This document shows positions 1 through 64,000 of a stretch of 64,000 nucleotides of DNA, piece by piece. How positions within the stretch are numbered: the stretch's first letter is position 1; each line of letters begins with the position of its first letter. The stretch lies in the IMG/VR virus record IMGVR_UViG_3300035701_000017, one strand, 5' to 3'. The position numbers and the translations under genes were made by a program. Origin of the DNA: an uncultured virus (IMG/VR IMGVR_UViG_3300035701_000017) (taxonomy: Duplodnaviria > Heunggongvirae > Uroviricota > Caudoviricetes). The notes beneath the pieces are model-generated. The model was not told the DNA's origin. It made no database searches and worked only from the letters and a program-made list of their open reading frames with translations.

Positions 1-334
1 TGACATCTTTAGTATGTACTTTTTCGCTTGTTGTTAATGTTTTTTGCTGCTCTTTTAACTTTTGCTTTAAAGACTCAATATTTTGTTTTAATTTTCTTTC
101 TTTTTCAACTGGTGTAATTGATCCAGATGTGCTCCATTGTCTATATAATTGTTTATAAAGAGCTTTCTGCCTATCATCACCAGATTTAAGCGACTTAATT
201 TTTATTGTTTTTTTCTTTCCAGGGCTTGGATTTGAAACCTCATCATCACCCTTAACTTTAATAAAATCAGCATTTGTTTTAGGACTTTTAGCGAATTTTT
301 CAAATTCGTCTTGAATTAAATCAATATATGACAT
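1..334 (-). CDS. Hypothetical protein, runs off the window edge; N-terminal MSYIDLIQDEFEKFAK motif (possible capsid-internal protein)
   Basis: Hand-translated, not in the ORF track: ATG at 334 after TAAGGTG, open to position 1. Confidence 0.75.
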   Translation of the reverse strand, partial: MSYIDLIQDEFEKFAKSPKTNADFIKVKGDDEVSNPSPGKKKTIKIKSLKSGDDRQKALYKQLYRQWSTSGSITPVEKERKLKQNIESLKQKLKEQQKTLTTSEKVHTKDV

Positions 335-415
335 AGTCACACACCTTATAAATTTACGTAAGTATAACATTATATATTTGTAACTTTATAAAAAGTTATT
401 CAAATTTCAAACAAT

Positions 416-446
416 AAAAAACGGGCTAGTAATTAATATTGCCCGC
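416..446 (-). terminator. Rho-independent terminator
   Basis: Minus strand CGGGC-aatattaattacta-GCCCG followed by TTTTTT. Confidence 0.65.
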
Positions 447-570
447 TTATAAATCTTATTTACTGTACTAAATTAATTAAACATAAAGTTCAGGAGTAGC
501 TTTTATATTTTGATGTCTAGATTCCCATAACGGTATTGAAAACTTATACATTCGTCTTAAAACATCCCAA

Positions 571-2265
571 TCATGACTCTCTTGAGCAACTATGTACAAT
601 ACATTCTTTATATTGATCTAAAAAAACATTTACTTTCTTAACATCTTCATCATTAATTCTTTTCTTCAGCTCAATAAACGATTTTTTTTGCCATAAATAA
701 AAATCATCTAATAACAAAATATCAGGCACATACATGACATATTCATCATGATTCAAACTAAATCTTTCTGGTTCATATTTATATCTTATATTATTCAATT
801 TCAATATCCTACAAAAATTTGCTTCAACCATACTCCTAACATAATGACCTATATCATTTCTAATTCCTCCATAACCAAAATTATAATTTGTAGTAGTTGA
901 TGAATTAACAACTTTAAACATAATACTTTTTATTAAATTTTTTGAAATTAATGGTGCACCTGGAAACAATTGTTTATACATAAATGCAGTAAGATTGTGT
1001 GATTCTATGTGCTGAGTAATCCTTTTAAATTGCAATAAACAATATCGACAATAAATTATATCATTAGTATCAATTAAAGTTTTATTTTCAACAATATTAT
1101 AATTACAAATTCTAAAATCATTTTCCCATTGTGATTTATCTATATTCTTTTGCTCTTCTTTTTTTATCATATCTTGCTTAAATTTTAATCTTTGTTCATC
1201 AGACAATTTTAATCCTATTCTACCATTTGATATATTGTCAATTATTTTTTGACTTGACACTACCATAACATTATGCTTACTTTTATAATCTAGTAAAGTC
1301 ATATTGTGTACGTTCTTTATATGTTCTGATAAATCTGATTTCATTAAATTACATTCTCTACAAAATACTTTATCATAAGCATCATCAGCTCCATATATAA
1401 TTCTTCTACATTGCTTACAATTATCATATTTACTTTTAATTGATATCTTTTTTCCACATTTAACACAATATTTCTTTGGTATATTTAAAAAATGACGTTT
1501 AATCCCATTAGATATATTTGATTTAACATCTTCATCTAAATGTTTACCATAATTAAAGTGCTTATCTCCAGATATTGATTTTGAATGTCTTTTACCAATT
1601 TCTTCAACTGACAAAATACAATCTGGATATTTTTCAAATAACATCTCATAAGTATAATTATGACATTTAATGTGACTTAATGTAATCAATCTTAATCTTG
1701 ACGTTATTTCATCACCTGTCTCTTCAAGGCACAATGGACAAATAATGTATTGTTTTAACTTTAACTTATTTAATAATTTTTTATTTTTTCTTCGTTCTAA
1801 TGTCAAATATCTAAATTGTTGTTTTGTCTCACTTACACTTTTAGCTATTTTTTGTCTATGCTCTTCACTAAAAGTTTTACCTTTCATAGAAGGATTTGCT
1901 CGTATAGCTTTTATTCTTACTTTTTTTACTTTTTCATTTTTCCAACTAGCTTTTGCTGCTCGACTCATTTTTTGTCTACAACAATCATCTTTTTTTCTTG
2001 ATTCAATAGTATTTTTAGAAAAAATCGGTGCATCTGGATATTCATTAGAATATTCATCAACTGTCATTTTATGTTCAGCTTTGATATGAAAATCTAATCT
2101 TCGCTTTGTAGCATTACATATTCTACAATACACAAATTCATCTGAATCATAATCTCTTTTTGATAATCCTAACTTATCTTTACACTCTTCACATCTGATA
2201 ATTGTAGCAAATCTATTGTCAGTTGTAATATCATTGCCGCAAGTAGAACATTTCCTTTTATACAT
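571..2265 (-). CDS. Free-standing homing-endonuclease-like protein: Zn-finger and NUMOD3-like repeats plus C-terminal PD-(D/E)XK nuclease; probable frameshift near the C-terminus
   Basis: CxxC...HI..H repeats, KGKTFSEEHRQKI, RSMVEANF...YKYEP...YVPDILL...FIELK; ATG at 2265 follows GGAG. Confidence 0.75.
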   Translation of the reverse strand: MYKRKCSTCGNDITTDNRFATIIRCEECKDKLGLSKRDYDSDEFVYCRICNATKRRLDFHIKAEHKMTVDEYSNEYPDAPIFSKNTIESRKKDDCCRQKMSRAAKASWKNEKVKKVRIKAIRANPSMKGKTFSEEHRQKIAKSVSETKQQFRYLTLERRKNKKLLNKLKLKQYIICPLCLEETGDEITSRLRLITLSHIKCHNYTYEMLFEKYPDCILSVEEIGKRHSKSISGDKHFNYGKHLDEDVKSNISNGIKRHFLNIPKKYCVKCGKKISIKSKYDNCKQCRRIIYGADDAYDKVFCRECNLMKSDLSEHIKNVHNMTLLDYKSKHNVMVVSSQKIIDNISNGRIGLKLSDEQRLKFKQDMIKKEEQKNIDKSQWENDFRICNYNIVENKTLIDTNDIIYCRYCLLQFKRITQHIESHNLTAFMYKQLFPGAPLISKNLIKSIMFKVVNSSTTTNYNFGYGGIRNDIGHYVRSMVEANFCRILKLNNIRYKYEPERFSLNHDEYVMYVPDILLLDDFYLWQKKSFIELKKRINDEDVKKVNVFLDQYKECIVHSCSRES

Positions 2266-2280
2266 TTTATACTCCAAATA

Positions 2281-2320
2281 AAAAAAGTAATATAGTATAT
2301 AATATACACCATATTACTTC
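2281..2320 (-). terminator. AU-rich hairpin plus U-tract between the structural operon and the endonuclease gene
   Basis: AAGTAATAT...ATATTACTT inverted repeat running into a T-tract on the minus strand. Confidence 0.5.
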
Positions 2321-2356
2321 CAAATGTACAAAAATAATTGTAATGTTGCTAGATCA

Positions 2357-2869
2357 TTAGAAAGTCAGTCTCCAAGTACAAGTCAAAGTTGCAGTCGATG
2401 GCTTGTTCCAAACAGGAAATGTATGATAGTTCACCATATCTCCGCCACCAGCTATTGTGGCATTTACACCGCCAAAAAGACCCATTTCAACTAAAGCACC
2501 GACAGCTTCAGTATCATTAAATACTGTTTCAAAATCAACTCTATTTGTTCTAGTCAGCGACTCATTACCCAGTGAATCAACATAATATGTTCTATTAAAT
2601 GTTTTTCTATCTAACTCATTTACCAACAATGTCTGAGCTGCAGTTGCAATTGGTGGATTTTGCAAATCCCATCCAGGATCCCCTGTACCGACTGCAAGAA
2701 CCATTATTCCGGGAATTCCACTAGTCTCTTTCATTAACTGCGCCATTAATAAAGATGCTTGATCAACAATAACATTTTTCATTGTTCTATACTCAATAGT
2801 ACCATCTTTATGTCTCATTGTCATTATTATCTCACCACTTTTTAACCAACAATCTTTTTCATGTAACAT
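2357..2869 (-). CDS. Tail-collar/fibre attachment-type baseplate protein
   Basis: LAVGTG...L.NEL.RK...EA.G.L.EMGLFG...W.LTF pattern; strong GGAGG RBS; follows the wedge genes. Confidence 0.6.
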   Translation of the reverse strand: MLHEKDCWLKSGEIIMTMRHKDGTIEYRTMKNVIVDQASLLMAQLMKETSGIPGIMVLAVGTGDPGWDLQNPPIATAAQTLLVNELDRKTFNRTYYVDSLGNESLTRTNRVDFETVFNDTEAVGALVEMGLFGGVNATIAGGGDMVNYHTFPVWNKPSTATLTCTWRLTF

Positions 2870-2884
2870 GTAATCCTCCTAATA

Positions 2885-3028
2885 TTAAAATTTTCTTTTC
2901 TCAATACGACCATCTTTATGTTTCATTATACCAATGCCTGATGCAGTTTTCACACTAACAATTTCTTCCTTAAGAACTTTGTCATTAGGCAGTGCTTTCT
3001 TAATTGTTTGTTTTTCATTTTGATTCAT
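2885..3028 (-). CDS. 47-aa microprotein (MNQNEKQ...IMKHKDGRIEKRKF)
   Basis: Hand-translated; GGAGG RBS 10 nt upstream; fills the intergenic gap; resembles the N-terminus of the next gene. Confidence 0.6.
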   Translation of the reverse strand: MNQNEKQTIKKALPNDKVLKEEIVSVKTASGIGIMKHKDGRIEKRKF

Positions 3029-3034
3029 AAAATA

Positions 3035-6000
3035 TTATCCTCCAAAAAATCGTTTAATCCAATAGAACAACATATCTGTTGAATTATTTGTTAAAGAATC
3101 GAGATCATTTGTTGTAAATGGATGTGCATTTGTTTCATGTGCAAATCCATATTCATTATTTATTATATTAACTCTTTCACTATACGGTTGTACAACTTTT
3201 ACAATTAATTGCTCATCTAGCATATCAACCGTCTCTTTAAGTAACATCTTCCAACTCAATGATTCTCTTATATCAAGCTTCACTCGCTCAGACTTAAAAT
3301 CTTTAAGATTTGCAATCAACTGCTCTTCAGCGTCTCTAAACTTCTTCTCTTCTAATACACCATAATTTACATTTGAAAATAATGCAGTTTCACAAATGTG
3401 AGCATGCATTTGCTCTGGTATATTATAAGCTATAATTGCATCACTTAGAACATTTGTTTGATTTAGTAAACTCTTTTTTGTTAAATCAAACACTCCGCCA
3501 GTTATTGTATAAGTATTTAAATAAAATCTAAGCTCTCTATAGATTACGTATTTATTAAATTTATAGATAATTTTAACAGTCTCGCTTGTCAATGGATTCC
3601 TGCTCAAACAAATTTTACCGGTAAAACCATTAACTGAAATAACACTTATTGGCAAACCAACAGGCGTAACATCAACTTGTATGTCTATAGGATCACTTGT
3701 TATTTTTGTTTCATCTAAACTCAATATCGGTTTATAATATGCAAAACAACAATTATTTGATCCATCAAATTGTGCAGTAACATTTTCAGTTATAACTTCA
3801 GCTTTTTTATATTTATTAGCACAATTAGTCCTAACATCTTCTTCACCCTTAAAATGAAAATGCCATTTGACAATCTCATCAATAATATCTTTTGTTCTAA
3901 TAATCTCTGAAAAGATATATCTTAATAAAAAGTATGTATGCGCTGGTTTTACTAGTTTCAGTACAGTTGTAATGTCACTATTAAATTCATCCCAATTTTT
4001 AATGGGAATAGACCCTATTTCAACATCAAATGAGAAAATAAACTGCCATGCTATATTTTGCAAATACTCTTTAATTGTCACAGATTGAACGCCTAATAAC
4101 AAAGTCAAACCCTCAGTAATACTACTTTTCGTTGACCCTTTAAAAAACATCTGCATCAATATCAATAAAATATCTCTATATCTATCATGAGAATAATCTG
4201 CTCTTGGCTCAAACTTCAACAAATATCCCAAATTCTGATATAACAGTTCAGGAGCAGTTCCGGTCTCATAATATGAATCATTTCTATAATCTTCGACTGT
4301 TTGCATTGACCTTGCAATTTCCAATGCTAAAGTCTTAAAATACCCATAAAACACTGTTGACTGCGAATCAGTATTGTATGTGCTTTCTAAATTGCTCAAA
4401 ATTCGATTAACAATATCAACATGGTAATTGAACCACTTATTTTTGATATTTCTTGACGGAGTTGCAACTTCTTTACATGTAAATAAGAACTGTTGTGCAG
4501 TCATTTGATGACCACTAAAATCACTTGCATTAACAATCACGTTTACAGTGTAGTTATCTTCAAATGTTTCAAATGGTGTTATTGCTATTAAATAGCCTCT
4601 ACTCCTTGGTGTATAAACAATATTCTTATTGTCTTCAAATCTTGCAACAGATAATTGGATTGTATTACTAATAGCAATATGATTCAAATTAATAAAATCT
4701 AAACTTGTTATCTGATCATAGCTTTTATCAATCATAGTTGCTATAAAATTAGGCAATGAACTCAAAAACACGCTAACTTTTTTCACTGTTGAATATTCAT
4801 CATGCGTCAAATTTACACTAGCAATTACAACTCCTCCTACAGTAACAAACATATTGTAATTAAAAATATCAATAAAAGCAGCAAATTGGCCTGAATATGC
4901 AACTGAAATAACATCAGTCATACTCAATTCATAAATTGTATTAGCTATTTTAACGCTAACAGTTCTTATATCAACACCTGACATATCATCATCAATGAAA
5001 AACATTACATTTGAATCTCTAGATACATCAAAGGCTTTATGTTTTGGCCAAAAACCCTTTATATAGGGCGCACTTACATCTGGAGGAGTTATAGTCACAG
5101 CAACAGGAACTAATGCATTACCAGCAAAATCATTAGCATAAATCACTAAACTTTCTAGATTATCAAAATTTGGAATACTAGCTACAAGCCCTACTTTAAC
5201 TTGTAAACTTTGAGGCGTTCCAGAAAATGAAAAATATGATGCATTTTTACTTGTAGAATATTCAACATCATCAATTACAATCTTAATAGTATCAACATCA
5301 ACACCGGATAAAGCATCAGTAAAATCTACAGTCAAATGAGTTTGAATTGTAAATATCAAATCTGGCGGATCAATAGATACAACTATTGGCTTTTCTAAAT
5401 CTAAATACAATTTATTTACTGCTGATTTTACAATCTCAACATTTCCTGCCATGTCCACAGAAAAATATTTAATATTATAAGTACCACTAGCGGGCACAAG
5501 CATTCTACCATTTATTGTATATGGAGAAGCTATTGTTGGATCAGGCAATGGTAATGGATCTAAAGCAAAAGTATAATATGTTCGATATAAACCTGATGCA
5601 TCAGGATCAATTGTGAATTGTACTGTTTGATTATTTGTCCAGTTACCTGTGACATTATCATGTGTTACAGGTGCATTTATATCTAATTTAAAAATTTGTT
5701 GTTTTACAGTTTCAATATTTCCTACATTATCTTTACTATAAAAGTATAATGTATGCGTGCCTTCTGACGGTATTAAAATTGATGTTGAATATATTGTGTA
5801 AAATGCAGTATTATCCCATTTATAAAATGTTTTGTCTATACCAGAATCAAGATCTTGAGCATCTAAAGTAATTGTCGGTGCTACAATATACCAATCATTT
5901 TGACCATCAGGTAAATGATCAACTACTACAATAGTTTCAGGAGCAGTTTTGTCAATTTGAACAGACACTGATGATTTAATATCTTCAAAATTACCTGCAT

Positions 6001-9000
6001 TGTCGACACCTCTATACTTAACTACAAATTGACCTGTACTGGATAATGTCAAATGACACACATTATCAAAGATTGCTATGTTTGGATCAGCTCCATCAGT
6101 ACTATATAAAATTCTATTTACACCTGAAGGACTTTGCTCTACAGGCAATACGTCAAAATCATGAGATGTTATGTCAACAGATACATCATGGTCAACCCAA
6201 CCTGTAATAGCGTTATCAGTAGATATTGGCGCATAAGTGTCAAGTTTTAATGTGTTACCTGACAATTGAGGTATCATTGTACAAACAGTTGTCTTATTGC
6301 GTTTGTTTGTGGCAATGATTGTTATGTCTTTTTCACCTTGTATATCATAAGTGCTTGGTTCTGGATAAACGTATGGATTAGTTTGATCAGAGAAATCAAA
6401 ATCAACATCAGGATTATGAATATCACCAATTTTAATGATTCTTGAATCAGAATTAGGATTGTAATTCAATAAAGTTGAATATTGATAATCTACTTGAAAA
6501 ACGTCTGTGTTTTGCGGCAAAATTGAACAAGTTGCATTTATTAAATTGCCAGAAAAAGAGACAATTGTATAAATTTCACCCTTTGTTATGTTTTCAATTC
6601 TTGTAACGTCTGACAAAACTTCATATAATGTATCAACTTTTAAAGCTGTAAATTGAATATTATACGTGCCACTAATGCTGATTATTAATGAGTCTTCATT
6701 AAAAACATATACATCAGGATTAGTTACTTCAATTTTTACTGCAGGTCTTAATAGCGGCTGTGCCTCATCAGTCTTGTACCATGAATTTTCACCATTGGGT
6801 AAATAATCAGTTAGAGTATCTGAACTTTTTACTATTTTAGCATTTATTATAGGCGCTCTATTAAGAATAGTGACAGTTACAGGAAAAGTTTGAATTGCCT
6901 CTTCATTTCCTGCTTCATCAATTGAAAAGTATTTAATTGTATATTGATCATTATTTACTAAGTCAATTATACCGCTATCAATTTGAGGAGTTGCATTTAC
7001 GCCATAATAAGTGTGTTGTATTCCAGTGTATATGTAATCAACCACGATTACGTCAGAATTAAGAAATACTTCATTAGTATAGATCTTATTTTTTGAATAA
7101 TAATTGATTGTTAGTGGTGAAGCTGTCGTTTCATTATATACTCTAGAAATACTATATAAAAATTGATGTGCTACAGTCAATTCTTTTGTCGCTTCATCTT
7201 TATTAACAATTGCTTCATCTATTACACTATATTGTCTATCATCAATTGCCTTTAAAAACAATTTAATAGCATCAAACGATATTATCTCAGGCACTGCTCT
7301 ATTTATTGAATGAATTCCAGAGCCCACGTTTGTTATCGTTATCGGTATACTTGATAGAGCATCATTGTACGTGTCAGCGACTCTTATTTGTGTACTCGAT
7401 ATGACAATTGCATAATAGTACCTGTTTGCTAGCAATGGATAGGGCAACATTACAGAACTATTGAATTGTATAACATCACCTGCACTCAAATTGTGAAGAA
7501 TAGACGTCACAACGTAATTATTGCTTAAATCTATAGTAAATTCTTTTAATGTCGAATCAATATTTAAAGCATTAATGTATGTTATTAAATCGCTCCAGCT
7601 AGTGAACTCTTGTAAATTTTGACTTAATGACGGTGTTAATACAAGAAAATCATATTCATGAGTATCAGGATTAATTGTTACAACTTTTGCTTGTGAAAAA
7701 AGTATATTTAAGCCAATGTTATACGCATTTATATTATTGCCGTCAGTGATAGTTGTCGGTTTTACGTCATCAAAATTGAAATATTTTTCTCTCGGAGATT
7801 CAATGTTTCCAGCAACATCAATTGAAAAATATACTAATCTAATTATTTTTGATGTGTCAGGTAAATAAACAGGACCATCTTCAGCATGATATTCAAAAGT
7901 CGGTTGTTTATCAAACTGATAAATTATTTTATCAACACCTGAAGCATTATCAATTGCAGTAAATGCTATACTTGGAGAAGTTGTATAAAAATCATTACCA
8001 TGGTCAGGATCAACATTAACAGTCGTTACTGAGGGTGTAGCATCTATTTTGTAATTTTTTTTAGCTATTGCTGTTTCATTTACACTAGTTGTAGCAGTTG
8101 CAGCAACTTCCCATGTACCATCACCCGGAAGCACAAATGGATTTGTATAATTAACATAAAGATATGTTTCAGTAAAAGTATGAGGATATGCGTCAATATC
8201 TAAACCAAAAACGGTTGCAGTAGCGTCAAATGTGCCCGGACTAACAAATTTTATTTCAGACGTTGGTAAACCAGTTCCACCAGTTGGTGATGTTAATGTA
8301 ATATAGCCTGAACCAGCTAAACCATCAGCACCGGTTTCTGTAGCAATTTCAATAGTATACGTGTTATTAATCGCATCAATAATGTCTTTTATAGACGTTT
8401 CAGTAGAATCAACACCTCTAACGTTTATCACTAAAGGATTGCCTGATTGATCAATGTCAAGAGCAATAAATGAACCACCAGATAAATCAATTTTTCCTGT
8501 TATCAGAACAGCACTTGTATATGTAGCAGTTGTTGGTTTGTTTTTTGGTGCTATTTTATATTTTAATTCAGTTATTAAATTCGGTTTTGTTGTTAATAGC
8601 CCAATTTGAGGTGATGATTTGTACCAGCCATTACTACCATTTGTTGGAAAACTTTCAGTTATTAGAATTTGTAGAGATGATTTTTCAATTTCAATTCTAA
8701 ATGGTATTGATTCTTTTATACTCTCTACATTTCCGGCATTGTCAATTGAAAAATACTTAATGATGTATAAGCCAGAGTCTTTTATTTCAAAAGATGATCG
8801 ATACTCTGAATCAATTGTTGGAGTTGATCCATCTGTAGTATAGAATGTTTTTTGCACACCTGATGCTTTATCAGTTACAGTAAAATTTATTGTTGTTGCT
8901 TCATGAACTACAACTAATGGAACTGTAATTGCTGTTGATGGGCCGTTTACGTCATATTTAAATATTTTTGTTTGTATGTCTTCTTTATTACTTGCAGTGT

Positions 9001-9478
9001 CAATAGCGTACACTTGTAAATAATGAATGCCTTCTCCAGGTATTGTTAATGATCCGCCAATATATTCCTGAAATGATGAGCCGTTCCATGAATAGAAAAT
9101 CTTATTAATACCTGAAACAACATCATTAGAAGTAATTGTGATTATAGGCAGTGAAATGTACCAACCATTTTCACCATCAGGCGTAATATTTACATTAATT
9201 ACTGATGTTGGTGAAACACTATCAATTTTGATATATTCAGTCTGTACAATATTTGCTTCAATTGTAGAAACGCTAATTGAGTAATATTTAACAGTAGTTA
9301 TTCCTTCAGCATCTACAATGAATGGATTTACATACAATATTTTTGTAGGCGAAGTTATAGGGTCAGAACCATCTAATGTGAAATATGTTCTACTGAGTTC
9401 ATTAGTATTGAAAATAATAGCAAAAAAACTAGTGCACCATTGAGTTGATATATTACTTACAGTAATTGGTATTGCCAT
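3035..9478 (-). CDS. Large baseplate wedge protein: chitobiase-C/OmpL47-like and Ig repeats fused to a P2 gpI-like domain
   Basis: Repeats YFTLDGSDP, KYFSID.AGN.E, P.G.NGWY; C-terminal LYQNLGYLL...YRDIL...KGST...LVKPAHT; adjacent to baseplate J-like gene. Confidence 0.7.
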   Translation of the reverse strand: MAIPITVSNISTQWCTSFFAIIFNTNELSRTYFTLDGSDPITSPTKILYVNPFIVDAEGITTVKYYSISVSTIEANIVQTEYIKIDSVSPTSVINVNITPDGENGWYISLPIITITSNDVVSGINKIFYSWNGSSFQEYIGGSLTIPGEGIHYLQVYAIDTASNKEDIQTKIFKYDVNGPSTAITVPLVVVHEATTINFTVTDKASGVQKTFYTTDGSTPTIDSEYRSSFEIKDSGLYIIKYFSIDNAGNVESIKESIPFRIEIEKSSLQILITESFPTNGSNGWYKSSPQIGLLTTKPNLITELKYKIAPKNKPTTATYTSAVLITGKIDLSGGSFIALDIDQSGNPLVINVRGVDSTETSIKDIIDAINNTYTIEIATETGADGLAGSGYITLTSPTGGTGLPTSEIKFVSPGTFDATATVFGLDIDAYPHTFTETYLYVNYTNPFVLPGDGTWEVAATATTSVNETAIAKKNYKIDATPSVTTVNVDPDHGNDFYTTSPSIAFTAIDNASGVDKIIYQFDKQPTFEYHAEDGPVYLPDTSKIIRLVYFSIDVAGNIESPREKYFNFDDVKPTTITDGNNINAYNIGLNILFSQAKVVTINPDTHEYDFLVLTPSLSQNLQEFTSWSDLITYINALNIDSTLKEFTIDLSNNYVVTSILHNLSAGDVIQFNSSVMLPYPLLANRYYYAIVISSTQIRVADTYNDALSSIPITITNVGSGIHSINRAVPEIISFDAIKLFLKAIDDRQYSVIDEAIVNKDEATKELTVAHQFLYSISRVYNETTASPLTINYYSKNKIYTNEVFLNSDVIVVDYIYTGIQHTYYGVNATPQIDSGIIDLVNNDQYTIKYFSIDEAGNEEAIQTFPVTVTILNRAPIINAKIVKSSDTLTDYLPNGENSWYKTDEAQPLLRPAVKIEVTNPDVYVFNEDSLIISISGTYNIQFTALKVDTLYEVLSDVTRIENITKGEIYTIVSFSGNLINATCSILPQNTDVFQVDYQYSTLLNYNPNSDSRIIKIGDIHNPDVDFDFSDQTNPYVYPEPSTYDIQGEKDITIIATNKRNKTTVCTMIPQLSGNTLKLDTYAPISTDNAITGWVDHDVSVDITSHDFDVLPVEQSPSGVNRILYSTDGADPNIAIFDNVCHLTLSSTGQFVVKYRGVDNAGNFEDIKSSVSVQIDKTAPETIVVVDHLPDGQNDWYIVAPTITLDAQDLDSGIDKTFYKWDNTAFYTIYSTSILIPSEGTHTLYFYSKDNVGNIETVKQQIFKLDINAPVTHDNVTGNWTNNQTVQFTIDPDASGLYRTYYTFALDPLPLPDPTIASPYTINGRMLVPASGTYNIKYFSVDMAGNVEIVKSAVNKLYLDLEKPIVVSIDPPDLIFTIQTHLTVDFTDALSGVDVDTIKIVIDDVEYSTSKNASYFSFSGTPQSLQVKVGLVASIPNFDNLESLVIYANDFAGNALVPVAVTITPPDVSAPYIKGFWPKHKAFDVSRDSNVMFFIDDDMSGVDIRTVSVKIANTIYELSMTDVISVAYSGQFAAFIDIFNYNMFVTVGGVVIASVNLTHDEYSTVKKVSVFLSSLPNFIATMIDKSYDQITSLDFINLNHIAISNTIQLSVARFEDNKNIVYTPRSRGYLIAITPFETFEDNYTVNVIVNASDFSGHQMTAQQFLFTCKEVATPSRNIKNKWFNYHVDIVNRILSNLESTYNTDSQSTVFYGYFKTLALEIARSMQTVEDYRNDSYYETGTAPELLYQNLGYLLKFEPRADYSHDRYRDILLILMQMFFKGSTKSSITEGLTLLLGVQSVTIKEYLQNIAWQFIFSFDVEIGSIPIKNWDEFNSDITTVLKLVKPAHTYFLLRYIFSEIIRTKDIIDEIVKWHFHFKGEEDVRTNCANKYKKAEVITENVTAQFDGSNNCCFAYYKPILSLDETKITSDPIDIQVDVTPVGLPISVISVNGFTGKICLSRNPLTSETVKIIYKFNKYVIYRELRFYLNTYTITGGVFDLTKKSLLNQTNVLSDAIIAYNIPEQMHAHICETALFSNVNYGVLEEKKFRDAEEQLIANLKDFKSERVKLDIRESLSWKMLLKETVDMLDEQLIVKVVQPYSERVNIINNEYGFAHETNAHPFTTNDLDSLTNNSTDMLFYWIKRFFGG

Positions 9479-9489
9479 TTAATCTTCCC

Positions 9490-12400
9490 TTAAATTGTAT
9501 GAATAATTAACGAATTAAGATTCAAATAATCTAAATCAGTCGTCACAACATCATGACATCCTGTCTCACCGTGAACATTATATGCTACAGTTATTATATG
9601 AGCAGCTGGATTATCATTTACTCTTGTAGATACATATACTGTGCCGTCATTTGCAATGTAGCCTCTTCCTGCACCATTTGCAACTTCATTTGCAGAATTT
9701 ACTAAAGTAAGAGCTACATCATCTTCACTTATTCTCCAAAATTTAGAACTATCACTTGCACTGCCGGCAGTGTTATATTGTAAAATTCCAGCAATTGTCT
9801 TATAAGCTGTAACAATACTTACTAAATGAATTGACCATACTGCATTTTTTGGTATTTGTTCATTTGCAATATGAGTACCGTCAGATATAATCATCTTTGT
9901 CAAAGGTAAAACAATATAATCAATACCTTTAGTATCATCAATAACTGCAATTACATCACTTTGACTAATTCTCTGACCCATTTTCTTTTGATTAAAAATA
10001 GCACTTATGTTATTAGCCAATGTATCCTTAACAACCGGCGAACTTGCACCAAATTTTAATTTAACTGTAAATTCAAGATCAACATCAATTTTATTTGCAA
10101 GTTTTACTAGCACATCAGCTGTAATATGTCTTTCAACATCAATTTTTTGTTGTAACGGCCCTATAAGCGAATTAATATTGTACGTCACAGTCACAAGTTC
10201 ACCATACTTATAAGAAACTTTAACAGTTTGACCACTAGTAATTGAAGAAGTTGTTGATCTTGCAATACTCATATAATTAAAAGTTGTATCAGACATCATC
10301 AACAAATAATCATTATTTAATACATAAGTTATAGTGCCTGTTAAATTTGTAACAACAATAGTATTTTCATCAATGCCTTTTTTACTTAAATCAACATATT
10401 CATTTGCAGGAAGACTAATACTATCAATATTTTCAAGTAATTGTCCTTTTGGTAAACCTGCGCTTGCATCATACAATAACTGAATGCTTCTTGAAGTTTT
10501 AGTAGAATTACCGTCTAATAACATGTCATCAACTTTATTGAAAACATATTGCGTGCCTTCTTGAAGTGTATCACCATCTATTGTTATAACAGAAGCAATA
10601 CTATCTACGGGCTGATCAGGAAAAATTACAGGGCTTGTATTTTTATACTTATATGTCATTCTAATAGTATCTGTAGATAGCATATTAATTGCAGAATTAA
10701 TTGCATTAGTATCATTGACGTCAACAAATGTGCCATTTGATTCGATGTCTATAGCTTCGACAATATTACTATTCACTAATTGAGCTGTTGTTTCACCACC
10801 ACTTGCACTAGCAATAACAATTTCACCTATAATTGACTCAACATATTTGTAATCTGCAGTAATTACATCACCTGAAACAAGTCCTACAGGAAATGATATA
10901 AATGAAAATGTCACTTTACCTTTTAATTCTGTACCAACAGTCTTGTAATAAATCTTATAATCAATATCACGTACAAGTGTAATCGCAATTGCTGGTTGAA
11001 TGTGCAATGCACCTACGCCAGAAGTAAGAATATCTATTGCAATACCGGCAGTTGCATTTGCTGCAGTAGTTGCAAGTTTAATTCTAGTATTTGTTATTTT
11101 AATAACATAATAAACTGTGTCAGCAATTAACGGGCTTGGCATTGTGCTTGAACTTGTAATTTTAATTGCATCAGCGGTATGATATACATGTCTTGGTAAA
11201 ATCGTCAATTCATTAGTTGATGGATCTATTGAAAAAGTATTTATTCTGTTAAGATAAATTTTATCAGAAAATATAGATACATTTTTACCTAATGAAGTAG
11301 CATCAAGAAAAACACTAACTTCTCCTCCAACAGCTGCTGCTAAAACAATCTCATTAATTATATCAACTTTGTATTCATAATCAGCTGTTATACTGTCACC
11401 AACAGTTAACGCACTTACTAATTCAATCTCGCCTGTAACTAAATTAAGAGTATATTTAGATTTTAACAATTCAATTGCATTTTTGAATAATGTGAAATTG
11501 CCCGTTAAATCATACGATTCAGATTTAGTTACATTAATTATTTCCTGAATATAATAAATAGGATATGTTATTGAAACATCCGGATTTATTGTATAAATTC
11601 TCATATTCGTTGCGCTTGCTGCACTTTCAATAGTTGATACATCAATTTCCATATCTTCTCTATGAACACCATTGAATAAAAATCCAAATGTATCAGTATG
11701 ACTTTCTAAAACATTGCCTTTAAAATAAATATCAACTTTACCATATAAATGTTTTCCTCTAATAGGATCATAATCTCTTTGCATTAAGGGATGACCAGCA
11801 TCAACAACTAAAACGTCTTCAATATATTGAGTCTCAATCACAGTTTTTAGATAACCATCTTTTGTTCCAACGTCTAGACCAGTAAAAGCTAACATTGCTC
11901 TACTTGCAAAATGGTTATTGCTCTCTCTGTCTTGACCACCTTCAGTCGGCTTAACATTTGTCACCTGCAATTGCGTAAATGTTGAGTTTGTAATAGTATT
12001 AGAAGCAACATTTGTTTGTTCACCTACGTCTATAGCTTGAATAGATGCTGAAACTTCATATCTCTGTGTTGCAGGATTATAATATGAATCAATAGAAGAT
12101 ATGATCATTTTAACTTCTGATAATGTCCTAAAATTTATAGCAGGCTTTGCAGAAGTTGCAGTAGTTGAAATTACAGATCCTTGAGGCACTGTTATTGTAG
12201 CTGTAGGCTCAATAGTAGTATAAAATACAACTTCGCCAATAGACGCAGTTGCTGATCCTCTATACACTTTGAAATTTGCAGCTAATGAATCAAACGCAAA
12301 GTCAATTACACTTTGTACATCTGCATCCGTTGCTAATTGTAAAGCAGTTTTTAATTGCTGTTTATAAGTTGAATCTGATACAGCAATTGATGCATCTGTG

Positions 12401-13035
12401 TTATTAGGATCATCAATGTTTAGTAATGTAATAAACGACTGAGACTTAACTAAAAAATCAATATATATGTAAAGATTGCCAAACTCTGATGCATGCGGAT
12501 CAATATGAAGATCTCTTGTCATTGTTCCAGGTTTTATATCAATTTTAGGTTGACGATCTAAAACCTTTGTAATCATTGACAAAGAAACATCAGATGATGT
12601 TCTTATTGGATAATTGACAATGCTTGTTGTAATTATAAGAGGAATGCCATAAACTTCAATTGAATGCAAACTCTCTTCATCAGTATTGTTTACAGCCGTA
12701 ACAACATAATATTGATTTTTCTCTTCTAATAAATTAGCATGATTGTATGAATAAAAATATGTTAGCGTAACTGTCTCAATAGTAGTTGTTTTTCGTTGAC
12801 CACCAATTATTTCAACAGAAGTGGTGCTATTTGTCACTATGTCTTTTAATTCACTGTATATAGAAATTAATTCATTATTCAGCTTGACATATCCACTTAC
12901 TCCTCCTCCTGAAGTAGTAGAATTGTAAATATTATATCCTTTAATGTCAGATTCTGAATTAGCTACCCAACTAATTTTTATTGAATTAGACGAAACTTCA
13001 ATAATTAAACCTGTAGGCTGCGAAGGTCTTGACAT
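9490..13035 (-). CDS. Baseplate J/gp6-like wedge protein with N-terminal FN3 domain
   Basis: ISWVANSESDIKGYNIY (FN3); DIKPGT.TRD, A.A.GEVVF, GGQDRESN..FASR, SDVIAVI...GIDY. Confidence 0.8.
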   Translation of the reverse strand: MSRPSQPTGLIIEVSSNSIKISWVANSESDIKGYNIYNSTTSGGGVSGYVKLNNELISIYSELKDIVTNSTTSVEIIGGQRKTTTIETVTLTYFYSYNHANLLEEKNQYYVVTAVNNTDEESLHSIEVYGIPLIITTSIVNYPIRTSSDVSLSMITKVLDRQPKIDIKPGTMTRDLHIDPHASEFGNLYIYIDFLVKSQSFITLLNIDDPNNTDASIAVSDSTYKQQLKTALQLATDADVQSVIDFAFDSLAANFKVYRGSATASIGEVVFYTTIEPTATITVPQGSVISTTATSAKPAINFRTLSEVKMIISSIDSYYNPATQRYEVSASIQAIDVGEQTNVASNTITNSTFTQLQVTNVKPTEGGQDRESNNHFASRAMLAFTGLDVGTKDGYLKTVIETQYIEDVLVVDAGHPLMQRDYDPIRGKHLYGKVDIYFKGNVLESHTDTFGFLFNGVHREDMEIDVSTIESAASATNMRIYTINPDVSITYPIYYIQEIINVTKSESYDLTGNFTLFKNAIELLKSKYTLNLVTGEIELVSALTVGDSITADYEYKVDIINEIVLAAAVGGEVSVFLDATSLGKNVSIFSDKIYLNRINTFSIDPSTNELTILPRHVYHTADAIKITSSSTMPSPLIADTVYYVIKITNTRIKLATTAANATAGIAIDILTSGVGALHIQPAIAITLVRDIDYKIYYKTVGTELKGKVTFSFISFPVGLVSGDVITADYKYVESIIGEIVIASASGGETTAQLVNSNIVEAIDIESNGTFVDVNDTNAINSAINMLSTDTIRMTYKYKNTSPVIFPDQPVDSIASVITIDGDTLQEGTQYVFNKVDDMLLDGNSTKTSRSIQLLYDASAGLPKGQLLENIDSISLPANEYVDLSKKGIDENTIVVTNLTGTITYVLNNDYLLMMSDTTFNYMSIARSTTSSITSGQTVKVSYKYGELVTVTYNINSLIGPLQQKIDVERHITADVLVKLANKIDVDLEFTVKLKFGASSPVVKDTLANNISAIFNQKKMGQRISQSDVIAVIDDTKGIDYIVLPLTKMIISDGTHIANEQIPKNAVWSIHLVSIVTAYKTIAGILQYNTAGSASDSSKFWRISEDDVALTLVNSANEVANGAGRGYIANDGTVYVSTRVNDNPAAHIITVAYNVHGETGCHDVVTTDLDYLNLNSLIIHTI

Positions 13036-13053
13036 GAAACAGTCCTTTCAAAG

Positions 13054-14544
13054 TTATGATTGTGACAACAGCGGCTTGTTAAACAATAATGACGTACTCA
13101 TCTCAATAGCAGTTGCCGCTTGTGACACAACTAGAGCATTTATTTCATAAAAATTCGGATCATAATCACTTTGTTCAACAGTCATTGCTTCAAAATGACT
13201 AAAAAATTCTTTGTCACTAACAATTTGATACTGCGTCTGTTGAATTTGTAAATCTTTTATTTTTTCACCTGCATCAATTACTTCACTCTTAAATCTCGGC
13301 TTATAATATTCATTTGACCTTGCAGTTCCAACATAAGAACTTAATATAGTACCCCACCATGGATTTGCTTTATTAGATCCTTTTACTGCAATAGTAAATT
13401 TTAATACATCTTGCAACAACTTTTGCTCATCCACAACTGTAATTACTTCCCCCAATTTATCATAATCGTAATCGTTAGTTTGACTTGTACGTTTACATTT
13501 TCTACACTTATTCACATTCACTTGATAATTTATAGCTATTAAATCAGCAGCAACATCTTTATTTCTATAATGATATGTCACAGTCACAACATCAGTCTTT
13601 ACAGGCTTAAACCCCAAAACAACTAAACCTTGATTTGCATTCAAATTCAACGGCGTAACTACAAGACCATTAACTTTTACAACTATCTGAGTTATTAAAG
13701 TTCTCGATGGATCAGTATCCATTTTAGCTCTTGGAGGAATAATTGGCTTATTCTTAGTATAAAATCTATCTTCTAGTCCTGTAAATTGATCAGATACATC
13801 TTCACCTACAATTAAAAATTGATTTGTCTGTTTTACAGTGTCAAATATTAATCTACTACTATTTAATTCAGTTTTAATTAACCAACCATCACTTATAGAA
13901 TAATAATAATAAATTGAAACTAATTGACCTATTGCAGGCTTCTCTTTAATTGTTATTATGCCTGTTTGAGCGCCTACTGCAGTAACATGCGCCCTATACG
14001 AATATGTTACAGTCACTATGTCACCTAAAATAGGCGCATCTTGCAATGTTATTTTTCCAAAGACAGGTTCAATTGAAGCAATTACAACTTCAATTGAATT
14101 AACTTTAACTGCAACATCTATTGAAGACAATTGAGTTGCATAAACATCATAGTCTGACATTAATGGTCTATGTTGCGTGACTAATAATTTATCTGTTCCT
14201 CCTGTGAATTGAGCAGACACATCTTCATCAATTACAGTAATTTGAACTATAATATCAGTTTTAGTTGCTACTTGAGATTTATTTACTCCATTGTATAAAG
14301 GCACATTAGTCACAACAAATGATGAATTTGAACCGTCTACTTGAGAAGTTACATCTTCTTCACGTTGAATTTCAATTCTGTTATCTTTTCGCCAAATAGT
14401 GTCATTTACTCTAACAACAATGTCAGTGTCACTAGCGACAACTGAATCTAGATAAACTGTTTTGAAATCAATGTCATCTACAGCATGATCTTCCTCAACA
14501 ATCCTATGATCACAATATCTTAATAGTTTGGTATCAAATGACAT
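13054..14544 (-). CDS. Baseplate wedge/sheath initiator (gp25-like C-terminus) with three beta-sandwich repeats
   Basis: KLLQDVLKF...KGSN..NPWWGT.L..YVG; EDVS.QF.G repeats; upstream of baseplate J-like gene. Confidence 0.65.
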   Translation of the reverse strand: MSFDTKLLRYCDHRIVEEDHAVDDIDFKTVYLDSVVASDTDIVVRVNDTIWRKDNRIEIQREEDVTSQVDGSNSSFVVTNVPLYNGVNKSQVATKTDIIVQITVIDEDVSAQFTGGTDKLLVTQHRPLMSDYDVYATQLSSIDVAVKVNSIEVVIASIEPVFGKITLQDAPILGDIVTVTYSYRAHVTAVGAQTGIITIKEKPAIGQLVSIYYYYSISDGWLIKTELNSSRLIFDTVKQTNQFLIVGEDVSDQFTGLEDRFYTKNKPIIPPRAKMDTDPSRTLITQIVVKVNGLVVTPLNLNANQGLVVLGFKPVKTDVVTVTYHYRNKDVAADLIAINYQVNVNKCRKCKRTSQTNDYDYDKLGEVITVVDEQKLLQDVLKFTIAVKGSNKANPWWGTILSSYVGTARSNEYYKPRFKSEVIDAGEKIKDLQIQQTQYQIVSDKEFFSHFEAMTVEQSDYDPNFYEINALVVSQAATAIEMSTSLLFNKPLLSQS

Positions 14545-15008
14545 TAACCGACCTCTTTTTCGACAGTTAAGAACTTATGCTGAGCATCAAATAGTGAATT
14601 TACTTTTTCTATATTAGTTCTATATTCTGATTTTGATATTCGTAATAAATGAATTCGTTCTTGAATCTGCTCCAGTTCATCCATCATTTTTCTGACTTTA
14701 TGCTCATGATAATCTTTAACTTTTATATTTTTATAATATGGTTCTTTTACTAATTGAACAATTGTAGCAGAATCAACATCATCAACTTGCGACTGTAAAC
14801 TTCTATAAAACGTATTATTAAACATCTTCATCTTAACGTTAGATCTTTGAGATTGAGATATTAATTCATTCAACGTTTTTTGCAATTTACTTGATTCTAA
14901 AACCATATAATTTATTTGAGCATCAACTTTATCTACTTCACCTTGCAAAAAAGTTCTAAGAGACTCAAACTCTTGCTTTGAAAAAATACCCAAAAAATCA
15001 AACGCCAT
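14544..15008 (-). CDS. Hypothetical coiled-coil protein
   Basis: 154-aa ORF coupled to the next gene by TAATG overlap. Confidence 0.7.
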   Translation of the reverse strand: MAFDFLGIFSKQEFESLRTFLQGEVDKVDAQINYMVLESSKLQKTLNELISQSQRSNVKMKMFNNTFYRSLQSQVDDVDSATIVQLVKEPYYKNIKVKDYHEHKVRKMMDELEQIQERIHLLRISKSEYRTNIEKVNSLFDAQHKFLTVEKEVG

Positions 15009-15032
15009 TACTATATCCTATCTTAAAGTAAT

Positions 15033-15065
15033 AGCATTACTGTAGATTCTTCTCACAGTAATGCT
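15033..15065. promoter_or_regulatory. Perfect 11-bp intergenic stem-loop
   Basis: AGCATTACTGT-N11-ACAGTAATGCT; no strong U-tract. Confidence 0.5.
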
Positions 15066-15093
15066 CATCAAGCTAATCATTTCTTCAATCTCA

Positions 15094-15528
15094 TTAAGAT
15101 CTTAAGTAATCATGTTCACGCGGCATTTTATTGCTAGCAATATATTTTACAATTTCATTAATATTAGCCAATTCTTTTTTGTCATATACAGGTCTTTTAG
15201 AATGTTTTTCAGCTTTAGAAATAACTTTTTGAATTTCATCAAGATTAGTAATATGAGAATAGATTAAATCGGCGTTAGACTTAACATTAAATTCTACTGG
15301 CCGGTATAATCTTTTTGTCATATTTTTTTTAAGTTCTTCTATGTATTGTTTTTGTTCTTCAATAGAAAGATTTTTAAATTTTTTAGTTGTTAAATGAGGT
15401 ATTGCTGTAATTATTCTTTTGCTCTTTGGATGTCTCTTTAAATAATCTTTTTGTTCTTCCAAAGACAATTTGTTCCAATCACGTGCTTCTTTCAAAAACT
15501 CTGCTTGAATTGCAGCTAAATGCTTCAT
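15094..15528 (-). CDS. Basic hypothetical protein with N-terminal MKHLAAIQAEFLKEAR motif
   Basis: 144-aa ORF, AAGGAG RBS, internal repeat LS.EEQK.Y. Confidence 0.7.
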   Translation of the reverse strand: MKHLAAIQAEFLKEARDWNKLSLEEQKDYLKRHPKSKRIITAIPHLTTKKFKNLSIEEQKQYIEELKKNMTKRLYRPVEFNVKSNADLIYSHITNLDEIQKVISKAEKHSKRPVYDKKELANINEIVKYIASNKMPREHDYLRS

Positions 15529-15576
15529 ACCTAACTCCTTATTGTTATTGTTATTGTTAGCTATATTATAAAATCA

Positions 15577-18500
15577 CTATTTCTTGAAAAACAACTGTAA
15601 AAACTGATAAACAGCTTTAAGTTCAGGCCCTCCAATCAGCATTACTAATCCTGCTGTGTATCCGTCTGATCCTGAACTTGGTCCCCCTTCAGCTGTTTGA
15701 ATAAGTCGCTTTATTCTTTCAGATCCACCAGATGCAGGCTCTATCATCAATATATGAAAACCAACATCACTTGAAAAAATGGATGTAATCGTTTCTACAA
15801 TTTGTTGAATCGTATCAATAATTTTTTCTAACTCTTCTATTTTTCTTGCTAACAAATCAATAAATTGTGTAACAGTTTCAGACCCAGACTGTATTCCGGC
15901 CAATTCTCTATCAACCCATTTTTTCAATACTTCAATAAAAGCTTCAATTGGTTTTATTAACGCTTGTGCATTTATGCTTGACCAATTAGGATATGGCCCT
16001 AATGTGTCTTCACTTAACGATCTATAACCTGCACAAATGCCTGTTGTTTCAATACAGTAATTAGCGTCATTTGTATGTGCTCTATTTGCAATTGCTACAA
16101 ATCCTCCAACAGTTGCATCTTGACATGTATACGGATCAAAAAATGTAACATTCGGTATGCATCGTCCACCCGTATTAGTATTACCTACATTCAAACAAGC
16201 AGTTCCACTATGATAAATACATCTAGCATTTGAATATAATGTACAAAACTGTTTATTTGTGCCATTATTACATTTTATTTCATTAAACACATTCATGCCT
16301 TTAATACATGAAGCTTTGTATTCATTTTCATAAAGTTCAACCACTATAATGTCGTCACTTTTATAACCAATTTTTGATACGTCACTTATAGTAAGAATAG
16401 TATTGCCGTTATTATAAACAACAAGTAAGTCCCAGCCTGCAACTAGTTTTGTTTTATTTAAAATCTCAAAATATTGATCTTTACCTTCAGCTGTATCATT
16501 TGAGTCATCCCATATCATTGGTCCATTATCAGGATCATAAAACTTCTTAACATCTATTTTCAGTTTATCATGTGCAATTCTTCTTTCAGTTTCTGATACA
16601 TTTCTAACAACTAAATTATTAATATCAATTTTTATTGAATTAATCATCACTGTGAAATTATTAACTTGTTGTAGTCCCGCATCTGGAACCACTTTATCTC
16701 TAGCAAATAATGACTTAGATTGAATGACTAAGCCTGTTGTTTCAATCAATTTAACTTTTGGCTCAGGCAACGTCATACTTAGCTTTGTCTTGTCTTTAAC
16801 TCTATTACATCTAAAATTAACACATCTATTCAAAAACTCTTGACCGGCAACAATAGTTTCAGGTTTTGTCTTAGTAGCAGCTACTTCATTTGACAACGAA
16901 CTAAACGGCCCTGTCTCATTCATCATAGTTCTTATAGAATAAAAATAACTTTTTCCCTCTGACGCACTTGTGTCTGGATATGAATAACCTATACTACTTA
17001 TAGGTTGTTGTCCTGTACTAACAAAGCCTACAGCAAAATCTTTTACTGATTTAAAAAACTCAGTTGCTTTAACTATAGGCTGTAAAGGATCAACTTTTTT
17101 ATTCGTTGATATATCAATTATGTCACCCTTTTTAGCAATAGGTTGATTATTAGAATCATAATAATCTTGACTAGCTGTAATCAATACTGATTGTTTTTCA
17201 GATCTATATACTTCAAACCCATAAATCATATCAACAAATTTTTGCTGATTAAATATTCCCGCCACATTAAATTTAACAACTTCTGGCAAATCCCATCTTA
17301 TTGTTATATCTGTACCTGACATTGCTTGTACTGATTGAGGCTCTTGAACATCAGGTTCCCAATCTATTGAAGTAAATATCTTCTTTAAAGCTATTATACC
17401 TTTAACAATAGTTGCTATATTTCCAGAATCAACTGCAATAACAAATGCTGCACACTCACCATTGTCAGAAAATTGTGGCCTTTTAGTATCAAAAATATCA
17501 TCAAATGAATTAACAACTTTTTGTTTAAATACTTCAGATCCACCGCCTACACTTGCTAAAAACTTTGCAAACTTACTTGAATTATTGTTCACATCATAAT
17601 AATTAACATTTGGAAATACTGGTAATAAATACAAACCTGATGCACCAAGATCTTGAACATATTTGTCAATCAAATCGTATATCATTTGTAAAATAGCTTT
17701 CAATGCACTACTTGAATCAACTAAAAACACTTTAACAAGATTCATTACCTGTTTAATAAGATTCAATATCACTTTTAGTGGCGTAATCACATTATTAACA
17801 CCGTTTGCTACAGACATCAATGCGTCAGGCATCATGTCTTGCAAATTAAAAGACACCCATTCACCGTCAGGTTGATAGCCTACGCCCTTTAATAATACAT
17901 CAACTATATTATGAGCAGTATCATTACATGTTATTTTTAAATTGCCTCTAATATAATCTTTTGGCGCACTCTTAGGAGAAAAAACAACAGTGATTTGTGA
18001 CGAAGATTGCGGTGCTATACTAATAGATGTAGATGACGTAACTGAAAAACTAACTAAATTTTCTGTTACAACTACATTAGTAACATTAAGCGTTTCTGAC
18101 CCGTTATTAAAAATTTCAAGCATTCTTTGTGAAGATTCTCTAACATTTGTTTTATCAAATTCCAATTTTGAGGCAACTTCAATTACTGGTTTATTAACAC
18201 CTTTACCAGTTATAACAAAATCAACTTGACTATGCAATGGATCATCACTCATAATTTTTATAACATCATTATAAGTAACAACTTCAGTTGGTTTAAATGA
18301 AACTTTAATATCGTATGAATTATTTGCAAGAACAGTCATTGATGCAGGTGTAATTGAAAAATACTGTGACGTTAATTTCAACTCGACAACTAAATCAACA
18401 TTACTTGAATTACTAACTGTCAATGTCTTGTTTGAAGTTGTATTTAACGCAGTATCATCAAATGCAAACGATGTTGGCAATACCATTGCTGGATATTCAC

Positions 18501-21204
18501 CTTGACCTACAACATTTATTGATAAATCAGGTGCATTACTATGAATAATGATTGTTTGATTTACTAAAGAATTATTCATTGCATAAAATGACACATCAAA
18601 ATCATACGTCTCATTTGGATCAATACTAAACTGATGAATTGATGTCGAAAATGGAAAACTAATAATAACATTAGTAACGAATAATTTTACAGTACCTGAA
18701 TTTTTAAGTCTAATTTTTTGTGCAACAAATGAATTAACTTTTGCAATAAACTTTATTGTATCAGTCATTCTAGTTAATGCTGTTATATTAGCTATTCCCT
18801 CTCCCGTAACATTTACAATCAAAATAGGATTAATAACATCATTTGATAAAATTGTTATTACACCGTTTTGTACACCAAGTTGTTTTGGTGAAAAAACAAC
18901 ACTTATATTATTTAAAGATTTTTTATTTATTGTAACATTAAGCGTTGCTAACTTACTATCATACGTCACCTTTAACGCTTTATTTTTAGCATATATGTTA
19001 AATGTTAAAACTCCACTATTAGTGTTAGCAGAAAATTCAGTACTGTTTACAGGGTCTCCCAAAGTGTATTGCTCACCTGATAAACTATCAACAACAGTTA
19101 TTGAATCCAACATTAATGATGCATTTTTAACTGTAGCAATATATTTTGCATCTAAATCTGAATATGTAACAGTAACATTTTCTTCATGTGATGATTTAAA
19201 ATGAAACACATCATTGTTTGATGTCATTGACACAACCAAATCAGCGTCATTACTATTATTTGTAATAACTACTTCTTGAACTTCGCTAGTGCCAATCGCA
19301 ACCTGCGCAAAATTCATACTATTAGTAGATAATACTATTGTAGGCGAATAAACAAATCCATCATATTGCATAATTGCAGTTGCAGCATACTGTAATAATT
19401 CTCCAACTCTAGCATTAAATTTCAAATAGCTTGCTACTTTTCCTATGCCAGTGCACAATATTGACACAGAAATAGCTACAGATTCACCGGGCAATAATGT
19501 TGCAGGTAAATTATTAGCTGTAATTGTATATGTAGTAACACCTGACAAATCAGTGACAGTTAAGCTGTCAACAACTGCACCATAAAAACTTCTATTAATT
19601 ATTGTTATTTCAGTTGTTGTAGCAATGTCTTTAGTTAAAAAATCATTCTTAATAACATCAGGTATAATTCTTAATGCGTAATTGACACTAACAACTGCTG
19701 TTAAATTAATTATTTCTACAGGATGTGTAATGTCATTGGTCTGCATTATTAATGAATTTGTAATATTACCTTCAACATCACTTGAAAATGAAACATCAAC
19801 AACTGATGAGCTATTTGCAGAAACAATTAAACTATTTGGTACTATTTGAAAATTCAATACATCTTGAATTGTCACAGATAAATCTACAGATTTTGTATTT
19901 GTAATAGTAAACGATAATTTTTTTACTTCACCAAGTTGAACAGTTCCAAAATCAAGAACACTAGTACTCAATTTTATTCCAGGTGATTGAGCTTCTCCTG
20001 AGATACTTATATTATGTGGATTATTATAAGAATTACTTTGAATTACAATGTTGTCTGAGAATATAATTTCGCTTATAGAATCAACACTTATTTGAAGAGT
20101 AAAACTAGTGCCATAAGGTATAACATAAGGATATGTAATTGGAACTGTGAATGTTGTCCCTGTAACAACAGGAAAAACAATATTGTTTAATATAGCATCA
20201 ACAACACCAATATTCGTAATAATAACATCAACAGTCTTTGTAATGTTTAATGAATAAATATCAAGATCAATCACAGTAGTTGAAAAACTTAATACTGGCA
20301 CTGCCAATCCTGATCCACTATAAGTTAAAATTATGTCTCCAGCATTAGTTGATAAAGTCAAATTGCCTAAAATAGCTGTTAATGTCAATGGCGTAAATGT
20401 AATAGTAAACAACTGTGATTGCATTGCTAAAATTTTAACGCTTGCAACATTGGACGTAACTTCAACATCATCTACTGTCACAGACGTCACAACTAAATTA
20501 ACATCTAAATCAGTATTTGTTAATGTAAAGTTTAAACTATTTGGATTGTTTATTGGAACTGATCCATAGCTTAATGTTGATGTTGACAATGAATATGATG
20601 GAATGCTTGCTAAACCAGACACACCGAATGAATAATAGCCGACTGAGTCATTTGTAAATATTTCAATTGTATCATTTTTCAAACCCATGCTAGTAGGGCT
20701 AAATGTAATTGAAATATTAGCAGAAGCACCGCCAGAAAGTTGAAAACTAGTTTGAGCTATTGAAAAATTTGAATTTGTATGTGAAACATTTACAGTTAAT
20801 ACTGCACTATTACTAGATGTATTTGTTATTTGTCTAGTAACTGTAATAGAATCACCGACAGCTAATTTATTAAAATCAATACTGCTAGTATCAATACTGA
20901 CTGTCGGCTCTAACACATTAGCTGTTACATTGATAATTTCATCAGATCCTGCATCATAAGACACTGTAATAGTTCCTGTTGCAGACAACGACGTTGATGC
21001 AGTATATTTAACAGTTATGTTTTTAGAACTACCTGCGTCAATTGGAATTGAAATTGGAGCTATTTCATAGTCTGGGCTTGAGCTAATTATATTAGTTATG
21101 TTTATGGCTGATATACTGTCATTATATATTGTAACAGTTTTAGTTATAACTGAACCAGCAGATAATGAGCCAAAATCTAAATAAGTTGATGATAGTATTA
21201 GCAT
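15577..21204 (-). CDS. Virion protein with about 10-11 ASH/choice-of-anchor-D-like Ig repeats and a helical, Cys-rich C-terminal region
   Basis: Repeats LDFG......T.TITN.....L.V...I.V.FSP...G...I..ND.....V...G.G. Confidence 0.7.
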   Translation of the reverse strand: MLILSSTYLDFGSLSAGSVITKTVTIYNDSISAINITNIISSSPDYEIAPISIPIDAGSSKNITVKYTASTSLSATGTITVSYDAGSDEIINVTANVLEPTVSIDTSSIDFNKLAVGDSITVTRQITNTSSNSAVLTVNVSHTNSNFSIAQTSFQLSGGASANISITFSPTSMGLKNDTIEIFTNDSVGYYSFGVSGLASIPSYSLSTSTLSYGSVPINNPNSLNFTLTNTDLDVNLVVTSVTVDDVEVTSNVASVKILAMQSQLFTITFTPLTLTAILGNLTLSTNAGDIILTYSGSGLAVPVLSFSTTVIDLDIYSLNITKTVDVIITNIGVVDAILNNIVFPVVTGTTFTVPITYPYVIPYGTSFTLQISVDSISEIIFSDNIVIQSNSYNNPHNISISGEAQSPGIKLSTSVLDFGTVQLGEVKKLSFTITNTKSVDLSVTIQDVLNFQIVPNSLIVSANSSSVVDVSFSSDVEGNITNSLIMQTNDITHPVEIINLTAVVSVNYALRIIPDVIKNDFLTKDIATTTEITIINRSFYGAVVDSLTVTDLSGVTTYTITANNLPATLLPGESVAISVSILCTGIGKVASYLKFNARVGELLQYAATAIMQYDGFVYSPTIVLSTNSMNFAQVAIGTSEVQEVVITNNSNDADLVVSMTSNNDVFHFKSSHEENVTVTYSDLDAKYIATVKNASLMLDSITVVDSLSGEQYTLGDPVNSTEFSANTNSGVLTFNIYAKNKALKVTYDSKLATLNVTINKKSLNNISVVFSPKQLGVQNGVITILSNDVINPILIVNVTGEGIANITALTRMTDTIKFIAKVNSFVAQKIRLKNSGTVKLFVTNVIISFPFSTSIHQFSIDPNETYDFDVSFYAMNNSLVNQTIIIHSNAPDLSINVVGQGEYPAMVLPTSFAFDDTALNTTSNKTLTVSNSSNVDLVVELKLTSQYFSITPASMTVLANNSYDIKVSFKPTEVVTYNDVIKIMSDDPLHSQVDFVITGKGVNKPVIEVASKLEFDKTNVRESSQRMLEIFNNGSETLNVTNVVVTENLVSFSVTSSTSISIAPQSSSQITVVFSPKSAPKDYIRGNLKITCNDTAHNIVDVLLKGVGYQPDGEWVSFNLQDMMPDALMSVANGVNNVITPLKVILNLIKQVMNLVKVFLVDSSSALKAILQMIYDLIDKYVQDLGASGLYLLPVFPNVNYYDVNNNSSKFAKFLASVGGGSEVFKQKVVNSFDDIFDTKRPQFSDNGECAAFVIAVDSGNIATIVKGIIALKKIFTSIDWEPDVQEPQSVQAMSGTDITIRWDLPEVVKFNVAGIFNQQKFVDMIYGFEVYRSEKQSVLITASQDYYDSNNQPIAKKGDIIDISTNKKVDPLQPIVKATEFFKSVKDFAVGFVSTGQQPISSIGYSYPDTSASEGKSYFYSIRTMMNETGPFSSLSNEVAATKTKPETIVAGQEFLNRCVNFRCNRVKDKTKLSMTLPEPKVKLIETTGLVIQSKSLFARDKVVPDAGLQQVNNFTVMINSIKIDINNLVVRNVSETERRIAHDKLKIDVKKFYDPDNGPMIWDDSNDTAEGKDQYFEILNKTKLVAGWDLLVVYNNGNTILTISDVSKIGYKSDDIIVVELYENEYKASCIKGMNVFNEIKCNNGTNKQFCTLYSNARCIYHSGTACLNVGNTNTGGRCIPNVTFFDPYTCQDATVGGFVAIANRAHTNDANYCIETTGICAGYRSLSEDTLGPYPNWSSINAQALIKPIEAFIEVLKKWVDRELAGIQSGSETVTQFIDLLARKIEELEKIIDTIQQIVETITSIFSSDVGFHILMIEPASGGSERIKRLIQTAEGGPSSGSDGYTAGLVMLIGGPELKAVYQFLQLFFKK

Positions 21205-21398
21205 TTGTTAAATTTCATCTCCTGTAATTTTTTGTCTAATTCTTGTTTATCTATTTGAATGACACCTAAACGTCTCAAACTATTTAGCTTTTCTTGTAAT
21301 TCATTTTTTTCATGTTCTAAAGTCAACTTCAAAGCATTTAATACAGGCACTAATAAATTTTGAGGACCAATAGTGTTTGTCTTTTCCCATTTATTCAT
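21198..21398 (-). CDS. Small coiled-coil hypothetical protein
   Basis: 66-aa ORF, AGGA RBS, tightly packed in the operon. Confidence 0.6.
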   Translation of the reverse strand: MNKWEKTNTIGPQNLLVPVLNALKLTLEHEKNELQEKLNSLRRLGVIQIDKQELDKKLQEMKFNKC

Positions 21399-21401
21399 AT
21401 T

Positions 21402-24400
21402 TTATCCTAGCATTGCTTGTAATTCAGCAATTTTATTGTTATTTTCAATAATTGATTGTTGCGTGTTTATTATTTCAATCTGTTTTTCACCAACTTTGAA
21501 ATATGATCCAGTTTTTTTATTGAGTCGTTTTACAACCTCATTCCACCTATCATTATATAATGTCGGTGTCAACTGAGAATTAATTTCAAGTATTCTGTTT
21601 ATTATCTGTGTTAGTCTAGCTAATATGTCATTAATTCTACTCAAAACTTCAGCTTGTCTTAGACTCATTTTAGCGTTGTTAATAATGCTATAAGTTAAAA
21701 CAATGCTTTTGTTTTCATAACCCTTATCAATCGACTTTATTACTGATAAAATTGATTCATTGACTCTTATTAACGATGAACTAGGAATATTTTGTACATT
21801 AATTGTAGGATTGCACAGTAAATTATCTAAATAAAAACCAAGTCTAGATGCAGCATCTGATGAAATGATTTCAATTTTATCATTAGCACTAAATTTGATG
21901 TATGAATTATCATTAGAGACAATAACACCCACTAAACCACTTAAATTGCTAATCACTTCATTTGTACTAACAGAATAATTGTTTGTAAATAAACCAGTGC
22001 CAGTTAATTCATTTAAACCTAATTTTAATGCAACTTTTGCCGTTCCATCTGATACATTAACAGATGATAATGTACCAGATGTGCCTGAATACAAATAAAA
22101 TAAACTACCATTATATCTACACGTAAAATTTGTATATGCAGGTTGATTATCAATATTATCTGCAGTGATTGATCTAATTAATTGTTCAATTGCATTAGCT
22201 GTTTCATATCCATTACTAGTTGCAGTAGTAAAAGTTATAGTTCTAGACGATTCAGAATTAATTGATAAAATCAATGTATCAGCTATACCAACAATAACTG
22301 CGGGATCTAAATCAGAAATAGATGAACCCATAGTAGCAGATATAGTAATTGTTTGTGTGGGCTGATTTCCAATTTTAATAGAAAAGTTATCACCACTAAA
22401 TAAAATAAATTTTTCTTTAAATCTTGACCATAACTCTGCTTTTAAACTAACTTGATAGCTAGTATAGTTTAAAATAATATCATTTAAAATATCAACAACA
22501 TTATTGTACGATGAATAATCATAATGTAAGTCTTCTTCACTACCACTAGACCAATATACAATGGTAGAAATATATGAGTTAGTAATATTTATTATGACGT
22601 CAGTAACAGCATGAGATATACTAAATTGGTCAACATAATTTGTCATATTAGTTGTAATTAAAAAAGCTGTTCCAAAATGAGACTTAAAATTTATACTATT
22701 AGAAAACAATGGCGACATATTATGCATTGGTAAATATTTATTGTCACTATAACGACATTCAATAGTTTGAGTATCATATAACTTTTCAGGAGGATTAACA
22801 AAACTAAAAGCTAATACTTCGTTTCCACCTTCAGAAAATGAACTAGTAGGTATAACAGTAGTTTCACTACGAATTGACAATGAATGTATACTATTTATAT
22901 TTGACATCACGCTATTATATTCGTTTAACAAATTATAATATTCAGTATCAGTCATGCTACTCATAGCATGAGTAGTTAATTGTTTACTGTTGATTCTAGC
23001 GACATCAGTGCATACACTTAATTCATATTTTACAATTGATTCAAGCTTATTTAAATGAGCTTCGTTATAAATGCTAGACAAATATTCTGATAAAAATGAA
23101 TTTTCAAACTGTAAAAAAGTTAACTCACTATTTAACAGACTTGACTCAAATGAAACATTAACATCAATATAATACGGCGGTTCATTGTTCAAATAAGTAA
23201 ACGACACAAACTGAGGAATTAATGTCATACTATAAAAGTCAGCACCTGAAAAAGTCACTGCATTACTTGTAAAAGATGTGCCGTTAATGTCAACAAAATT
23301 TGCAAATCCAATACATGTTGCTATGCTAGTATTTTTATTTGTTCCCGTACCAAATAATAATGTAACTGTTGTTTGAGCTGCAATAATAAATGTAGCAGTT
23401 TTACTTTTATATTGTACTGTAAATTTATTGGTACTGCCATTGTTTAACGTGTCTTGCAGCAATTCAGCTAATTCAGCTTCAACATATAATCCTGAAGGTA
23501 TTGTTTTAACAACAGTCGTTGTGTCAATAATATCAATATGATTATTAGTTGTATCCACTCGTAATTTATTACCATATAGTCGAGGTCTTGACAAACTTGC
23601 ATTATCATAATCAGACGTAGTTTGTAAATAAACGGATACACTTGATATTGGAACATTATTTAATGAAATTATTGAATAACATTTATATGATGGATTATTT
23701 AAATTAGAACAGCTAATCACAGTTTTTTGATTTAAATAGTCATATAAACTTAATAGAGTTTCGTATGATGTTTCATTTGCTTTTCTATCAGTAGGTTCAT
23801 TCATGCCAATAAAAGATAAAAGATCTCTATTAGTATCACTAGCAGGCAAAAATTCAATTGATGATGTAGCACCAAATGAACCAGAATACACTATAAATTT
23901 TTGACTATCAAGATAATATGTGCATTCAGCACTAGTATAACCACCTGAAGCAACTTCTCTAAGTTTACTTTGTATCATTGAAGCAATTATTGCTCCGTTA
24001 TTTGAAGCTGCTGGAAACATTGGTCCATCATTAAAATTTTGACGCCAATCCTGACTATAATCATCTAAAGCATAACCAAGTGAACTAAACACAGGAATTC
24101 TTGTATCAAAAACCATCTCAATTTGTTGTTCAACATTATCAATTTTTACTTTTAATTTATTGTTAGCATATTTTCCCGGCACTTTAACTTGACTACTTGT
24201 AAACTTCATTAATACTGATAAATCATCAGTAGTATTCGCACTAATAACTTCAACTGTTGATGAAGGGCCAACAGTGCCAGATGTAATAGTAAAAGTTAAA
24301 ATACTTTGATTGTAAAAACATTCAGCATCTGTAAAACCGGCATCGTTTAATGCAGACTTAACTTGAGCAGACAAAATTAATGGATCTACAATTAAAGTAC

Positions 24401-24953
24401 CGTCAGTTTGAGACGTCAATATATCTTCGTCAATTATTATAATCTCTTTTTCAACATTATCAATTTTTACTTTCAATTTATTATTGCCAGAATGTATTCT
24501 ATAAGTTTGCGGTACATTCTTCTCAGATGTAGATGATCCGTATCTGTCTCTTGTCCAGATTTCAAAATCTGGGCCTACTGATTTTGAAACAATAAATGCT
24601 CTTGATGAGATAATGGGCACATCAACGAAAGGTATATTATTCTTTTTAGCTAAGAATCTACCATCATTAATAGAAATTGTAGTACTGGGTTCAGTTGTCG
24701 TTACTTGAAAAGCATTTTCTTGAACAGGTGCTATTATTGTTTTACCTGTCAATAATCTTCTTTCTTCTTCAAGTGAATAAACATGAGCATGTTTTTCATC
24801 AACAAACTTTTTTGATGAAATATCAAACAATGTAAGATTATTTACTTCACGTAATCCTTCAGTAATACTTTCTTGTAATTGAGTATTGTTCTTTTTTAAT
24901 TCATCAATTTTATTTTGAATTAACCCACGATCTCTTTCACTTAATTGAGCCAT
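21402..24953 (-). CDS. Virion structural protein (coiled-coil ends, repeated beta domains)
   Basis: Repeats NNKLKVKIDNVE and FTI.SG..G..S.V.V; baseplate context. Confidence 0.6.
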   Translation of the reverse strand: MAQLSERDRGLIQNKIDELKKNNTQLQESITEGLREVNNLTLFDISSKKFVDEKHAHVYSLEEERRLLTGKTIIAPVQENAFQVTTTEPSTTISINDGRFLAKKNNIPFVDVPIISSRAFIVSKSVGPDFEIWTRDRYGSSTSEKNVPQTYRIHSGNNKLKVKIDNVEKEIIIIDEDILTSQTDGTLIVDPLILSAQVKSALNDAGFTDAECFYNQSILTFTITSGTVGPSSTVEVISANTTDDLSVLMKFTSSQVKVPGKYANNKLKVKIDNVEQQIEMVFDTRIPVFSSLGYALDDYSQDWRQNFNDGPMFPAASNNGAIIASMIQSKLREVASGGYTSAECTYYLDSQKFIVYSGSFGATSSIEFLPASDTNRDLLSFIGMNEPTDRKANETSYETLLSLYDYLNQKTVISCSNLNNPSYKCYSIISLNNVPISSVSVYLQTTSDYDNASLSRPRLYGNKLRVDTTNNHIDIIDTTTVVKTIPSGLYVEAELAELLQDTLNNGSTNKFTVQYKSKTATFIIAAQTTVTLLFGTGTNKNTSIATCIGFANFVDINGTSFTSNAVTFSGADFYSMTLIPQFVSFTYLNNEPPYYIDVNVSFESSLLNSELTFLQFENSFLSEYLSSIYNEAHLNKLESIVKYELSVCTDVARINSKQLTTHAMSSMTDTEYYNLLNEYNSVMSNINSIHSLSIRSETTVIPTSSFSEGGNEVLAFSFVNPPEKLYDTQTIECRYSDNKYLPMHNMSPLFSNSINFKSHFGTAFLITTNMTNYVDQFSISHAVTDVIINITNSYISTIVYWSSGSEEDLHYDYSSYNNVVDILNDIILNYTSYQVSLKAELWSRFKEKFILFSGDNFSIKIGNQPTQTITISATMGSSISDLDPAVIVGIADTLILSINSESSRTITFTTATSNGYETANAIEQLIRSITADNIDNQPAYTNFTCRYNGSLFYLYSGTSGTLSSVNVSDGTAKVALKLGLNELTGTGLFTNNYSVSTNEVISNLSGLVGVIVSNDNSYIKFSANDKIEIISSDAASRLGFYLDNLLCNPTINVQNIPSSSLIRVNESILSVIKSIDKGYENKSIVLTYSIINNAKMSLRQAEVLSRINDILARLTQIINRILEINSQLTPTLYNDRWNEVVKRLNKKTGSYFKVGEKQIEIINTQQSIIENNNKIAELQAMLG

Positions 24954-24965
24954 TTTATCTCCATG

Positions 24966-25583
24966 TTAAACAATTTTCCCAGTGTCAACGCCTGTTCCAG
25001 GGACTGGCGGAAAAACCGGCGGAATAGGTCCGATTGCAATTCCTGTAATTGTAGTTGTAACAATTGTTTGTTTAATTGAGTTTGCAACACCTTTGCCAAT
25101 TGCATTTGCTAATTTCTGAGCATATTGTCCTGTCATGCCTTTTGCACCCATTTGCGCAAAAATTAATGCACCCATTGAACTACCAACAACTCCTTTTATT
25201 GTTCCCGTACCAGATCCAATTGCAACTATAGTTGAAGCACCTTGGACCATTGCTGTCGCCATGTGTTTTGCAACACCAGCTCCAATTGCAGATGCCAATT
25301 TTTGTGTGTATTCTCCTCGTAAACCTGCAGCTGTCATTTGTAAATATATCATATTTCCAACAACTGTTCCTATAGTTACGCCTGCTGCCAATTTACCTGT
25401 TGATGCTCCAGCTCCTATAGTTAATCCTGTTGAAGTGCCATTATAAATTGCTGATGCTAATATTGAAGAAACAACGCCACTGCCTATAGCTTGACTTAAT
25501 TTCATGACATATTGTCCCGTCATACCTTTTGCAGTCATTTGCAATTGAATCAATGCTGCCATTGCTGCTCCAGAAATCGGCAT
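24966..25583 (-). CDS. Ala/Gly-rich repeat protein after the spike (possible spike tip/capping protein)
   Basis: Three repeats QM.A.G..G.Y..KLA.AIG.GV; directly downstream of the spike gene. Confidence 0.45.
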   Translation of the reverse strand: MPISGAAMAALIQLQMTAKGMTGQYVMKLSQAIGSGVVSSILASAIYNGTSTGLTIGAGASTGKLAAGVTIGTVVGNMIYLQMTAAGLRGEYTQKLASAIGAGVAKHMATAMVQGASTIVAIGSGTGTIKGVVGSSMGALIFAQMGAKGMTGQYAQKLANAIGKGVANSIKQTIVTTTITGIAIGPIPPVFPPVPGTGVDTGKIV

Positions 25584-25592
25584 TCTATCTCC

Positions 25593-27686
25593 TTACATTG
25601 TTGCTTTTACAGTCATGCTTCCTTTTAACGGAAGTCCGACTAGAAAATCCATGTGCGATGGCGACGCTCCTGCACCCGTTACAACTCCCGATTTAGCAGG
25701 GATTTTGCCTAATTCAACCATGGGTGCATTTACTGTCACCTTTGTAGCGCTAATTATTTCCACTGCAGTCATCCCATTGATCGTGACCTTTTGCGTCTTT
25801 GAACTCATATTAACAGTACCGGTCGTAGTTTTTATTGTAATGTTGCCACTCGTTATTACTACTTCAAAGTCACCGGTCTTTATATTAATAGATTTTTTAC
25901 CGGAAGTTATAGCTTCTTTACTATCACCTGATTTTATTGTCTCAGTTATATTTCCTGTCTTTACATCTATCTTATGATCACCTAATGTAATGCTTTCTTC
26001 TATGTTTCCCTTTAACAATGTCTCTTTATTACTGCCATTCGTCAAACTTACTTCTTTATTTCCCAACATCAATGTTTCTTTACTATCACCAGAAACTAAC
26101 TTTACTTCTTTATTGCCCAATGTCAGAGTTTCTTTTTTATCGCCCTCAATAATTGTCAACTCATCACCGTCTTTTGCTATATCTGTTTTTACACCCTTAC
26201 CATATTTACTTTGTTTTTGCTTTACAACAATCTCTTGATAATTACCACCATAATTTGTCATCTTATCATTAACATAGTTTTCAGCTTTAACACCCAAAAT
26301 ATCTTCCTGAATCTTACCTTTAACTATTAAATGATATGACCCATCAACCTCAACTGTCTTATCACCTAATACATGTTCATAAGCATTACCTGCATAAGTT
26401 TCATACTTTGCAAACCCTGACTTATCAGGCGCTTTTACATTTATATACAACGCTCGATCTAAATTCCATTCGCAGCTTTTCATGGACTCAGAATCAAACC
26501 CGCAATTCATTACTATTTTTCCAGTAGTGTTCAATTCTATTGATTTTTCACCAACATTATTTTTACCAATATGCAGTCTTATACTTCCATCAGCTGCAAA
26601 TTCTAATGATCTATTTGCACCCAATGGATGCGATGTTGATGATCCTGCTAAATGAACAAATGCATGTCCTTCTTTATCAACATCGAATTTTGTGCCACTA
26701 GCAAATTTCATTTGATACGCAGACGCTAAATTATAAAATTCATTTGGCTTACACACTAAATCATCGACTGATACTTTATCACCTGTAAAAATCTGTGGCC
26801 TTAAAACTTTTCCATACTTTTCCATTTGTTGTTTTTCATTACCAACTAATGTTCCAAATAATTGACTTACTAATAGCTGACCTTTAGATGTACTATCAGC
26901 AAAGTCTTTTGAATCATAAGATTCAACTACATCCAATATAGCATTTGCAACCTCTCTTACCTCAGTTCGTACTTCAGTAAAGGCTCTACCATTTTTATCT
27001 ATTGTTGGCCCATCTGTAACTATATATAATGGCAAACCATTGTCCATTATCACTGGATCGACAGTTGGAGCAAACGGTCGTATGATAAGACCATTTAATA
27101 TTCTAGCAGCATTAGTATACAAATGATTATTTATTGAATTAAAACGAATTGTTCTATCAGCACTTGAAAGAATTATTTCATTTAGCTTTGAATCAGATAT
27201 CATTATATTGTCGTCAAGAAATATTTCTGAACCATGCGTTGATTCAAGACCTACATCACCAGGATATTGTTTTCGTTTCTTTAATCGTACAATATTCCAT
27301 CCTACTTTATCATGAATTCCATTTATCTCTTTTACATCACTAGATGTTTTGCCATTATTGTAAACATAATTCATTGATCTAAAATATTCATTATCCAAAT
27401 AACCTATAATTAGAGGCATGCCTGTCTTATTTGTTAATTTTACAAATCCGCAAATGACTAATGATCCAGTTTCAGGCATACCACCGATAAAAGCTCTGCC
27501 TGTAAAAAACGGATTTGTTATTGGAATGTCTTTAGATAAGACTGGATTGGACCCAAATTGAATATCAACTTTATTACGTTCATTGTCAACCCTTACAATA
27601 CGACCTATTTGTAGAAACTTATAAAAATCTACAAATTGATTGAATGAAGGATCTTCATGACGTTGAATAAAAGCTTTATTTGGCAT
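25593..27686 (-). CDS. Baseplate central spike (gp5/gpV/VgrG-like): OB-fold plus beta-helix
   Basis: GRIVRVD...VDI...GGMPETGSLVICGF; C-terminal G(D/N)x(K/E)x repeats. Confidence 0.75.
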   Translation of the reverse strand: MPNKAFIQRHEDPSFNQFVDFYKFLQIGRIVRVDNERNKVDIQFGSNPVLSKDIPITNPFFTGRAFIGGMPETGSLVICGFVKLTNKTGMPLIIGYLDNEYFRSMNYVYNNGKTSSDVKEINGIHDKVGWNIVRLKKRKQYPGDVGLESTHGSEIFLDDNIMISDSKLNEIILSSADRTIRFNSINNHLYTNAARILNGLIIRPFAPTVDPVIMDNGLPLYIVTDGPTIDKNGRAFTEVRTEVREVANAILDVVESYDSKDFADSTSKGQLLVSQLFGTLVGNEKQQMEKYGKVLRPQIFTGDKVSVDDLVCKPNEFYNLASAYQMKFASGTKFDVDKEGHAFVHLAGSSTSHPLGANRSLEFAADGSIRLHIGKNNVGEKSIELNTTGKIVMNCGFDSESMKSCEWNLDRALYINVKAPDKSGFAKYETYAGNAYEHVLGDKTVEVDGSYHLIVKGKIQEDILGVKAENYVNDKMTNYGGNYQEIVVKQKQSKYGKGVKTDIAKDGDELTIIEGDKKETLTLGNKEVKLVSGDSKETLMLGNKEVSLTNGSNKETLLKGNIEESITLGDHKIDVKTGNITETIKSGDSKEAITSGKKSINIKTGDFEVVITSGNITIKTTTGTVNMSSKTQKVTINGMTAVEIISATKVTVNAPMVELGKIPAKSGVVTGAGASPSHMDFLVGLPLKGSMTVKATM

Positions 27687-29848
27687 TATGGCTCCTTATT
27701 GGTCTGCAATTTAACAACATCACTTGATTGACTTGATGGCGTCATTTTTGCAGCAATAACTGATTTTGATCTATTTGAAATAATTGATACATTTTCAATT
27801 TGATCTAAAGTTAATGGTTGTTGAAATCTTATTGAATTTTGTTCGCCAGTAGTAGTTGACAATGTCATTGATGATGCTATTTCTGCGCCTGAAGTTCCAG
27901 TAGAAGACTTAATAATAATTTTAAGATCTTCACTTAATTTTAAATCTTTTGCAAATGGATAACCATTACCTTTTAACTCATAACCCTCATTATCAGTGAC
28001 TTGTTGAAATAATCTTGGATCATAACCCTGTTGTTTTGCTTCATCGTAGATATATCTAAAAGTACCCTGATATTTTAATATATCATCAATTGATTTAAAT
28101 CTATAATCTGGTCGTTCAACAGCAAATTTTGAAATTGATGATGGATTACACAATGTTGCAACATTATTTAAAGGATTATCTTGATCATGAATTGTATCTT
28201 TTCCTATAATGTTTGTCTGAACTGAGTCAGTACCAGTTACTTCAATTAATAAATTTTTAAGAATTTGTCCGAAATTATTTATTTTTCTTTTTCTAATTGC
28301 AGTTAAAGATAGTCTAGTAGAAAATGTCTCACCAAATGTAAAATCGTGATCTATTGCTGTAATATATCCAAACATATCTTTACTTCTAATAAACACTGGA
28401 TATCCTAATTTTAGTTCTGGTCGGCCTTGAATAGTCAATGAAGTATTATCTACTAAACTATTTCTTCTAGCTAATTCACGATGAGCATATTGAAAAGCTT
28501 CATCCTGACTAGTTATAAAATTTGTTTTAATAACTTCTGATCGTAATCCATATTTTTGCAATTTATCTTTATCAATAGCAAAACCATAATATGCATTAGC
28601 ATCATCACCGCCACCAGTATTGTTTTGACCCGTCACAGTAACACCCGTTACATCAACTCGAGTTATAACAGCTGATTCATCATCAATTTCATTAATGCTT
28701 TCAATATCAATATCTTCAATTACATAAACAGGATTTTCACGAGTATCCATATTATAAAACTGCGGCTTTAATACAATTGTGCCATCAACATCTTGATAGA
28801 ATTCAAAATGTAATTGATCTTTAACTTCATTTGCAACATCAAGTCTATTTTGTAAATTAGATTCAAATATTGGAGCTTCTTGCGCATTAAACTCAGCCGC
28901 GCCTTTAGGATATAATTTAGATACATCTATCCATGGTTGTTCGACTTCTAAGTGCGTTTTAGCATTAGTTACTTTTCTCATACCGTAAATGTATTTATAT
29001 TGATTAAGATCAACTATGATATCTCGAACACCATTTACATTTATCTCACCAGGACCTTGATATGCAAAAATATACAACGCAGAGCTTATCTCTTTAAATT
29101 TTTCATTCCATTTTTTTATTGTTTGATCAGTAAACTTTCTTAAAGTATCAATTTTATCTGCATCAGTACTACTTTGTTGACTAATTTCATTTATTGCTTT
29201 ATCAAATGCTTTATCTCTGTCTGCCAAATTTAATAATTCTAAAAATCCATCTCCTGTCGACAATGTCAATAAGGCATTAATAACGCCCGGCGTGCTTAAG
29301 CTTACAAAATAAGATGAAAATGCAATCATGCCTTTTGATAATACTTGTCCGTTAATGTCAATGGGCATGCCTGAATTATATGCTGATGGTTGAACGTTCA
29401 CTTTTGTAACTTGCAGCCATCTCATCATATCTTGACATGTAATTGTGACAGATACAAAATCTCCAGCGCTAGTACTTTCAGATAAGTTGCTAATCATTCC
29501 CCAGAATGTTGGATAATATTGAGGTTCACCGTCTAATAGAAATCTGCCTTTCATGTATATTTCTATTTCTACCATAGTAGATAGTGCATCTTTAATACTG
29601 CCATAAAAACCTTCAAACATGTGTCTTGGCGATCTAACAGTTATAGTTGCTTGACCGGGCACACTATCAACACCTTTTGATACAGATATACTATTGACGA
29701 ACATCATAAAATCAACAGCAACATTTGTATCATTATTTTTATCATCAAATCCTTTGAGAGATATAGTCCTGCTACCGTCTATATAAATAACTGCATCTGG
29801 TGCAATTACATCTACAGGTGCTTGTCTATGTTTTTGATTTTTGTTCAT
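27686..29848 (-). CDS. Baseplate hub protein (gp27/gpD-like)
   Basis: ITCQDMM.WL, FEFYQDVDG.IV.KP..YN, KYGLR, TIQGRPELKLGYP. Confidence 0.75.
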   Translation of the reverse strand: MNKNQKHRQAPVDVIAPDAVIYIDGSRTISLKGFDDKNNDTNVAVDFMMFVNSISVSKGVDSVPGQATITVRSPRHMFEGFYGSIKDALSTMVEIEIYMKGRFLLDGEPQYYPTFWGMISNLSESTSAGDFVSVTITCQDMMRWLQVTKVNVQPSAYNSGMPIDINGQVLSKGMIAFSSYFVSLSTPGVINALLTLSTGDGFLELLNLADRDKAFDKAINEISQQSSTDADKIDTLRKFTDQTIKKWNEKFKEISSALYIFAYQGPGEINVNGVRDIIVDLNQYKYIYGMRKVTNAKTHLEVEQPWIDVSKLYPKGAAEFNAQEAPIFESNLQNRLDVANEVKDQLHFEFYQDVDGTIVLKPQFYNMDTRENPVYVIEDIDIESINEIDDESAVITRVDVTGVTVTGQNNTGGGDDANAYYGFAIDKDKLQKYGLRSEVIKTNFITSQDEAFQYAHRELARRNSLVDNTSLTIQGRPELKLGYPVFIRSKDMFGYITAIDHDFTFGETFSTRLSLTAIRKRKINNFGQILKNLLIEVTGTDSVQTNIIGKDTIHDQDNPLNNVATLCNPSSISKFAVERPDYRFKSIDDILKYQGTFRYIYDEAKQQGYDPRLFQQVTDNEGYELKGNGYPFAKDLKLSEDLKIIIKSSTGTSGAEIASSMTLSTTTGEQNSIRFQQPLTLDQIENVSIISNRSKSVIAAKMTPSSQSSDVVKLQTNKEP

Positions 29849-29893
29849 GTTTTTAATTTCCTTAAAAATCTTGTAAAGGTTTAATAACTCCTG

Positions 29894-30184
29894 TCAAGTT
29901 ATTCTTACTTTAACCGGATTAAACAATAACCCACTATTAACTATGCTCTTAATAAAAGAACAATCGCTAATTACTTTCCTCATTATATTCAACGCACCAT
30001 TAACATCAGCATTTATCAACTTACCCACACTACTCTGAAATAACCCTCTTTTCACTCTCTTTCCCATATACTTCTCCTGATGTCCCAATTCTTCTAACGC
30101 TAATGCATCACATTTTGACGTATGGGCTTCTTCAGTCTCTACAACTTTTATTCCTACCATTTGACACTTATATGTAAGTTGCAT
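29894..30184 (-). pseudogene. tnpB: C-terminal fragment of IS200/IS605 TnpB
   Basis: LTYKC..VGI.V...EE.HTSKC...KRVKRGLF.S..G..INADVNGALNI.RK; N-terminal part and RuvC-I/II absent. Confidence 0.8.
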
Positions 30185-30233
30185 AAATTTTAAAATTTTC
30201 TTGAAAATTCATTGTTTTTTAACATTATTTTGT

Positions 30234-30785
30234 TCATATATTTCTCGCATCAATTGTTTGACTGACAGTAAATTGAAAATCGAATGATAAATTAAATGGT
30301 TTTTGATCAGTCTCGTCAACACTTAATGAATCAAATGATCCTTTGTAAATTATGTCATCATAAGCAATTATGACTCTACCGACTGATTTGATTAAACCGT
30401 TGTTGTTGTTAATTAAAGATATGTTTTTTGTTGGCTTATTAACATAATTTCTGCCATTATTTCTGTATATTTCAATTAAGCTATTTAAGTTTCTAAATCC
30501 AATTGAGTTGCGTCTAGTTTCAGTAGTTAAACCTCTATTACTGTAAAACATTGCTGATAAACCAGAACAAGAGATTGTGTCTAGTTCATCATAAACAGCG
30601 TTGTATAAATAGGGTTGTCGATCTCTTGCCATTGATCTATGTCTGCTTTGAGATACTAATTTTGCTAGAGCTTTGTTAAATTCATTTGGGTTTATTGCAA
30701 GTGACAATACTGGTGGTGGATTTTCTATGTCCAATTCAAAATACATTGGTTTAGCTGGAACTTTGCATCCTAAGATGTTTGGCAT
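30234..30785 (-). CDS. Tail tube initiator-like protein (gp48/gp54-like)
   Basis: INP..F, Y.NNG, I.YD..IYKGSF.S....E...KPF...F.F.F; paralogue of the next gene; follows tape measure. Confidence 0.55.
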   Translation of the reverse strand: MPNILGCKVPAKPMYFELDIENPPPVLSLAINPNEFNKALAKLVSQSRHRSMARDRQPYLYNAVYDELDTISCSGLSAMFYSNRGLTTETRRNSIGFRNLNSLIEIYRNNGRNYVNKPTKNISLINNNNGLIKSVGRVIIAYDDIIYKGSFDSLSVDETDQKPFNLSFDFQFTVSQTIDARNI

Positions 30786-30794
30786 ATAATTCCT

Positions 30795-31493
30795 TTAAGT
30801 TGTTATATCTAAAGTTACAACATCATTTTTGTTTGCACCAGGTCTTAGAACTGTTGTTGTGTTTATAAAAGATTTTATTCTACCTGGAAATAGTTCTTGT
30901 GAAACTTTAAATGCTAGACTATATTGAAGATTAAATTGTTTTTCTGCAATTTCATTAATCTCAAAACTTTCAAAAAAGCCTCTATAGACAACAGAATCAT
31001 ATATCATTATGACTGAGCCTTGTGCGACTATTGTTCCTGATTTTTCATCATATAGTGTTCCATTGTTTCTATAAATAGATGTAAGTTTTTCAAACTCTCT
31101 ATAAGCGTCAGTGTCTCTTCGTGTCTTATTTGTTAATCCTAATTCACCGAAGAAAGTAGCTGATTTTCCAGATAAAGATAATGAATCAAGTTCTTCTCCC
31201 CAATGTTCTTCTAAAAAACCGCCTAATGTTCTTTTTCGTCTAATGAGTTGTTTATAGCTTGACTTTAAACTATCGGGATTTATGTTCATAGCTAAATCTG
31301 GCAACTTATATTTGTCAGGAATATCTCTAATTTGCCAGATTATTGGTTTTTTGTTTGTAACAGTTCCTTGACCAACTTGCGCAGGAAATGGTTTGTTAGT
31401 AAATGCTTCAGTGTTTTTACGTAGTCTTAGATCAAGTTCATTTATAGTATTGATAGTGTTTTTTAAACCAGTAGTAGCATCATTAATAGCCAT
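30795..31493 (-). CDS. Tail tube initiator-like protein
   Basis: INPDSL..SY......RT.GG..EEHWGEELD.LS.SG; YRGFFESF. Confidence 0.6.
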   Translation of the reverse strand: MAINDATTGLKNTINTINELDLRLRKNTEAFTNKPFPAQVGQGTVTNKKPIIWQIRDIPDKYKLPDLAMNINPDSLKSSYKQLIRRKRTLGGFLEEHWGEELDSLSLSGKSATFFGELGLTNKTRRDTDAYREFEKLTSIYRNNGTLYDEKSGTIVAQGSVIMIYDSVVYRGFFESFEINEIAEKQFNLQYSLAFKVSQELFPGRIKSFINTTTVLRPGANKNDVVTLDITT

Positions 31494-31495
31494 GT

Positions 31496-34400
31496 TTAAT
31501 ATCCTGACTTTTTGTCATTATATAGTACTTTGTAAACTATTTGTTCTATTTCTTGTCGATCTTTTTGATTAATGTTAATTGTGACTTGATTTGTAATACT
31601 AGGTTTAGCTGCTGCTCCGACAGCAGTAGGAACAGCTACTGGGGTTGCTTGTGAAATTTTATTAAGTAAGTCTGTCATACTAAAAGAATCCATAGTTTGG
31701 CTAGATTTGCCTGATTTAATTGTATTCATTAAAGAATTTAAATTATCTGGTCCAGCTTTTTTTGTCGATTGAGCATCAAAAACAAATTCTTTTTTATGGA
31801 CTAATCCTGCAATGTCATTTCGAGTTCCTTCATTTCCTGTATATCCACCTAATGCAAAGCCAGTATGACCGCCCTTTAAAAATCCTCCTATTTCAGGAGC
31901 TTCTTGCTCTTTCTTTTTTCTGTCTTCTTCAATTTGTTCCGGAGTCTTACCTGATTTAACTTCTTCAAGCATCTGTTTAGCATATTGTCTAGCAGTTGCT
32001 GCTGCAGGATTTATTGAAGCAATGACTTTACCAACAAGACCTTGTCCTGTGTTTGCATCAACTTTACCTTTACCTTCTGATAATTTTTGAAGATTACTTC
32101 TTATAGCTTTATCTTCTTCTTTATATACGTCAAGTTGCTTTTTTAATTCTTTTTTACGCTGTTCATTAGTTTCATTTTGAAGATCAATACTAGTTTCTCT
32201 TATTTGACCTAATTTTTCTGCATGAGCTGTATATTGTTTTTCCATTTCGTCTTTCATTTGATTACTTATTTTGTAATCTTTACCCATCCAGTCTGAAAAC
32301 ATTGCAACTAACTTTTCAACACCTAAATAAATTCCTCTAATCCATTTTTGAATAGTCTGTTTAATCGTGTCTTGTATAGGTTTGGTTCCTTCAGCGATTA
32401 TGCTAGCTTGTTTACTTGCGCTCTCTTCAAGCCTTTTCTTATCAGCTTCTGTTAATTCTTTTCCAAGCCCTTTAAAACTAAATCCTTCTTTTTTAGTTAA
32501 ATCTTCAATTAGACGCCATTGCTCATCACTAATGCCAAAAGGCTTTCCTAATAATGGTAATATTGTTCTACCATATTTATCAATTAACTCTTTAAGTTGT
32601 TTCGTGTTACCAATATCAATTTTTATGCCTTCTTTAGCTTCTAATTGCTTAAAAACAGATTCTAATGATGCCCTTATCTGATCTGCAGGGTTTAAAGCTT
32701 CAAATCCTCTAACAAAACGTTCAAATTCGTTAGTGTTTACATTTAATGCTGCGCTCAATTCATCAACTCTAGATTGCTGACTTTTAAGTCTTTCTTCGTC
32801 TGACTTTGATAATTTTTTATTTCGTTTTTGTCTATTTTCAATTTCTTCATTTGACTTTACAAGTGCTGCTCTTTCTTCTTCAATTTTTTTAATTGAACCC
32901 GTCTGCTGCATCACTAAATACTTTTGTTGATTGTTCATTGTCTTGTTCAATGTCACAAGACCAGTTGCCATTGATGTAGCTTCTTTTTGACCTAATTTAG
33001 TACCTTTAACTAATTGAGACATTGCTGATGATATAGCTTCGATTCTAGTACCATATATCGTCATTCCTTGAGCGGCATTCATTACACTAGAAAAGAATCT
33101 TGATGTCATTATACCTGCATTAGAAGCATCATCTCGTAATCCAACAAACGTACCAATTAATTCTTTAGTACCTTTATTAAACTCAGTCGTCCATTGACCA
33201 GTAATATCAGCCATTTCACCAAATGACTGTCCCGATAAAATCGCCATGTGTTCTACTTCAACCATAAGATCACCATTGTGCGATGTAACGTCTGATAGTT
33301 TAAATCCAGACTTAACTAAATCATTTGTATATGCCAATGCTTCTTCATAAGTTATGGCAGCTCTTGACCACATTGATTCCATGGTATGTAAATATCCATC
33401 CATTGACTTTGTACCTGTCATTTGATCTTTCTTAATATTTCCCCACATCTTGCCCGACGTTAATCCTAACGTCAATAAATTTTTTCTTGCTTTTTGCGTT
33501 TCCTTATTATAACTCAACATTGTCATTACAAAGCCAGCAATTCCACCCAACGCTAACAATGGTCCCGACAAACTCTTAACTACTGATAATATACCTTTCA
33601 TTTGTTCATTTCCAACATCAGATAATTTTTCAGTAGCTTTTGAACCTATTTCAGAGGCAGAGACTGCTGCAGCTTTTGTCAAGCCAAGAGACTTCATTAA
33701 AGATTTTTTCTCTTCTCTTATAATCTTACCGCGTTCAAGCCAACCAACACCTTTTTGCGACAAAGCAGCATTTTGAAGCTTCAAATTCATCATCATCGTT
33801 TTCAATTCATCTTTTCTAGCCTGCTTTGTCTTTTTTAATAAACTATAATGTTTCTTTTCAAAATCAGTTTGCTTTGCGTCATACGATATTAATGTCTTAG
33901 CTTGTTTTATTGCATCTTCATCAGTCATCTCTTTATTAGATTTCTTTAATTCAACAGCAAGCGCTGACACTAGCTCTGCTCTTTCTTGCTGTAATCTGTT
34001 TAACTCTTTTGTAGCATTTGTTTCTTTATCAATTAAGCTATTTTTATAATCTTGAAGATCTACATCACTCTTACTTAACTCATTTTGTTCTTTTTCTAAT
34101 TGACTTAATGTACTCTTAGTTTGAATTTCATCTTCTAAAAATGACTTTGCTTCTTTGTCATAATCTAAAGCAGCTTGCTGTTGATCAACATCAAGATTTG
34201 CTAAATCTTTAATTGCTTGCTCTTTATCTGCATTTGCTTTATTAAATTTAAAAATTGATTCATCATCATCATTTTCAGAAAACTTAGACATATCTTTCTC
34301 AGCTTTACTGATCTTATTTTTTAATGTCATTTTTTTCTTAGAAAAATCACTGTCTTTTTTATTGTACTTAAGTTGTGTTTTATTAATCTCATCTTGAATT

Positions 34401-34654
34401 TTTTTGTATTTTTTTATATTAGTGAAAATTTTCTGTTCTAGTACAGTCTTTTTCAAACTAATTTTGTCACCCTCTTTAGTAGCAGTATCATAATCTTTCT
34501 TTATTTTTTGAATTGACTTTTCAAGGCCTATCCACTCAGCACTAGCTTCCTTACGAAAACTTTCACTAAAGTGTTTACCAAGCTCTTTAACTTTTGCTTG
34601 ATCAATTGGTCCAAATTCAACATCTAAGACTATCTTACTACTACTTTGAGCCAT
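31496..34654 (-). CDS. Tape measure protein
   Basis: 1052-aa helical protein with FALGGYTG...AGLVHKKEFVF motif; lies between chaperones and baseplate. Confidence 0.8.
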   Translation of the reverse strand: MAQSSSKIVLDVEFGPIDQAKVKELGKHFSESFRKEASAEWIGLEKSIQKIKKDYDTATKEGDKISLKKTVLEQKIFTNIKKYKKIQDEINKTQLKYNKKDSDFSKKKMTLKNKISKAEKDMSKFSENDDDESIFKFNKANADKEQAIKDLANLDVDQQQAALDYDKEAKSFLEDEIQTKSTLSQLEKEQNELSKSDVDLQDYKNSLIDKETNATKELNRLQQERAELVSALAVELKKSNKEMTDEDAIKQAKTLISYDAKQTDFEKKHYSLLKKTKQARKDELKTMMMNLKLQNAALSQKGVGWLERGKIIREEKKSLMKSLGLTKAAAVSASEIGSKATEKLSDVGNEQMKGILSVVKSLSGPLLALGGIAGFVMTMLSYNKETQKARKNLLTLGLTSGKMWGNIKKDQMTGTKSMDGYLHTMESMWSRAAITYEEALAYTNDLVKSGFKLSDVTSHNGDLMVEVEHMAILSGQSFGEMADITGQWTTEFNKGTKELIGTFVGLRDDASNAGIMTSRFFSSVMNAAQGMTIYGTRIEAISSAMSQLVKGTKLGQKEATSMATGLVTLNKTMNNQQKYLVMQQTGSIKKIEEERAALVKSNEEIENRQKRNKKLSKSDEERLKSQQSRVDELSAALNVNTNEFERFVRGFEALNPADQIRASLESVFKQLEAKEGIKIDIGNTKQLKELIDKYGRTILPLLGKPFGISDEQWRLIEDLTKKEGFSFKGLGKELTEADKKRLEESASKQASIIAEGTKPIQDTIKQTIQKWIRGIYLGVEKLVAMFSDWMGKDYKISNQMKDEMEKQYTAHAEKLGQIRETSIDLQNETNEQRKKELKKQLDVYKEEDKAIRSNLQKLSEGKGKVDANTGQGLVGKVIASINPAAATARQYAKQMLEEVKSGKTPEQIEEDRKKKEQEAPEIGGFLKGGHTGFALGGYTGNEGTRNDIAGLVHKKEFVFDAQSTKKAGPDNLNSLMNTIKSGKSSQTMDSFSMTDLLNKISQATPVAVPTAVGAAAKPSITNQVTININQKDRQEIEQIVYKVLYNDKKSGY

Positions 34655-34656
34655 GA

Positions 34657-35040
34657 TTATTCCTTCTTTTCACCATATTCTCGTTTATCAACACTAGCTT
34701 TAATCACTTTATCAAGAATGCAATATTCATTAAATAAATAATCAACAACTTCAGCGCCAAATGAAGATACAATATTCAATTTATCGTCTAACATGCCCTT
34801 AGGATTCAATTTCACATCATTTATTGATATTATCGATCTAGCAACAGTATGTATTTTCAACATATTTGTACTTGCATCTGCATCATCATACTTATTACTT
34901 ATTTCAAAAATATCAACTACTTCAATCGCAGTTAATGGTGCCAACACTAGTTTAACATCACCAAATTTAATTTCTCTTTCTTTATAACCATACGACTGTA
35001 GTGTTTTTAAAACATCTAACGCTTTTAATTGATCACTCAT
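34657..35040 (-). CDS. Tail assembly chaperone-like protein
   Basis: L.PLT..E...K..TVARSI..IN...VVDYLF.EY; precedes tape measure. Confidence 0.55.
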   Translation of the reverse strand: MSDQLKALDVLKTLQSYGYKEREIKFGDVKLVLAPLTAIEVVDIFEISNKYDDADASTNMLKIHTVARSIISINDVKLNPKGMLDDKLNIVSSFGAEVVDYLFNEYCILDKVIKASVDKREYGEKKE

Positions 35041-35510
35041 ACTTTTTCCTTTTCATCTGTTTTAATCTCTTTTGCTTGAGCTTGAGCTTCTTTAAAACCT
35101 ACGACATTTGTCTCGGCAGTCATTCTTATTTTTTCAAAAAATTCGTCAGTTACGCCTAATAATTTTGCATATTCAATATATAGATCATCAACAACTTGCT
35201 GACTCCAAGATTCAATAATTATTCTTTTTTCAGTGGCATCAACTTTTTCAAGCGATATACCATCAATATGAGTTATTGCTCTAACTAATGTTTCAATTTT
35301 ATGTTTATAAATCATTGCCTGTCCCCACAATGACATACATTCAACAAATGTATCAGTTTCATCTTTAGCACCTAACGTGCGAACAGTAATTATATGATCG
35401 TCTAAAGGCACTTCTTTTGATCTAAATCTTAACTCAGCTATAGCATTTAAAGCTAAAATAGGATCATCAAACTTTTTTGTCATAATTTTCTCCTTAATCT
35501 GATTATTCAT
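35037..35510 (-). CDS. Tail assembly chaperone-like protein (true start may be MTKKF at 35483)
   Basis: VRTL...E...KIETLVRAI..IDG...W...VVDDLY.EY; AAGGAG upstream of 35483. Confidence 0.55.
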   Translation of the reverse strand: MNNQIKEKIMTKKFDDPILALNAIAELRFRSKEVPLDDHIITVRTLGAKDETDTFVECMSLWGQAMIYKHKIETLVRAITHIDGISLEKVDATEKRIIIESWSQQVVDDLYIEYAKLLGVTDEFFEKIRMTAETNVVGFKEAQAQAKEIKTDEKEKV

Positions 35511-36813
35511 TTTGAATTTGTTTAATCATTTCTTGTTGTCTATTTTCAAAATTATTGCCTGATAATACTCTTTCTCGTTTATCTAATCTAGTCTCATCTT
35601 CTTTTGCCTTTTTCATTAAATCACGAACTTTTTTAGCAACATCTGAAATTTTTTCATCTTCAGCTATATATTGTTCAATATATTTTGTAGTTTCTTCTTC
35701 ATTTTCACTAGTGATTTGTTTAAATATAGAATCTCTATTTTTCAACATTAAAAATGATGTTATAGTTACAACTTCAGAGTAATCTACATTATTAACAATC
35801 CATTGTCCTGTTATTTGACTTTCAGGCGAATCATCTTCTAACATTGTAATTTGTTGAAATGCAACTGGCAAATTTGATGTGTTTTTTGTTTCAATTATAA
35901 TTGCATTTGTTATTTTTCGTTCATAAATGATTTTTGCACGTCTTGCATTTTCTTTTTTAATTCTTAATTGTTTCGCAAATTCATATTCTTCATGTTCTCT
36001 TATAATTTTGTCATGTTCGTCTTCTGAAAAAGCTTTTTCTAATAATTGTTGAACTCGACCTTTATAATCCATTATTGATTCTCCCTGACGTCTATTCATA
36101 GTATCAAACAGTTCATCAGCAGTGTTTTCAATTAGAATCTTTTCATTTGTTTTGTTTTCAATTTGCATAATTTCATCTTTATCTTTCTTAATCGTTTCTT
36201 CATCTTCTGTTAATTTTCTTTGATTTTGAATCTTTTGCATTGCTTTTGGATTTATGAATGTACAAATCATCTCACTAATGTATTCAGCTTTCTTCCAACC
36301 TCGATTACTTTCATCAGCAATGTCATTTTGTAAATTCAAATATATCCAGATTTGTTGTAATGAAGCTAATCCTTTGAATTCAAAATCTGTATTACCAGTT
36401 ATTACTGCGCTATTAAGACTTGATTTTGTTGCTCTTACTACAGACCAACGCAATTTTGATTCATCAATTTCTATAAATTGGCTTATTAAATCAGCTGATT
36501 TTCTTGAACGATCTGCTAACTTTAGATATTCTTCAAAAAGTTTGATTATAATTTGTTTTGGCCAGTCTTTTATTACATCTCTAGATTCATTTGTGATTTT
36601 ACAGCCGTTTATAGAATAAACAGATTTTTGCACAGTGTCAATTGCTGCCATTAAATTGTATTCGTTTGGCAGATGTTTGTAAGTTTCAATTATAGAGTCT
36701 TCTTCAAAAGAAAATAATGTCCGTATAATAATAACGTAATCCTTAAATTTGATAGTTTCTTTAAGAAAACCGTCAAATATTAAGGATCTTATATCATTAA
36801 ATTTTTCATTCAT
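35503..36813 (-). CDS. Chaperone-like N-domain plus long acidic coiled coil
   Basis: IRTL...EE...SVYSING...WP...KLF.EY resembles the two following genes. Confidence 0.5.
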   Translation of the reverse strand: MNEKFNDIRSLIFDGFLKETIKFKDYVIIIRTLFSFEEDSIIETYKHLPNEYNLMAAIDTVQKSVYSINGCKITNESRDVIKDWPKQIIIKLFEEYLKLADRSRKSADLISQFIEIDESKLRWSVVRATKSSLNSAVITGNTDFEFKGLASLQQIWIYLNLQNDIADESNRGWKKAEYISEMICTFINPKAMQKIQNQRKLTEDEETIKKDKDEIMQIENKTNEKILIENTADELFDTMNRRQGESIMDYKGRVQQLLEKAFSEDEHDKIIREHEEYEFAKQLRIKKENARRAKIIYERKITNAIIIETKNTSNLPVAFQQITMLEDDSPESQITGQWIVNNVDYSEVVTITSFLMLKNRDSIFKQITSENEEETTKYIEQYIAEDEKISDVAKKVRDLMKKAKEDETRLDKRERVLSGNNFENRQQEMIKQIQNE

Positions 36814-36837
36814 AGTTCATTCTTTAAAGTAATTGAT

Positions 36838-38172
36838 TCAATAAAATTCACATAATGATTTTTTATTAAACAATCTAAAAACTTTAAGCTTATCACTCAA
36901 AGAAACCCTATACTTCAATTTAAGGCTTTTTACCTGTCTATATAACTCTCGCCAATCTTTAATATCTACTAATTTTACAACATTATCACTAAATTCTTCC
37001 AATGACTTAGTGATAACACTAATAGACTTTTTAAAGTCTGGAAAAAGTACAGGTTTAATTTTATTTTTAAAGCAATAACAACGTCTACTTATTTCTATGC
37101 TACTAGCTATTGGATCAAAATACTGTCTATTCATTATGTTTCCAACAAAACTTGAATATTGTGGTAATATCTTGTACAGTTTAATACCACAAATATTTAG
37201 TCGCTTTTCTATATTACTTACTAATTTCCCTCTATTCCATAAATTATTCACTAACCTATTATACTTGCTTCCTTTTCCCTTGTCACTCGACTTAATTGAC
37301 AATTCTTCTATACCAAAACTCTCTACATGATATTGCCTAGCCATGTTAACTAAATATTTAGCTACTTCAAATGTTTCAAATACTCTTTTATTGACTAAAT
37401 ATTTCATTCTACTATCTTCGCTACTTACTTTGAGATCTTTTAATTCAAATTGTTTATCATTTAATTGCTTGATACTTATACAGCTCGTCTTTATTATACT
37501 CTTGCTATCTTCACTCTTCCAGTCAATAACAGAAAAGCCTATATAATTAGGATTTAAGTCTAAAGTCATAATTCTATTTTTAACTTTGCTTGCAATTTCT
37601 TGTTTTAGAAAATTCTCATCAAAAGTGATATAAATAAAATCTAAGTCTAAAGCAATAGTTACAGGCAATAGTTTGTCATTAGTAGCTTGCTCTAGTTTAA
37701 ATAGAATTTTTTGGTAGTTTTTTCTTAATTTGGGTAATTGAAGCTCTATTTTTGTTTTAAAACAAGGTTTAAATATTAATTTATTCTCTTCAATAATATT
37801 AAACTCAAACTTACGATTACCATAATAATTACTCTCACCTATAACATATAATGGCAACAATTTTTTTATCTTAAACTCTTCTTTTGTTATTCTATTCTTC
37901 ATTCTTTCAAAAAACAACTTCTTACCACCAAATATTACTTTTTCATCACTAAGACTTTTAGCTTTATACATCGCGCATTGTTTAAACCAGCTATCGATAA
38001 ATATATTGTTCATAGTGTTAGATAGTGACGTGAGTTGTACTTGTGAGAGTAATTTGTTCTCTTGTAATCTATTGTATAAGAATTTAATTACATTATTTTG
38101 ATTTTTCATATAGTTCAAAATTATGTCTTTGGATTCTTTACTGGTTAAATATTTTAATTTTATTGTATTCAT
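36838..38172 (-). CDS. tnpB: Stand-alone TnpB-related RuvC nuclease (Zn-ribbon-less subfamily)
   Basis: VIFGG, GNRKF, RuvC-I LDLNP, RuvC-II GIEEL, P.YSS..G, RuvC-III FDPIASSIEISRR; no tnpA nearby. Confidence 0.75.
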   Translation of the reverse strand: MNTIKLKYLTSKESKDIILNYMKNQNNVIKFLYNRLQENKLLSQVQLTSLSNTMNNIFIDSWFKQCAMYKAKSLSDEKVIFGGKKLFFERMKNRITKEEFKIKKLLPLYVIGESNYYGNRKFEFNIIEENKLIFKPCFKTKIELQLPKLRKNYQKILFKLEQATNDKLLPVTIALDLDFIYITFDENFLKQEIASKVKNRIMTLDLNPNYIGFSVIDWKSEDSKSIIKTSCISIKQLNDKQFELKDLKVSSEDSRMKYLVNKRVFETFEVAKYLVNMARQYHVESFGIEELSIKSSDKGKGSKYNRLVNNLWNRGKLVSNIEKRLNICGIKLYKILPQYSSFVGNIMNRQYFDPIASSIEISRRCYCFKNKIKPVLFPDFKKSISVITKSLEEFSDNVVKLVDIKDWRELYRQVKSLKLKYRVSLSDKLKVFRLFNKKSLCEFY

Positions 38173-38185
38173 AATAAATTTGCAA

Positions 38186-38293
38186 CTTGTTGTCTTAAAT
38201 ACTTTTCTAGTTTATCTAGTTTTTTGTCTTTTCATTAAGTCTCGAACTTTTTTAGCATCTGAAAATTTTTCATCTTCAGTTATATTGTTCAAT
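38186..38293. repeat. Degenerate, deletion-riddled copy of 35532-35679 (3' end of the 436-aa gene)
   Basis: ttttcattaagtctcgaacttttttagcatctgaaaatttttcatcttcagttatattgttcaat vs ttttcattaaatcacgaacttttttagcaacatctgaaattttttcatcttcagctatatattgttcaat. Confidence 0.85.
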
Positions 38294-38352
38294 CTTGCGA
38301 TCTGTAAATTTACAAAATTCGACAATAAATAATAAACGAGATTAACTAGAGG

Positions 38353-38408
38353 AAAAAATAGAGGAGAGAATGGCGCTCTCCCTAAACTAATAGGTCAATG
38401 AGCGCCAT
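38353..38408 (-). terminator. Terminator overlapped by a competing anti-terminator stem, downstream of the tail tube gene
   Basis: UAGGGAGAG-cgccauu-CUCUCCUCUA-UUUUUU; alternative 9-bp stem AUGGCGCUC/GAGCGCCAU. Confidence 0.65.
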
Positions 38409-38422
38409 GAGGGTTAAAAGTC

Positions 38423-39061
38423 TTACGATAAACGAATAAGTTTACTGATAGTTGCAGGATCTCTGTCTTCAAGCTGTTCACCATAAGCGCCGCGGCCAAC
38501 GGACGGATCATATATATCTGTAATATTAACTGAACAATCTTGCATAATTGTTGATGCACCAATTTCAAAAGAAAGATTATAATCTTGCATCCAACATCCT
38601 TCATAATAAGTCTGAATGATGTTACCGTTTGACACACCACCGGTTTTATTAGAACCCTGCTGGTACGTCAAATCTTTCTTAATGAAATCAGGAATAATAA
38701 TCTGTTCTTTAATATCAAACGGCCATCTGTGATGTTTTAAAGAACGAATTATACCTGCTGAGCCTGCATTATATCCTAAGACCTGCATGATATTAACAAG
38801 ATACATTACAGCAACGCTTAATGATCCTGTTAATTCTGTAACACCGACAGATTGCTCAGCAACTCTGTCACCATGACCTATACCCCTTACTGGTTCAGTT
38901 GGTCTAGATTGAGCTGGTGACCAAGTCTGTAATAGACCAATTTGATTTGCTGTTGGATCAGCACCGCCTGGATGAGCTGCAAATACTTTTACTTTTTGAC
39001 TGTTAAGTAAACTAGTATTTGGAGTTGATCCTTGTTGATAAATATAACTATTAGAAGCCAT
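38423..39061 (-). CDS. Tail tube protein
   Basis: IGL.Q.....SR....VRGIG.GD...E; PFDI; YEGCW..Y; follows the sheath gene. Confidence 0.8.
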   Translation of the reverse strand: MASNSYIYQQGSTPNTSLLNSQKVKVFAAHPGGADPTANQIGLLQTWSPAQSRPTEPVRGIGHGDRVAEQSVGVTELTGSLSVAVMYLVNIMQVLGYNAGSAGIIRSLKHHRWPFDIKEQIIIPDFIKKDLTYQQGSNKTGGVSNGNIIQTYYEGCWMQDYNLSFEIGASTIMQDCSVNITDIYDPSVGRGAYGEQLEDRDPATISKLIRLS

Positions 39062-39065
39062 TCTT

Positions 39066-39401
39066 TTACCTCCGATTTCTTAATATAAAATCAATTATTT
39101 TACTTTGTCTCTTAAATGATACTACTTCATCTTCATCAAACACTTTTTCGTCAGCATTAAAATTATTTACAGGTCCTAAATCAGGTACTACACCTTTTGG
39201 TTGACCTTGCTGTTGATTTACATCTATTCCAGCATTATATCTGTCAGCATTTGTGTCATTATAAAGATAATTATCTTTATCTAATCCTAGTGCACCTGGT
39301 TTTACTCTTTCAGCACCTGATTCATTAAATAATTGAGATATATCAGAATCTTCTTGACCAGTAAGATCCTGATATATACTGTTATTAAAAGCTTTTTTCA
39401 T
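39066..39401 (-). CDS. Hypothetical acidic protein between sheath and tube
   Basis: 111-aa ORF coupled by TAATG. Confidence 0.65.
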   Translation of the reverse strand: MKKAFNNSIYQDLTGQEDSDISQLFNESGAERVKPGALGLDKDNYLYNDTNADRYNAGIDVNQQQGQPKGVVPDLGPVNNFNADEKVFDEDEVVSFKRQSKIIDFILRNRR

Positions 39402-42145
39402 TACAGTTTCGCTCTAATATTAAATGTCACTCTAATATATGATAACTCAAAAACTGGTTTGTAAAATGCTTCACACACCAAATAGTTAGGATCTGTTTCT
39501 GACGTTTCAGCAATAACATTAGTATAATCAGAAATAATCTCTGCTTCTTTTAACGCTGAAAGTGTAGCAGCTAATGTTGCAGATACATTACCTGGCGTAT
39601 TTGGTAAAAATTTCTTACCAATGTATTGATCCAAAGAAAGACGAGCTTGAATCTGCACTTCATCCATTATCGTAACGATATTTGGAGCTTTATTAAATGG
39701 ATTGCTCATGTCAGTTGTTAAAGCATGTCGAACTCTTAAAATACCACCAGTGTTTTCAATCATAGTTACGCCAGAAGCTGCAGTCTCATCCATCTCAACT
39801 TCATCCAAATCACGAACAAGACGTTTAAAACCAGTAATTGTTTTTCGTGTCATTGGCTCTGCTACATCGTATGCTGTACTTACATTAAATCCTGCAAGTG
39901 CTGCAGCAATATAACTTCCGTCAAGAATATATTCAGACTCGACACCTTGTTCATCAGTCAATCCAATAACTGCTCCATCAGGATATACTGCAACAATTCT
40001 ACTATAACTAACTGATCTAGCATAACTTGCAGCATCTTGAGGATCTGTGCCTACAGCATAACCAATAAAAGCTGTTCTTTCAGATCTTCTTCTTTCTGAT
40101 GACGTTTGAGCCAAGTGAGTCTTAAGAGCAGAAATAACTGGTTGAGAAGTTGTACATACATGAACAACTCTTGGCTTAATACCATTAATTGGCTTCTCAA
40201 TCTCTTTTAGCGCATTAATATATGCAAGATCAGTTGCTGTATTCTCTCCAGGCTCTTTCATAACCTGCTTACACATAACTGCGACTGCGCCATTAATCAT
40301 CATCAAAAATGCTGACAATGTAATTGCATTTCCAATATCAAGTGCACCAAACTCATTAGTGACATCTTTAAATCTTGTAAAAGTTTTAGTTGCATAATCA
40401 ATTTTTTCATAATAATAACTCATATAATAAGTCGAACCAACAGCCGGCTCAGCACCTGTCTTATCAAATGACTGAATAACAGTTTTATCACCAACAGCAG
40501 TATTTGCTGTATCAGATACAATGACTCTTATTCCAGGAACTGAATAAACTGCTTTTGATGTTCCAGTTTCAAACGGTCCATGTATTACTGTACCAGGAAC
40601 GAAATCATTGCTAACTGTTATAGTAATTGATTCTCCTGCAGAATATGTTGCATCAGGAGTAATTGTAAATTGTAAACCAGTGACATCATCAATAAATGTT
40701 TCACCAGTAACTCCAGATGTAGTGAATCCAGAACCAGTTCCGTTTGGATTTGAAGATACAACACTAAAAGCACTAGCACTTGTAAAAGTAATAGTCACAG
40801 TCTCTGCTACTGCCTTATTTTTATTTGACTTTAAATGCGCACCAAAAGCGTCCATTATTGTAGGCGTCGGAGTTGTTGTATAAGAAGTCATTAATGCATT
40901 ATACAATGACCCTTGAATTGATGTTGAAACTTTATATGTTCCAGTTCCAGCAATTCCAGATCTAACAACTTCAAAAACATAAGATTCATCAATAAGTTCA
41001 TTTCTCCAATATGAAACTTGAACTTTAGCTCCAAGAACAGGAATATTCTTAAGATAAACGACCCCTGTATTTCCATCAACTCTTATTACATCAACTTCAA
41101 CATCATTGACATAAGCTTTAACTTTTGATGGATCATAAGTTACAACATCGCGTCCATTACCGTCAACAATCGGGAGATACTTTATTGTACAGTGATTTTC
41201 AACACCAGTAAATTGTGCTGAAACATTTTCTTTAATAATATGATCATCAACTAATAAAGTTCCGATTTGAACATCATCAAAATAAACAGCACCTGAAGTA
41301 TGAGTTGCAACAGAAAGCTTAAGACCTGCGCCCCATTGAATTTTATTTCCATCAAGAACAATAAAATCAATGCCTTCAATGTAATTATTTAAATCAGGTG
41401 AATCACCTACAGATACAACAGTTGTCAATTTGTCTTGCGGCAAAAGATCAAATGTATCTGAATACTGATTGAACCAGTATGACAATGTAATTGTGTCAGT
41501 TGAAGCAGGCGCTATAGCTAAAACTACAGTACCGTCAGTTCCATTAACTTCAGTGATAGTTGCAATTAAGCCATTAACTTTTACAACAACGTCAGTTATT
41601 GAAGTTGTCGGAGTACCACTACCACGACCATCAACTATTGGCTTATGATGAGTATAAAAAATCTTATTAATATTATCAGCTTGATCAGATATATTTTCAT
41701 TGTCAATCTTTGTATCAGTCAACTTGAAATAATATGTAATAGTTACTAAATCAGTTGCCTTTGGTGGTAATTGAAGAGTTATTAAACCATTAAGACCGTC
41801 AATTCTTGTTACAGGCACTGGATTATTATTAACTTTTGCAGTAATATCAGATACTTTACTTGTAACCGTTCCACTACCTTCGCCAGTTACAATTGGATAA
41901 TATCTAACTTGAAATACTGTATTAACTCCATCAGCTTGATATGAAACATCTTCATTCGAAGACTTATTATCAACAGCTGCTGATGAACCACGTACCATGT
42001 CTTGATTAAGCAATAATTTTTGCTCTTGACCTGTACCAATTATAATCGGTATTCTTAACCCTCCTAATAAACTTGCAACATTAGGATCTTCTAATGTTCT
42101 ATCATACACTCCAGGAGCTAAATAACCGGATACAAAAGCTGCCAT
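39401..42145 (-). CDS. Tail sheath protein
   Basis: YLAPGVY N-terminus; ER.AFIG, RIVAVYPD, AAALAG, EPMTRK.I.GF, RHALTTD, YKPVF.L.YI.VTF. Confidence 0.9.
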   Translation of the reverse strand: MAAFVSGYLAPGVYDRTLEDPNVASLLGGLRIPIIIGTGQEQKLLLNQDMVRGSSAAVDNKSSNEDVSYQADGVNTVFQVRYYPIVTGEGSGTVTSKVSDITAKVNNNPVPVTRIDGLNGLITLQLPPKATDLVTITYYFKLTDTKIDNENISDQADNINKIFYTHHKPIVDGRGSGTPTTSITDVVVKVNGLIATITEVNGTDGTVVLAIAPASTDTITLSYWFNQYSDTFDLLPQDKLTTVVSVGDSPDLNNYIEGIDFIVLDGNKIQWGAGLKLSVATHTSGAVYFDDVQIGTLLVDDHIIKENVSAQFTGVENHCTIKYLPIVDGNGRDVVTYDPSKVKAYVNDVEVDVIRVDGNTGVVYLKNIPVLGAKVQVSYWRNELIDESYVFEVVRSGIAGTGTYKVSTSIQGSLYNALMTSYTTTPTPTIMDAFGAHLKSNKNKAVAETVTITFTSASAFSVVSSNPNGTGSGFTTSGVTGETFIDDVTGLQFTITPDATYSAGESITITVSNDFVPGTVIHGPFETGTSKAVYSVPGIRVIVSDTANTAVGDKTVIQSFDKTGAEPAVGSTYYMSYYYEKIDYATKTFTRFKDVTNEFGALDIGNAITLSAFLMMINGAVAVMCKQVMKEPGENTATDLAYINALKEIEKPINGIKPRVVHVCTTSQPVISALKTHLAQTSSERRRSERTAFIGYAVGTDPQDAASYARSVSYSRIVAVYPDGAVIGLTDEQGVESEYILDGSYIAAALAGFNVSTAYDVAEPMTRKTITGFKRLVRDLDEVEMDETAASGVTMIENTGGILRVRHALTTDMSNPFNKAPNIVTIMDEVQIQARLSLDQYIGKKFLPNTPGNVSATLAATLSALKEAEIISDYTNVIAETSETDPNYLVCEAFYKPVFELSYIRVTFNIRAKL

Positions 42146-42183
42146 AGTATTATCCTTTCGATGTTTGTTTCAAAAAATTCTCA

Positions 42184-42456
42184 TTACTTTTTGTCAGTAT
42201 ATACGATTACCTTTTGGCCGCAATCGCAAACAACATTATTTTCAGGTATCTCATTTATTGTATAAAAAATAAAATCTTGATTACATGAGCACTTTATGTG
42301 TAGCAATACATCTGTGTTAATTGATCTTAATTTAATGTCATTAATAAAAGCTATTAATTCTTTTTTATTTTTAAAGCCTTTGCCCTTATTATGAACAATA
42401 GGCATCTGTTTAAATAACTTATTGTTTTTTATATATTGTAAAGACGGTTTCATCAA
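42184..42456 (-). CDS. Small Zn-ribbon-like hypothetical protein
   Basis: CSC...CDCG. Confidence 0.55.
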   Translation of the reverse strand: MMKPSLQYIKNNKLFKQMPIVHNKGKGFKNKKELIAFINDIKLRSINTDVLLHIKCSCNQDFIFYTINEIPENNVVCDCGQKVIVYTDKK

Positions 42457-42497
42457 TAATACTTAAAAAATCAACTAATTATTACAGCAAACAGTTT

Positions 42498-45400
42498 TTA
42501 CGGTAAGTATGGTTCACCAAATTTTAATGGATAAGTTGCGCAAAATGATACATTAGCAATTGCGCCAAAACCACCAGGAACATACATTCTTAACCAAGAA
42601 TTTGCACCCATATAATGCGTTTGAACAACTCCAAGTTTGCTTAATACTGTATCATTGAAAGTGCCTACAACAATAGAAACTCCTAAAGGCGCATCAGGAT
42701 TAAATGCCCATGTAGAACCAAGATATCGCAAATATAAAGCTCCTAACGCTGGAGGAGTAGGCGAACTGTTCCAAGTGAATATACCATTAATACTAGCAGT
42801 AAAACCAAAATATGTTATTCTTAAAAAATCAAGCGTTCCAAGCCAATCAATACCATCTTGTGTGACCTGCCATTGATTTAATATAAGTGCATCACCGGCA
42901 GATCTATTTAATGTCAACCAATGCCCTAAACCCTCAGATCTAGTTCTTTCATAGAACTTATAATTTGTTGTTATTTTTTGATCACCAGTAAAATCACTAA
43001 TACATTTTTTACCAGTATCCATTGCAATATCATCAATGAAAGTAATTGAAGGACTTGCATTTGCTCTTATTTTATCAGTATGAATCTCATCATTAAAATA
43101 TGCTCTACTAAAATATGTATATCCCGTAGCTCTATCAATTAAAACAGGAGAATCAATTTCAACCCCAAAATCATCATGACGCCATAAAGCAAAAGTACTA
43201 CCTTCATTTGATCCATATCCAGTAACTGAACTAAAACTTATAGCATCGTCACCGACACCACTTAATTTTGTAAGAACTCCGCTTGACAGTGGTTCATAAG
43301 TACCTGATGATCTAAAACATATAATTCTTCCAGAACCGCCTGCAATTGAAACATAATAAACAGTCCATGATGAACCATTATTAGTATAAATAGAGCCAAC
43401 AGTTGGAGAAACACTTGTTCCACTTACTGTAAATTCCCTTCTATACATTACACCTTCCACTCCAACTGACCATAAAATATCTGATGTTGAAAATTCACCA
43501 ATAGGATTTGCAACAAGACACCAATGCTTTACATGCGCATCAACTGATACACCTGATTGTCCTGCCTGACCTGTCACTGTTGAAAACGATGCATAAGGTT
43601 TATCTAATTCATTTATGACTTTAAGAAAGCCATCACCACCTAGATCTAAAGGCTTTGCTCTCAATATTGATACTGTAGACTCATTAATGTATGAACTATT
43701 AAAAAACGCATACGAATAAGGTTGACCGATTGTCGGATAAGCATCTGTGGGATATAATAAAGGTGTTCTAACTTGAGTAGAAAAATTACCTGTTGTTGTG
43801 TCTAATGGATATGCAGCATTTGTTACTCCAATACCAACATAACCATTACTTCTTCTAAAAGACATAACTATATCATTTTCAGTTCCAGAATTATTATGAC
43901 TATATAAATTTAAATTTGCTCCAGAATTATGACTACCAGATAATCCTTGAATAGACCACGACCATTTTCTTGAAGTTATAGGAAGCAACGGATCAGTTGA
44001 CAATGATAAATGCTTCATATTGTTATTAGCATCATAATATCCTGCAGTAATTAGCTGTCCATCACTAGTTGAAAGATCTATTAACAACGCATTATCTATA
44101 CTTCCTTCGCTTATAGTTTTCACTTTAATTGACGATGCATGTAACTCTGAAATATAACCATAATCAAAATATCTATAAAAATCACCAATGTTTGTTACTG
44201 AATATTGTCCTGTTGCCAAAAAACTTGCAGCATATACTTCAGATCCATAATAATCATTACCAAATCTAGCTTGCCCATTAACATCAAGTTGATATTGAGC
44301 TTCTCTAACAGCAATACCTACAAAACCATTATTTCTATTAATTAAAAAAGTTCTTGAAAGCACACTGTCAAACTCATATCCATCATCATCATATCTTGCA
44401 ATATAAAAATCGCTTCCTGAACTATATTCACTTACATTAAGTATTCCAAATGACCACCTTTTAGATGGTATATTTATAGACTCATCAATAACAAAATGCT
44501 TTGAATACTCTTGCTGTTTAATTATTGAATGAATGCCTGCACCAATATTATTAATTGTAATGTAAAAACCGTTCATTGCATCTTCAAACGACAAAGCAAA
44601 TTGTATATAAGTTGCATCATATATTATAACATAATAATTAGTGTTTAACAAAAACGGCGATGGCAAAGCATTTGTGCTTGATAATCTTATTCTTTCACCA
44701 GTGCTATAAATATATGCATTTGAAACAAGAAAAGTATTCGCGGGCGTTCCAGTATAATTAATGACATTTGATGAATCAACACTCTCTGTAAACACGTCTT
44801 TAAGATATTGTGTAACTATAACACTATCTTGAACATCATCACATGTGTAAATTGCTTTATTATTTGTAAAAAATTTTGAATTACCGTTCATTAATAGTTT
44901 ATACGATACATCTGGATAAGTGCCTATGCCAACAAATCCTCCAGAAAAATAATAACCTTGAGTAGCCATTATTTCAAAATAATCATCTTGATATTCTTTT
45001 AGATAAACATTTGAACTATCACCAAAGAATATTGTTCCGCCATAATTATAAACTCCTTGCTCACCCAATATACGTATTGCATTGTCTTTATGCAATGTTA
45101 ACGATGATTCAAGTGGATCACCTCTAAATGTTGATGTATTAATTCCAATAAAACCAGTTAGTCTCTCAATAAAAAAAGTCGGATTAATTGTTGAATCAAG
45201 CTGAAGTCCATTGTCATCAAATCTTGAAACATAAAAATTTTGAGCTACAACGTCAGTCAAATTAAAAGCAAACCGACTATCTTCAAAAAGAGGTCCAGAA
45301 GTTAACAAAATATGCTTATAAAAATCGGGCGTTCCCTCAATAGTAACTCTACTTGCTCTTATCGAATCATTTATAAATACAGCTTGAAAAAATTCATCAT

Positions 45401-46997
45401 AAAATACTGCATCACCAGTTAATTCAAAATTATGAACAGTCGCATTCATATTGACACCAAGACGATATACGATGTTCACACTACCAATATCTGTTATAAC
45501 TACTCTAATTTCATCATCATTACCTATATAAATAGGTTTTGCACCTTTTTGTTCAATATAAAGAGCTGTATTTTTTGCATTTGAACTAATAACTGTTGAA
45601 CCAGCAGCTGACACTCCAAAAATATTTTCAACTGTAGAAATATTATATTGTGTTAAAGTTAATGATTTATAATCGCCACCAAAATTACAATCAACAATAA
45701 GAGATGATTTACCTGAAGAATTATTGGTGTTATTAACTGTAGCAGTTACTTCTAGAGCATCATCTTTTGTTACAGTAAAATATGACTCATTAACACTTGT
45801 TATTGAACCATCATCACTAACGTTTGAATCACCTACAGAATGAAGCCCGGTAAATTTTGCAAGTCTATTAGTTGTTCCACCGACACCACCAATACTAGTG
45901 TCAACATAAGTTTTTACAGCTTTTTCAGTCGGCACTGCTAAATCTGAACTACCAGCAAGTGTCACATCAGTAGAAAATTCATTAATATTTGCACCATACG
46001 GTAATTTAACAGTTCCAGAATTAACAACAATAGCATATCCTGTTCCTGTAGACTTATTGATTACTAATGCATCACCATTATCAGTTTTATTAATTACTAT
46101 AGCTTGTCCTGTATTTGACTTATTAACTGTTATTGCATCAACTGCAGCAGTATCACAAGTCACAACAAGCTTCTCACTATGCGTGTGCGTTTCATCAATA
46201 ATAGTAACTGTTCCATGAACAATCAAATCATCTTGCACAGTTGCATTTTTAACGTTAATGTCACCTGTGCCGTCTGATATAGACTCTAATGTTGACACAA
46301 CTTTTCTAGAATCTGTAATGTCAACAGTTAATATATTAGCATTGCCCGTATGTCTTTGAATTTGAGCAAGCTTTAGATATCTATGATACACATTATTAAT
46401 ATCATATCCGTCAGTAGGTATTGTTGTTGTATTTTCAACAACTAGAATATCTTGAACTACTCTAAATCTATTTGCTGATTGTATTGCTAAATCAACATCT
46501 TCAATTGATGTATCTAAATATTCACTACCAATTTCACAACTAACTTCAGCTAAATAAGTGTCAATATAAACTGTATCTATTCTATCACTAACAGGTACAC
46601 TTATAACAGGAACAACAGTTTTAGTATAATCATCGTCTGTTAATGAACCAGTAGCATCTTGCTGATTATATTCAATATCACTAAATAATACTAATGGATA
46701 TCCCTTTACAACTAATACTGCAGGTTTTTCTATAGAACCACCTATTATTTTAAAATTGCTTACTGTAGTTACAGAACTTTGAACAATTTTAAATGATGTA
46801 GCTAATGCACAGTCACCAATATTTTTTTCAAGAAATCTCTTCAGTAAATCTAAATCTCTATATGATTGCTCAGTCAATTCTTTATCAAGAACTACTTTGC
46901 CTCTTTGATAAGCTAAAACGTATCGTTTTTTATTGTTACTGTCAAGATCAGACAACAAAAATGAATAATCGCCAACATAGGCAATAGCTGGATTCAC
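42498..46997 (-). CDS. Tail fibre-like virion protein
   Basis: GTG start with AAGGAG; N-terminal YQRGKVVLDKELTEQ; repeats G.VGIG.....Y.LDV.G and F.I.R.DD.G. Confidence 0.65.
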   Translation of the reverse strand: MNPAIAYVGDYSFLLSDLDSNNKKRYVLAYQRGKVVLDKELTEQSYRDLDLLKRFLEKNIGDCALATSFKIVQSSVTTVSNFKIIGGSIEKPAVLVVKGYPLVLFSDIEYNQQDATGSLTDDDYTKTVVPVISVPVSDRIDTVYIDTYLAEVSCEIGSEYLDTSIEDVDLAIQSANRFRVVQDILVVENTTTIPTDGYDINNVYHRYLKLAQIQRHTGNANILTVDITDSRKVVSTLESISDGTGDINVKNATVQDDLIVHGTVTIIDETHTHSEKLVVTCDTAAVDAITVNKSNTGQAIVINKTDNGDALVINKSTGTGYAIVVNSGTVKLPYGANINEFSTDVTLAGSSDLAVPTEKAVKTYVDTSIGGVGGTTNRLAKFTGLHSVGDSNVSDDGSITSVNESYFTVTKDDALEVTATVNNTNNSSGKSSLIVDCNFGGDYKSLTLTQYNISTVENIFGVSAAGSTVISSNAKNTALYIEQKGAKPIYIGNDDEIRVVITDIGSVNIVYRLGVNMNATVHNFELTGDAVFYDEFFQAVFINDSIRASRVTIEGTPDFYKHILLTSGPLFEDSRFAFNLTDVVAQNFYVSRFDDNGLQLDSTINPTFFIERLTGFIGINTSTFRGDPLESSLTLHKDNAIRILGEQGVYNYGGTIFFGDSSNVYLKEYQDDYFEIMATQGYYFSGGFVGIGTYPDVSYKLLMNGNSKFFTNNKAIYTCDDVQDSVIVTQYLKDVFTESVDSSNVINYTGTPANTFLVSNAYIYSTGERIRLSSTNALPSPFLLNTNYYVIIYDATYIQFALSFEDAMNGFYITINNIGAGIHSIIKQQEYSKHFVIDESINIPSKRWSFGILNVSEYSSGSDFYIARYDDDGYEFDSVLSRTFLINRNNGFVGIAVREAQYQLDVNGQARFGNDYYGSEVYAASFLATGQYSVTNIGDFYRYFDYGYISELHASSIKVKTISEGSIDNALLIDLSTSDGQLITAGYYDANNNMKHLSLSTDPLLPITSRKWSWSIQGLSGSHNSGANLNLYSHNNSGTENDIVMSFRRSNGYVGIGVTNAAYPLDTTTGNFSTQVRTPLLYPTDAYPTIGQPYSYAFFNSSYINESTVSILRAKPLDLGGDGFLKVINELDKPYASFSTVTGQAGQSGVSVDAHVKHWCLVANPIGEFSTSDILWSVGVEGVMYRREFTVSGTSVSPTVGSIYTNNGSSWTVYYVSIAGGSGRIICFRSSGTYEPLSSGVLTKLSGVGDDAISFSSVTGYGSNEGSTFALWRHDDFGVEIDSPVLIDRATGYTYFSRAYFNDEIHTDKIRANASPSITFIDDIAMDTGKKCISDFTGDQKITTNYKFYERTRSEGLGHWLTLNRSAGDALILNQWQVTQDGIDWLGTLDFLRITYFGFTASINGIFTWNSSPTPPALGALYLRYLGSTWAFNPDAPLGVSIVVGTFNDTVLSKLGVVQTHYMGANSWLRMYVPGGFGAIANVSFCATYPLKFGEPYLP

Positions 46998-47093
46998 TTA
47001 ATAACTCCTTATTGCGAAATGCAGTATAGTAGTAGAATCATAGATTAACATTCTTTTCTATAATATTTCAGCAAAAATAAAATAATAAGAACA

Positions 47094-47246
47094 TTATTGT
47101 TCACGCTGTTTGATAGGATCAGTATAATTAGGACTTTGAGTTAAAGTATTATCAAAATCGTAATATGTGCCTTTTGTTTCACGTTGTATAGGATGACACT
47201 TATTGCATTCTTTAACAACCTCATCAATTATTTTTTCATCATCCAT
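47094..47246 (-). CDS. 50-aa small protein (MDDEKIIDEVVKECNKCH...)
   Basis: Hand-translated; starts 16 nt after the upstream stop; weak RBS. Confidence 0.45.
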   Translation of the reverse strand: MDDEKIIDEVVKECNKCHPIQRETKGTYYDFDNTLTQSPNYTDPIKQREQ

Positions 47247-47262
47247 GTTTCCATCTATCTTG

Positions 47263-48468
47263 TTAAATTTGTGTTTTTGAAGTCACTATCGTATATTGAG
47301 GAGTTGGTCTAACAACGAACGGTAAAACACTTTCTACAAGTTGTAATCCAACTTTATAATCAACACCTCTTAATGATTTGCCAAATTGTCTTGAAATTCT
47401 AGCAGTATACTCAGCTTCATCATATTGACCAAGATCCTCAATTTTATTAAGAAATACTCTTTTAATTACTCCTAAAATGGGTTTATAAGCTTCCCATTCA
47501 ACTTCAATAGAAAAAGAAATTTCAGCTAAAAAAGACATTTCATTTGACGTTGCAACTTCATCTTCTTCAGATTCACCACCTAAAGTAATATTATCAACAT
47601 ACAAACCATCATCAACTAGCTTCTCTTGTAGCACAGACCAAACATACATTGCAGTTAAATCTGCCAATTGTTCCTGTGTATCAGTATCTTGTGCGACAAT
47701 AGATAGAGTAACATTCATTTTCCATTTTCCCAAATAAGCACTTGCAACTTCTTGTCTATCAGGATATACTACTACTACTTGTACTCCGCCTTTTTTTAAG
47801 AAATTACCAAATGCTAAAACTACACCCGGAACTGCTATAATATTAACAGTCTCTGGTTCGACATCAAATGAGCCCGTAGTATCTATTATATATTGATAAT
47901 CTATAGTTAATTGACCAAAATCATCGATCGGTTTCAAAAATATAATTTCACCTGTAGTATAGTCAATAGTATATTGATTATCTCTTTGCAATTTTTCTGC
48001 AGTCTCACATAAAATACATTCACTATATGGATTTACACTTTTATTCTTTAAAAATACATGTTTAAATCCATCAGTTTCAATCTCCAAAACCTCATCAGAC
48101 ACAGTCAAATAAGGCTTTACAATGAACTTATTGTCTTCGATCATTTCAATTATATAAAAGCCGGGTTTAACAAGATTTCCAACATTTGCCAAATCTTCTC
48201 TAACCCATTCAATCATTCTGCCAGATTGATTTTTTAATCCTGCCAATGTTGTATAAGAATTTATTGTGCCTTTAAAGTTGTCTAATGATAACTTTATTGA
48301 ATCAGCACTTGACGTCTTAACAACAATAGCATATTTCGGTCTTTCAGTAAATTGAAATTTATTAGTAATAACTAATGCATTATCACCAAAAATAGGATGA
48401 TCAAGGAACAATGCTTGCAGCTCCTTGACAATTATTTTTTTCACGCAATTCGAGATGCGGTAGTACAT
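47263..48468 (-). CDS. Tail completion/terminator-like protein
   Basis: Position between neck and sheath; ERP..AIVVK...LSLDNF.G; W...V.L...AQD. Confidence 0.5.
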   Translation of the reverse strand: MYYRISNCVKKIIVKELQALFLDHPIFGDNALVITNKFQFTERPKYAIVVKTSSADSIKLSLDNFKGTINSYTTLAGLKNQSGRMIEWVREDLANVGNLVKPGFYIIEMIEDNKFIVKPYLTVSDEVLEIETDGFKHVFLKNKSVNPYSECILCETAEKLQRDNQYTIDYTTGEIIFLKPIDDFGQLTIDYQYIIDTTGSFDVEPETVNIIAVPGVVLAFGNFLKKGGVQVVVVYPDRQEVASAYLGKWKMNVTLSIVAQDTDTQEQLADLTAMYVWSVLQEKLVDDGLYVDNITLGGESEEDEVATSNEMSFLAEISFSIEVEWEAYKPILGVIKRVFLNKIEDLGQYDEAEYTARISRQFGKSLRGVDYKVGLQLVESVLPFVVRPTPQYTIVTSKTQI

Positions 48469-49487
48469 GTTGTCTCACATTCATTTTTAATAATCAATGG
48501 CAAAGTGTTTTTATCATGAATTAATTCTAATTCATTTAAATCTTTATTATAAAAATACCATCGATATCGATAACCATTTGTTAATAATCCATATTGACAA
48601 TTTAATGACTTTAAATATTTTTTTAATTGTTTTAATTGATGCTCATTATTTTTTCTAATAAATACTTTTGACTCTATTATTAAATAAGGTTTACTATTCT
48701 CATATAAAACTATATCTGCAAAACATCGTTTATTATAAGGTAATATTATTTTTACTTGCCTTTTTAATTGTGCTTTTTGAAAATATTTATTTAAAAATGG
48801 AATAATTATTTCATTTTCAAGTTTTATTTCATTTTGTCTGTTTTTAATTTTAGATTCAATTAAATTTTTTTGTTCTGATTTTAGAATTTCAAAATTTCTT
48901 TCAATATCTTTCATTCTAAAATTTCTTTGTTTTGCCAAATAAAAAAGCGATATCACGTTAGTTTCATCGCATTTATTTAAAAAATCTAATAAAAACATTT
49001 TGCATTCATTTGTAGGTTTTACGAATCTAGATTCAGCACCCTTTCTAACTCTTTCACAATTTAGTTTGTTTTCTTTAGACCTTTTTTCTGACATCAATTT
49101 AAGCTGTAAACAATTAAATTTATTTCTTGCACTAAGTTTAAAAACTATTTGTCGTATTGACTCACTATTTTCTTTAGTCTTTCCTTTATTCGGTCCTATA
49201 CGTCCAGGTCGGCCTTTGCTTAAATTTACTTCTTTAGAAAATCTTCTGCCTTTATTTGCTTCTGACACTTTTTTCTTTGTAGCATCAGAACAATGTTGAC
49301 CTTCTCCTCTAGATCTAAATTTCCAACCATAATAAGCAAAATTGTTTATAATAGTTCTTCCATGAACATTAAAATGTTTAGAGCATTGTAATGTCGTCCT
49401 TTTATCAATAAAATAAAGTTTGTAAAGTTCATCTTTTGGCAAAATTATAGATGAAATACTATTTATTCTATGATTCATTTTAATCAT
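48441..49487 (-). CDS. Free-standing endonuclease: HTH/NUMOD3-like N-terminus plus HsdR N-terminal-like PD-(D/E)XK domain
   Basis: TKKKVSEANKGRRFS; ADIVLY...PYLIIESK...QLKKY...YGLLTNG. Confidence 0.65.
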   Translation of the reverse strand: MIKMNHRINSISSIILPKDELYKLYFIDKRTTLQCSKHFNVHGRTIINNFAYYGWKFRSRGEGQHCSDATKKKVSEANKGRRFSKEVNLSKGRPGRIGPNKGKTKENSESIRQIVFKLSARNKFNCLQLKLMSEKRSKENKLNCERVRKGAESRFVKPTNECKMFLLDFLNKCDETNVISLFYLAKQRNFRMKDIERNFEILKSEQKNLIESKIKNRQNEIKLENEIIIPFLNKYFQKAQLKRQVKIILPYNKRCFADIVLYENSKPYLIIESKVFIRKNNEHQLKQLKKYLKSLNCQYGLLTNGYRYRWYFYNKDLNELELIHDKNTLPLIIKNECETTCTTASRIA

Positions 49488-49801
49488 TAACCTTCTTGAT
49501 TATAACGAACAAAATGATCAGTTCTATATTCGCCTATTTCATTTCCAACTTCACCAACTTTGTCAGCTGTATCATCGCGACCTTTTTCAACTCCAACTTT
49601 TTCGGGATAATATTCAGCAATAGATATCATTCCTGGATTTGAATTCTTAGTAACTTTATATAAGTTACCTTTATTCAAACCTTGAACTTGACTAGTTAAA
49701 ACAACAACATCACCAACATCAAATATTTTTGCTATTTTTGATATTGTTCTTGCTTCTTTAATCACTCTGTCAACAACTCGTTCAGTATGATTTATCAACA
49801 T
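49487..49801 (-). CDS. Hypothetical protein, 104 aa (start corrected to MLINHTER)
   Basis: AAGGAGG RBS upstream of ATG at 49801. Confidence 0.65.
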   Translation of the reverse strand: MLINHTERVVDRVIKEARTISKIAKIFDVGDVVVLTSQVQGLNKGNLYKVTKNSNPGMISIAEYYPEKVGVEKGRDDTADKVGEVGNEIGEYRTDHFVRYNQEG

Positions 49802-49811
49802 ACATCCTCCT

Positions 49812-50837
49812 TTATTCTTCATATTCAGACAATGCTGAGTAAAGCGCGCCTTTTGCAACTGCAAACATTTGATCATTAGCAAACTTTACTTCTTTAATTT
49901 TAAACGGTAATTTAATTTTTTCAATTTCTTGTTTAAATACTTTATCAAATGACATTGCTAATGAAGTTCCACCAGCTAATACAACTGAAATTGGTTGTGG
50001 AAATTCTGGAATATCTTGCATTTCAGACAACTTCTTTTCAAAACATTTTATAACATAAGCGATAAAATTTCTATAAAAAATACTTATTGACTCCTGATAT
50101 CTATCTTTTGGCGCTAATAAATCAACACCTTGCTCTTTAATTGCAGTCATTTTTGCAACTCGTTCACCAATAGCTGCTGCACTGCACTCGTCTATCCAAT
50201 CTCCTGATCTAGACACTGAGAATTCAATTGAAGAAACTCCACGGTATGACAGATTCAAATTCACCATGCCAGCTCCAAAGCTCAACGACAAACCCGTAAA
50301 ACTTTCATCATCTAATTCAGAATAGCATATTGCCCTTGCTTCATTAATAGATTCAGCTTTAAAACCAAATGATTCAATAAATGACTTTAATACATTTTCA
50401 TGATAAATAATGTTATAATTTGCGTCAATTGGTTGAGCTGGTACTGAAAATTTACAAATTTCATTTTCTTTAACAGGCTGACCTAAAACATTTTTAATGA
50501 TAGTTTTTATCATTAATAAAGCTTCCGGCTCTCTTGTACTTATTACACCTTTTTGTAATGGTCTTCTAATTTCTCTTTTAAAAACATTAGCAAAATTAAG
50601 AGCTTCCTGACCTATAACATATAGTAATTTGCCGTCATCCGACTCAATATAATTTGCATTATTTGTAGTCAACATGTTTCTAGCAAATTTGTCATTTTCA
50701 ATATCAAAAAATGCGTCACGCTGAGTACGAATTTTTATTTCATCATTTTGTTGTATTATAGCACTATTAAAAAATGCTGTTCCACAATCAATTCCGATTC
50801 CAAGTTTTCTGCTGCATTTGTCAACTTCATTTAACAT
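49812..50837 (-). CDS. Actin-like ATPase (MreB/MamK/ParM superfamily)
   Basis: Phosphate-1 GIDCGT, connect-1 NEARA, phosphate-2 SFGAGM, adenosine LAGGTS, connect-2 AVAKGAL; AAGGAG RBS before ATG 50837. Confidence 0.85.
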   Translation of the reverse strand: MLNEVDKCSRKLGIGIDCGTAFFNSAIIQQNDEIKIRTQRDAFFDIENDKFARNMLTTNNANYIESDDGKLLYVIGQEALNFANVFKREIRRPLQKGVISTREPEALLMIKTIIKNVLGQPVKENEICKFSVPAQPIDANYNIIYHENVLKSFIESFGFKAESINEARAICYSELDDESFTGLSLSFGAGMVNLNLSYRGVSSIEFSVSRSGDWIDECSAAAIGERVAKMTAIKEQGVDLLAPKDRYQESISIFYRNFIAYVIKCFEKKLSEMQDIPEFPQPISVVLAGGTSLAMSFDKVFKQEIEKIKLPFKIKEVKFANDQMFAVAKGALYSALSEYEE

Positions 50838-51969
50838 TTTGACACTCCTTCTTAATTGTTTTATCTTTTTCATTTTCATATATAGTCCTTAAATTTAATG
50901 AATCTATATTTTTAATAGTTGAATCAATTGTACTAATACAAATATCTATATCATTATTAATTTGACTTTCCCAAAATCTTAAAACAATAAAACCATTAAG
51001 AGTTAATTTATGACTTACATATTCATCTCGAGCATGTATTTGTTCAGCTGTTTTATTCATCGTTGAAAAATAATAATTTTTTTGATATTTTAATGGATTT
51101 GCATGCCAATAATCACCATCAACAAAAATTATAATCTTTCTTGACTTATCATACTCATCAATAGAAAAATGTTCATGTTTACAAGTTATTATGCATTCAG
51201 TTTCAAAATTTTGATTTTTTATTTTATCAACTATTTTATTCTTTAATTTAGCGTGTACTTTTGAATATGTTAAATGTTTTTTGTCAAATCTTTTCTTCAT
51301 TATTTCTGGTACTTGCAATACATGTTTATAACCATATCTTTTTAAATTTGTAGAAATAATCTTATTTTTTATATCAATATTTTGAGCAGGATTTTTAACT
51401 CCATATAGTTCTTGATTTGTTTTTTCAATTTTTTGTCTAATAATTAATGTTTTATTAGGATTTGTTACTCCGTATTTTTTTGTCCATGTTATCTTTAATT
51501 TATCTACATTTTCAAATGGATTTTTATATCCATATTTTTTTAAATTAGTTTGTTGCGCTTTATTATAAATATCTTTATTTTGTAAAGGATTATCAACTCC
51601 ATAACGTTCTTGACAAGTTTTTACTCTTTTTAATTCATCGCCATTGTCACTTTTAACTAAAAAACAATTATCTACATTGTACCTCAATCGTATTGTTTTT
51701 AGCGTCTTTTCATTTCTTGTTTTAAAAAATGCAGATGATTTACTAGTACCTTTGCATTGATCACAAATTACAGTTCCAGAATAAAATTTAATTTTAACAA
51801 GATTACTACATATTTTACACTTCTTATTAACAAACGTATTCTTCAATTTTTCTTTTAATTGTAGTTTTAATTGTTTATATTCATCAACAAACAAATGTCT
51901 ACATTTACTACACCACGACAAACGTCTAACTTTATTCTTTGCACATTTTTGACAAAATTTTGTATTCAT
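50827..51969 (-). CDS. Free-standing Vsr/DUF559-like homing endonuclease with T..(K/R)YG..NP repeats
   Basis: FSIDEY...IFVDGDYWH...RD...GFIVLRFWE. Confidence 0.75.
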   Translation of the reverse strand: MNTKFCQKCAKNKVRRLSWCSKCRHLFVDEYKQLKLQLKEKLKNTFVNKKCKICSNLVKIKFYSGTVICDQCKGTSKSSAFFKTRNEKTLKTIRLRYNVDNCFLVKSDNGDELKRVKTCQERYGVDNPLQNKDIYNKAQQTNLKKYGYKNPFENVDKLKITWTKKYGVTNPNKTLIIRQKIEKTNQELYGVKNPAQNIDIKNKIISTNLKRYGYKHVLQVPEIMKKRFDKKHLTYSKVHAKLKNKIVDKIKNQNFETECIITCKHEHFSIDEYDKSRKIIIFVDGDYWHANPLKYQKNYYFSTMNKTAEQIHARDEYVSHKLTLNGFIVLRFWESQINNDIDICISTIDSTIKNIDSLNLRTIYENEKDKTIKKECQNVK

Positions 51970-52634
51970 TATTTAATCGTTTTTAATTTTTTTGCTATAG
52001 ACTTAGATTTCTTATCTTCTTGAGTCGTTACAGTACCAATTTCACCATTGATATTAGTCTTTAATTCTTTATCTTGATCAAGATTTATAAAGACACTGTT
52101 CGCAACATCCATAATTGCAGATTGTTCTTTTGATACTGTTGTTGTCAACTTGCTTGTAATTTGACTAACAATATTATCTATAACATTTTTGTCAACAACA
52201 ATATTATTTGGCTGTAATTGCTTTAACTGATCAATAATAGCTGTTGTTGACGTTTGCATTAATTGATTAACATAGTTCTTAATTTCAGATAAATCAACCT
52301 GTTGTACTTGCTGTAATGGTTGAACTTGAACAACTTCATCACGAATAATTTCAGTATTATAATCATGACGTTGAATTTTTACTAAAAAATGTTTACCATG
52401 AATAACATCAATCCATCCTTTAGCTATTGCATTAATCAAATCATTAGATCTATTAGCATCAACTACAGTAATATCAAACACTTTATTATAATATACTTTC
52501 TTATCAATATCTTTTATGTACACTTCACCTACAACACGACCAACAACTCTTATATATTCAGGCATAATATTTCTCACATGGCTAAACCAATAACTTTCAC
52601 CAATATTAGATGGCACATTCATAATTTTTTCCAA
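51969..52634 (-). CDS. Hypothetical protein
   Basis: 221-aa ORF in the operon with a Q-rich linker. Confidence 0.65.
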   Translation of the reverse strand: MEKIMNVPSNIGESYWFSHVRNIMPEYIRVVGRVVGEVYIKDIDKKVYYNKVFDITVVDANRSNDLINAIAKGWIDVIHGKHFLVKIQRHDYNTEIIRDEVVQVQPLQQVQQVDLSEIKNYVNQLMQTSTTAIIDQLKQLQPNNIVVDKNVIDNIVSQITSKLTTTVSKEQSAIMDVANSVFINLDQDKELKTNINGEIGTVTTQEDKKSKSIAKKLKTIK

Positions 52635-52637
52635 CCA

Positions 52638-53093
52638 TTAAATTATTCCTTCACTCATAATAATTTCTTTGCAAGCACTATCAATTTTATTTACACTGAC
52701 ATCAAAAAAGCCTTTTCCTCTTTTAAATCCCGGATGTGTCCATTTACCACCCTCAACATTTTGCGTTGTCGCCATCCTAAATATTTTTTGTCCTGTTTTT
52801 GTTACTATCGGTATAGGACCTACATCAATTAGATATCTCATTTTATGTTTTTTAACACCTCTATTCAATATCTCTGCATAATCAGCATCTATATCAAAAG
52901 TCACACCATTCTTTTTTATTGTTGCACCGACACTGTCTATTAAATTTTTAGTATTAATTAATTTTCTTTTTGTTATTTCATCTCTAAAAACAGTAACACC
53001 TTTAGTGGCAATTTTATTTATAATTGCTTCTTTCTTAAATTTCAATTCATTAGTTCCAAATCCAACTAACTTAACTTTTAATTGCATTAACAA
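52638..53093 (-). CDS. Neck/virion morphogenesis protein (HK97 gp10-like)
   Basis: T.NL.DS...YAE.LN.G...W.HPG.....FF. Confidence 0.55.
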   Translation of the reverse strand: MLMQLKVKLVGFGTNELKFKKEAIINKIATKGVTVFRDEITKRKLINTKNLIDSVGATIKKNGVTFDIDADYAEILNRGVKKHKMRYLIDVGPIPIVTKTGQKIFRMATTQNVEGGKWTHPGFKRGKGFFDVSVNKIDSACKEIIMSEGII

Positions 53094-53340
53094 TCCTTAT
53101 ACTAAACTTTTTCTCAATTAAAGTTGACAAATTCAATATTGCAACGTTATCAGTTTTAAGTTCTATAACATTACGTTTAACTGCATCAAGTATTGTTCTA
53201 ACTACTTCATGTTCAGGATTAAATTTAAGAATTATTGCAATTCTATTTTTAGTGTCTAAAAATCTTCTCTTTATTTTATTCTTATTGTCTTCTTCAATAT
53301 CAGGTCTTAATCTTGTTCTACCAATTTTTAATTTAATCAT
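53071..53340 (-). CDS. Hypothetical protein (start probably MIKLKIG at 53340)
   Basis: ATGA overlap with the upstream stop. Confidence 0.55.
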   Translation of the reverse strand: MIKLKIGRTRLRPDIEEDNKNKIKRRFLDTKNRIAIILKFNPEHEVVRTILDAVKRNVIELKTDNVAILNLSTLIEKKFSIRIVNAIKS

Positions 53341-53744
53341 TTGATGACAATAGTTGGTTCTACTTGTGTAAATGGAAATGACACAAAATTCCAATGAGAT
53401 TCTTTATCAATTCTATATTCTAATGCAGTCGCTTTATCTTCATTTCTTTCATTAAAACCTCTAATAGCTTGTTGATCAAAAATATTAGTTGCAACTACAT
53501 TAGATTTTTTACCAACTAAATTTCGTTTATTATACGTCAATTGCTGCTCATTATACTGAAAATTTCTAATTTTTGAATCAGCAATTACAAGATCTCTTTG
53601 CTCTGTACTTAAATCATCATCATCAAATTTTTGAACAACAATAGCAATCTTATTACCTAATGGCATATTAGATATAACATTAATTGACGACAAATTTCTA
53701 TTATTCATGTCATCAACTCTTGTCATTATAGGAGTAGCTAACAT
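53337..53744 (-). CDS. Hypothetical protein
   Basis: 135-aa ORF abutting its neighbours. Confidence 0.6.
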   Translation of the reverse strand: MLATPIMTRVDDMNNRNLSSINVISNMPLGNKIAIVVQKFDDDDLSTEQRDLVIADSKIRNFQYNEQQLTYNKRNLVGKKSNVVATNIFDQQAIRGFNERNEDKATALEYRIDKESHWNFVSFPFTQVEPTIVIK

Positions 53745-54194
53745 TTACGATACCGTCACTGTTATTTTTTTTGTTTCAAATGCACCAAATTTTGCATACA
53801 CATCAGTAGACCCAGCAATATTTGCAGTCACTAAACCGTTTACAACTGTTACAACATTGTTGTTCGGATCTAATAACCATTCTGCATTTGCTGAAACATC
53901 CTGATTTTGTCCAGTCTTATTGCGACACAAAAAAGCATTCAATTGAATTTGTTCATCTGGTATAACACTATCACCTAAAAATAAAGTAATACTGTCAGTG
54001 GCACCATACAATATTAAAGCACTTGGCTGATTACTAAATTGAGATATAATTAGTGTTTTTGCTTGATTAAAAGTTAACTCAGATTTTTCAACAAAACTAT
54101 CATAATCATGATAAGCTTGTGATAATAAATCTTGAGAAATTCTTAATCTATTTTTCTCATCAAAAAATCTAGCAGCGATTGTACAATTTTCCAT
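53745..54194 (-). CDS. Protein with C-terminal Big_2-like Ig domain
   Basis: DVS..AEW......VVTV.NGLVTA..AGST.V.A...ITVTV; AAGGAG RBS. Confidence 0.65.
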   Translation of the reverse strand: MENCTIAARFFDEKNRLRISQDLLSQAYHDYDSFVEKSELTFNQAKTLIISQFSNQPSALILYGATDSITLFLGDSVIPDEQIQLNAFLCRNKTGQNQDVSANAEWLLDPNNNVVTVVNGLVTANIAGSTDVYAKFGAFETKKITVTVS

Positions 54195-54232
54195 ATATTT
54201 CTCCTTTTGCTATATATACACTTATCAAAAAA

Positions 54233-57007
54233 TTAAAAAAGCGAGTTTTCAAAATTTAACGCTCGTCCCTTTTCATCATTTCTACCAGGACCCTTATCAG
54301 TCCTCAATCTATCATTCTCAACTATCTCTCCATCAACTATAATAGGATCTTCAGTATAATGAGCATGAGATTTTCTTAATCCTATATTATGCTTATAATT
54401 AAATAAATTTAATGATGTAACAAACTCATATCTTATATCAGTTGAATCAACATACTCAACATCAAAATGTTGTTGAGTAGCTATGCCTTTAACATCAGGC
54501 GTAGATATAGGTCCAATAGCATAAACTTGAGCTTTTCTTCTTATAATAAAGTCTCTTTGAGTTATAGTTGGCGATATAGTTGTCCATGTCTTTTCCATGT
54601 TTTCTAATTTCATACCTCGTTCAGTCATACGAATTTTTTGTTCAGACTGAAACGGTGATATCCTAATTTCAAACGGCCCTTCATATCCTCCAACAAATCC
54701 AGTGCCCCAACAAAGCTTACATGAACCAACTTGAGGCTGAACATGTGTACGTTCATTTCTTTTATAACATTCACATTTTGTTCCAGTAGTTTTTCTAATA
54801 AATAATAATACTCTTTCGCCTGCATTATCAAGTAACCAATTATTTCTTCTTATTGCTTCTAAATACATATAATCCAACTTTTCAGCGGATAAAGTTTCAG
54901 CCGGACACCACTCAAGTCTTGTTTCACTACCATCTTCTAATATAGCTGTAACTTTATAATATGGAAAACTTGAAAGATTCATTTTTAATGTATTAATTTC
55001 GTACATATACGACACAGTAACAATTGAACTAATCGTCGGCACAACTGGTTCAACCCACAATTTTCTAACTTCATCATATTGCCTGTCAATTTGTAATACC
55101 ACTCGACCTTTCAAACCATCAACAGACTTCACAATTGCACTTTTACCATCAACTATTACGTCAACATCAAAAGTTTGATCTGTATACAATCTATTAGTTC
55201 TATTAGTTACAATCGGCGCATGTCTAACATCAAACCAATACTCATTTCTCTCATTTTTAATTAACGGCAAATAAGCTTTTCCTACATTAACATTGAAATA
55301 CAAAAATTTAACATTTACACTTGTATTAGGACTCTTATTATAAAACTTAACTTGTAAATTATCTTTTGAAAAATTAAGATATGAATCTAATAACACCCAA
55401 GTAGAACCATCATTATAATAAGTTGAAACATCAGTCGTTGATCTAATTATTCGTATTTTAGCTTTCATATCTGAATTTAAAACTTCAACTCTACTTACTT
55501 CCTGTGAATCCACAACTAATGAACTAACATAATAATCAGTAGCTTCACGTCTAACTTTTGATAACTTAACATACGAAAACTCACTATATGAAACTATAAA
55601 TGACATCTCAGAAAAATTTATTGAATCAGTTATCGGCCATTCAACTAGCTCATATTGCGTCTCAATATCAAAATCATTCTTCAATATAAACTTAGACTGA
55701 AAATAACAATCTTTATAACCATATACATCAATAAAATTTATACCATTAGACTGACTAAATAATCGATCATCATCAATAGCTTCCCATTGATTAGCATTTA
55801 CAATTTCACCTGTAAAATCAGTACTTACTTCAACTGGTGTTGACACTCTAAATTGATCTGACACATTTTCTTTAACGACTATTGTATTTAATTTTTGATC
55901 TCTATAAAAAGTAGTTGTTACTAGTGTTTTATTTATTTTAACAAAAGTTTTATCACTTTTTGAATAAACATCATTTGACGTTAACACATCATGTGAAACT
56001 ATATTTTGCAATGATTGCTCATCAGTTTGAGATCTGTAAATATTATAACCAACAACATCATCGCGCATTTGCATCATATCATCCCAACAAATATCTGCTG
56101 TATACTTAATATATGGAAAACTAACAAAAACATTTGTTGGCACTATATTATTTTCAAGTGGGTAAATAGTATACGACTGAGTCTTTACTATCTCTTGATT
56201 ACCAAACTCATCAACTGCAAAATATTTTAATACAACGTTATCAATAATTGCTAAAACTACCGGTGAAGCATCTTTATCTGTATAATGATTAATAGTTGGC
56301 GTTGACCCATCAAGAGTATAATAGATAGTTGCAGGCTTACTTGATGTCAACGTCACAAATTTTTCTTCATTATAATTTCCGCCACCAACACTTGCAGTTG
56401 TCACAGGCGTCACATTATCATTTACATAAGTGTCAAATGAATATAATTCAACATGAACAATATCAGAATTATCATCTTCATCAATACCAAAAAACTTTAA
56501 TGTTGTATTCTGTAATATAACTATTGGTACAGTATATTGAGTTGAAGCATTTGTTGGATATGAACCATCAACTGTATAATAAATTGTTGTATTTGGTTTA
56601 CTACTAATTAATGCAACTGATTGTTGTGAATTATATGTGGATCCTTTTGGATTTGCAATTACGACAGGCAATATTGTATCATTAACAATAATCGTAAAAC
56701 TATAATTGTCAGTGTATTGCTGAGATGCATTATCATTAACTGAAATCAAAACATCTATTATTTGCCCTCTAGTAAATATTGTAATATGTTGAATATAAAC
56801 ATCATATCCTCTAGCATTATTGTTTATTGCACCTGAAAAATTTGTTTGAAATACACCGTTAATAATAGCATCAACACCATCAACTTTCACATTAATAGTA
56901 TTTCTATTTGCAATAGATGTTTCATTGCGTATTTCAAAATAAATAGGAGCAGTTCTTGATACTCCCGCTGTATCTTTTTCTGGTGAATAACCTTGAAATA
57001 CTATCAT
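54233..57007 (-). CDS. Head closure/neck protein with N-terminal Ig and chitobiase-C-like domains
   Basis: IYYT.DGS.P repeats; C-terminal GERV.LF.RK..G..C.C...C..CWGTGF.GGY.GP. Confidence 0.55.
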   Translation of the reverse strand: MIVFQGYSPEKDTAGVSRTAPIYFEIRNETSIANRNTINVKVDGVDAIINGVFQTNFSGAINNNARGYDVYIQHITIFTRGQIIDVLISVNDNASQQYTDNYSFTIIVNDTILPVVIANPKGSTYNSQQSVALISSKPNTTIYYTVDGSYPTNASTQYTVPIVILQNTTLKFFGIDEDDNSDIVHVELYSFDTYVNDNVTPVTTASVGGGNYNEEKFVTLTSSKPATIYYTLDGSTPTINHYTDKDASPVVLAIIDNVVLKYFAVDEFGNQEIVKTQSYTIYPLENNIVPTNVFVSFPYIKYTADICWDDMMQMRDDVVGYNIYRSQTDEQSLQNIVSHDVLTSNDVYSKSDKTFVKINKTLVTTTFYRDQKLNTIVVKENVSDQFRVSTPVEVSTDFTGEIVNANQWEAIDDDRLFSQSNGINFIDVYGYKDCYFQSKFILKNDFDIETQYELVEWPITDSINFSEMSFIVSYSEFSYVKLSKVRREATDYYVSSLVVDSQEVSRVEVLNSDMKAKIRIIRSTTDVSTYYNDGSTWVLLDSYLNFSKDNLQVKFYNKSPNTSVNVKFLYFNVNVGKAYLPLIKNERNEYWFDVRHAPIVTNRTNRLYTDQTFDVDVIVDGKSAIVKSVDGLKGRVVLQIDRQYDEVRKLWVEPVVPTISSIVTVSYMYEINTLKMNLSSFPYYKVTAILEDGSETRLEWCPAETLSAEKLDYMYLEAIRRNNWLLDNAGERVLLFIRKTTGTKCECYKRNERTHVQPQVGSCKLCWGTGFVGGYEGPFEIRISPFQSEQKIRMTERGMKLENMEKTWTTISPTITQRDFIIRRKAQVYAIGPISTPDVKGIATQQHFDVEYVDSTDIRYEFVTSLNLFNYKHNIGLRKSHAHYTEDPIIVDGEIVENDRLRTDKGPGRNDEKGRALNFENSLF

Positions 57008-57402
57008 TTATTTACCTCAATCACTACTTGACTAATTATTTTGTCGTCATCATTAAGTAAAAGCGTGTTCAAATAATCTTTAATCTTTAACCAATTTATT
57101 TCACACATTGCTCTATTATCAATGTACATATCAGCATATATCTTTGGTGATGTTTCAAAATCTAAAAAGTCAGCATTTTCATTTATAGCATGAAACACAA
57201 TTGCATTTTTATTTAAAAAATCCATTGCATTTTGCAAACACTTTTCATTTCTACATGTCCACAAAATAACATAAAACTTATCATACATCCAATTAATCAC
57301 TTCTTTAGCATTTGGCATCAACTCAAACTCAGTTGCTAAATATGCCTTATCAAGTTCTTTTACTAGCGTTCCGTCAAAATCAACAGCTATTATTTTTTTC
57401 AT
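57004..57402 (-). CDS. HAD-superfamily phosphatase-like protein
   Basis: IIAVDFDGTL, ILWTCR, KIYADMYIDNR. Confidence 0.8.
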   Translation of the reverse strand: MKKIIAVDFDGTLVKELDKAYLATEFELMPNAKEVINWMYDKFYVILWTCRNEKCLQNAMDFLNKNAIVFHAINENADFLDFETSPKIYADMYIDNRAMCEINWLKIKDYLNTLLLNDDDKIISQVVIEVNK

Positions 57403-57905
57403 AAAACTTTTATCTCACAAGGTTCTTTCTTTTTACCTTTAAATACCCAATCTTTAAAATCATCCATTGAAAGCTGAACTATTGAATCTAAACCTTTCCA
57501 ATTTTTATCATAATTAGCAAGATATGCTTTTCTTGCTTTATCTTCAGTCTCAAATCCTAACATCACTTTATGTTCATCAAATCTTTTATTCTCAGGATTA
57601 ACTTGATTAACAACAAATACTGGCAAACCTTTTTTTGCATTTGTGTTAAGAAAAACGTCAACATGATCTTTATCTTTACCTTCGGTACCTTTTATATAGC
57701 CATAATGATGTTTAAGCACATTTGACCATTCTTTTCCATCTCTAGATACTCCACTCCTTGTTGATCCTTTTGGATTTTCAATAGAAATGTCAAGACCTTC
57801 AAACTTACGATGCTGTTTTTTATAATTACCGGCATCTTTCTGAGCGTCTGACAATTCTTTTGCAATTTTTAAAAAATCTGCTTGAATAATACTTAAATAT
57901 TTCAT
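57399..57905 (-). CDS. Stand-alone inorganic pyrophosphatase-like (InPase, polyvalent-protein type) domain
   Basis: AGNYKK...GL.ISIENPKGS.RSG...W...HYGYI.GT.GKD.DHVDVF...FDEHKVMLGF. Confidence 0.75.
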   Translation of the reverse strand: MKYLSIIQADFLKIAKELSDAQKDAGNYKKQHRKFEGLDISIENPKGSTRSGVSRDGKEWSNVLKHHYGYIKGTEGKDKDHVDVFLNTNAKKGLPVFVVNQVNPENKRFDEHKVMLGFETEDKARKAYLANYDKNWKGLDSIVQLSMDDFKDWVFKGKKKEPCEIKVL

Positions 57906-59230
57906 ACTTTCTCCATTATAAAACTTAACTTTTCATTTAATTCAATAAAACACTTTTCAGGATCATCATTAAAATGCACTTTAATCGGCTCAACTATTTT
58001 ATACTTTAAATTTAACCGTTTATATAATGATAATTTCCCGCACCAATCAATATCATCTTTTCTTCTCAAACCATCCATCTCTATATGCAAATCAAAATCA
58101 GGCAAATATTGATCAGCATGCTTTAAAGATTCTCCTATCCTTTTCTGAGGTATATGCCTAATATTCTTTGATATTAACCACTCTTCTAAATCTTGCTCAT
58201 TCAATGACCACCACTTATGACCATCAGAAGAAATGCCATAATAGCCATAATGTTTCTTTTTATTAAATTCTACTACTTTTTTATTTTTCTTTGGTTTGCA
58301 ATCTAAACAAATATATCTTCTGGATTTTGCACTTACTTTAAATTCATTATGACATTTTGAGCATTTTCTATATGAGCAATTGTCACTTTTAACATATATT
58401 TTAAGCTCGTCTTTTTTGCTATTACAATCTTCACAGGACATAAATGTCGCGTATGGATCTTTAACAATTATATCTTTACCACAAATTTTACAATGTCTAG
58501 TATAATCTATTAAATATTTTGGATCTTTTAAGCAATTTGAACAAGTATAATGTCGTTTTTTTAAATCTCTTTCAACTTCTTCTTTAGTACCACAATATTG
58601 ACAAGTTCTATAATGTTTTCTATCAAAATAACTAAGCTTTTTTAATCTTTTATTATCTTCTTTTTTCTGTTTACATTCTTTACAATATAAAACTGTTGCA
58701 TGTCCTGCAGTCTCAATATCTTTTGAACATTCTAAACATTTTCTAATAAAAACTTTAACTTCATTTTTCAGTTCTTGTTTTTTATCTTCACATTCTTTAC
58801 AATTAATGACTGTTGCAAATCTATTAATTGTTTCTACATCTTTACCGCACGTCTTGCAATGTCTAGTATAAACTTTTTGAGATAATTTTATTTTTTCTAT
58901 TTCTTCATTTTCTTCTCGTTTACAATCAAAACATACAGTCGTATTTCCAGCAGGAAATTTATCCCTATGTAATATTTGTTTACATCTACTGCATGCAGTA
59001 TGAGTTTTATTAAATTGTACCTTATCTTTACATTCAGAACAATGATAAGCTCTTGAACTGGGATCCTTCTTAAATTCTTTTCCACAATTAGTGCATATAT
59101 TTGTCGACTTCTCTTGCAATCTTTTCTGTCTTTGCTTCTCTTCACACTCATCACATTTAAAATAAGTACAATACTTTTCTACTTCAACTTCTTTTCCACA
59201 ATCTTTGCATTTGTAATTAAATAAAGTCAT
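57902..59230 (-). CDS. Free-standing endonuclease with many tandem CxxC ribbons and a C-terminal nuclease domain
   Basis: C..CGK...C..C repeats; SLNE..LEEWL...ADQYLP...IEMDG. Confidence 0.7.
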   Translation of the reverse strand: MTLFNYKCKDCGKEVEVEKYCTYFKCDECEEKQRQKRLQEKSTNICTNCGKEFKKDPSSRAYHCSECKDKVQFNKTHTACSRCKQILHRDKFPAGNTTVCFDCKREENEEIEKIKLSQKVYTRHCKTCGKDVETINRFATVINCKECEDKKQELKNEVKVFIRKCLECSKDIETAGHATVLYCKECKQKKEDNKRLKKLSYFDRKHYRTCQYCGTKEEVERDLKKRHYTCSNCLKDPKYLIDYTRHCKICGKDIIVKDPYATFMSCEDCNSKKDELKIYVKSDNCSYRKCSKCHNEFKVSAKSRRYICLDCKPKKNKKVVEFNKKKHYGYYGISSDGHKWWSLNEQDLEEWLISKNIRHIPQKRIGESLKHADQYLPDFDLHIEMDGLRRKDDIDWCGKLSLYKRLNLKYKIVEPIKVHFNDDPEKCFIELNEKLSFIMEKV

Positions 59231-59232
59231 AC

Positions 59233-59289
59233 ATTCATCCTTTCATGGTTTATAATATTTTAAAATATTATGCCTTAAGCAGGATGAAT
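59233..59289 (-). promoter_or_regulatory. Hairpin occluding the RBS of the 57902-59230 endonuclease
   Basis: ATTCATCCT/AGGATGAAT arms enclosing the perfect palindrome ATAATATTTTAAAATATTAT; 3' arm contains AGGA and ends 2 nt before ATG. Confidence 0.7.
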
Positions 59290-59305
59290 TTACGCGACAC
59301 GCAAA

Positions 59306-60604
59306 TTAGCCCATCTGAATTCTATTGAATCGTGACCCAGTCCATCTCTTAATGCTCTGGCCTGACGTGTTGTGCACTACGATATTATTTGCTATGTAAT
59401 TGCAGTACGACGGCCTCATTTGCAAGTCGTAAGTCTCAAATTTTCCAGAATAATCAATATCAATAATTTTTGCTAATTTCAATACATTTTTATTATTTTT
59501 AACCCATATTTTCTCATTTAAATCTAAATCCTGTAACATTACTTCACTATTGTCATCATAAAAGAATTTATGAGTCTTTGTGCATTCAATTTCATAATCT
59601 TTACTCAATTTTATCTTATATAAGTCCTGTTTTCCATTGCTCCAAATTGCCATCACATCATTTACAAACAATTTATTTGTTGCAAGATCCATAGAGAGAC
59701 TATGTGTCATCTTTTTATTATATGCTTCCTCAATTGTAATGTCTTGATTAAGATTTGTGTCTCGTACACGCGAGCATGCACGAATGCACCAAGGACCTAA
59801 CGACGCGCCTCTAGAATATGTGTACCTATCCTGCCGGAGTCCGACAATGCATTTTACTCTCTTTTTTGCCATTTCTAATTGTTTATCTATAGTCGATTGC
59901 ATCTGATTCGCTAAACCAGAGTACTTGTCTGAACGTCTAATGTCTAAACTAACACCTGCAAGCGAATAATTGAATTCTTCTCCAGCCCATAAAATTGCTA
60001 GATCATATAGTGCGTATACTTGAGCTTCCATTAGCATTAATGGCTCCCAAGCTGCTGGAAATGACATTAATTCGTATTCTGTTGCAGGTGGCCATAAATT
60101 TATATAATTTGATGCATCTTCTAAATGATTTGCTAATTGATCGTCAGGCCATTTATAACCCCGAGTCTCTGTAAAACCGGCGATTTCTTGTTCAGAAGAT
60201 GGAGGACTAAAACTGTTCGAAACCACTATCTGTGATGCTAAAACAAAGTTTTGATTATCTTTAACAGATAAATCATACATGTATTGTTTGGAATCAATTT
60301 TTTCAATTGTAGCATTTAATAATTTCGAGTTGTTGTTAATTATGCATATAAAATTGTTAGATTCAATAGGCTTAACTTTTTTAATTTCATTACTTTGAAA
60401 TGTATATAGACTATGATCTTCTGTTACAATCACACTTTTATTATTTTCAAACGTCACTTTATAAATATCTTTTAATACTGTAATATGTTCAAAGACATCA
60501 ATAATTGGTTTATATTCAACAGTGCCAATGTTATTAATGGATTTAATTAATAATGCTTTATTATTAAAACAATCTTTTATTTTTTTAATTTTATTATCAA
60601 GCAT
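59306..60604 (-). CDS. Second half of a fractured head-tail adaptor-like gene: IntC (130 aa), extein (142 aa), mini-intein (140 aa), extein (20 aa)
   Basis: AAGGAG RBS and ATG at 60604; two sets of intein blocks; extein W.DDQL..HL..A...IN..PP resembles adaptor proteins. Confidence 0.8.
   Translation of the reverse strand: MLDNKIKKIKDCFNNKALLIKSINNIGTVEYKPIIDVFEHITVLKDIYKVTFENNKSVIVTEDHSLYTFQSNEIKKVKPIESNNFICIINNNSKLLNATIEKIDSKQYMYDLSVKDNQNFVLASQIVVSNSFSPPSSEQEIAGFTETRGYKWPDDQLANHLEDASNYINLWPPATEYELMSFPAAWEPLMLMEAQVYALYDLAILWAGEEFNYSLAGVSLDIRRSDKYSGLANQMQSTIDKQLEMAKKRVKCIVGLRQDRYTYSRGASLGPWCIRACSRVRDTNLNQDITIEEAYNKKMTHSLSMDLATNKLFVNDVMAIWSNGKQDLYKIKLSKDYEIECTKTHKFFYDDNSEVMLQDLDLNEKIWVKNNKNVLKLAKIIDIDYSGKFETYDLQMRPSYCNYIANNIVVHNTSGQSIKRWTGSRFNRIQMG
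59369..59788 (-). mobile_element. Cis mini-intein, 140 aa (W|CIRAC...CTKTHKF...TYDLQM...NYIANNIVVHN|T)
   Basis: Cys1, block B TxxH, block F YDL, block G HN followed by Thr+1; no endonuclease domain. Confidence 0.9.
60215..60604 (-). mobile_element. Split intein C-fragment, 130 aa (blocks B, F, G; ends VVSN|S)
   Basis: VTEDHSL, MYDLSV..NQNFV, VVSN|S; no block A upstream in this ORF. Confidence 0.85.
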
Positions 60605-60733
60605 ATACTGTCTCCTTACGTGCGTTAATATTTTGTAAAATTTTATCAACGCATGATATGATATTATTATTGATTTCCTTTTCCCAAAATCTTAATACAA
60701 TCCATCCTCTATTAGTAAGATATGTGGTTTTGC

Positions 60734-60814
60734 ATTTATCTTTTGACAATCTCTTTTTACAACGTTTACATTTAATAGTGTTTCTACAATAGTCACAAAT
60801 TCTTCCTTTATTGT
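60734..60814. repeat. Exact 81-bp direct repeat, copy A (copy B at 61260-61340)
   Basis: atttatcttttgacaatctc...cacaaattcttcctttattgt is identical at both sites. Confidence 0.95.
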
Positions 60815-61259
60815 ATAAAATCCTTTATCTTGCAATATTTTAAATAATTTAATTGCTATACTTGAAATATATGATTGGCCACTGATGCCACATAATGATG
60901 ATGAAATTTTCATTCTATTTCTATAAAATTCAGAATATATAGCATCTTTACTATATTCATTAACAAATTCTTGATACGTCATTTTAAAATATTTTTTTAT
61001 ATGCGATGCAACCATAAGTTCAACTTCTCTTTTACACTTAGAACATTTAATTTTATTGCCTGTAATTTTATTATTTTCAATTTCAATGCATTCGTTGCAT
61101 ATAAATCTTTCAGGATGTTTAAATTATATCTTTTAATCACAATAACTTCTTTATTGCACTTTATACAAATGATATGTCTTTGTTTTCTATTATCTCTTGC
61201 TATCTGTTTATTTTTAATTGCAATATTTAGACAATCATTACAAACTAAACTATTAGTAA

Positions 61260-61340
61260 ATTTATCTTTTGACAATCTCTTTTTACAACGTTTACATTTA
61301 ATAGTGTTTCTACAATAGTCACAAATTCTTCCTTTATTGT
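61260..61340. repeat. Exact 81-bp direct repeat, copy B
   Basis: Identical to 60734-60814; encodes NKGRICDYCRNTIKCKRCKKRLSKDK. Confidence 0.95.
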
Positions 61341-61607
61341 TTGTTTCACTATTGCAATATCTACAATGACAAACGTTCATTCTCTTTTTTATACTCTTAA
61401 CTACTTGTCTTCTTTTTGATTGACATTCATTACATATTTTCATTCCATAATTAAATTCAGACTCTTTAATTTTTAGTTGATTACACTTTTTGCATAATTT
61501 TAATCTATTCTTTCGTTTGTCTTTACAAAAATTACAAATCTGATTTTTCCCACTAAATTCATTAATTGTCTTTAATTGATTACATTTTTTGCATTTCTTT
61601 TCCATTT

Positions 61608-62111
61608 TTATTCCTGCATTTTAATAATTTCATATAAATCTTTTATTGTCAAAGAAATTTCTTCACCATCTGCTAAAACTGTAAGTAACTCATTACCATC
61701 AATAGAATAATCTCTGTCAGGGTTTACGTCCCTTAATTTGACTCTTAATTTATGAAGAAGTCTTTTAATTTGATCCGGATATTCTTCATTTATTAATGTA
61801 AGCTTCGAGACAATATCAAATTCTTCAGGCCATGATGTAATTGTGCTCGTTGCAGTTTCTTTTATTTTCCAGACAATTTTATGAAGGCCTATTGATTCAT
61901 CAACTGAAATTTGCCATGGTGCAAAATAGCTGCCAACAGCAAATTTAATAGGTAATCTATCAGTACCACCAATTAACACCGGTGATCCAGAAGTCACATC
62001 AAAAAGATCAAATGTCAAGTTATATGGATCTTTTAAATGACCTGATCTATCGTAAATAAATACGTTTAGATTGTCTTTTGTAGTAGTATCGCCACGTCTT
62101 AATGCATTCAT
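61608..62111 (-). CDS. First half of the fractured gene: 135-aa N-extein plus 32-aa split intein N-fragment
   Basis: ...LRDVNPDRDY|SIDGNELLTVLADGEEISLTIKDLYEIIKMQE*; block A pattern S-I-D-G-x-E-x-L-x-V and IKDLY. Confidence 0.8.
   Translation of the reverse strand: MNALRRGDTTTKDNLNVFIYDRSGHLKDPYNLTFDLFDVTSGSPVLIGGTDRLPIKFAVGSYFAPWQISVDESIGLHKIVWKIKETATSTITSWPEEFDIVSKLTLINEEYPDQIKRLLHKLRVKLRDVNPDRDYSIDGNELLTVLADGEEISLTIKDLYEIIKMQE
61611..61706 (-). mobile_element. Split intein N-fragment, 32 aa, Ser1
   Basis: Block A and following strand-helix, then a stop; supplies the part missing from 60215-60604. Confidence 0.8.
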
Positions 62112-62126
62112 TTTAATGTCCTTTTA

Positions 62127-62660
62127 TTAACAAAATGGATAATTGCATGTTCCACTTTGTCGTCTAAAATTTACAGAGCTTGATCCACACGTTATGCCAT
62201 GTTGATAATATGGTGCGTAAGCATATTGCCAACAAGCGTTTTTATAACCATAATCAGGCATGTTGCCTGTTCCAGATTGTCTTTTGCTATTGTCAAAGCC
62301 TGTTGGTCCATGTGATGCCTTACATGCTTCAACTGGTTGTTTATACACAGAAAATTCATCAGCTTTAGATATTAATTGACTAAATTGTGTTTCTTGAATT
62401 TCCCATACTATTCTAAATGTTCCTGCTTTCAATGTGTCAATCTTTGACATCCATGCAAAGTTAGCATAATATTCACCAACACTAAACCTTGATGCCTGTT
62501 GACCACTTTGTACAACTTGTCCGCAAACACCATAAATAGTATATGTTACTGAATAAGGGTCAAACAATTGACCATTTACATAAGTATAAATAGGAATCAA
62601 TTTAGTTGCTGCTAAAGCATCTAAATCATATCCTTTAATTTGAGATCCATTAAAATCCAT
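62127..62660 (-). CDS. Small virion beta-sandwich paralogue
   Basis: DPYSVTYTIY...VGEYYA...G..RIVW...DEF.V. Confidence 0.6.
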   Translation of the reverse strand: MDFNGSQIKGYDLDALAATKLIPIYTYVNGQLFDPYSVTYTIYGVCGQVVQSGQQASRFSVGEYYANFAWMSKIDTLKAGTFRIVWEIQETQFSQLISKADEFSVYKQPVEACKASHGPTGFDNSKRQSGTGNMPDYGYKNACWQYAYAPYYQHGITCGSSSVNFRRQSGTCNYPFC

Positions 62661-63027
62661 AAGGCACTCTATATATTAGTTGTTCAAGTGAAACGATTTC
62701 ACCAATAGTATAATTCACTTCTGCTAATTCAATATCTCCTCCACCATTTGGTATTGTTACAGTCCCTGAAATTTTAACTACACCAACATTGTCTTTAATA
62801 ACAAATTTCTTTATTTCATTTGCATAAATTGCAATTGTTTGTTTTGGAAATCCATTAGCAACAGCTTCACCATCAATAGCATTAGCAAAAGCATCATTGT
62901 CTAAAGATAATATTGCAATATCTATATCTGCTGCATTTCTAAAAACTAATGTAGCACCGCTGTCTAATAAATTACAAACTGTATCAGTAATTAAATTTCT
63001 AGTTAATAAGTCATGTGCTACTGACAT
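62650..63027 (-). CDS. Small putative virion structural protein
   Basis: AF..A..G...F.I.D..G...GTVT...GGGDIEL; AAGGAG RBS. Confidence 0.55.
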   Translation of the reverse strand: MSVAHDLLTRNLITDTVCNLLDSGATLVFRNAADIDIAILSLDNDAFANAIDGEAVANGFPKQTIAIYANEIKKFVIKDNVGVVKISGTVTIPNGGGDIELAEVNYTIGEIVSLEQLIYRVPYGF

Positions 63028-63035
63028 ATCTCTCC

Positions 63036-63407
63036 TTACATTATTATTTTTTCTCTAGCATAGGTTGATCTGCAAAATTCACCAGCATATTTAGTTGGCA
63101 TAATAACATCAAAAGATTCAGATACCATCTGTAATTCTGTATCTTGAAATTTTTTATAAGACCATTGAATTATATGTCTGCCTGGTCTAAAAACTTTTGG
63201 ATCTAAATGAATAGGTACAAAATAAGAACCGTTATCAAATTTCATTGGAAGACTATTTATCGTTTGTCTAATAATTTCTTGTCTACCATGAGTACAATCA
63301 AACATAGTGTATGAAACATAATATGGATCAATTGGCATAACACCGTCACTATTGTAAAAGAAAACTTTTAAATCTTCTTTAGTTAATAATTTGCCTAAAT
63401 AGATCAT
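63036..63407 (-). CDS. Small virion beta-sandwich paralogue
   Basis: DPYYVSYTMFD...GSYFVP...G.H.IQW...ESFDV. Confidence 0.6.
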   Translation of the reverse strand: MIYLGKLLTKEDLKVFFYNSDGVMPIDPYYVSYTMFDCTHGRQEIIRQTINSLPMKFDNGSYFVPIHLDPKVFRPGRHIIQWSYKKFQDTELQMVSESFDVIMPTKYAGEFCRSTYAREKIIM

Positions 63408-63409
63408 TA

Positions 63410-63754
63410 TTAATCCTTAACAAACTTAACAACCATATCTGAATAAATTGACGCTGGCACAACCATATAAGAATCTTCAATTTCACAAATTGTTGTATCA
63501 ACAGGATGAGTTCCTGTAGCTGTTACATAATAAGTTTCATTTTCTGGAACTGTATCTGGAATTGTCCAATTTGACGTATATTCGCCTGTAGATATATGAA
63601 CTAATGGAGTAGATACAACGTCTACTGTCTTGACATTATTTACAAAATGGCAAATAGTATATGACGCATTTAATACGTCTATAGGCTCTTCTGTATTTAC
63701 GTCAATGAAAATAAATCTAGAATCAGCAATATCTCCTCGTCTAAATTGTCTCAT
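63410..63754 (-). CDS. Small virion beta-sandwich paralogue
   Basis: FRRGD...PID...YTI...TGEY...W.IP. Confidence 0.6.
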   Translation of the reverse strand: MRQFRRGDIADSRFIFIDVNTEEPIDVLNASYTICHFVNNVKTVDVVSTPLVHISTGEYTSNWTIPDTVPENETYYVTATGTHPVDTTICEIEDSYMVVPASIYSDMVVKFVKD

Positions 63755-63835
63755 AATTGAAATCCTTTTTATAGTAACATTTAACGGACTATCTCAATTA
63801 TTACAATTTTATTAAATAAGAATTCAGTATGATGA

Positions 63836-64000
63836 CTATTTAAAAGCTTTAATCTCTATTGATGGCGTGTCCCAGCCGTCATAATTAGTAATAGAAGTTA
63901 TTTTAAAACCAACATTTTCTAGTAATGCTCTTATCTCTTGTTTTGAATATCCTGATTTATGAACTTGAGCTTCATCTAATTCACCTGACAAACTCATTTG
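63836..64000 (-). CDS. 3' end of a gene, possibly a class I SAM methyltransferase
   Basis: Hand-translated HKSGYSKQEIRALLENVGF...IEIKAFK*. Confidence 0.45.
   Translation of the reverse strand, partial: QMSLSGELDEAQVHKSGYSKQEIRALLENVGFKITSITNYDGWDTPSIEIKAFK

Follow-up and report, generated by a model that had tools for sequence, protein, structure and literature searches.

How can a virion protein be made from a gene that breaks off inside an intein and resumes about 1 kb further on? The question is raised by a minus-strand locus in the window, as we call the whole 64-kb stretch of DNA that was analysed. The original prediction described an ORF (61608-62111) that ends in intein block A and then stops, followed by a downstream ORF that has its own AAGGAG and blocks B, F and G and lacks block A. 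Its coordinates, lengths, motifs and ribosome-binding site could all be reproduced from the sequence, and both ORFs are as described, the first closing with a 32-aa IntN that begins with Ser1 and with a TAA stop; the gap between the halves is 1007 nt (Table 1). The three extein pieces sum to 297 aa (135 + 142 + 20), which is the length of intein-free homologues. It is likely that an adaptor gene was fractured between ...NPDRDY and [H/S]F.PP. and that its halves trans-splice to a 297-aa adaptor.

Table 1. Features of the split, predicted adaptor gene and of the DNA between its halves
Feature	Position	Strand	Remarks
N-extein, 135 aa	61707..62111	-	Ig-like domain and first adaptor-domain helices; ends ...NPDRDY
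IntN, 32 aa	61706..61611	-	Ser1, SIDGNELLTV...IKDLYEIIKMQE; block A, two strands, helix alpha1
Stop codon TAA after IntN	61610..61608	-	
Putative decayed homing-endonuclease gene, three frames	60597..61605	-	Pieces 61605..60997 (Zn-ribbon repeats), 61015..60692, 60749..60597 (DUF559 C-terminus)
Direct repeat copy 1, 81 bp	61260..61340	.	In Zn-ribbon part of the remnant; exact identity with copy 2
Direct repeat copy 2, 81 bp	60734..60814	.	At scar of the missing nuclease core
Ribosome-binding site AAGGAG of IntC ORF	60617..60612	-	Spacer to ATG 7 nt; within 3' end of the endonuclease remnant
Start ATG of IntC ORF	60604..60602	-	First residues already intein
IntC, 130 aa	60215..60604	-	Candidate NX-type His40; block B TEDH; block F MYDLSV..N.NF; block G VVSN; then +1 Ser
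C-extein part 1, 142 aa	59789..60214	-	Remainder of adaptor domain
Second mini-intein, contiguous, 140 aa	59369..59788	-	Cys1, TKTH, VVHN, +1 Thr; site between LGPW and T
C-extein part 2, 20 aa (TSGQSIKRWTGSRFNRIQMG), and stop TAA	59306..59368	-	Residues 59368..59309

The unbroken form of the gene can be seen in its relatives. The N-extein region is matched by our own N-extein HMM (E 6e-45) and aligns collinearly with residues 1-135 of homologues that are 297 aa long. Intein-free homologues of the joined exteins are each one gene of 296-300 aa that runs collinearly through both junctions, including DRDY/SFSPP, where the original prediction had expected collinearity and not two genes that are always separate. 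One of them (P0002, 297 aa, 97% identical) reads ...DRDY-HFAPPSSEQ... and ...LGPW-TSGQ... at these points. In a search with the C-extein, 35 of 52 hits were without the intein family, and all but one of these (34/35) measure 292-300 aa; an exhaustive C-extein search gave 159 clusters at E<=1e-3, mostly of about 295-305 aa, with matches to approximately residues 137-280. Among GenBank phages, blastn found no match to the region.

The 17 intein-bearing hits among the 52 were inspected. Eleven are ORFs that begin with IntC, all at the same aligned Met; in three others (P0040, P0050 and P0052) the intein at this site is contiguous, and three have the C-terminal intein alone. N-half hits end in a Ser1 IntN followed by a stop in three of four cases, and both halves were found on a single contig in eight distinct lineages at this site (window/L001, L024, L025, L026, L037, L038, L040 and L043). 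The aligned IntN of these eight split alleles begin with Ser in every case, are 31-36 aa long and share 35-69% identity, and purine-rich motifs precede the aligned IntC start in the other split alleles. The second mini-intein of the window (Pfam PF14890, E 4.2e-25 for the ORF, best stretch 302-427) lies at a site that is filled in P0009, P0030, P0033 and P0035 and empty in P0002. Inteins occupy four sites of the 297-aa neck protein family; the split form occurs at two further sites in the family, and at a neighbouring site endonucleases are fused in frame to IntC. For six ORFs of other host genes that bear related inteins, Pfam names the intein only. The relationships were summarized in a quick tree with SH-aLRT support, in which the label "split" includes ORFs whose upstream part is cut by a contig end.

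The DNA between the halves is, to judge from its sequence, a dead homing endonuclease of the Vsr/DUF559 type. The predicted remnant is real: its last piece matches PF04480/DUF559 (E 3.3e-7) over the C-terminal 40 residues only (positions 69-108 of 109) and, a frameshift near 61123-61126 and the lost core aside, the remnant aligns collinearly with endonucleases that are intact in relatives. The nuclease core is absent, only the final ~45 residues being left, and the window holds no single ORF with the intact core that marks a Vsr-like/DUF559 homing endonuclease. When the intact endonucleases of L024 and L025 were compared with the window by tblastn, residues 13-174, 174-247 and 420-466 were found in three frames, and residues 248-419 (L024) had no counterpart there. 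An ORF of another relative (L009) matches both PF04480 and PF03852, i.e. it belongs to a Vsr/DUF559-type endonuclease. A full endonuclease ORF lies between the halves in L024, L025, L038, L040 and L043; L037 has none, and its gap is 142 nt. The near-identical record L001/G001 is without the 526 bp between the two copies of the direct repeat and has a gap of 481 nt, compared with 1007 nt in the window.

The product of the split gene is predicted to be a phage head-to-tail adaptor, which would bind the portal. Residues 113-270 of the host protein model (pLDDT 82.7) show the helical adaptor/neck fold, which is characterized by a hairpin and an extended C-terminal arm, with VIA-align Z scores of 8-11.8 against more than a dozen chains, among them Pa223 (11.8), cyanophage A4 (11.5), SU10 (11.0), T4 gp13/gp14 (11.0), the PhiM1 adaptor (8.4) and the Mu neck subunit (8.2), a fold match that supports the head-tail adaptor-like host first proposed. 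The VIA all-against-all search separated the two domains of the protein; a Foldseek search with the whole two-domain model gave low TM values and mixed hits, the sole adaptor being at rank 2, and the adaptor-family profile found nothing meaningful among PDB sequences. The "head-tail connector" family phrog_17327 is matched by 7 of 53 relatives, and a homologue in the jumbo phage Tunturi_5, also annotated "head-tail connector", is 27% identical over 90% of the protein. The gene is located upstream of a contractile-tail module, with tail sheath, tape measure and baseplate genes downstream. The break at residue 135 falls inside the adaptor domain. The N-terminal Ig-like domain has three stand-alone paralogues just upstream, and the unspliced N-half might for that reason act alone.

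Can the two intein pieces find each other? By sequence, IntC resembles the Mja KlbA intein (E 8e-8), the TFIIB intein (1.2e-5), Npu DnaE (0.003) and gp41-1 (0.011) among PDB entries. IntC and IntN co-fold with a score of 0.81 (runs 0.80, 0.88 and 0.81), the best of three controls reaching 0.03, although this pass may mirror likeness to known complexes, since split-intein complexes have already been solved. Agreement between the runs covers at least 82% of contacts, and the partner pLDDT is no lower than 79; the mark used is attained by 116 of 157 solved complexes and by 2 of 215 mismatched pairs. In the modelled complex the contacts involve TEDH, block F and the region of the C-terminal Asn, and IntC residues 36-42 touch IntN. 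The contiguous allele P0040 was also modelled (mean pLDDT 72), and its model matched 68 PDB chains at E<=0.001, with mini-inteins in the top rows; the best match was the cysteine-less Aes123 PolB1 intein (Foldseek E 2.4e-9, TM 0.69), and others had TM values of 0.7-0.76. Its helix 155-163 (...LYEIV) is followed by a loop, 164-169, which is where the split alleles end and restart. The two pieces are thus modelled as jointly forming a class-1 HINT fold, the outcome anticipated for the halves.

Trans-splicing of the halves appears to be the most likely reading of the sequences and models. The 11 IntC sequences are 46-51% identical overall to the window ORF, and all of them share M1, H40, T61, E62, D63, H64, D111, N130 and S131. 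The IntC of the window also contains two non-catalytic cysteines. It is unlikely that IntN and IntC now only dock, as a non-covalent clasp that holds the adaptor pieces together in a window allele that no longer splices. The docking seen in the co-fold would suit such a role, as would two features that speak against splicing here, namely Ser instead of His before the terminal Asn (VVSN; the 11 IntC sequences end in AHN in seven cases, VSN in three, the window included, and VCN in one) and Glu before the candidate NX His, a position held by Lys or Arg in 9 of the 11 and said to be invariably so in the NX motif in excerpted text of PMC10189870. However, the residues that form and resolve the ester are all kept (Ser1, T61/H64, D111, N130 and Ser+1). 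Moreover, Ser occupies the +1 position in the 11 IntC-first ORFs, the three contiguous alleles and the eight split loci, whereas 49 of 53 intein-free homologues have His or Arg there, a pattern that makes sense only if the nucleophile is in use.

Has the gene simply been killed by the endonuclease insertion, so that a decaying pseudogene is left and the function comes from another gene? The endonuclease itself has decayed, and the evidence is limited to a 64-kb window of a larger genome, which is incomplete (the nearest record is estimated to be 10% complete); it is possible that a second, intact adaptor gene lies outside the window. We nevertheless regard a pseudogene as very improbable: both ORFs are open and have start signals, the same split has been kept open in eight lineages across the wide range of IntN identity given above, and our own C-extein HMM finds one copy only in the window. 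In addition, dN/dS of IntC is well below 1, at 0.09-0.36 in the 14 closest pairs of site-a alleles with an IntC-first ORF, values that are rough because dS (0.8-2.9) is saturated.

The stop after IntN and the IntC start are identical in contigs of two sequencing studies, one of which may be the window's own source, and since these contigs agree there the stop is not an error of a single assembly. The region of the 81-bp repeat is hard to assemble, because contigs break in it and because it occurs in two forms, one 526 bp shorter than the other. In runs X1 and X2 the contigs end at the repeat, X1 has an 81-nt unitig there with two possible placements, and the inter-repeat contig of X2 has a depth of 3.9 vs. 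24-28, which may point to the co-occurrence of the long and the short form. Contigs of X1 skip 60816-61220, and those of X3 provide none upstream of about 60000. In spite of these contig breaks and the two forms, an artefact in which stop and insert are unreal and the intein is contiguous has next to no probability, given that both ORF ends lie outside the repeat, that the two studies agree and that the same split recurs in L001/G001 and seven further lineages.

From the anatomy, homology and conservation, together with the modelled fold and docking, we infer expression of both halves, their splicing and an order of events. The starting point would have been a mini-intein with serine nucleophiles at the NPDRDY/[H/S]F.PP site of a single 297-aa gene. 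A free-standing Vsr/DUF559-type endonuclease gene may then have entered the loop after the first helix of the intein (the "S2" position), supplying an upstream stop and a downstream ribosome-binding site and ATG, so that two proteins would be made: N-extein with IntN, and IntC with the C-extein and its second mini-intein. By docking, IntN would complete the HINT fold that IntC forms only in part, the class-1 pathway (Ser1, TEDH, terminal Asn, Ser+1) would join ...DRDY to SFSPP..., and the second mini-intein would excise itself in cis. The expected product is the 297-aa adaptor with Ser instead of the usual His at position 136. Later, the endonuclease would have died in the window phage; with it dead the element would home no more, and the split intein would be retained because the adaptor is needed.

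Splicing with Ser1/Ser+1 nucleophiles is said to proceed more slowly than with Cys. That splicing gates virion assembly, as the original prediction suggested, is speculation. A doubtful further idea is that splicing is used as a post-translational timer of head completion, in which head-tail joining would await twelve adaptor copies, each needing slow serine-type trans-splicing and one cis-splicing. If true, this would explain both the persistence of the split form after decay or loss of the endonuclease and the presence of inteins at four sites.

In the excerpted account of PMC2677866, fractured split-intein genes are known from DNA-metabolism enzymes and a terminase, the short-IntN break being a single exception. 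Neither literature searches nor the excerpts of an actinobacteriophage intein survey revealed an intein in a neck or adaptor protein, in keeping with the earlier statement that no split intein was known in this host class. The locus is of a known kind, a "fractured gene" with an atypical split of the terminase type, here in a new, structural host protein and with serine nucleophiles. With it, the fractured-gene kind and the short-IntN split both reach a structural protein of the virion, in very large phages. The alleles form a natural series at one spot (intein-free; contiguous; split with a live, dead or no endonuclease), joined by the endonuclease-IntC fusions at the neighbouring site, so that the life cycle of an intein-endonuclease partnership becomes readable from sequence. 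According to protein chemists, natural cysteine-less atypically split inteins are wanted and nearly absent, with one known in 2026; the adaptor family appears to hold dozens of diverged candidate Ser1/Ser+1 (or Thr+1) inteins with N-pieces of 31-36 aa.

As excerpted (PMC2677866), the terminase gene that Dassa et al. 2009 found to be fractured, later joined by the GOS-TerL and AceL-TerL split inteins, is likewise a phage gene whose two ORFs are separated by a free-standing endonuclease gene. Both genes are broken "at an unusual point", so that the C-part (122 aa in the terminase, 130 aa in the window) holds every N-terminal motif but N1. According to the excerpted descriptions, the TerL inteins have an IntN of 25-37 aa and are split after helix alpha1, the S2 position, in agreement with the atypical split originally predicted for the 32-aa IntN of the window. 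S2-type inteins are defined by an IntN of 15-37 aa with N1 only, a break after alpha1 and an IntC from block B on; with its 32-aa IntN and the break point in the P0040 model, the window intein would belong to them. GOS-TerL shares Ser1, but the TerL inteins differ in host (terminase vs. adaptor) and in nucleophiles (Ser1/Cys+1 in GOS, Cys1/Cys+1 in AceL, Ser1/Ser+1 in the window), and none of them is among the PDB sequence hits of IntC. Unlike in the terminase case, the endonuclease of the window is dead.

Two same-strand ORFs, an endonuclease between them and uninterrupted homologues characterize fractured genes, and all are found here, the endonuclease ORF being broken in the window. The canonical examples (gp41-1, gp41-8, NrdJ-1 and IMPDH-1, with Vsr-like or GIY-YIG endonucleases) have the same gene layout but, in the excerpts of PMC2677866, break between N4 and C2, with an IntN of 88-105 aa and an IntC of 33-54 aa, in DNA-metabolism enzymes. 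The PolB16 OarG intein (Pasch et al. 2023, PMC10189870, as excerpted) is, like that of the window, naturally and atypically split with Ser1/Ser+1, and has an extra conserved His (NX motif) upstream of block B, to which, judging by the sequence pattern, the invariant His40 (11/11) of the window family may correspond (PolB16 His68). It differs in its host, a DNA polymerase, in being split after strand beta2 (S1) and in its 15-aa IntN, whereas the window intein is split after alpha1, with 32 aa, in a structural protein. The Aes123 PolB1/CL intein (PDB 9hth) is also of the Ser type and is the closest structure to the P0040 model, at 21% identity; however, its natural split is canonical, the short-IntN form having been engineered, and it resides in another host protein. 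As for the host, phage adaptors (the T4 gp13/gp14 neck, SU10, PhiM1, the Mu neck subunit and Tunturi_5) share the fold of residues 113-270, to which the window family adds an N-terminal Ig/macroglobulin-like domain, whereas gp165 of Bacillus phage G consists of the adaptor part only.

Every gene of the 64-kb window lies on the minus strand (G+C about 30%), and the adaptor gene is confirmed to be fractured by an atypically split intein. The original prediction of an N-terminal half that ends in intein block A and then stops, and of an IntC-first ORF about 1 kb downstream with its own AAGGAG and the motifs TEDH, YDLSV and VVSN^S (^ marks an intein site), was reproduced in the window (see table). 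The IntC is followed by Ser and the first part of the C-extein, 142 host residues; after a second mini-intein, the final 20 residues of the ORF are again host protein, and the host parts sum to 135+142+20 = 297 aa. The second-half ORF matches Pfam PF14890 at E 4.2e-25 (best stretch 302-427).

Coordinates of the fractured adaptor gene and of other features in the window
Feature	Coordinates	Strand	Remarks
N-half ORF	62111..61608	minus	167 aa: 135 host residues ending ...NPDRDY, 32-residue Ser-first IntN (SIDGNELLTV...IKDLYEIIKMQE), TAA
L024 endonuclease residues 13-174	61608..61126	minus	
L024 endonuclease residues 174-247	61123..60917	minus	different frame
L024 endonuclease residues 248-419			includes nuclease core; no counterpart in window
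L024 endonuclease residues 420-466	60758..60609	minus	third frame; DUF559-matching piece
81-bp repeat	61260-61340, 60734-60814		identical copies
AAGGAG	60617..60612	minus	about 1 kb downstream of N-half; 7 nt before ATG
IntC	from ATG 60604	minus	130 residues: TEDH, MYDLSV..N.NF, VVSN
Second mini-intein	after 142-aa extein	minus	complete, 140 aa; Cys1...VVHN^Thr
Ig-like paralogues	62127-62660, 63036-63407, 63410-63754	minus	own-HMM E 2.5e-15, 4.7e-21, 6e-7
Zinc-ribbon ORF	57902-59230	minus	442 aa; many CxxC repeats; C-terminus ...DFDLHIEMDG..., no Pfam match
InPase-domain protein; phosphoheptose-isomerase-like ORF	57399-57905; 57004-57402	minus	stand-alone (PF18823, E 1.2e-58); adjoining
Volactin ORF	49812-50879	minus	PF25216, E 1.8e-70; actin-like family
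HSDR_N-domain ORF; DUF7487/DUF559 endonuclease gene	48441-49487; 50827-51969		Volactin neighbours; endonuclease gene free-standing, overlaps Volactin ORF start
Ig-like-repeat ORF	15577-21204	minus	1875 aa; ASH/Cep192/HYDIN type, E down to 1e-52; within tail module
ROS/MucR-type and NUMOD3 ORF	571-2277	minus	568 aa

The expected intein-free homologues, collinear across DRDY/SFSPP, were found. The 142-aa extein, used as query in a word-indexed search, returned 118 candidates, 52 of them at the E<=0.001 cut-off; 35 of these show no intein family, and all but one of the 35 measure 292-300 aa. The intein-free protein P0002, 97% identical, has the predicted joined length of 297 aa and is continuous at both positions (...RDVNPDRDY-HFAPPSSEQ... 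and ...LGPW-TSGQSIKRW...). An exhaustive HMMER search with the extein yielded 159 clusters at E<=0.001 (77 at E<=1e-10), mostly of about 295-305 aa and matched at about residues 137-280, so that the stretch ahead of the match has the size expected for the N-terminal part; some clusters match the extein in two stretches (2-83 and 82-141), thereby revealing another intein site within it. All 17 intein-bearing matches of the word-indexed search were inspected: 11 are ORFs starting with an IntC at the same aligned Met, three (P0040, P0050 and P0052) have a contiguous intein at the window's site, and three have the C-terminal intein only. The N-half search found four proteins. In three, the N-extein runs into a Ser1 IntN and the ORF then stops; the remaining one is a fragment whose junction has no intein.

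Both intein halves occur on one contig at the window's site, DRDY^S, in eight distinct lineages (contigs from two collections), with IntN of 31-36 aa that are 35-69% identical to that of the window and Ser-first in all. All 11 IntC sequences examined (46-51% identity to the window's ORF) share M1, H40, T61-E62-D63-H64, D111, N130 and the +1 Ser, and purine-rich motifs lie upstream of the aligned IntC start codons of the split alleles. IntC dN/dS is 0.09-0.36 in the 14 closest pairs of DRDY^S alleles with an IntC-first ORF; with dS saturated, this means no more than that dN lies far below dS. In sequence, the IntC resembles solved inteins (Mja KlbA, E 8e-8; TFIIB, 1.2e-5; Npu DnaE, 0.003; gp41-1, 0.011) from about their residue 50 on, as expected for a HINT domain without the first strands. 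The HINT fold itself was recovered in a model of the contiguous allele P0040 (mean pLDDT 72), for which 68 PDB chains score E<=0.001, with mini-inteins at TM 0.69-0.76 and the cysteine-less Aes123 PolB1 intein leading. Two strands and helix 155-163 (...LYEIV) are followed in this model by a loop (164-169), exactly where the stop and restart of the split alleles fall. IntC and IntN, each with five extein residues, also co-folded as anticipated (0.81, from runs at 0.80, 0.88 and 0.81, against 0.03 for the highest of three controls), although this pass may reflect likeness to already-solved split-intein complexes; the runs shared at least 82% of contacts, and partner pLDDT was at least 79. Among the solved complexes of the tool's calibration, 116 of 157 reached the mark, as against 2 of 215 mismatched pairs.

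The intervening DNA contains the predicted endonuclease remnant, as the intact endonuclease ORFs of two related loci, L024 and L025, align collinearly onto it in three frames. At the scar, an 81-bp stretch of the Zn-ribbon part is present a second time. Among public records the closest is L001/G001 (47 kb, with an estimated completeness of 10%). It is identical over the aligned intervening region and 100% identical in the IntC ORF but lacks the 526 bp that separate one copy of the repeat from the next, and therefore a long and a short form both exist. Short-read contigs of sequencing runs X1 and X2 end at the repeat. One extra base behind 61123 in a low-depth X2 contig would restore the endonuclease frame there; this suggests that less-decayed copies are still in circulation. 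On this evidence the endonuclease is dead in the window's phage, with decay that varies within the population.

The host was predicted to be a head-tail adaptor-like protein, and several lines of evidence agree. The AlphaFold model of P0002, for which 53 intein-free relatives were used (mean pLDDT 82.7), has an Ig/macroglobulin-like sandwich at residues 1-103, and residues 113-270 match head-to-tail adaptor/neck chains of many phages (all-against-all, 48,161 chains): Pa223 (Z 11.8), cyanophage A4 (11.5), SU10 (11.0), T4 gp13/gp14 (11.0), PhiM1 adaptor (8.4) and Mu neck subunit (8.2). Z scores of 8-12 are not decisive alone for helical domains; adaptor chains occupy the top of the list and span the whole domain. 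Foldseek placed a portal-adaptor complex at rank 2, and seven of the 53 relatives match phrog_17327 'head-tail connector protein' (best E 8.6e-6), for which the window's own adaptor pieces gave no match. Three GenBank phages, all very large, have a member of the family: Tunturiibacter phage Tunturi_5 (309 kb; product annotated as head-tail connector protein), Bacillus phage G (gp165) and an unannotated 485-kb uncultured megaphage record (L109), in which the adaptor gene forms two ORFs, the second IntC-first. Tail sheath, tape measure and baseplate genes lie downstream of the adaptor gene in the window. Since the break after residue 135 falls within the adaptor domain, neither half has the whole fold. 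Directly upstream are three stand-alone paralogues of the Ig-like domain, a layout shared by relatives.

The intein sites of the adaptor are located in its most conserved motifs (...LRDN^NPDRNY^HF.PP; EEF^.YS; LGP.^T/S). Tyr135 is retained in 49 of 53 sequences, with His (38), Arg (11) or Ser (1) at position 136. Among relatives the short-IntN split occurs at three places: DRDY^S; LRDN^C..^SPDRNY, four residues upstream and with Cys1 (loci L011, L014, L016 and the 485-kb record); and ..DEF^S, further downstream. In L014, L016 and L086 two split inteins divide the gene into three pieces. Many ..DEF^S alleles have the Vsr-like endonuclease and IntC in a single frame uninterrupted by a stop (12 distinct IntC sequences; loci L015, L017, L060, L072, L074, L075, L081, L082, L084, L085, L086, L088), which may be a step on the way to an intein that carries its endonuclease internally, at a non-canonical position; other alleles there (L045, L065) lack an endonuclease, and their gaps measure 16-23 nt. 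In a quick tree, weakly supported and built on few columns, inteins cluster by site; at DRDY^S the contiguous alleles fall among the split ones.

Several other ORFs of the window deserve mention. The zinc-ribbon ORF, the adaptor gene's immediate downstream neighbour, has repeats with weak similarity to those in the endonuclease remnant (E 3e-6); it may be a free-standing homing endonuclease of a different type. The 571-2277 ORF weakly matches the DNA-binding part of Vsr-like endonucleases, and at least two other endonuclease-like genes are present. The Ig-like-repeat ORF is probably a fibre or decoration protein. InPase domains, here stand-alone, usually occur as part of giant phage virion proteins.

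The original interpretation is supported: trans-splicing of the two adaptor halves is likely, and splicing as a gate on virion assembly is speculation. Literature searches turned up no inteins in adaptor, connector or neck proteins, in line with the original remark that no split intein was known in this host class; the accessible part of an actinobacteriophage intein survey has minor capsid proteins among the hosts, and the words adaptor, connector and head-to-tail appear nowhere in it. In the available text of Pasch et al. 2023 (PMC10189870), a histidine preceded by Lys/Arg is conserved solely in Ser1 inteins; by sequence, His40 of the IntC appears to fit this pattern in nine of 11 alleles, whereas in the window the residue in front of it is Glu. 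The fractured-gene type is already known, and the window adds a further example. As excerpted, Dassa et al. 2009 (PMC2677866) define fractured genes in eight enzyme types, with one exception, terminase, whose break lies 'at an unusual point' and leaves a C-part of 122 aa that is missing motif N1 alone; this type later became GOS-TerL (IntN 37 aa, Ser1/Cys+1) and AceL-TerL (25 aa, Cys1/Cys+1). The sections at hand of a 2026 paper place natural atypical splits after strand beta2 (VidaL, PolB16) or after helix alpha1 (TerL inteins), and describe further natural candidates as lacking. The window's intein, with its 32-aa IntN, breaks after alpha1 and combines this with Ser1/Ser+1, a combination absent from the list in those sections. 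Similar motifs, SVDG.. and VTEDH, are found in the PolB split intein of a jumbo Pseudomonas phage, as far as its published description goes.
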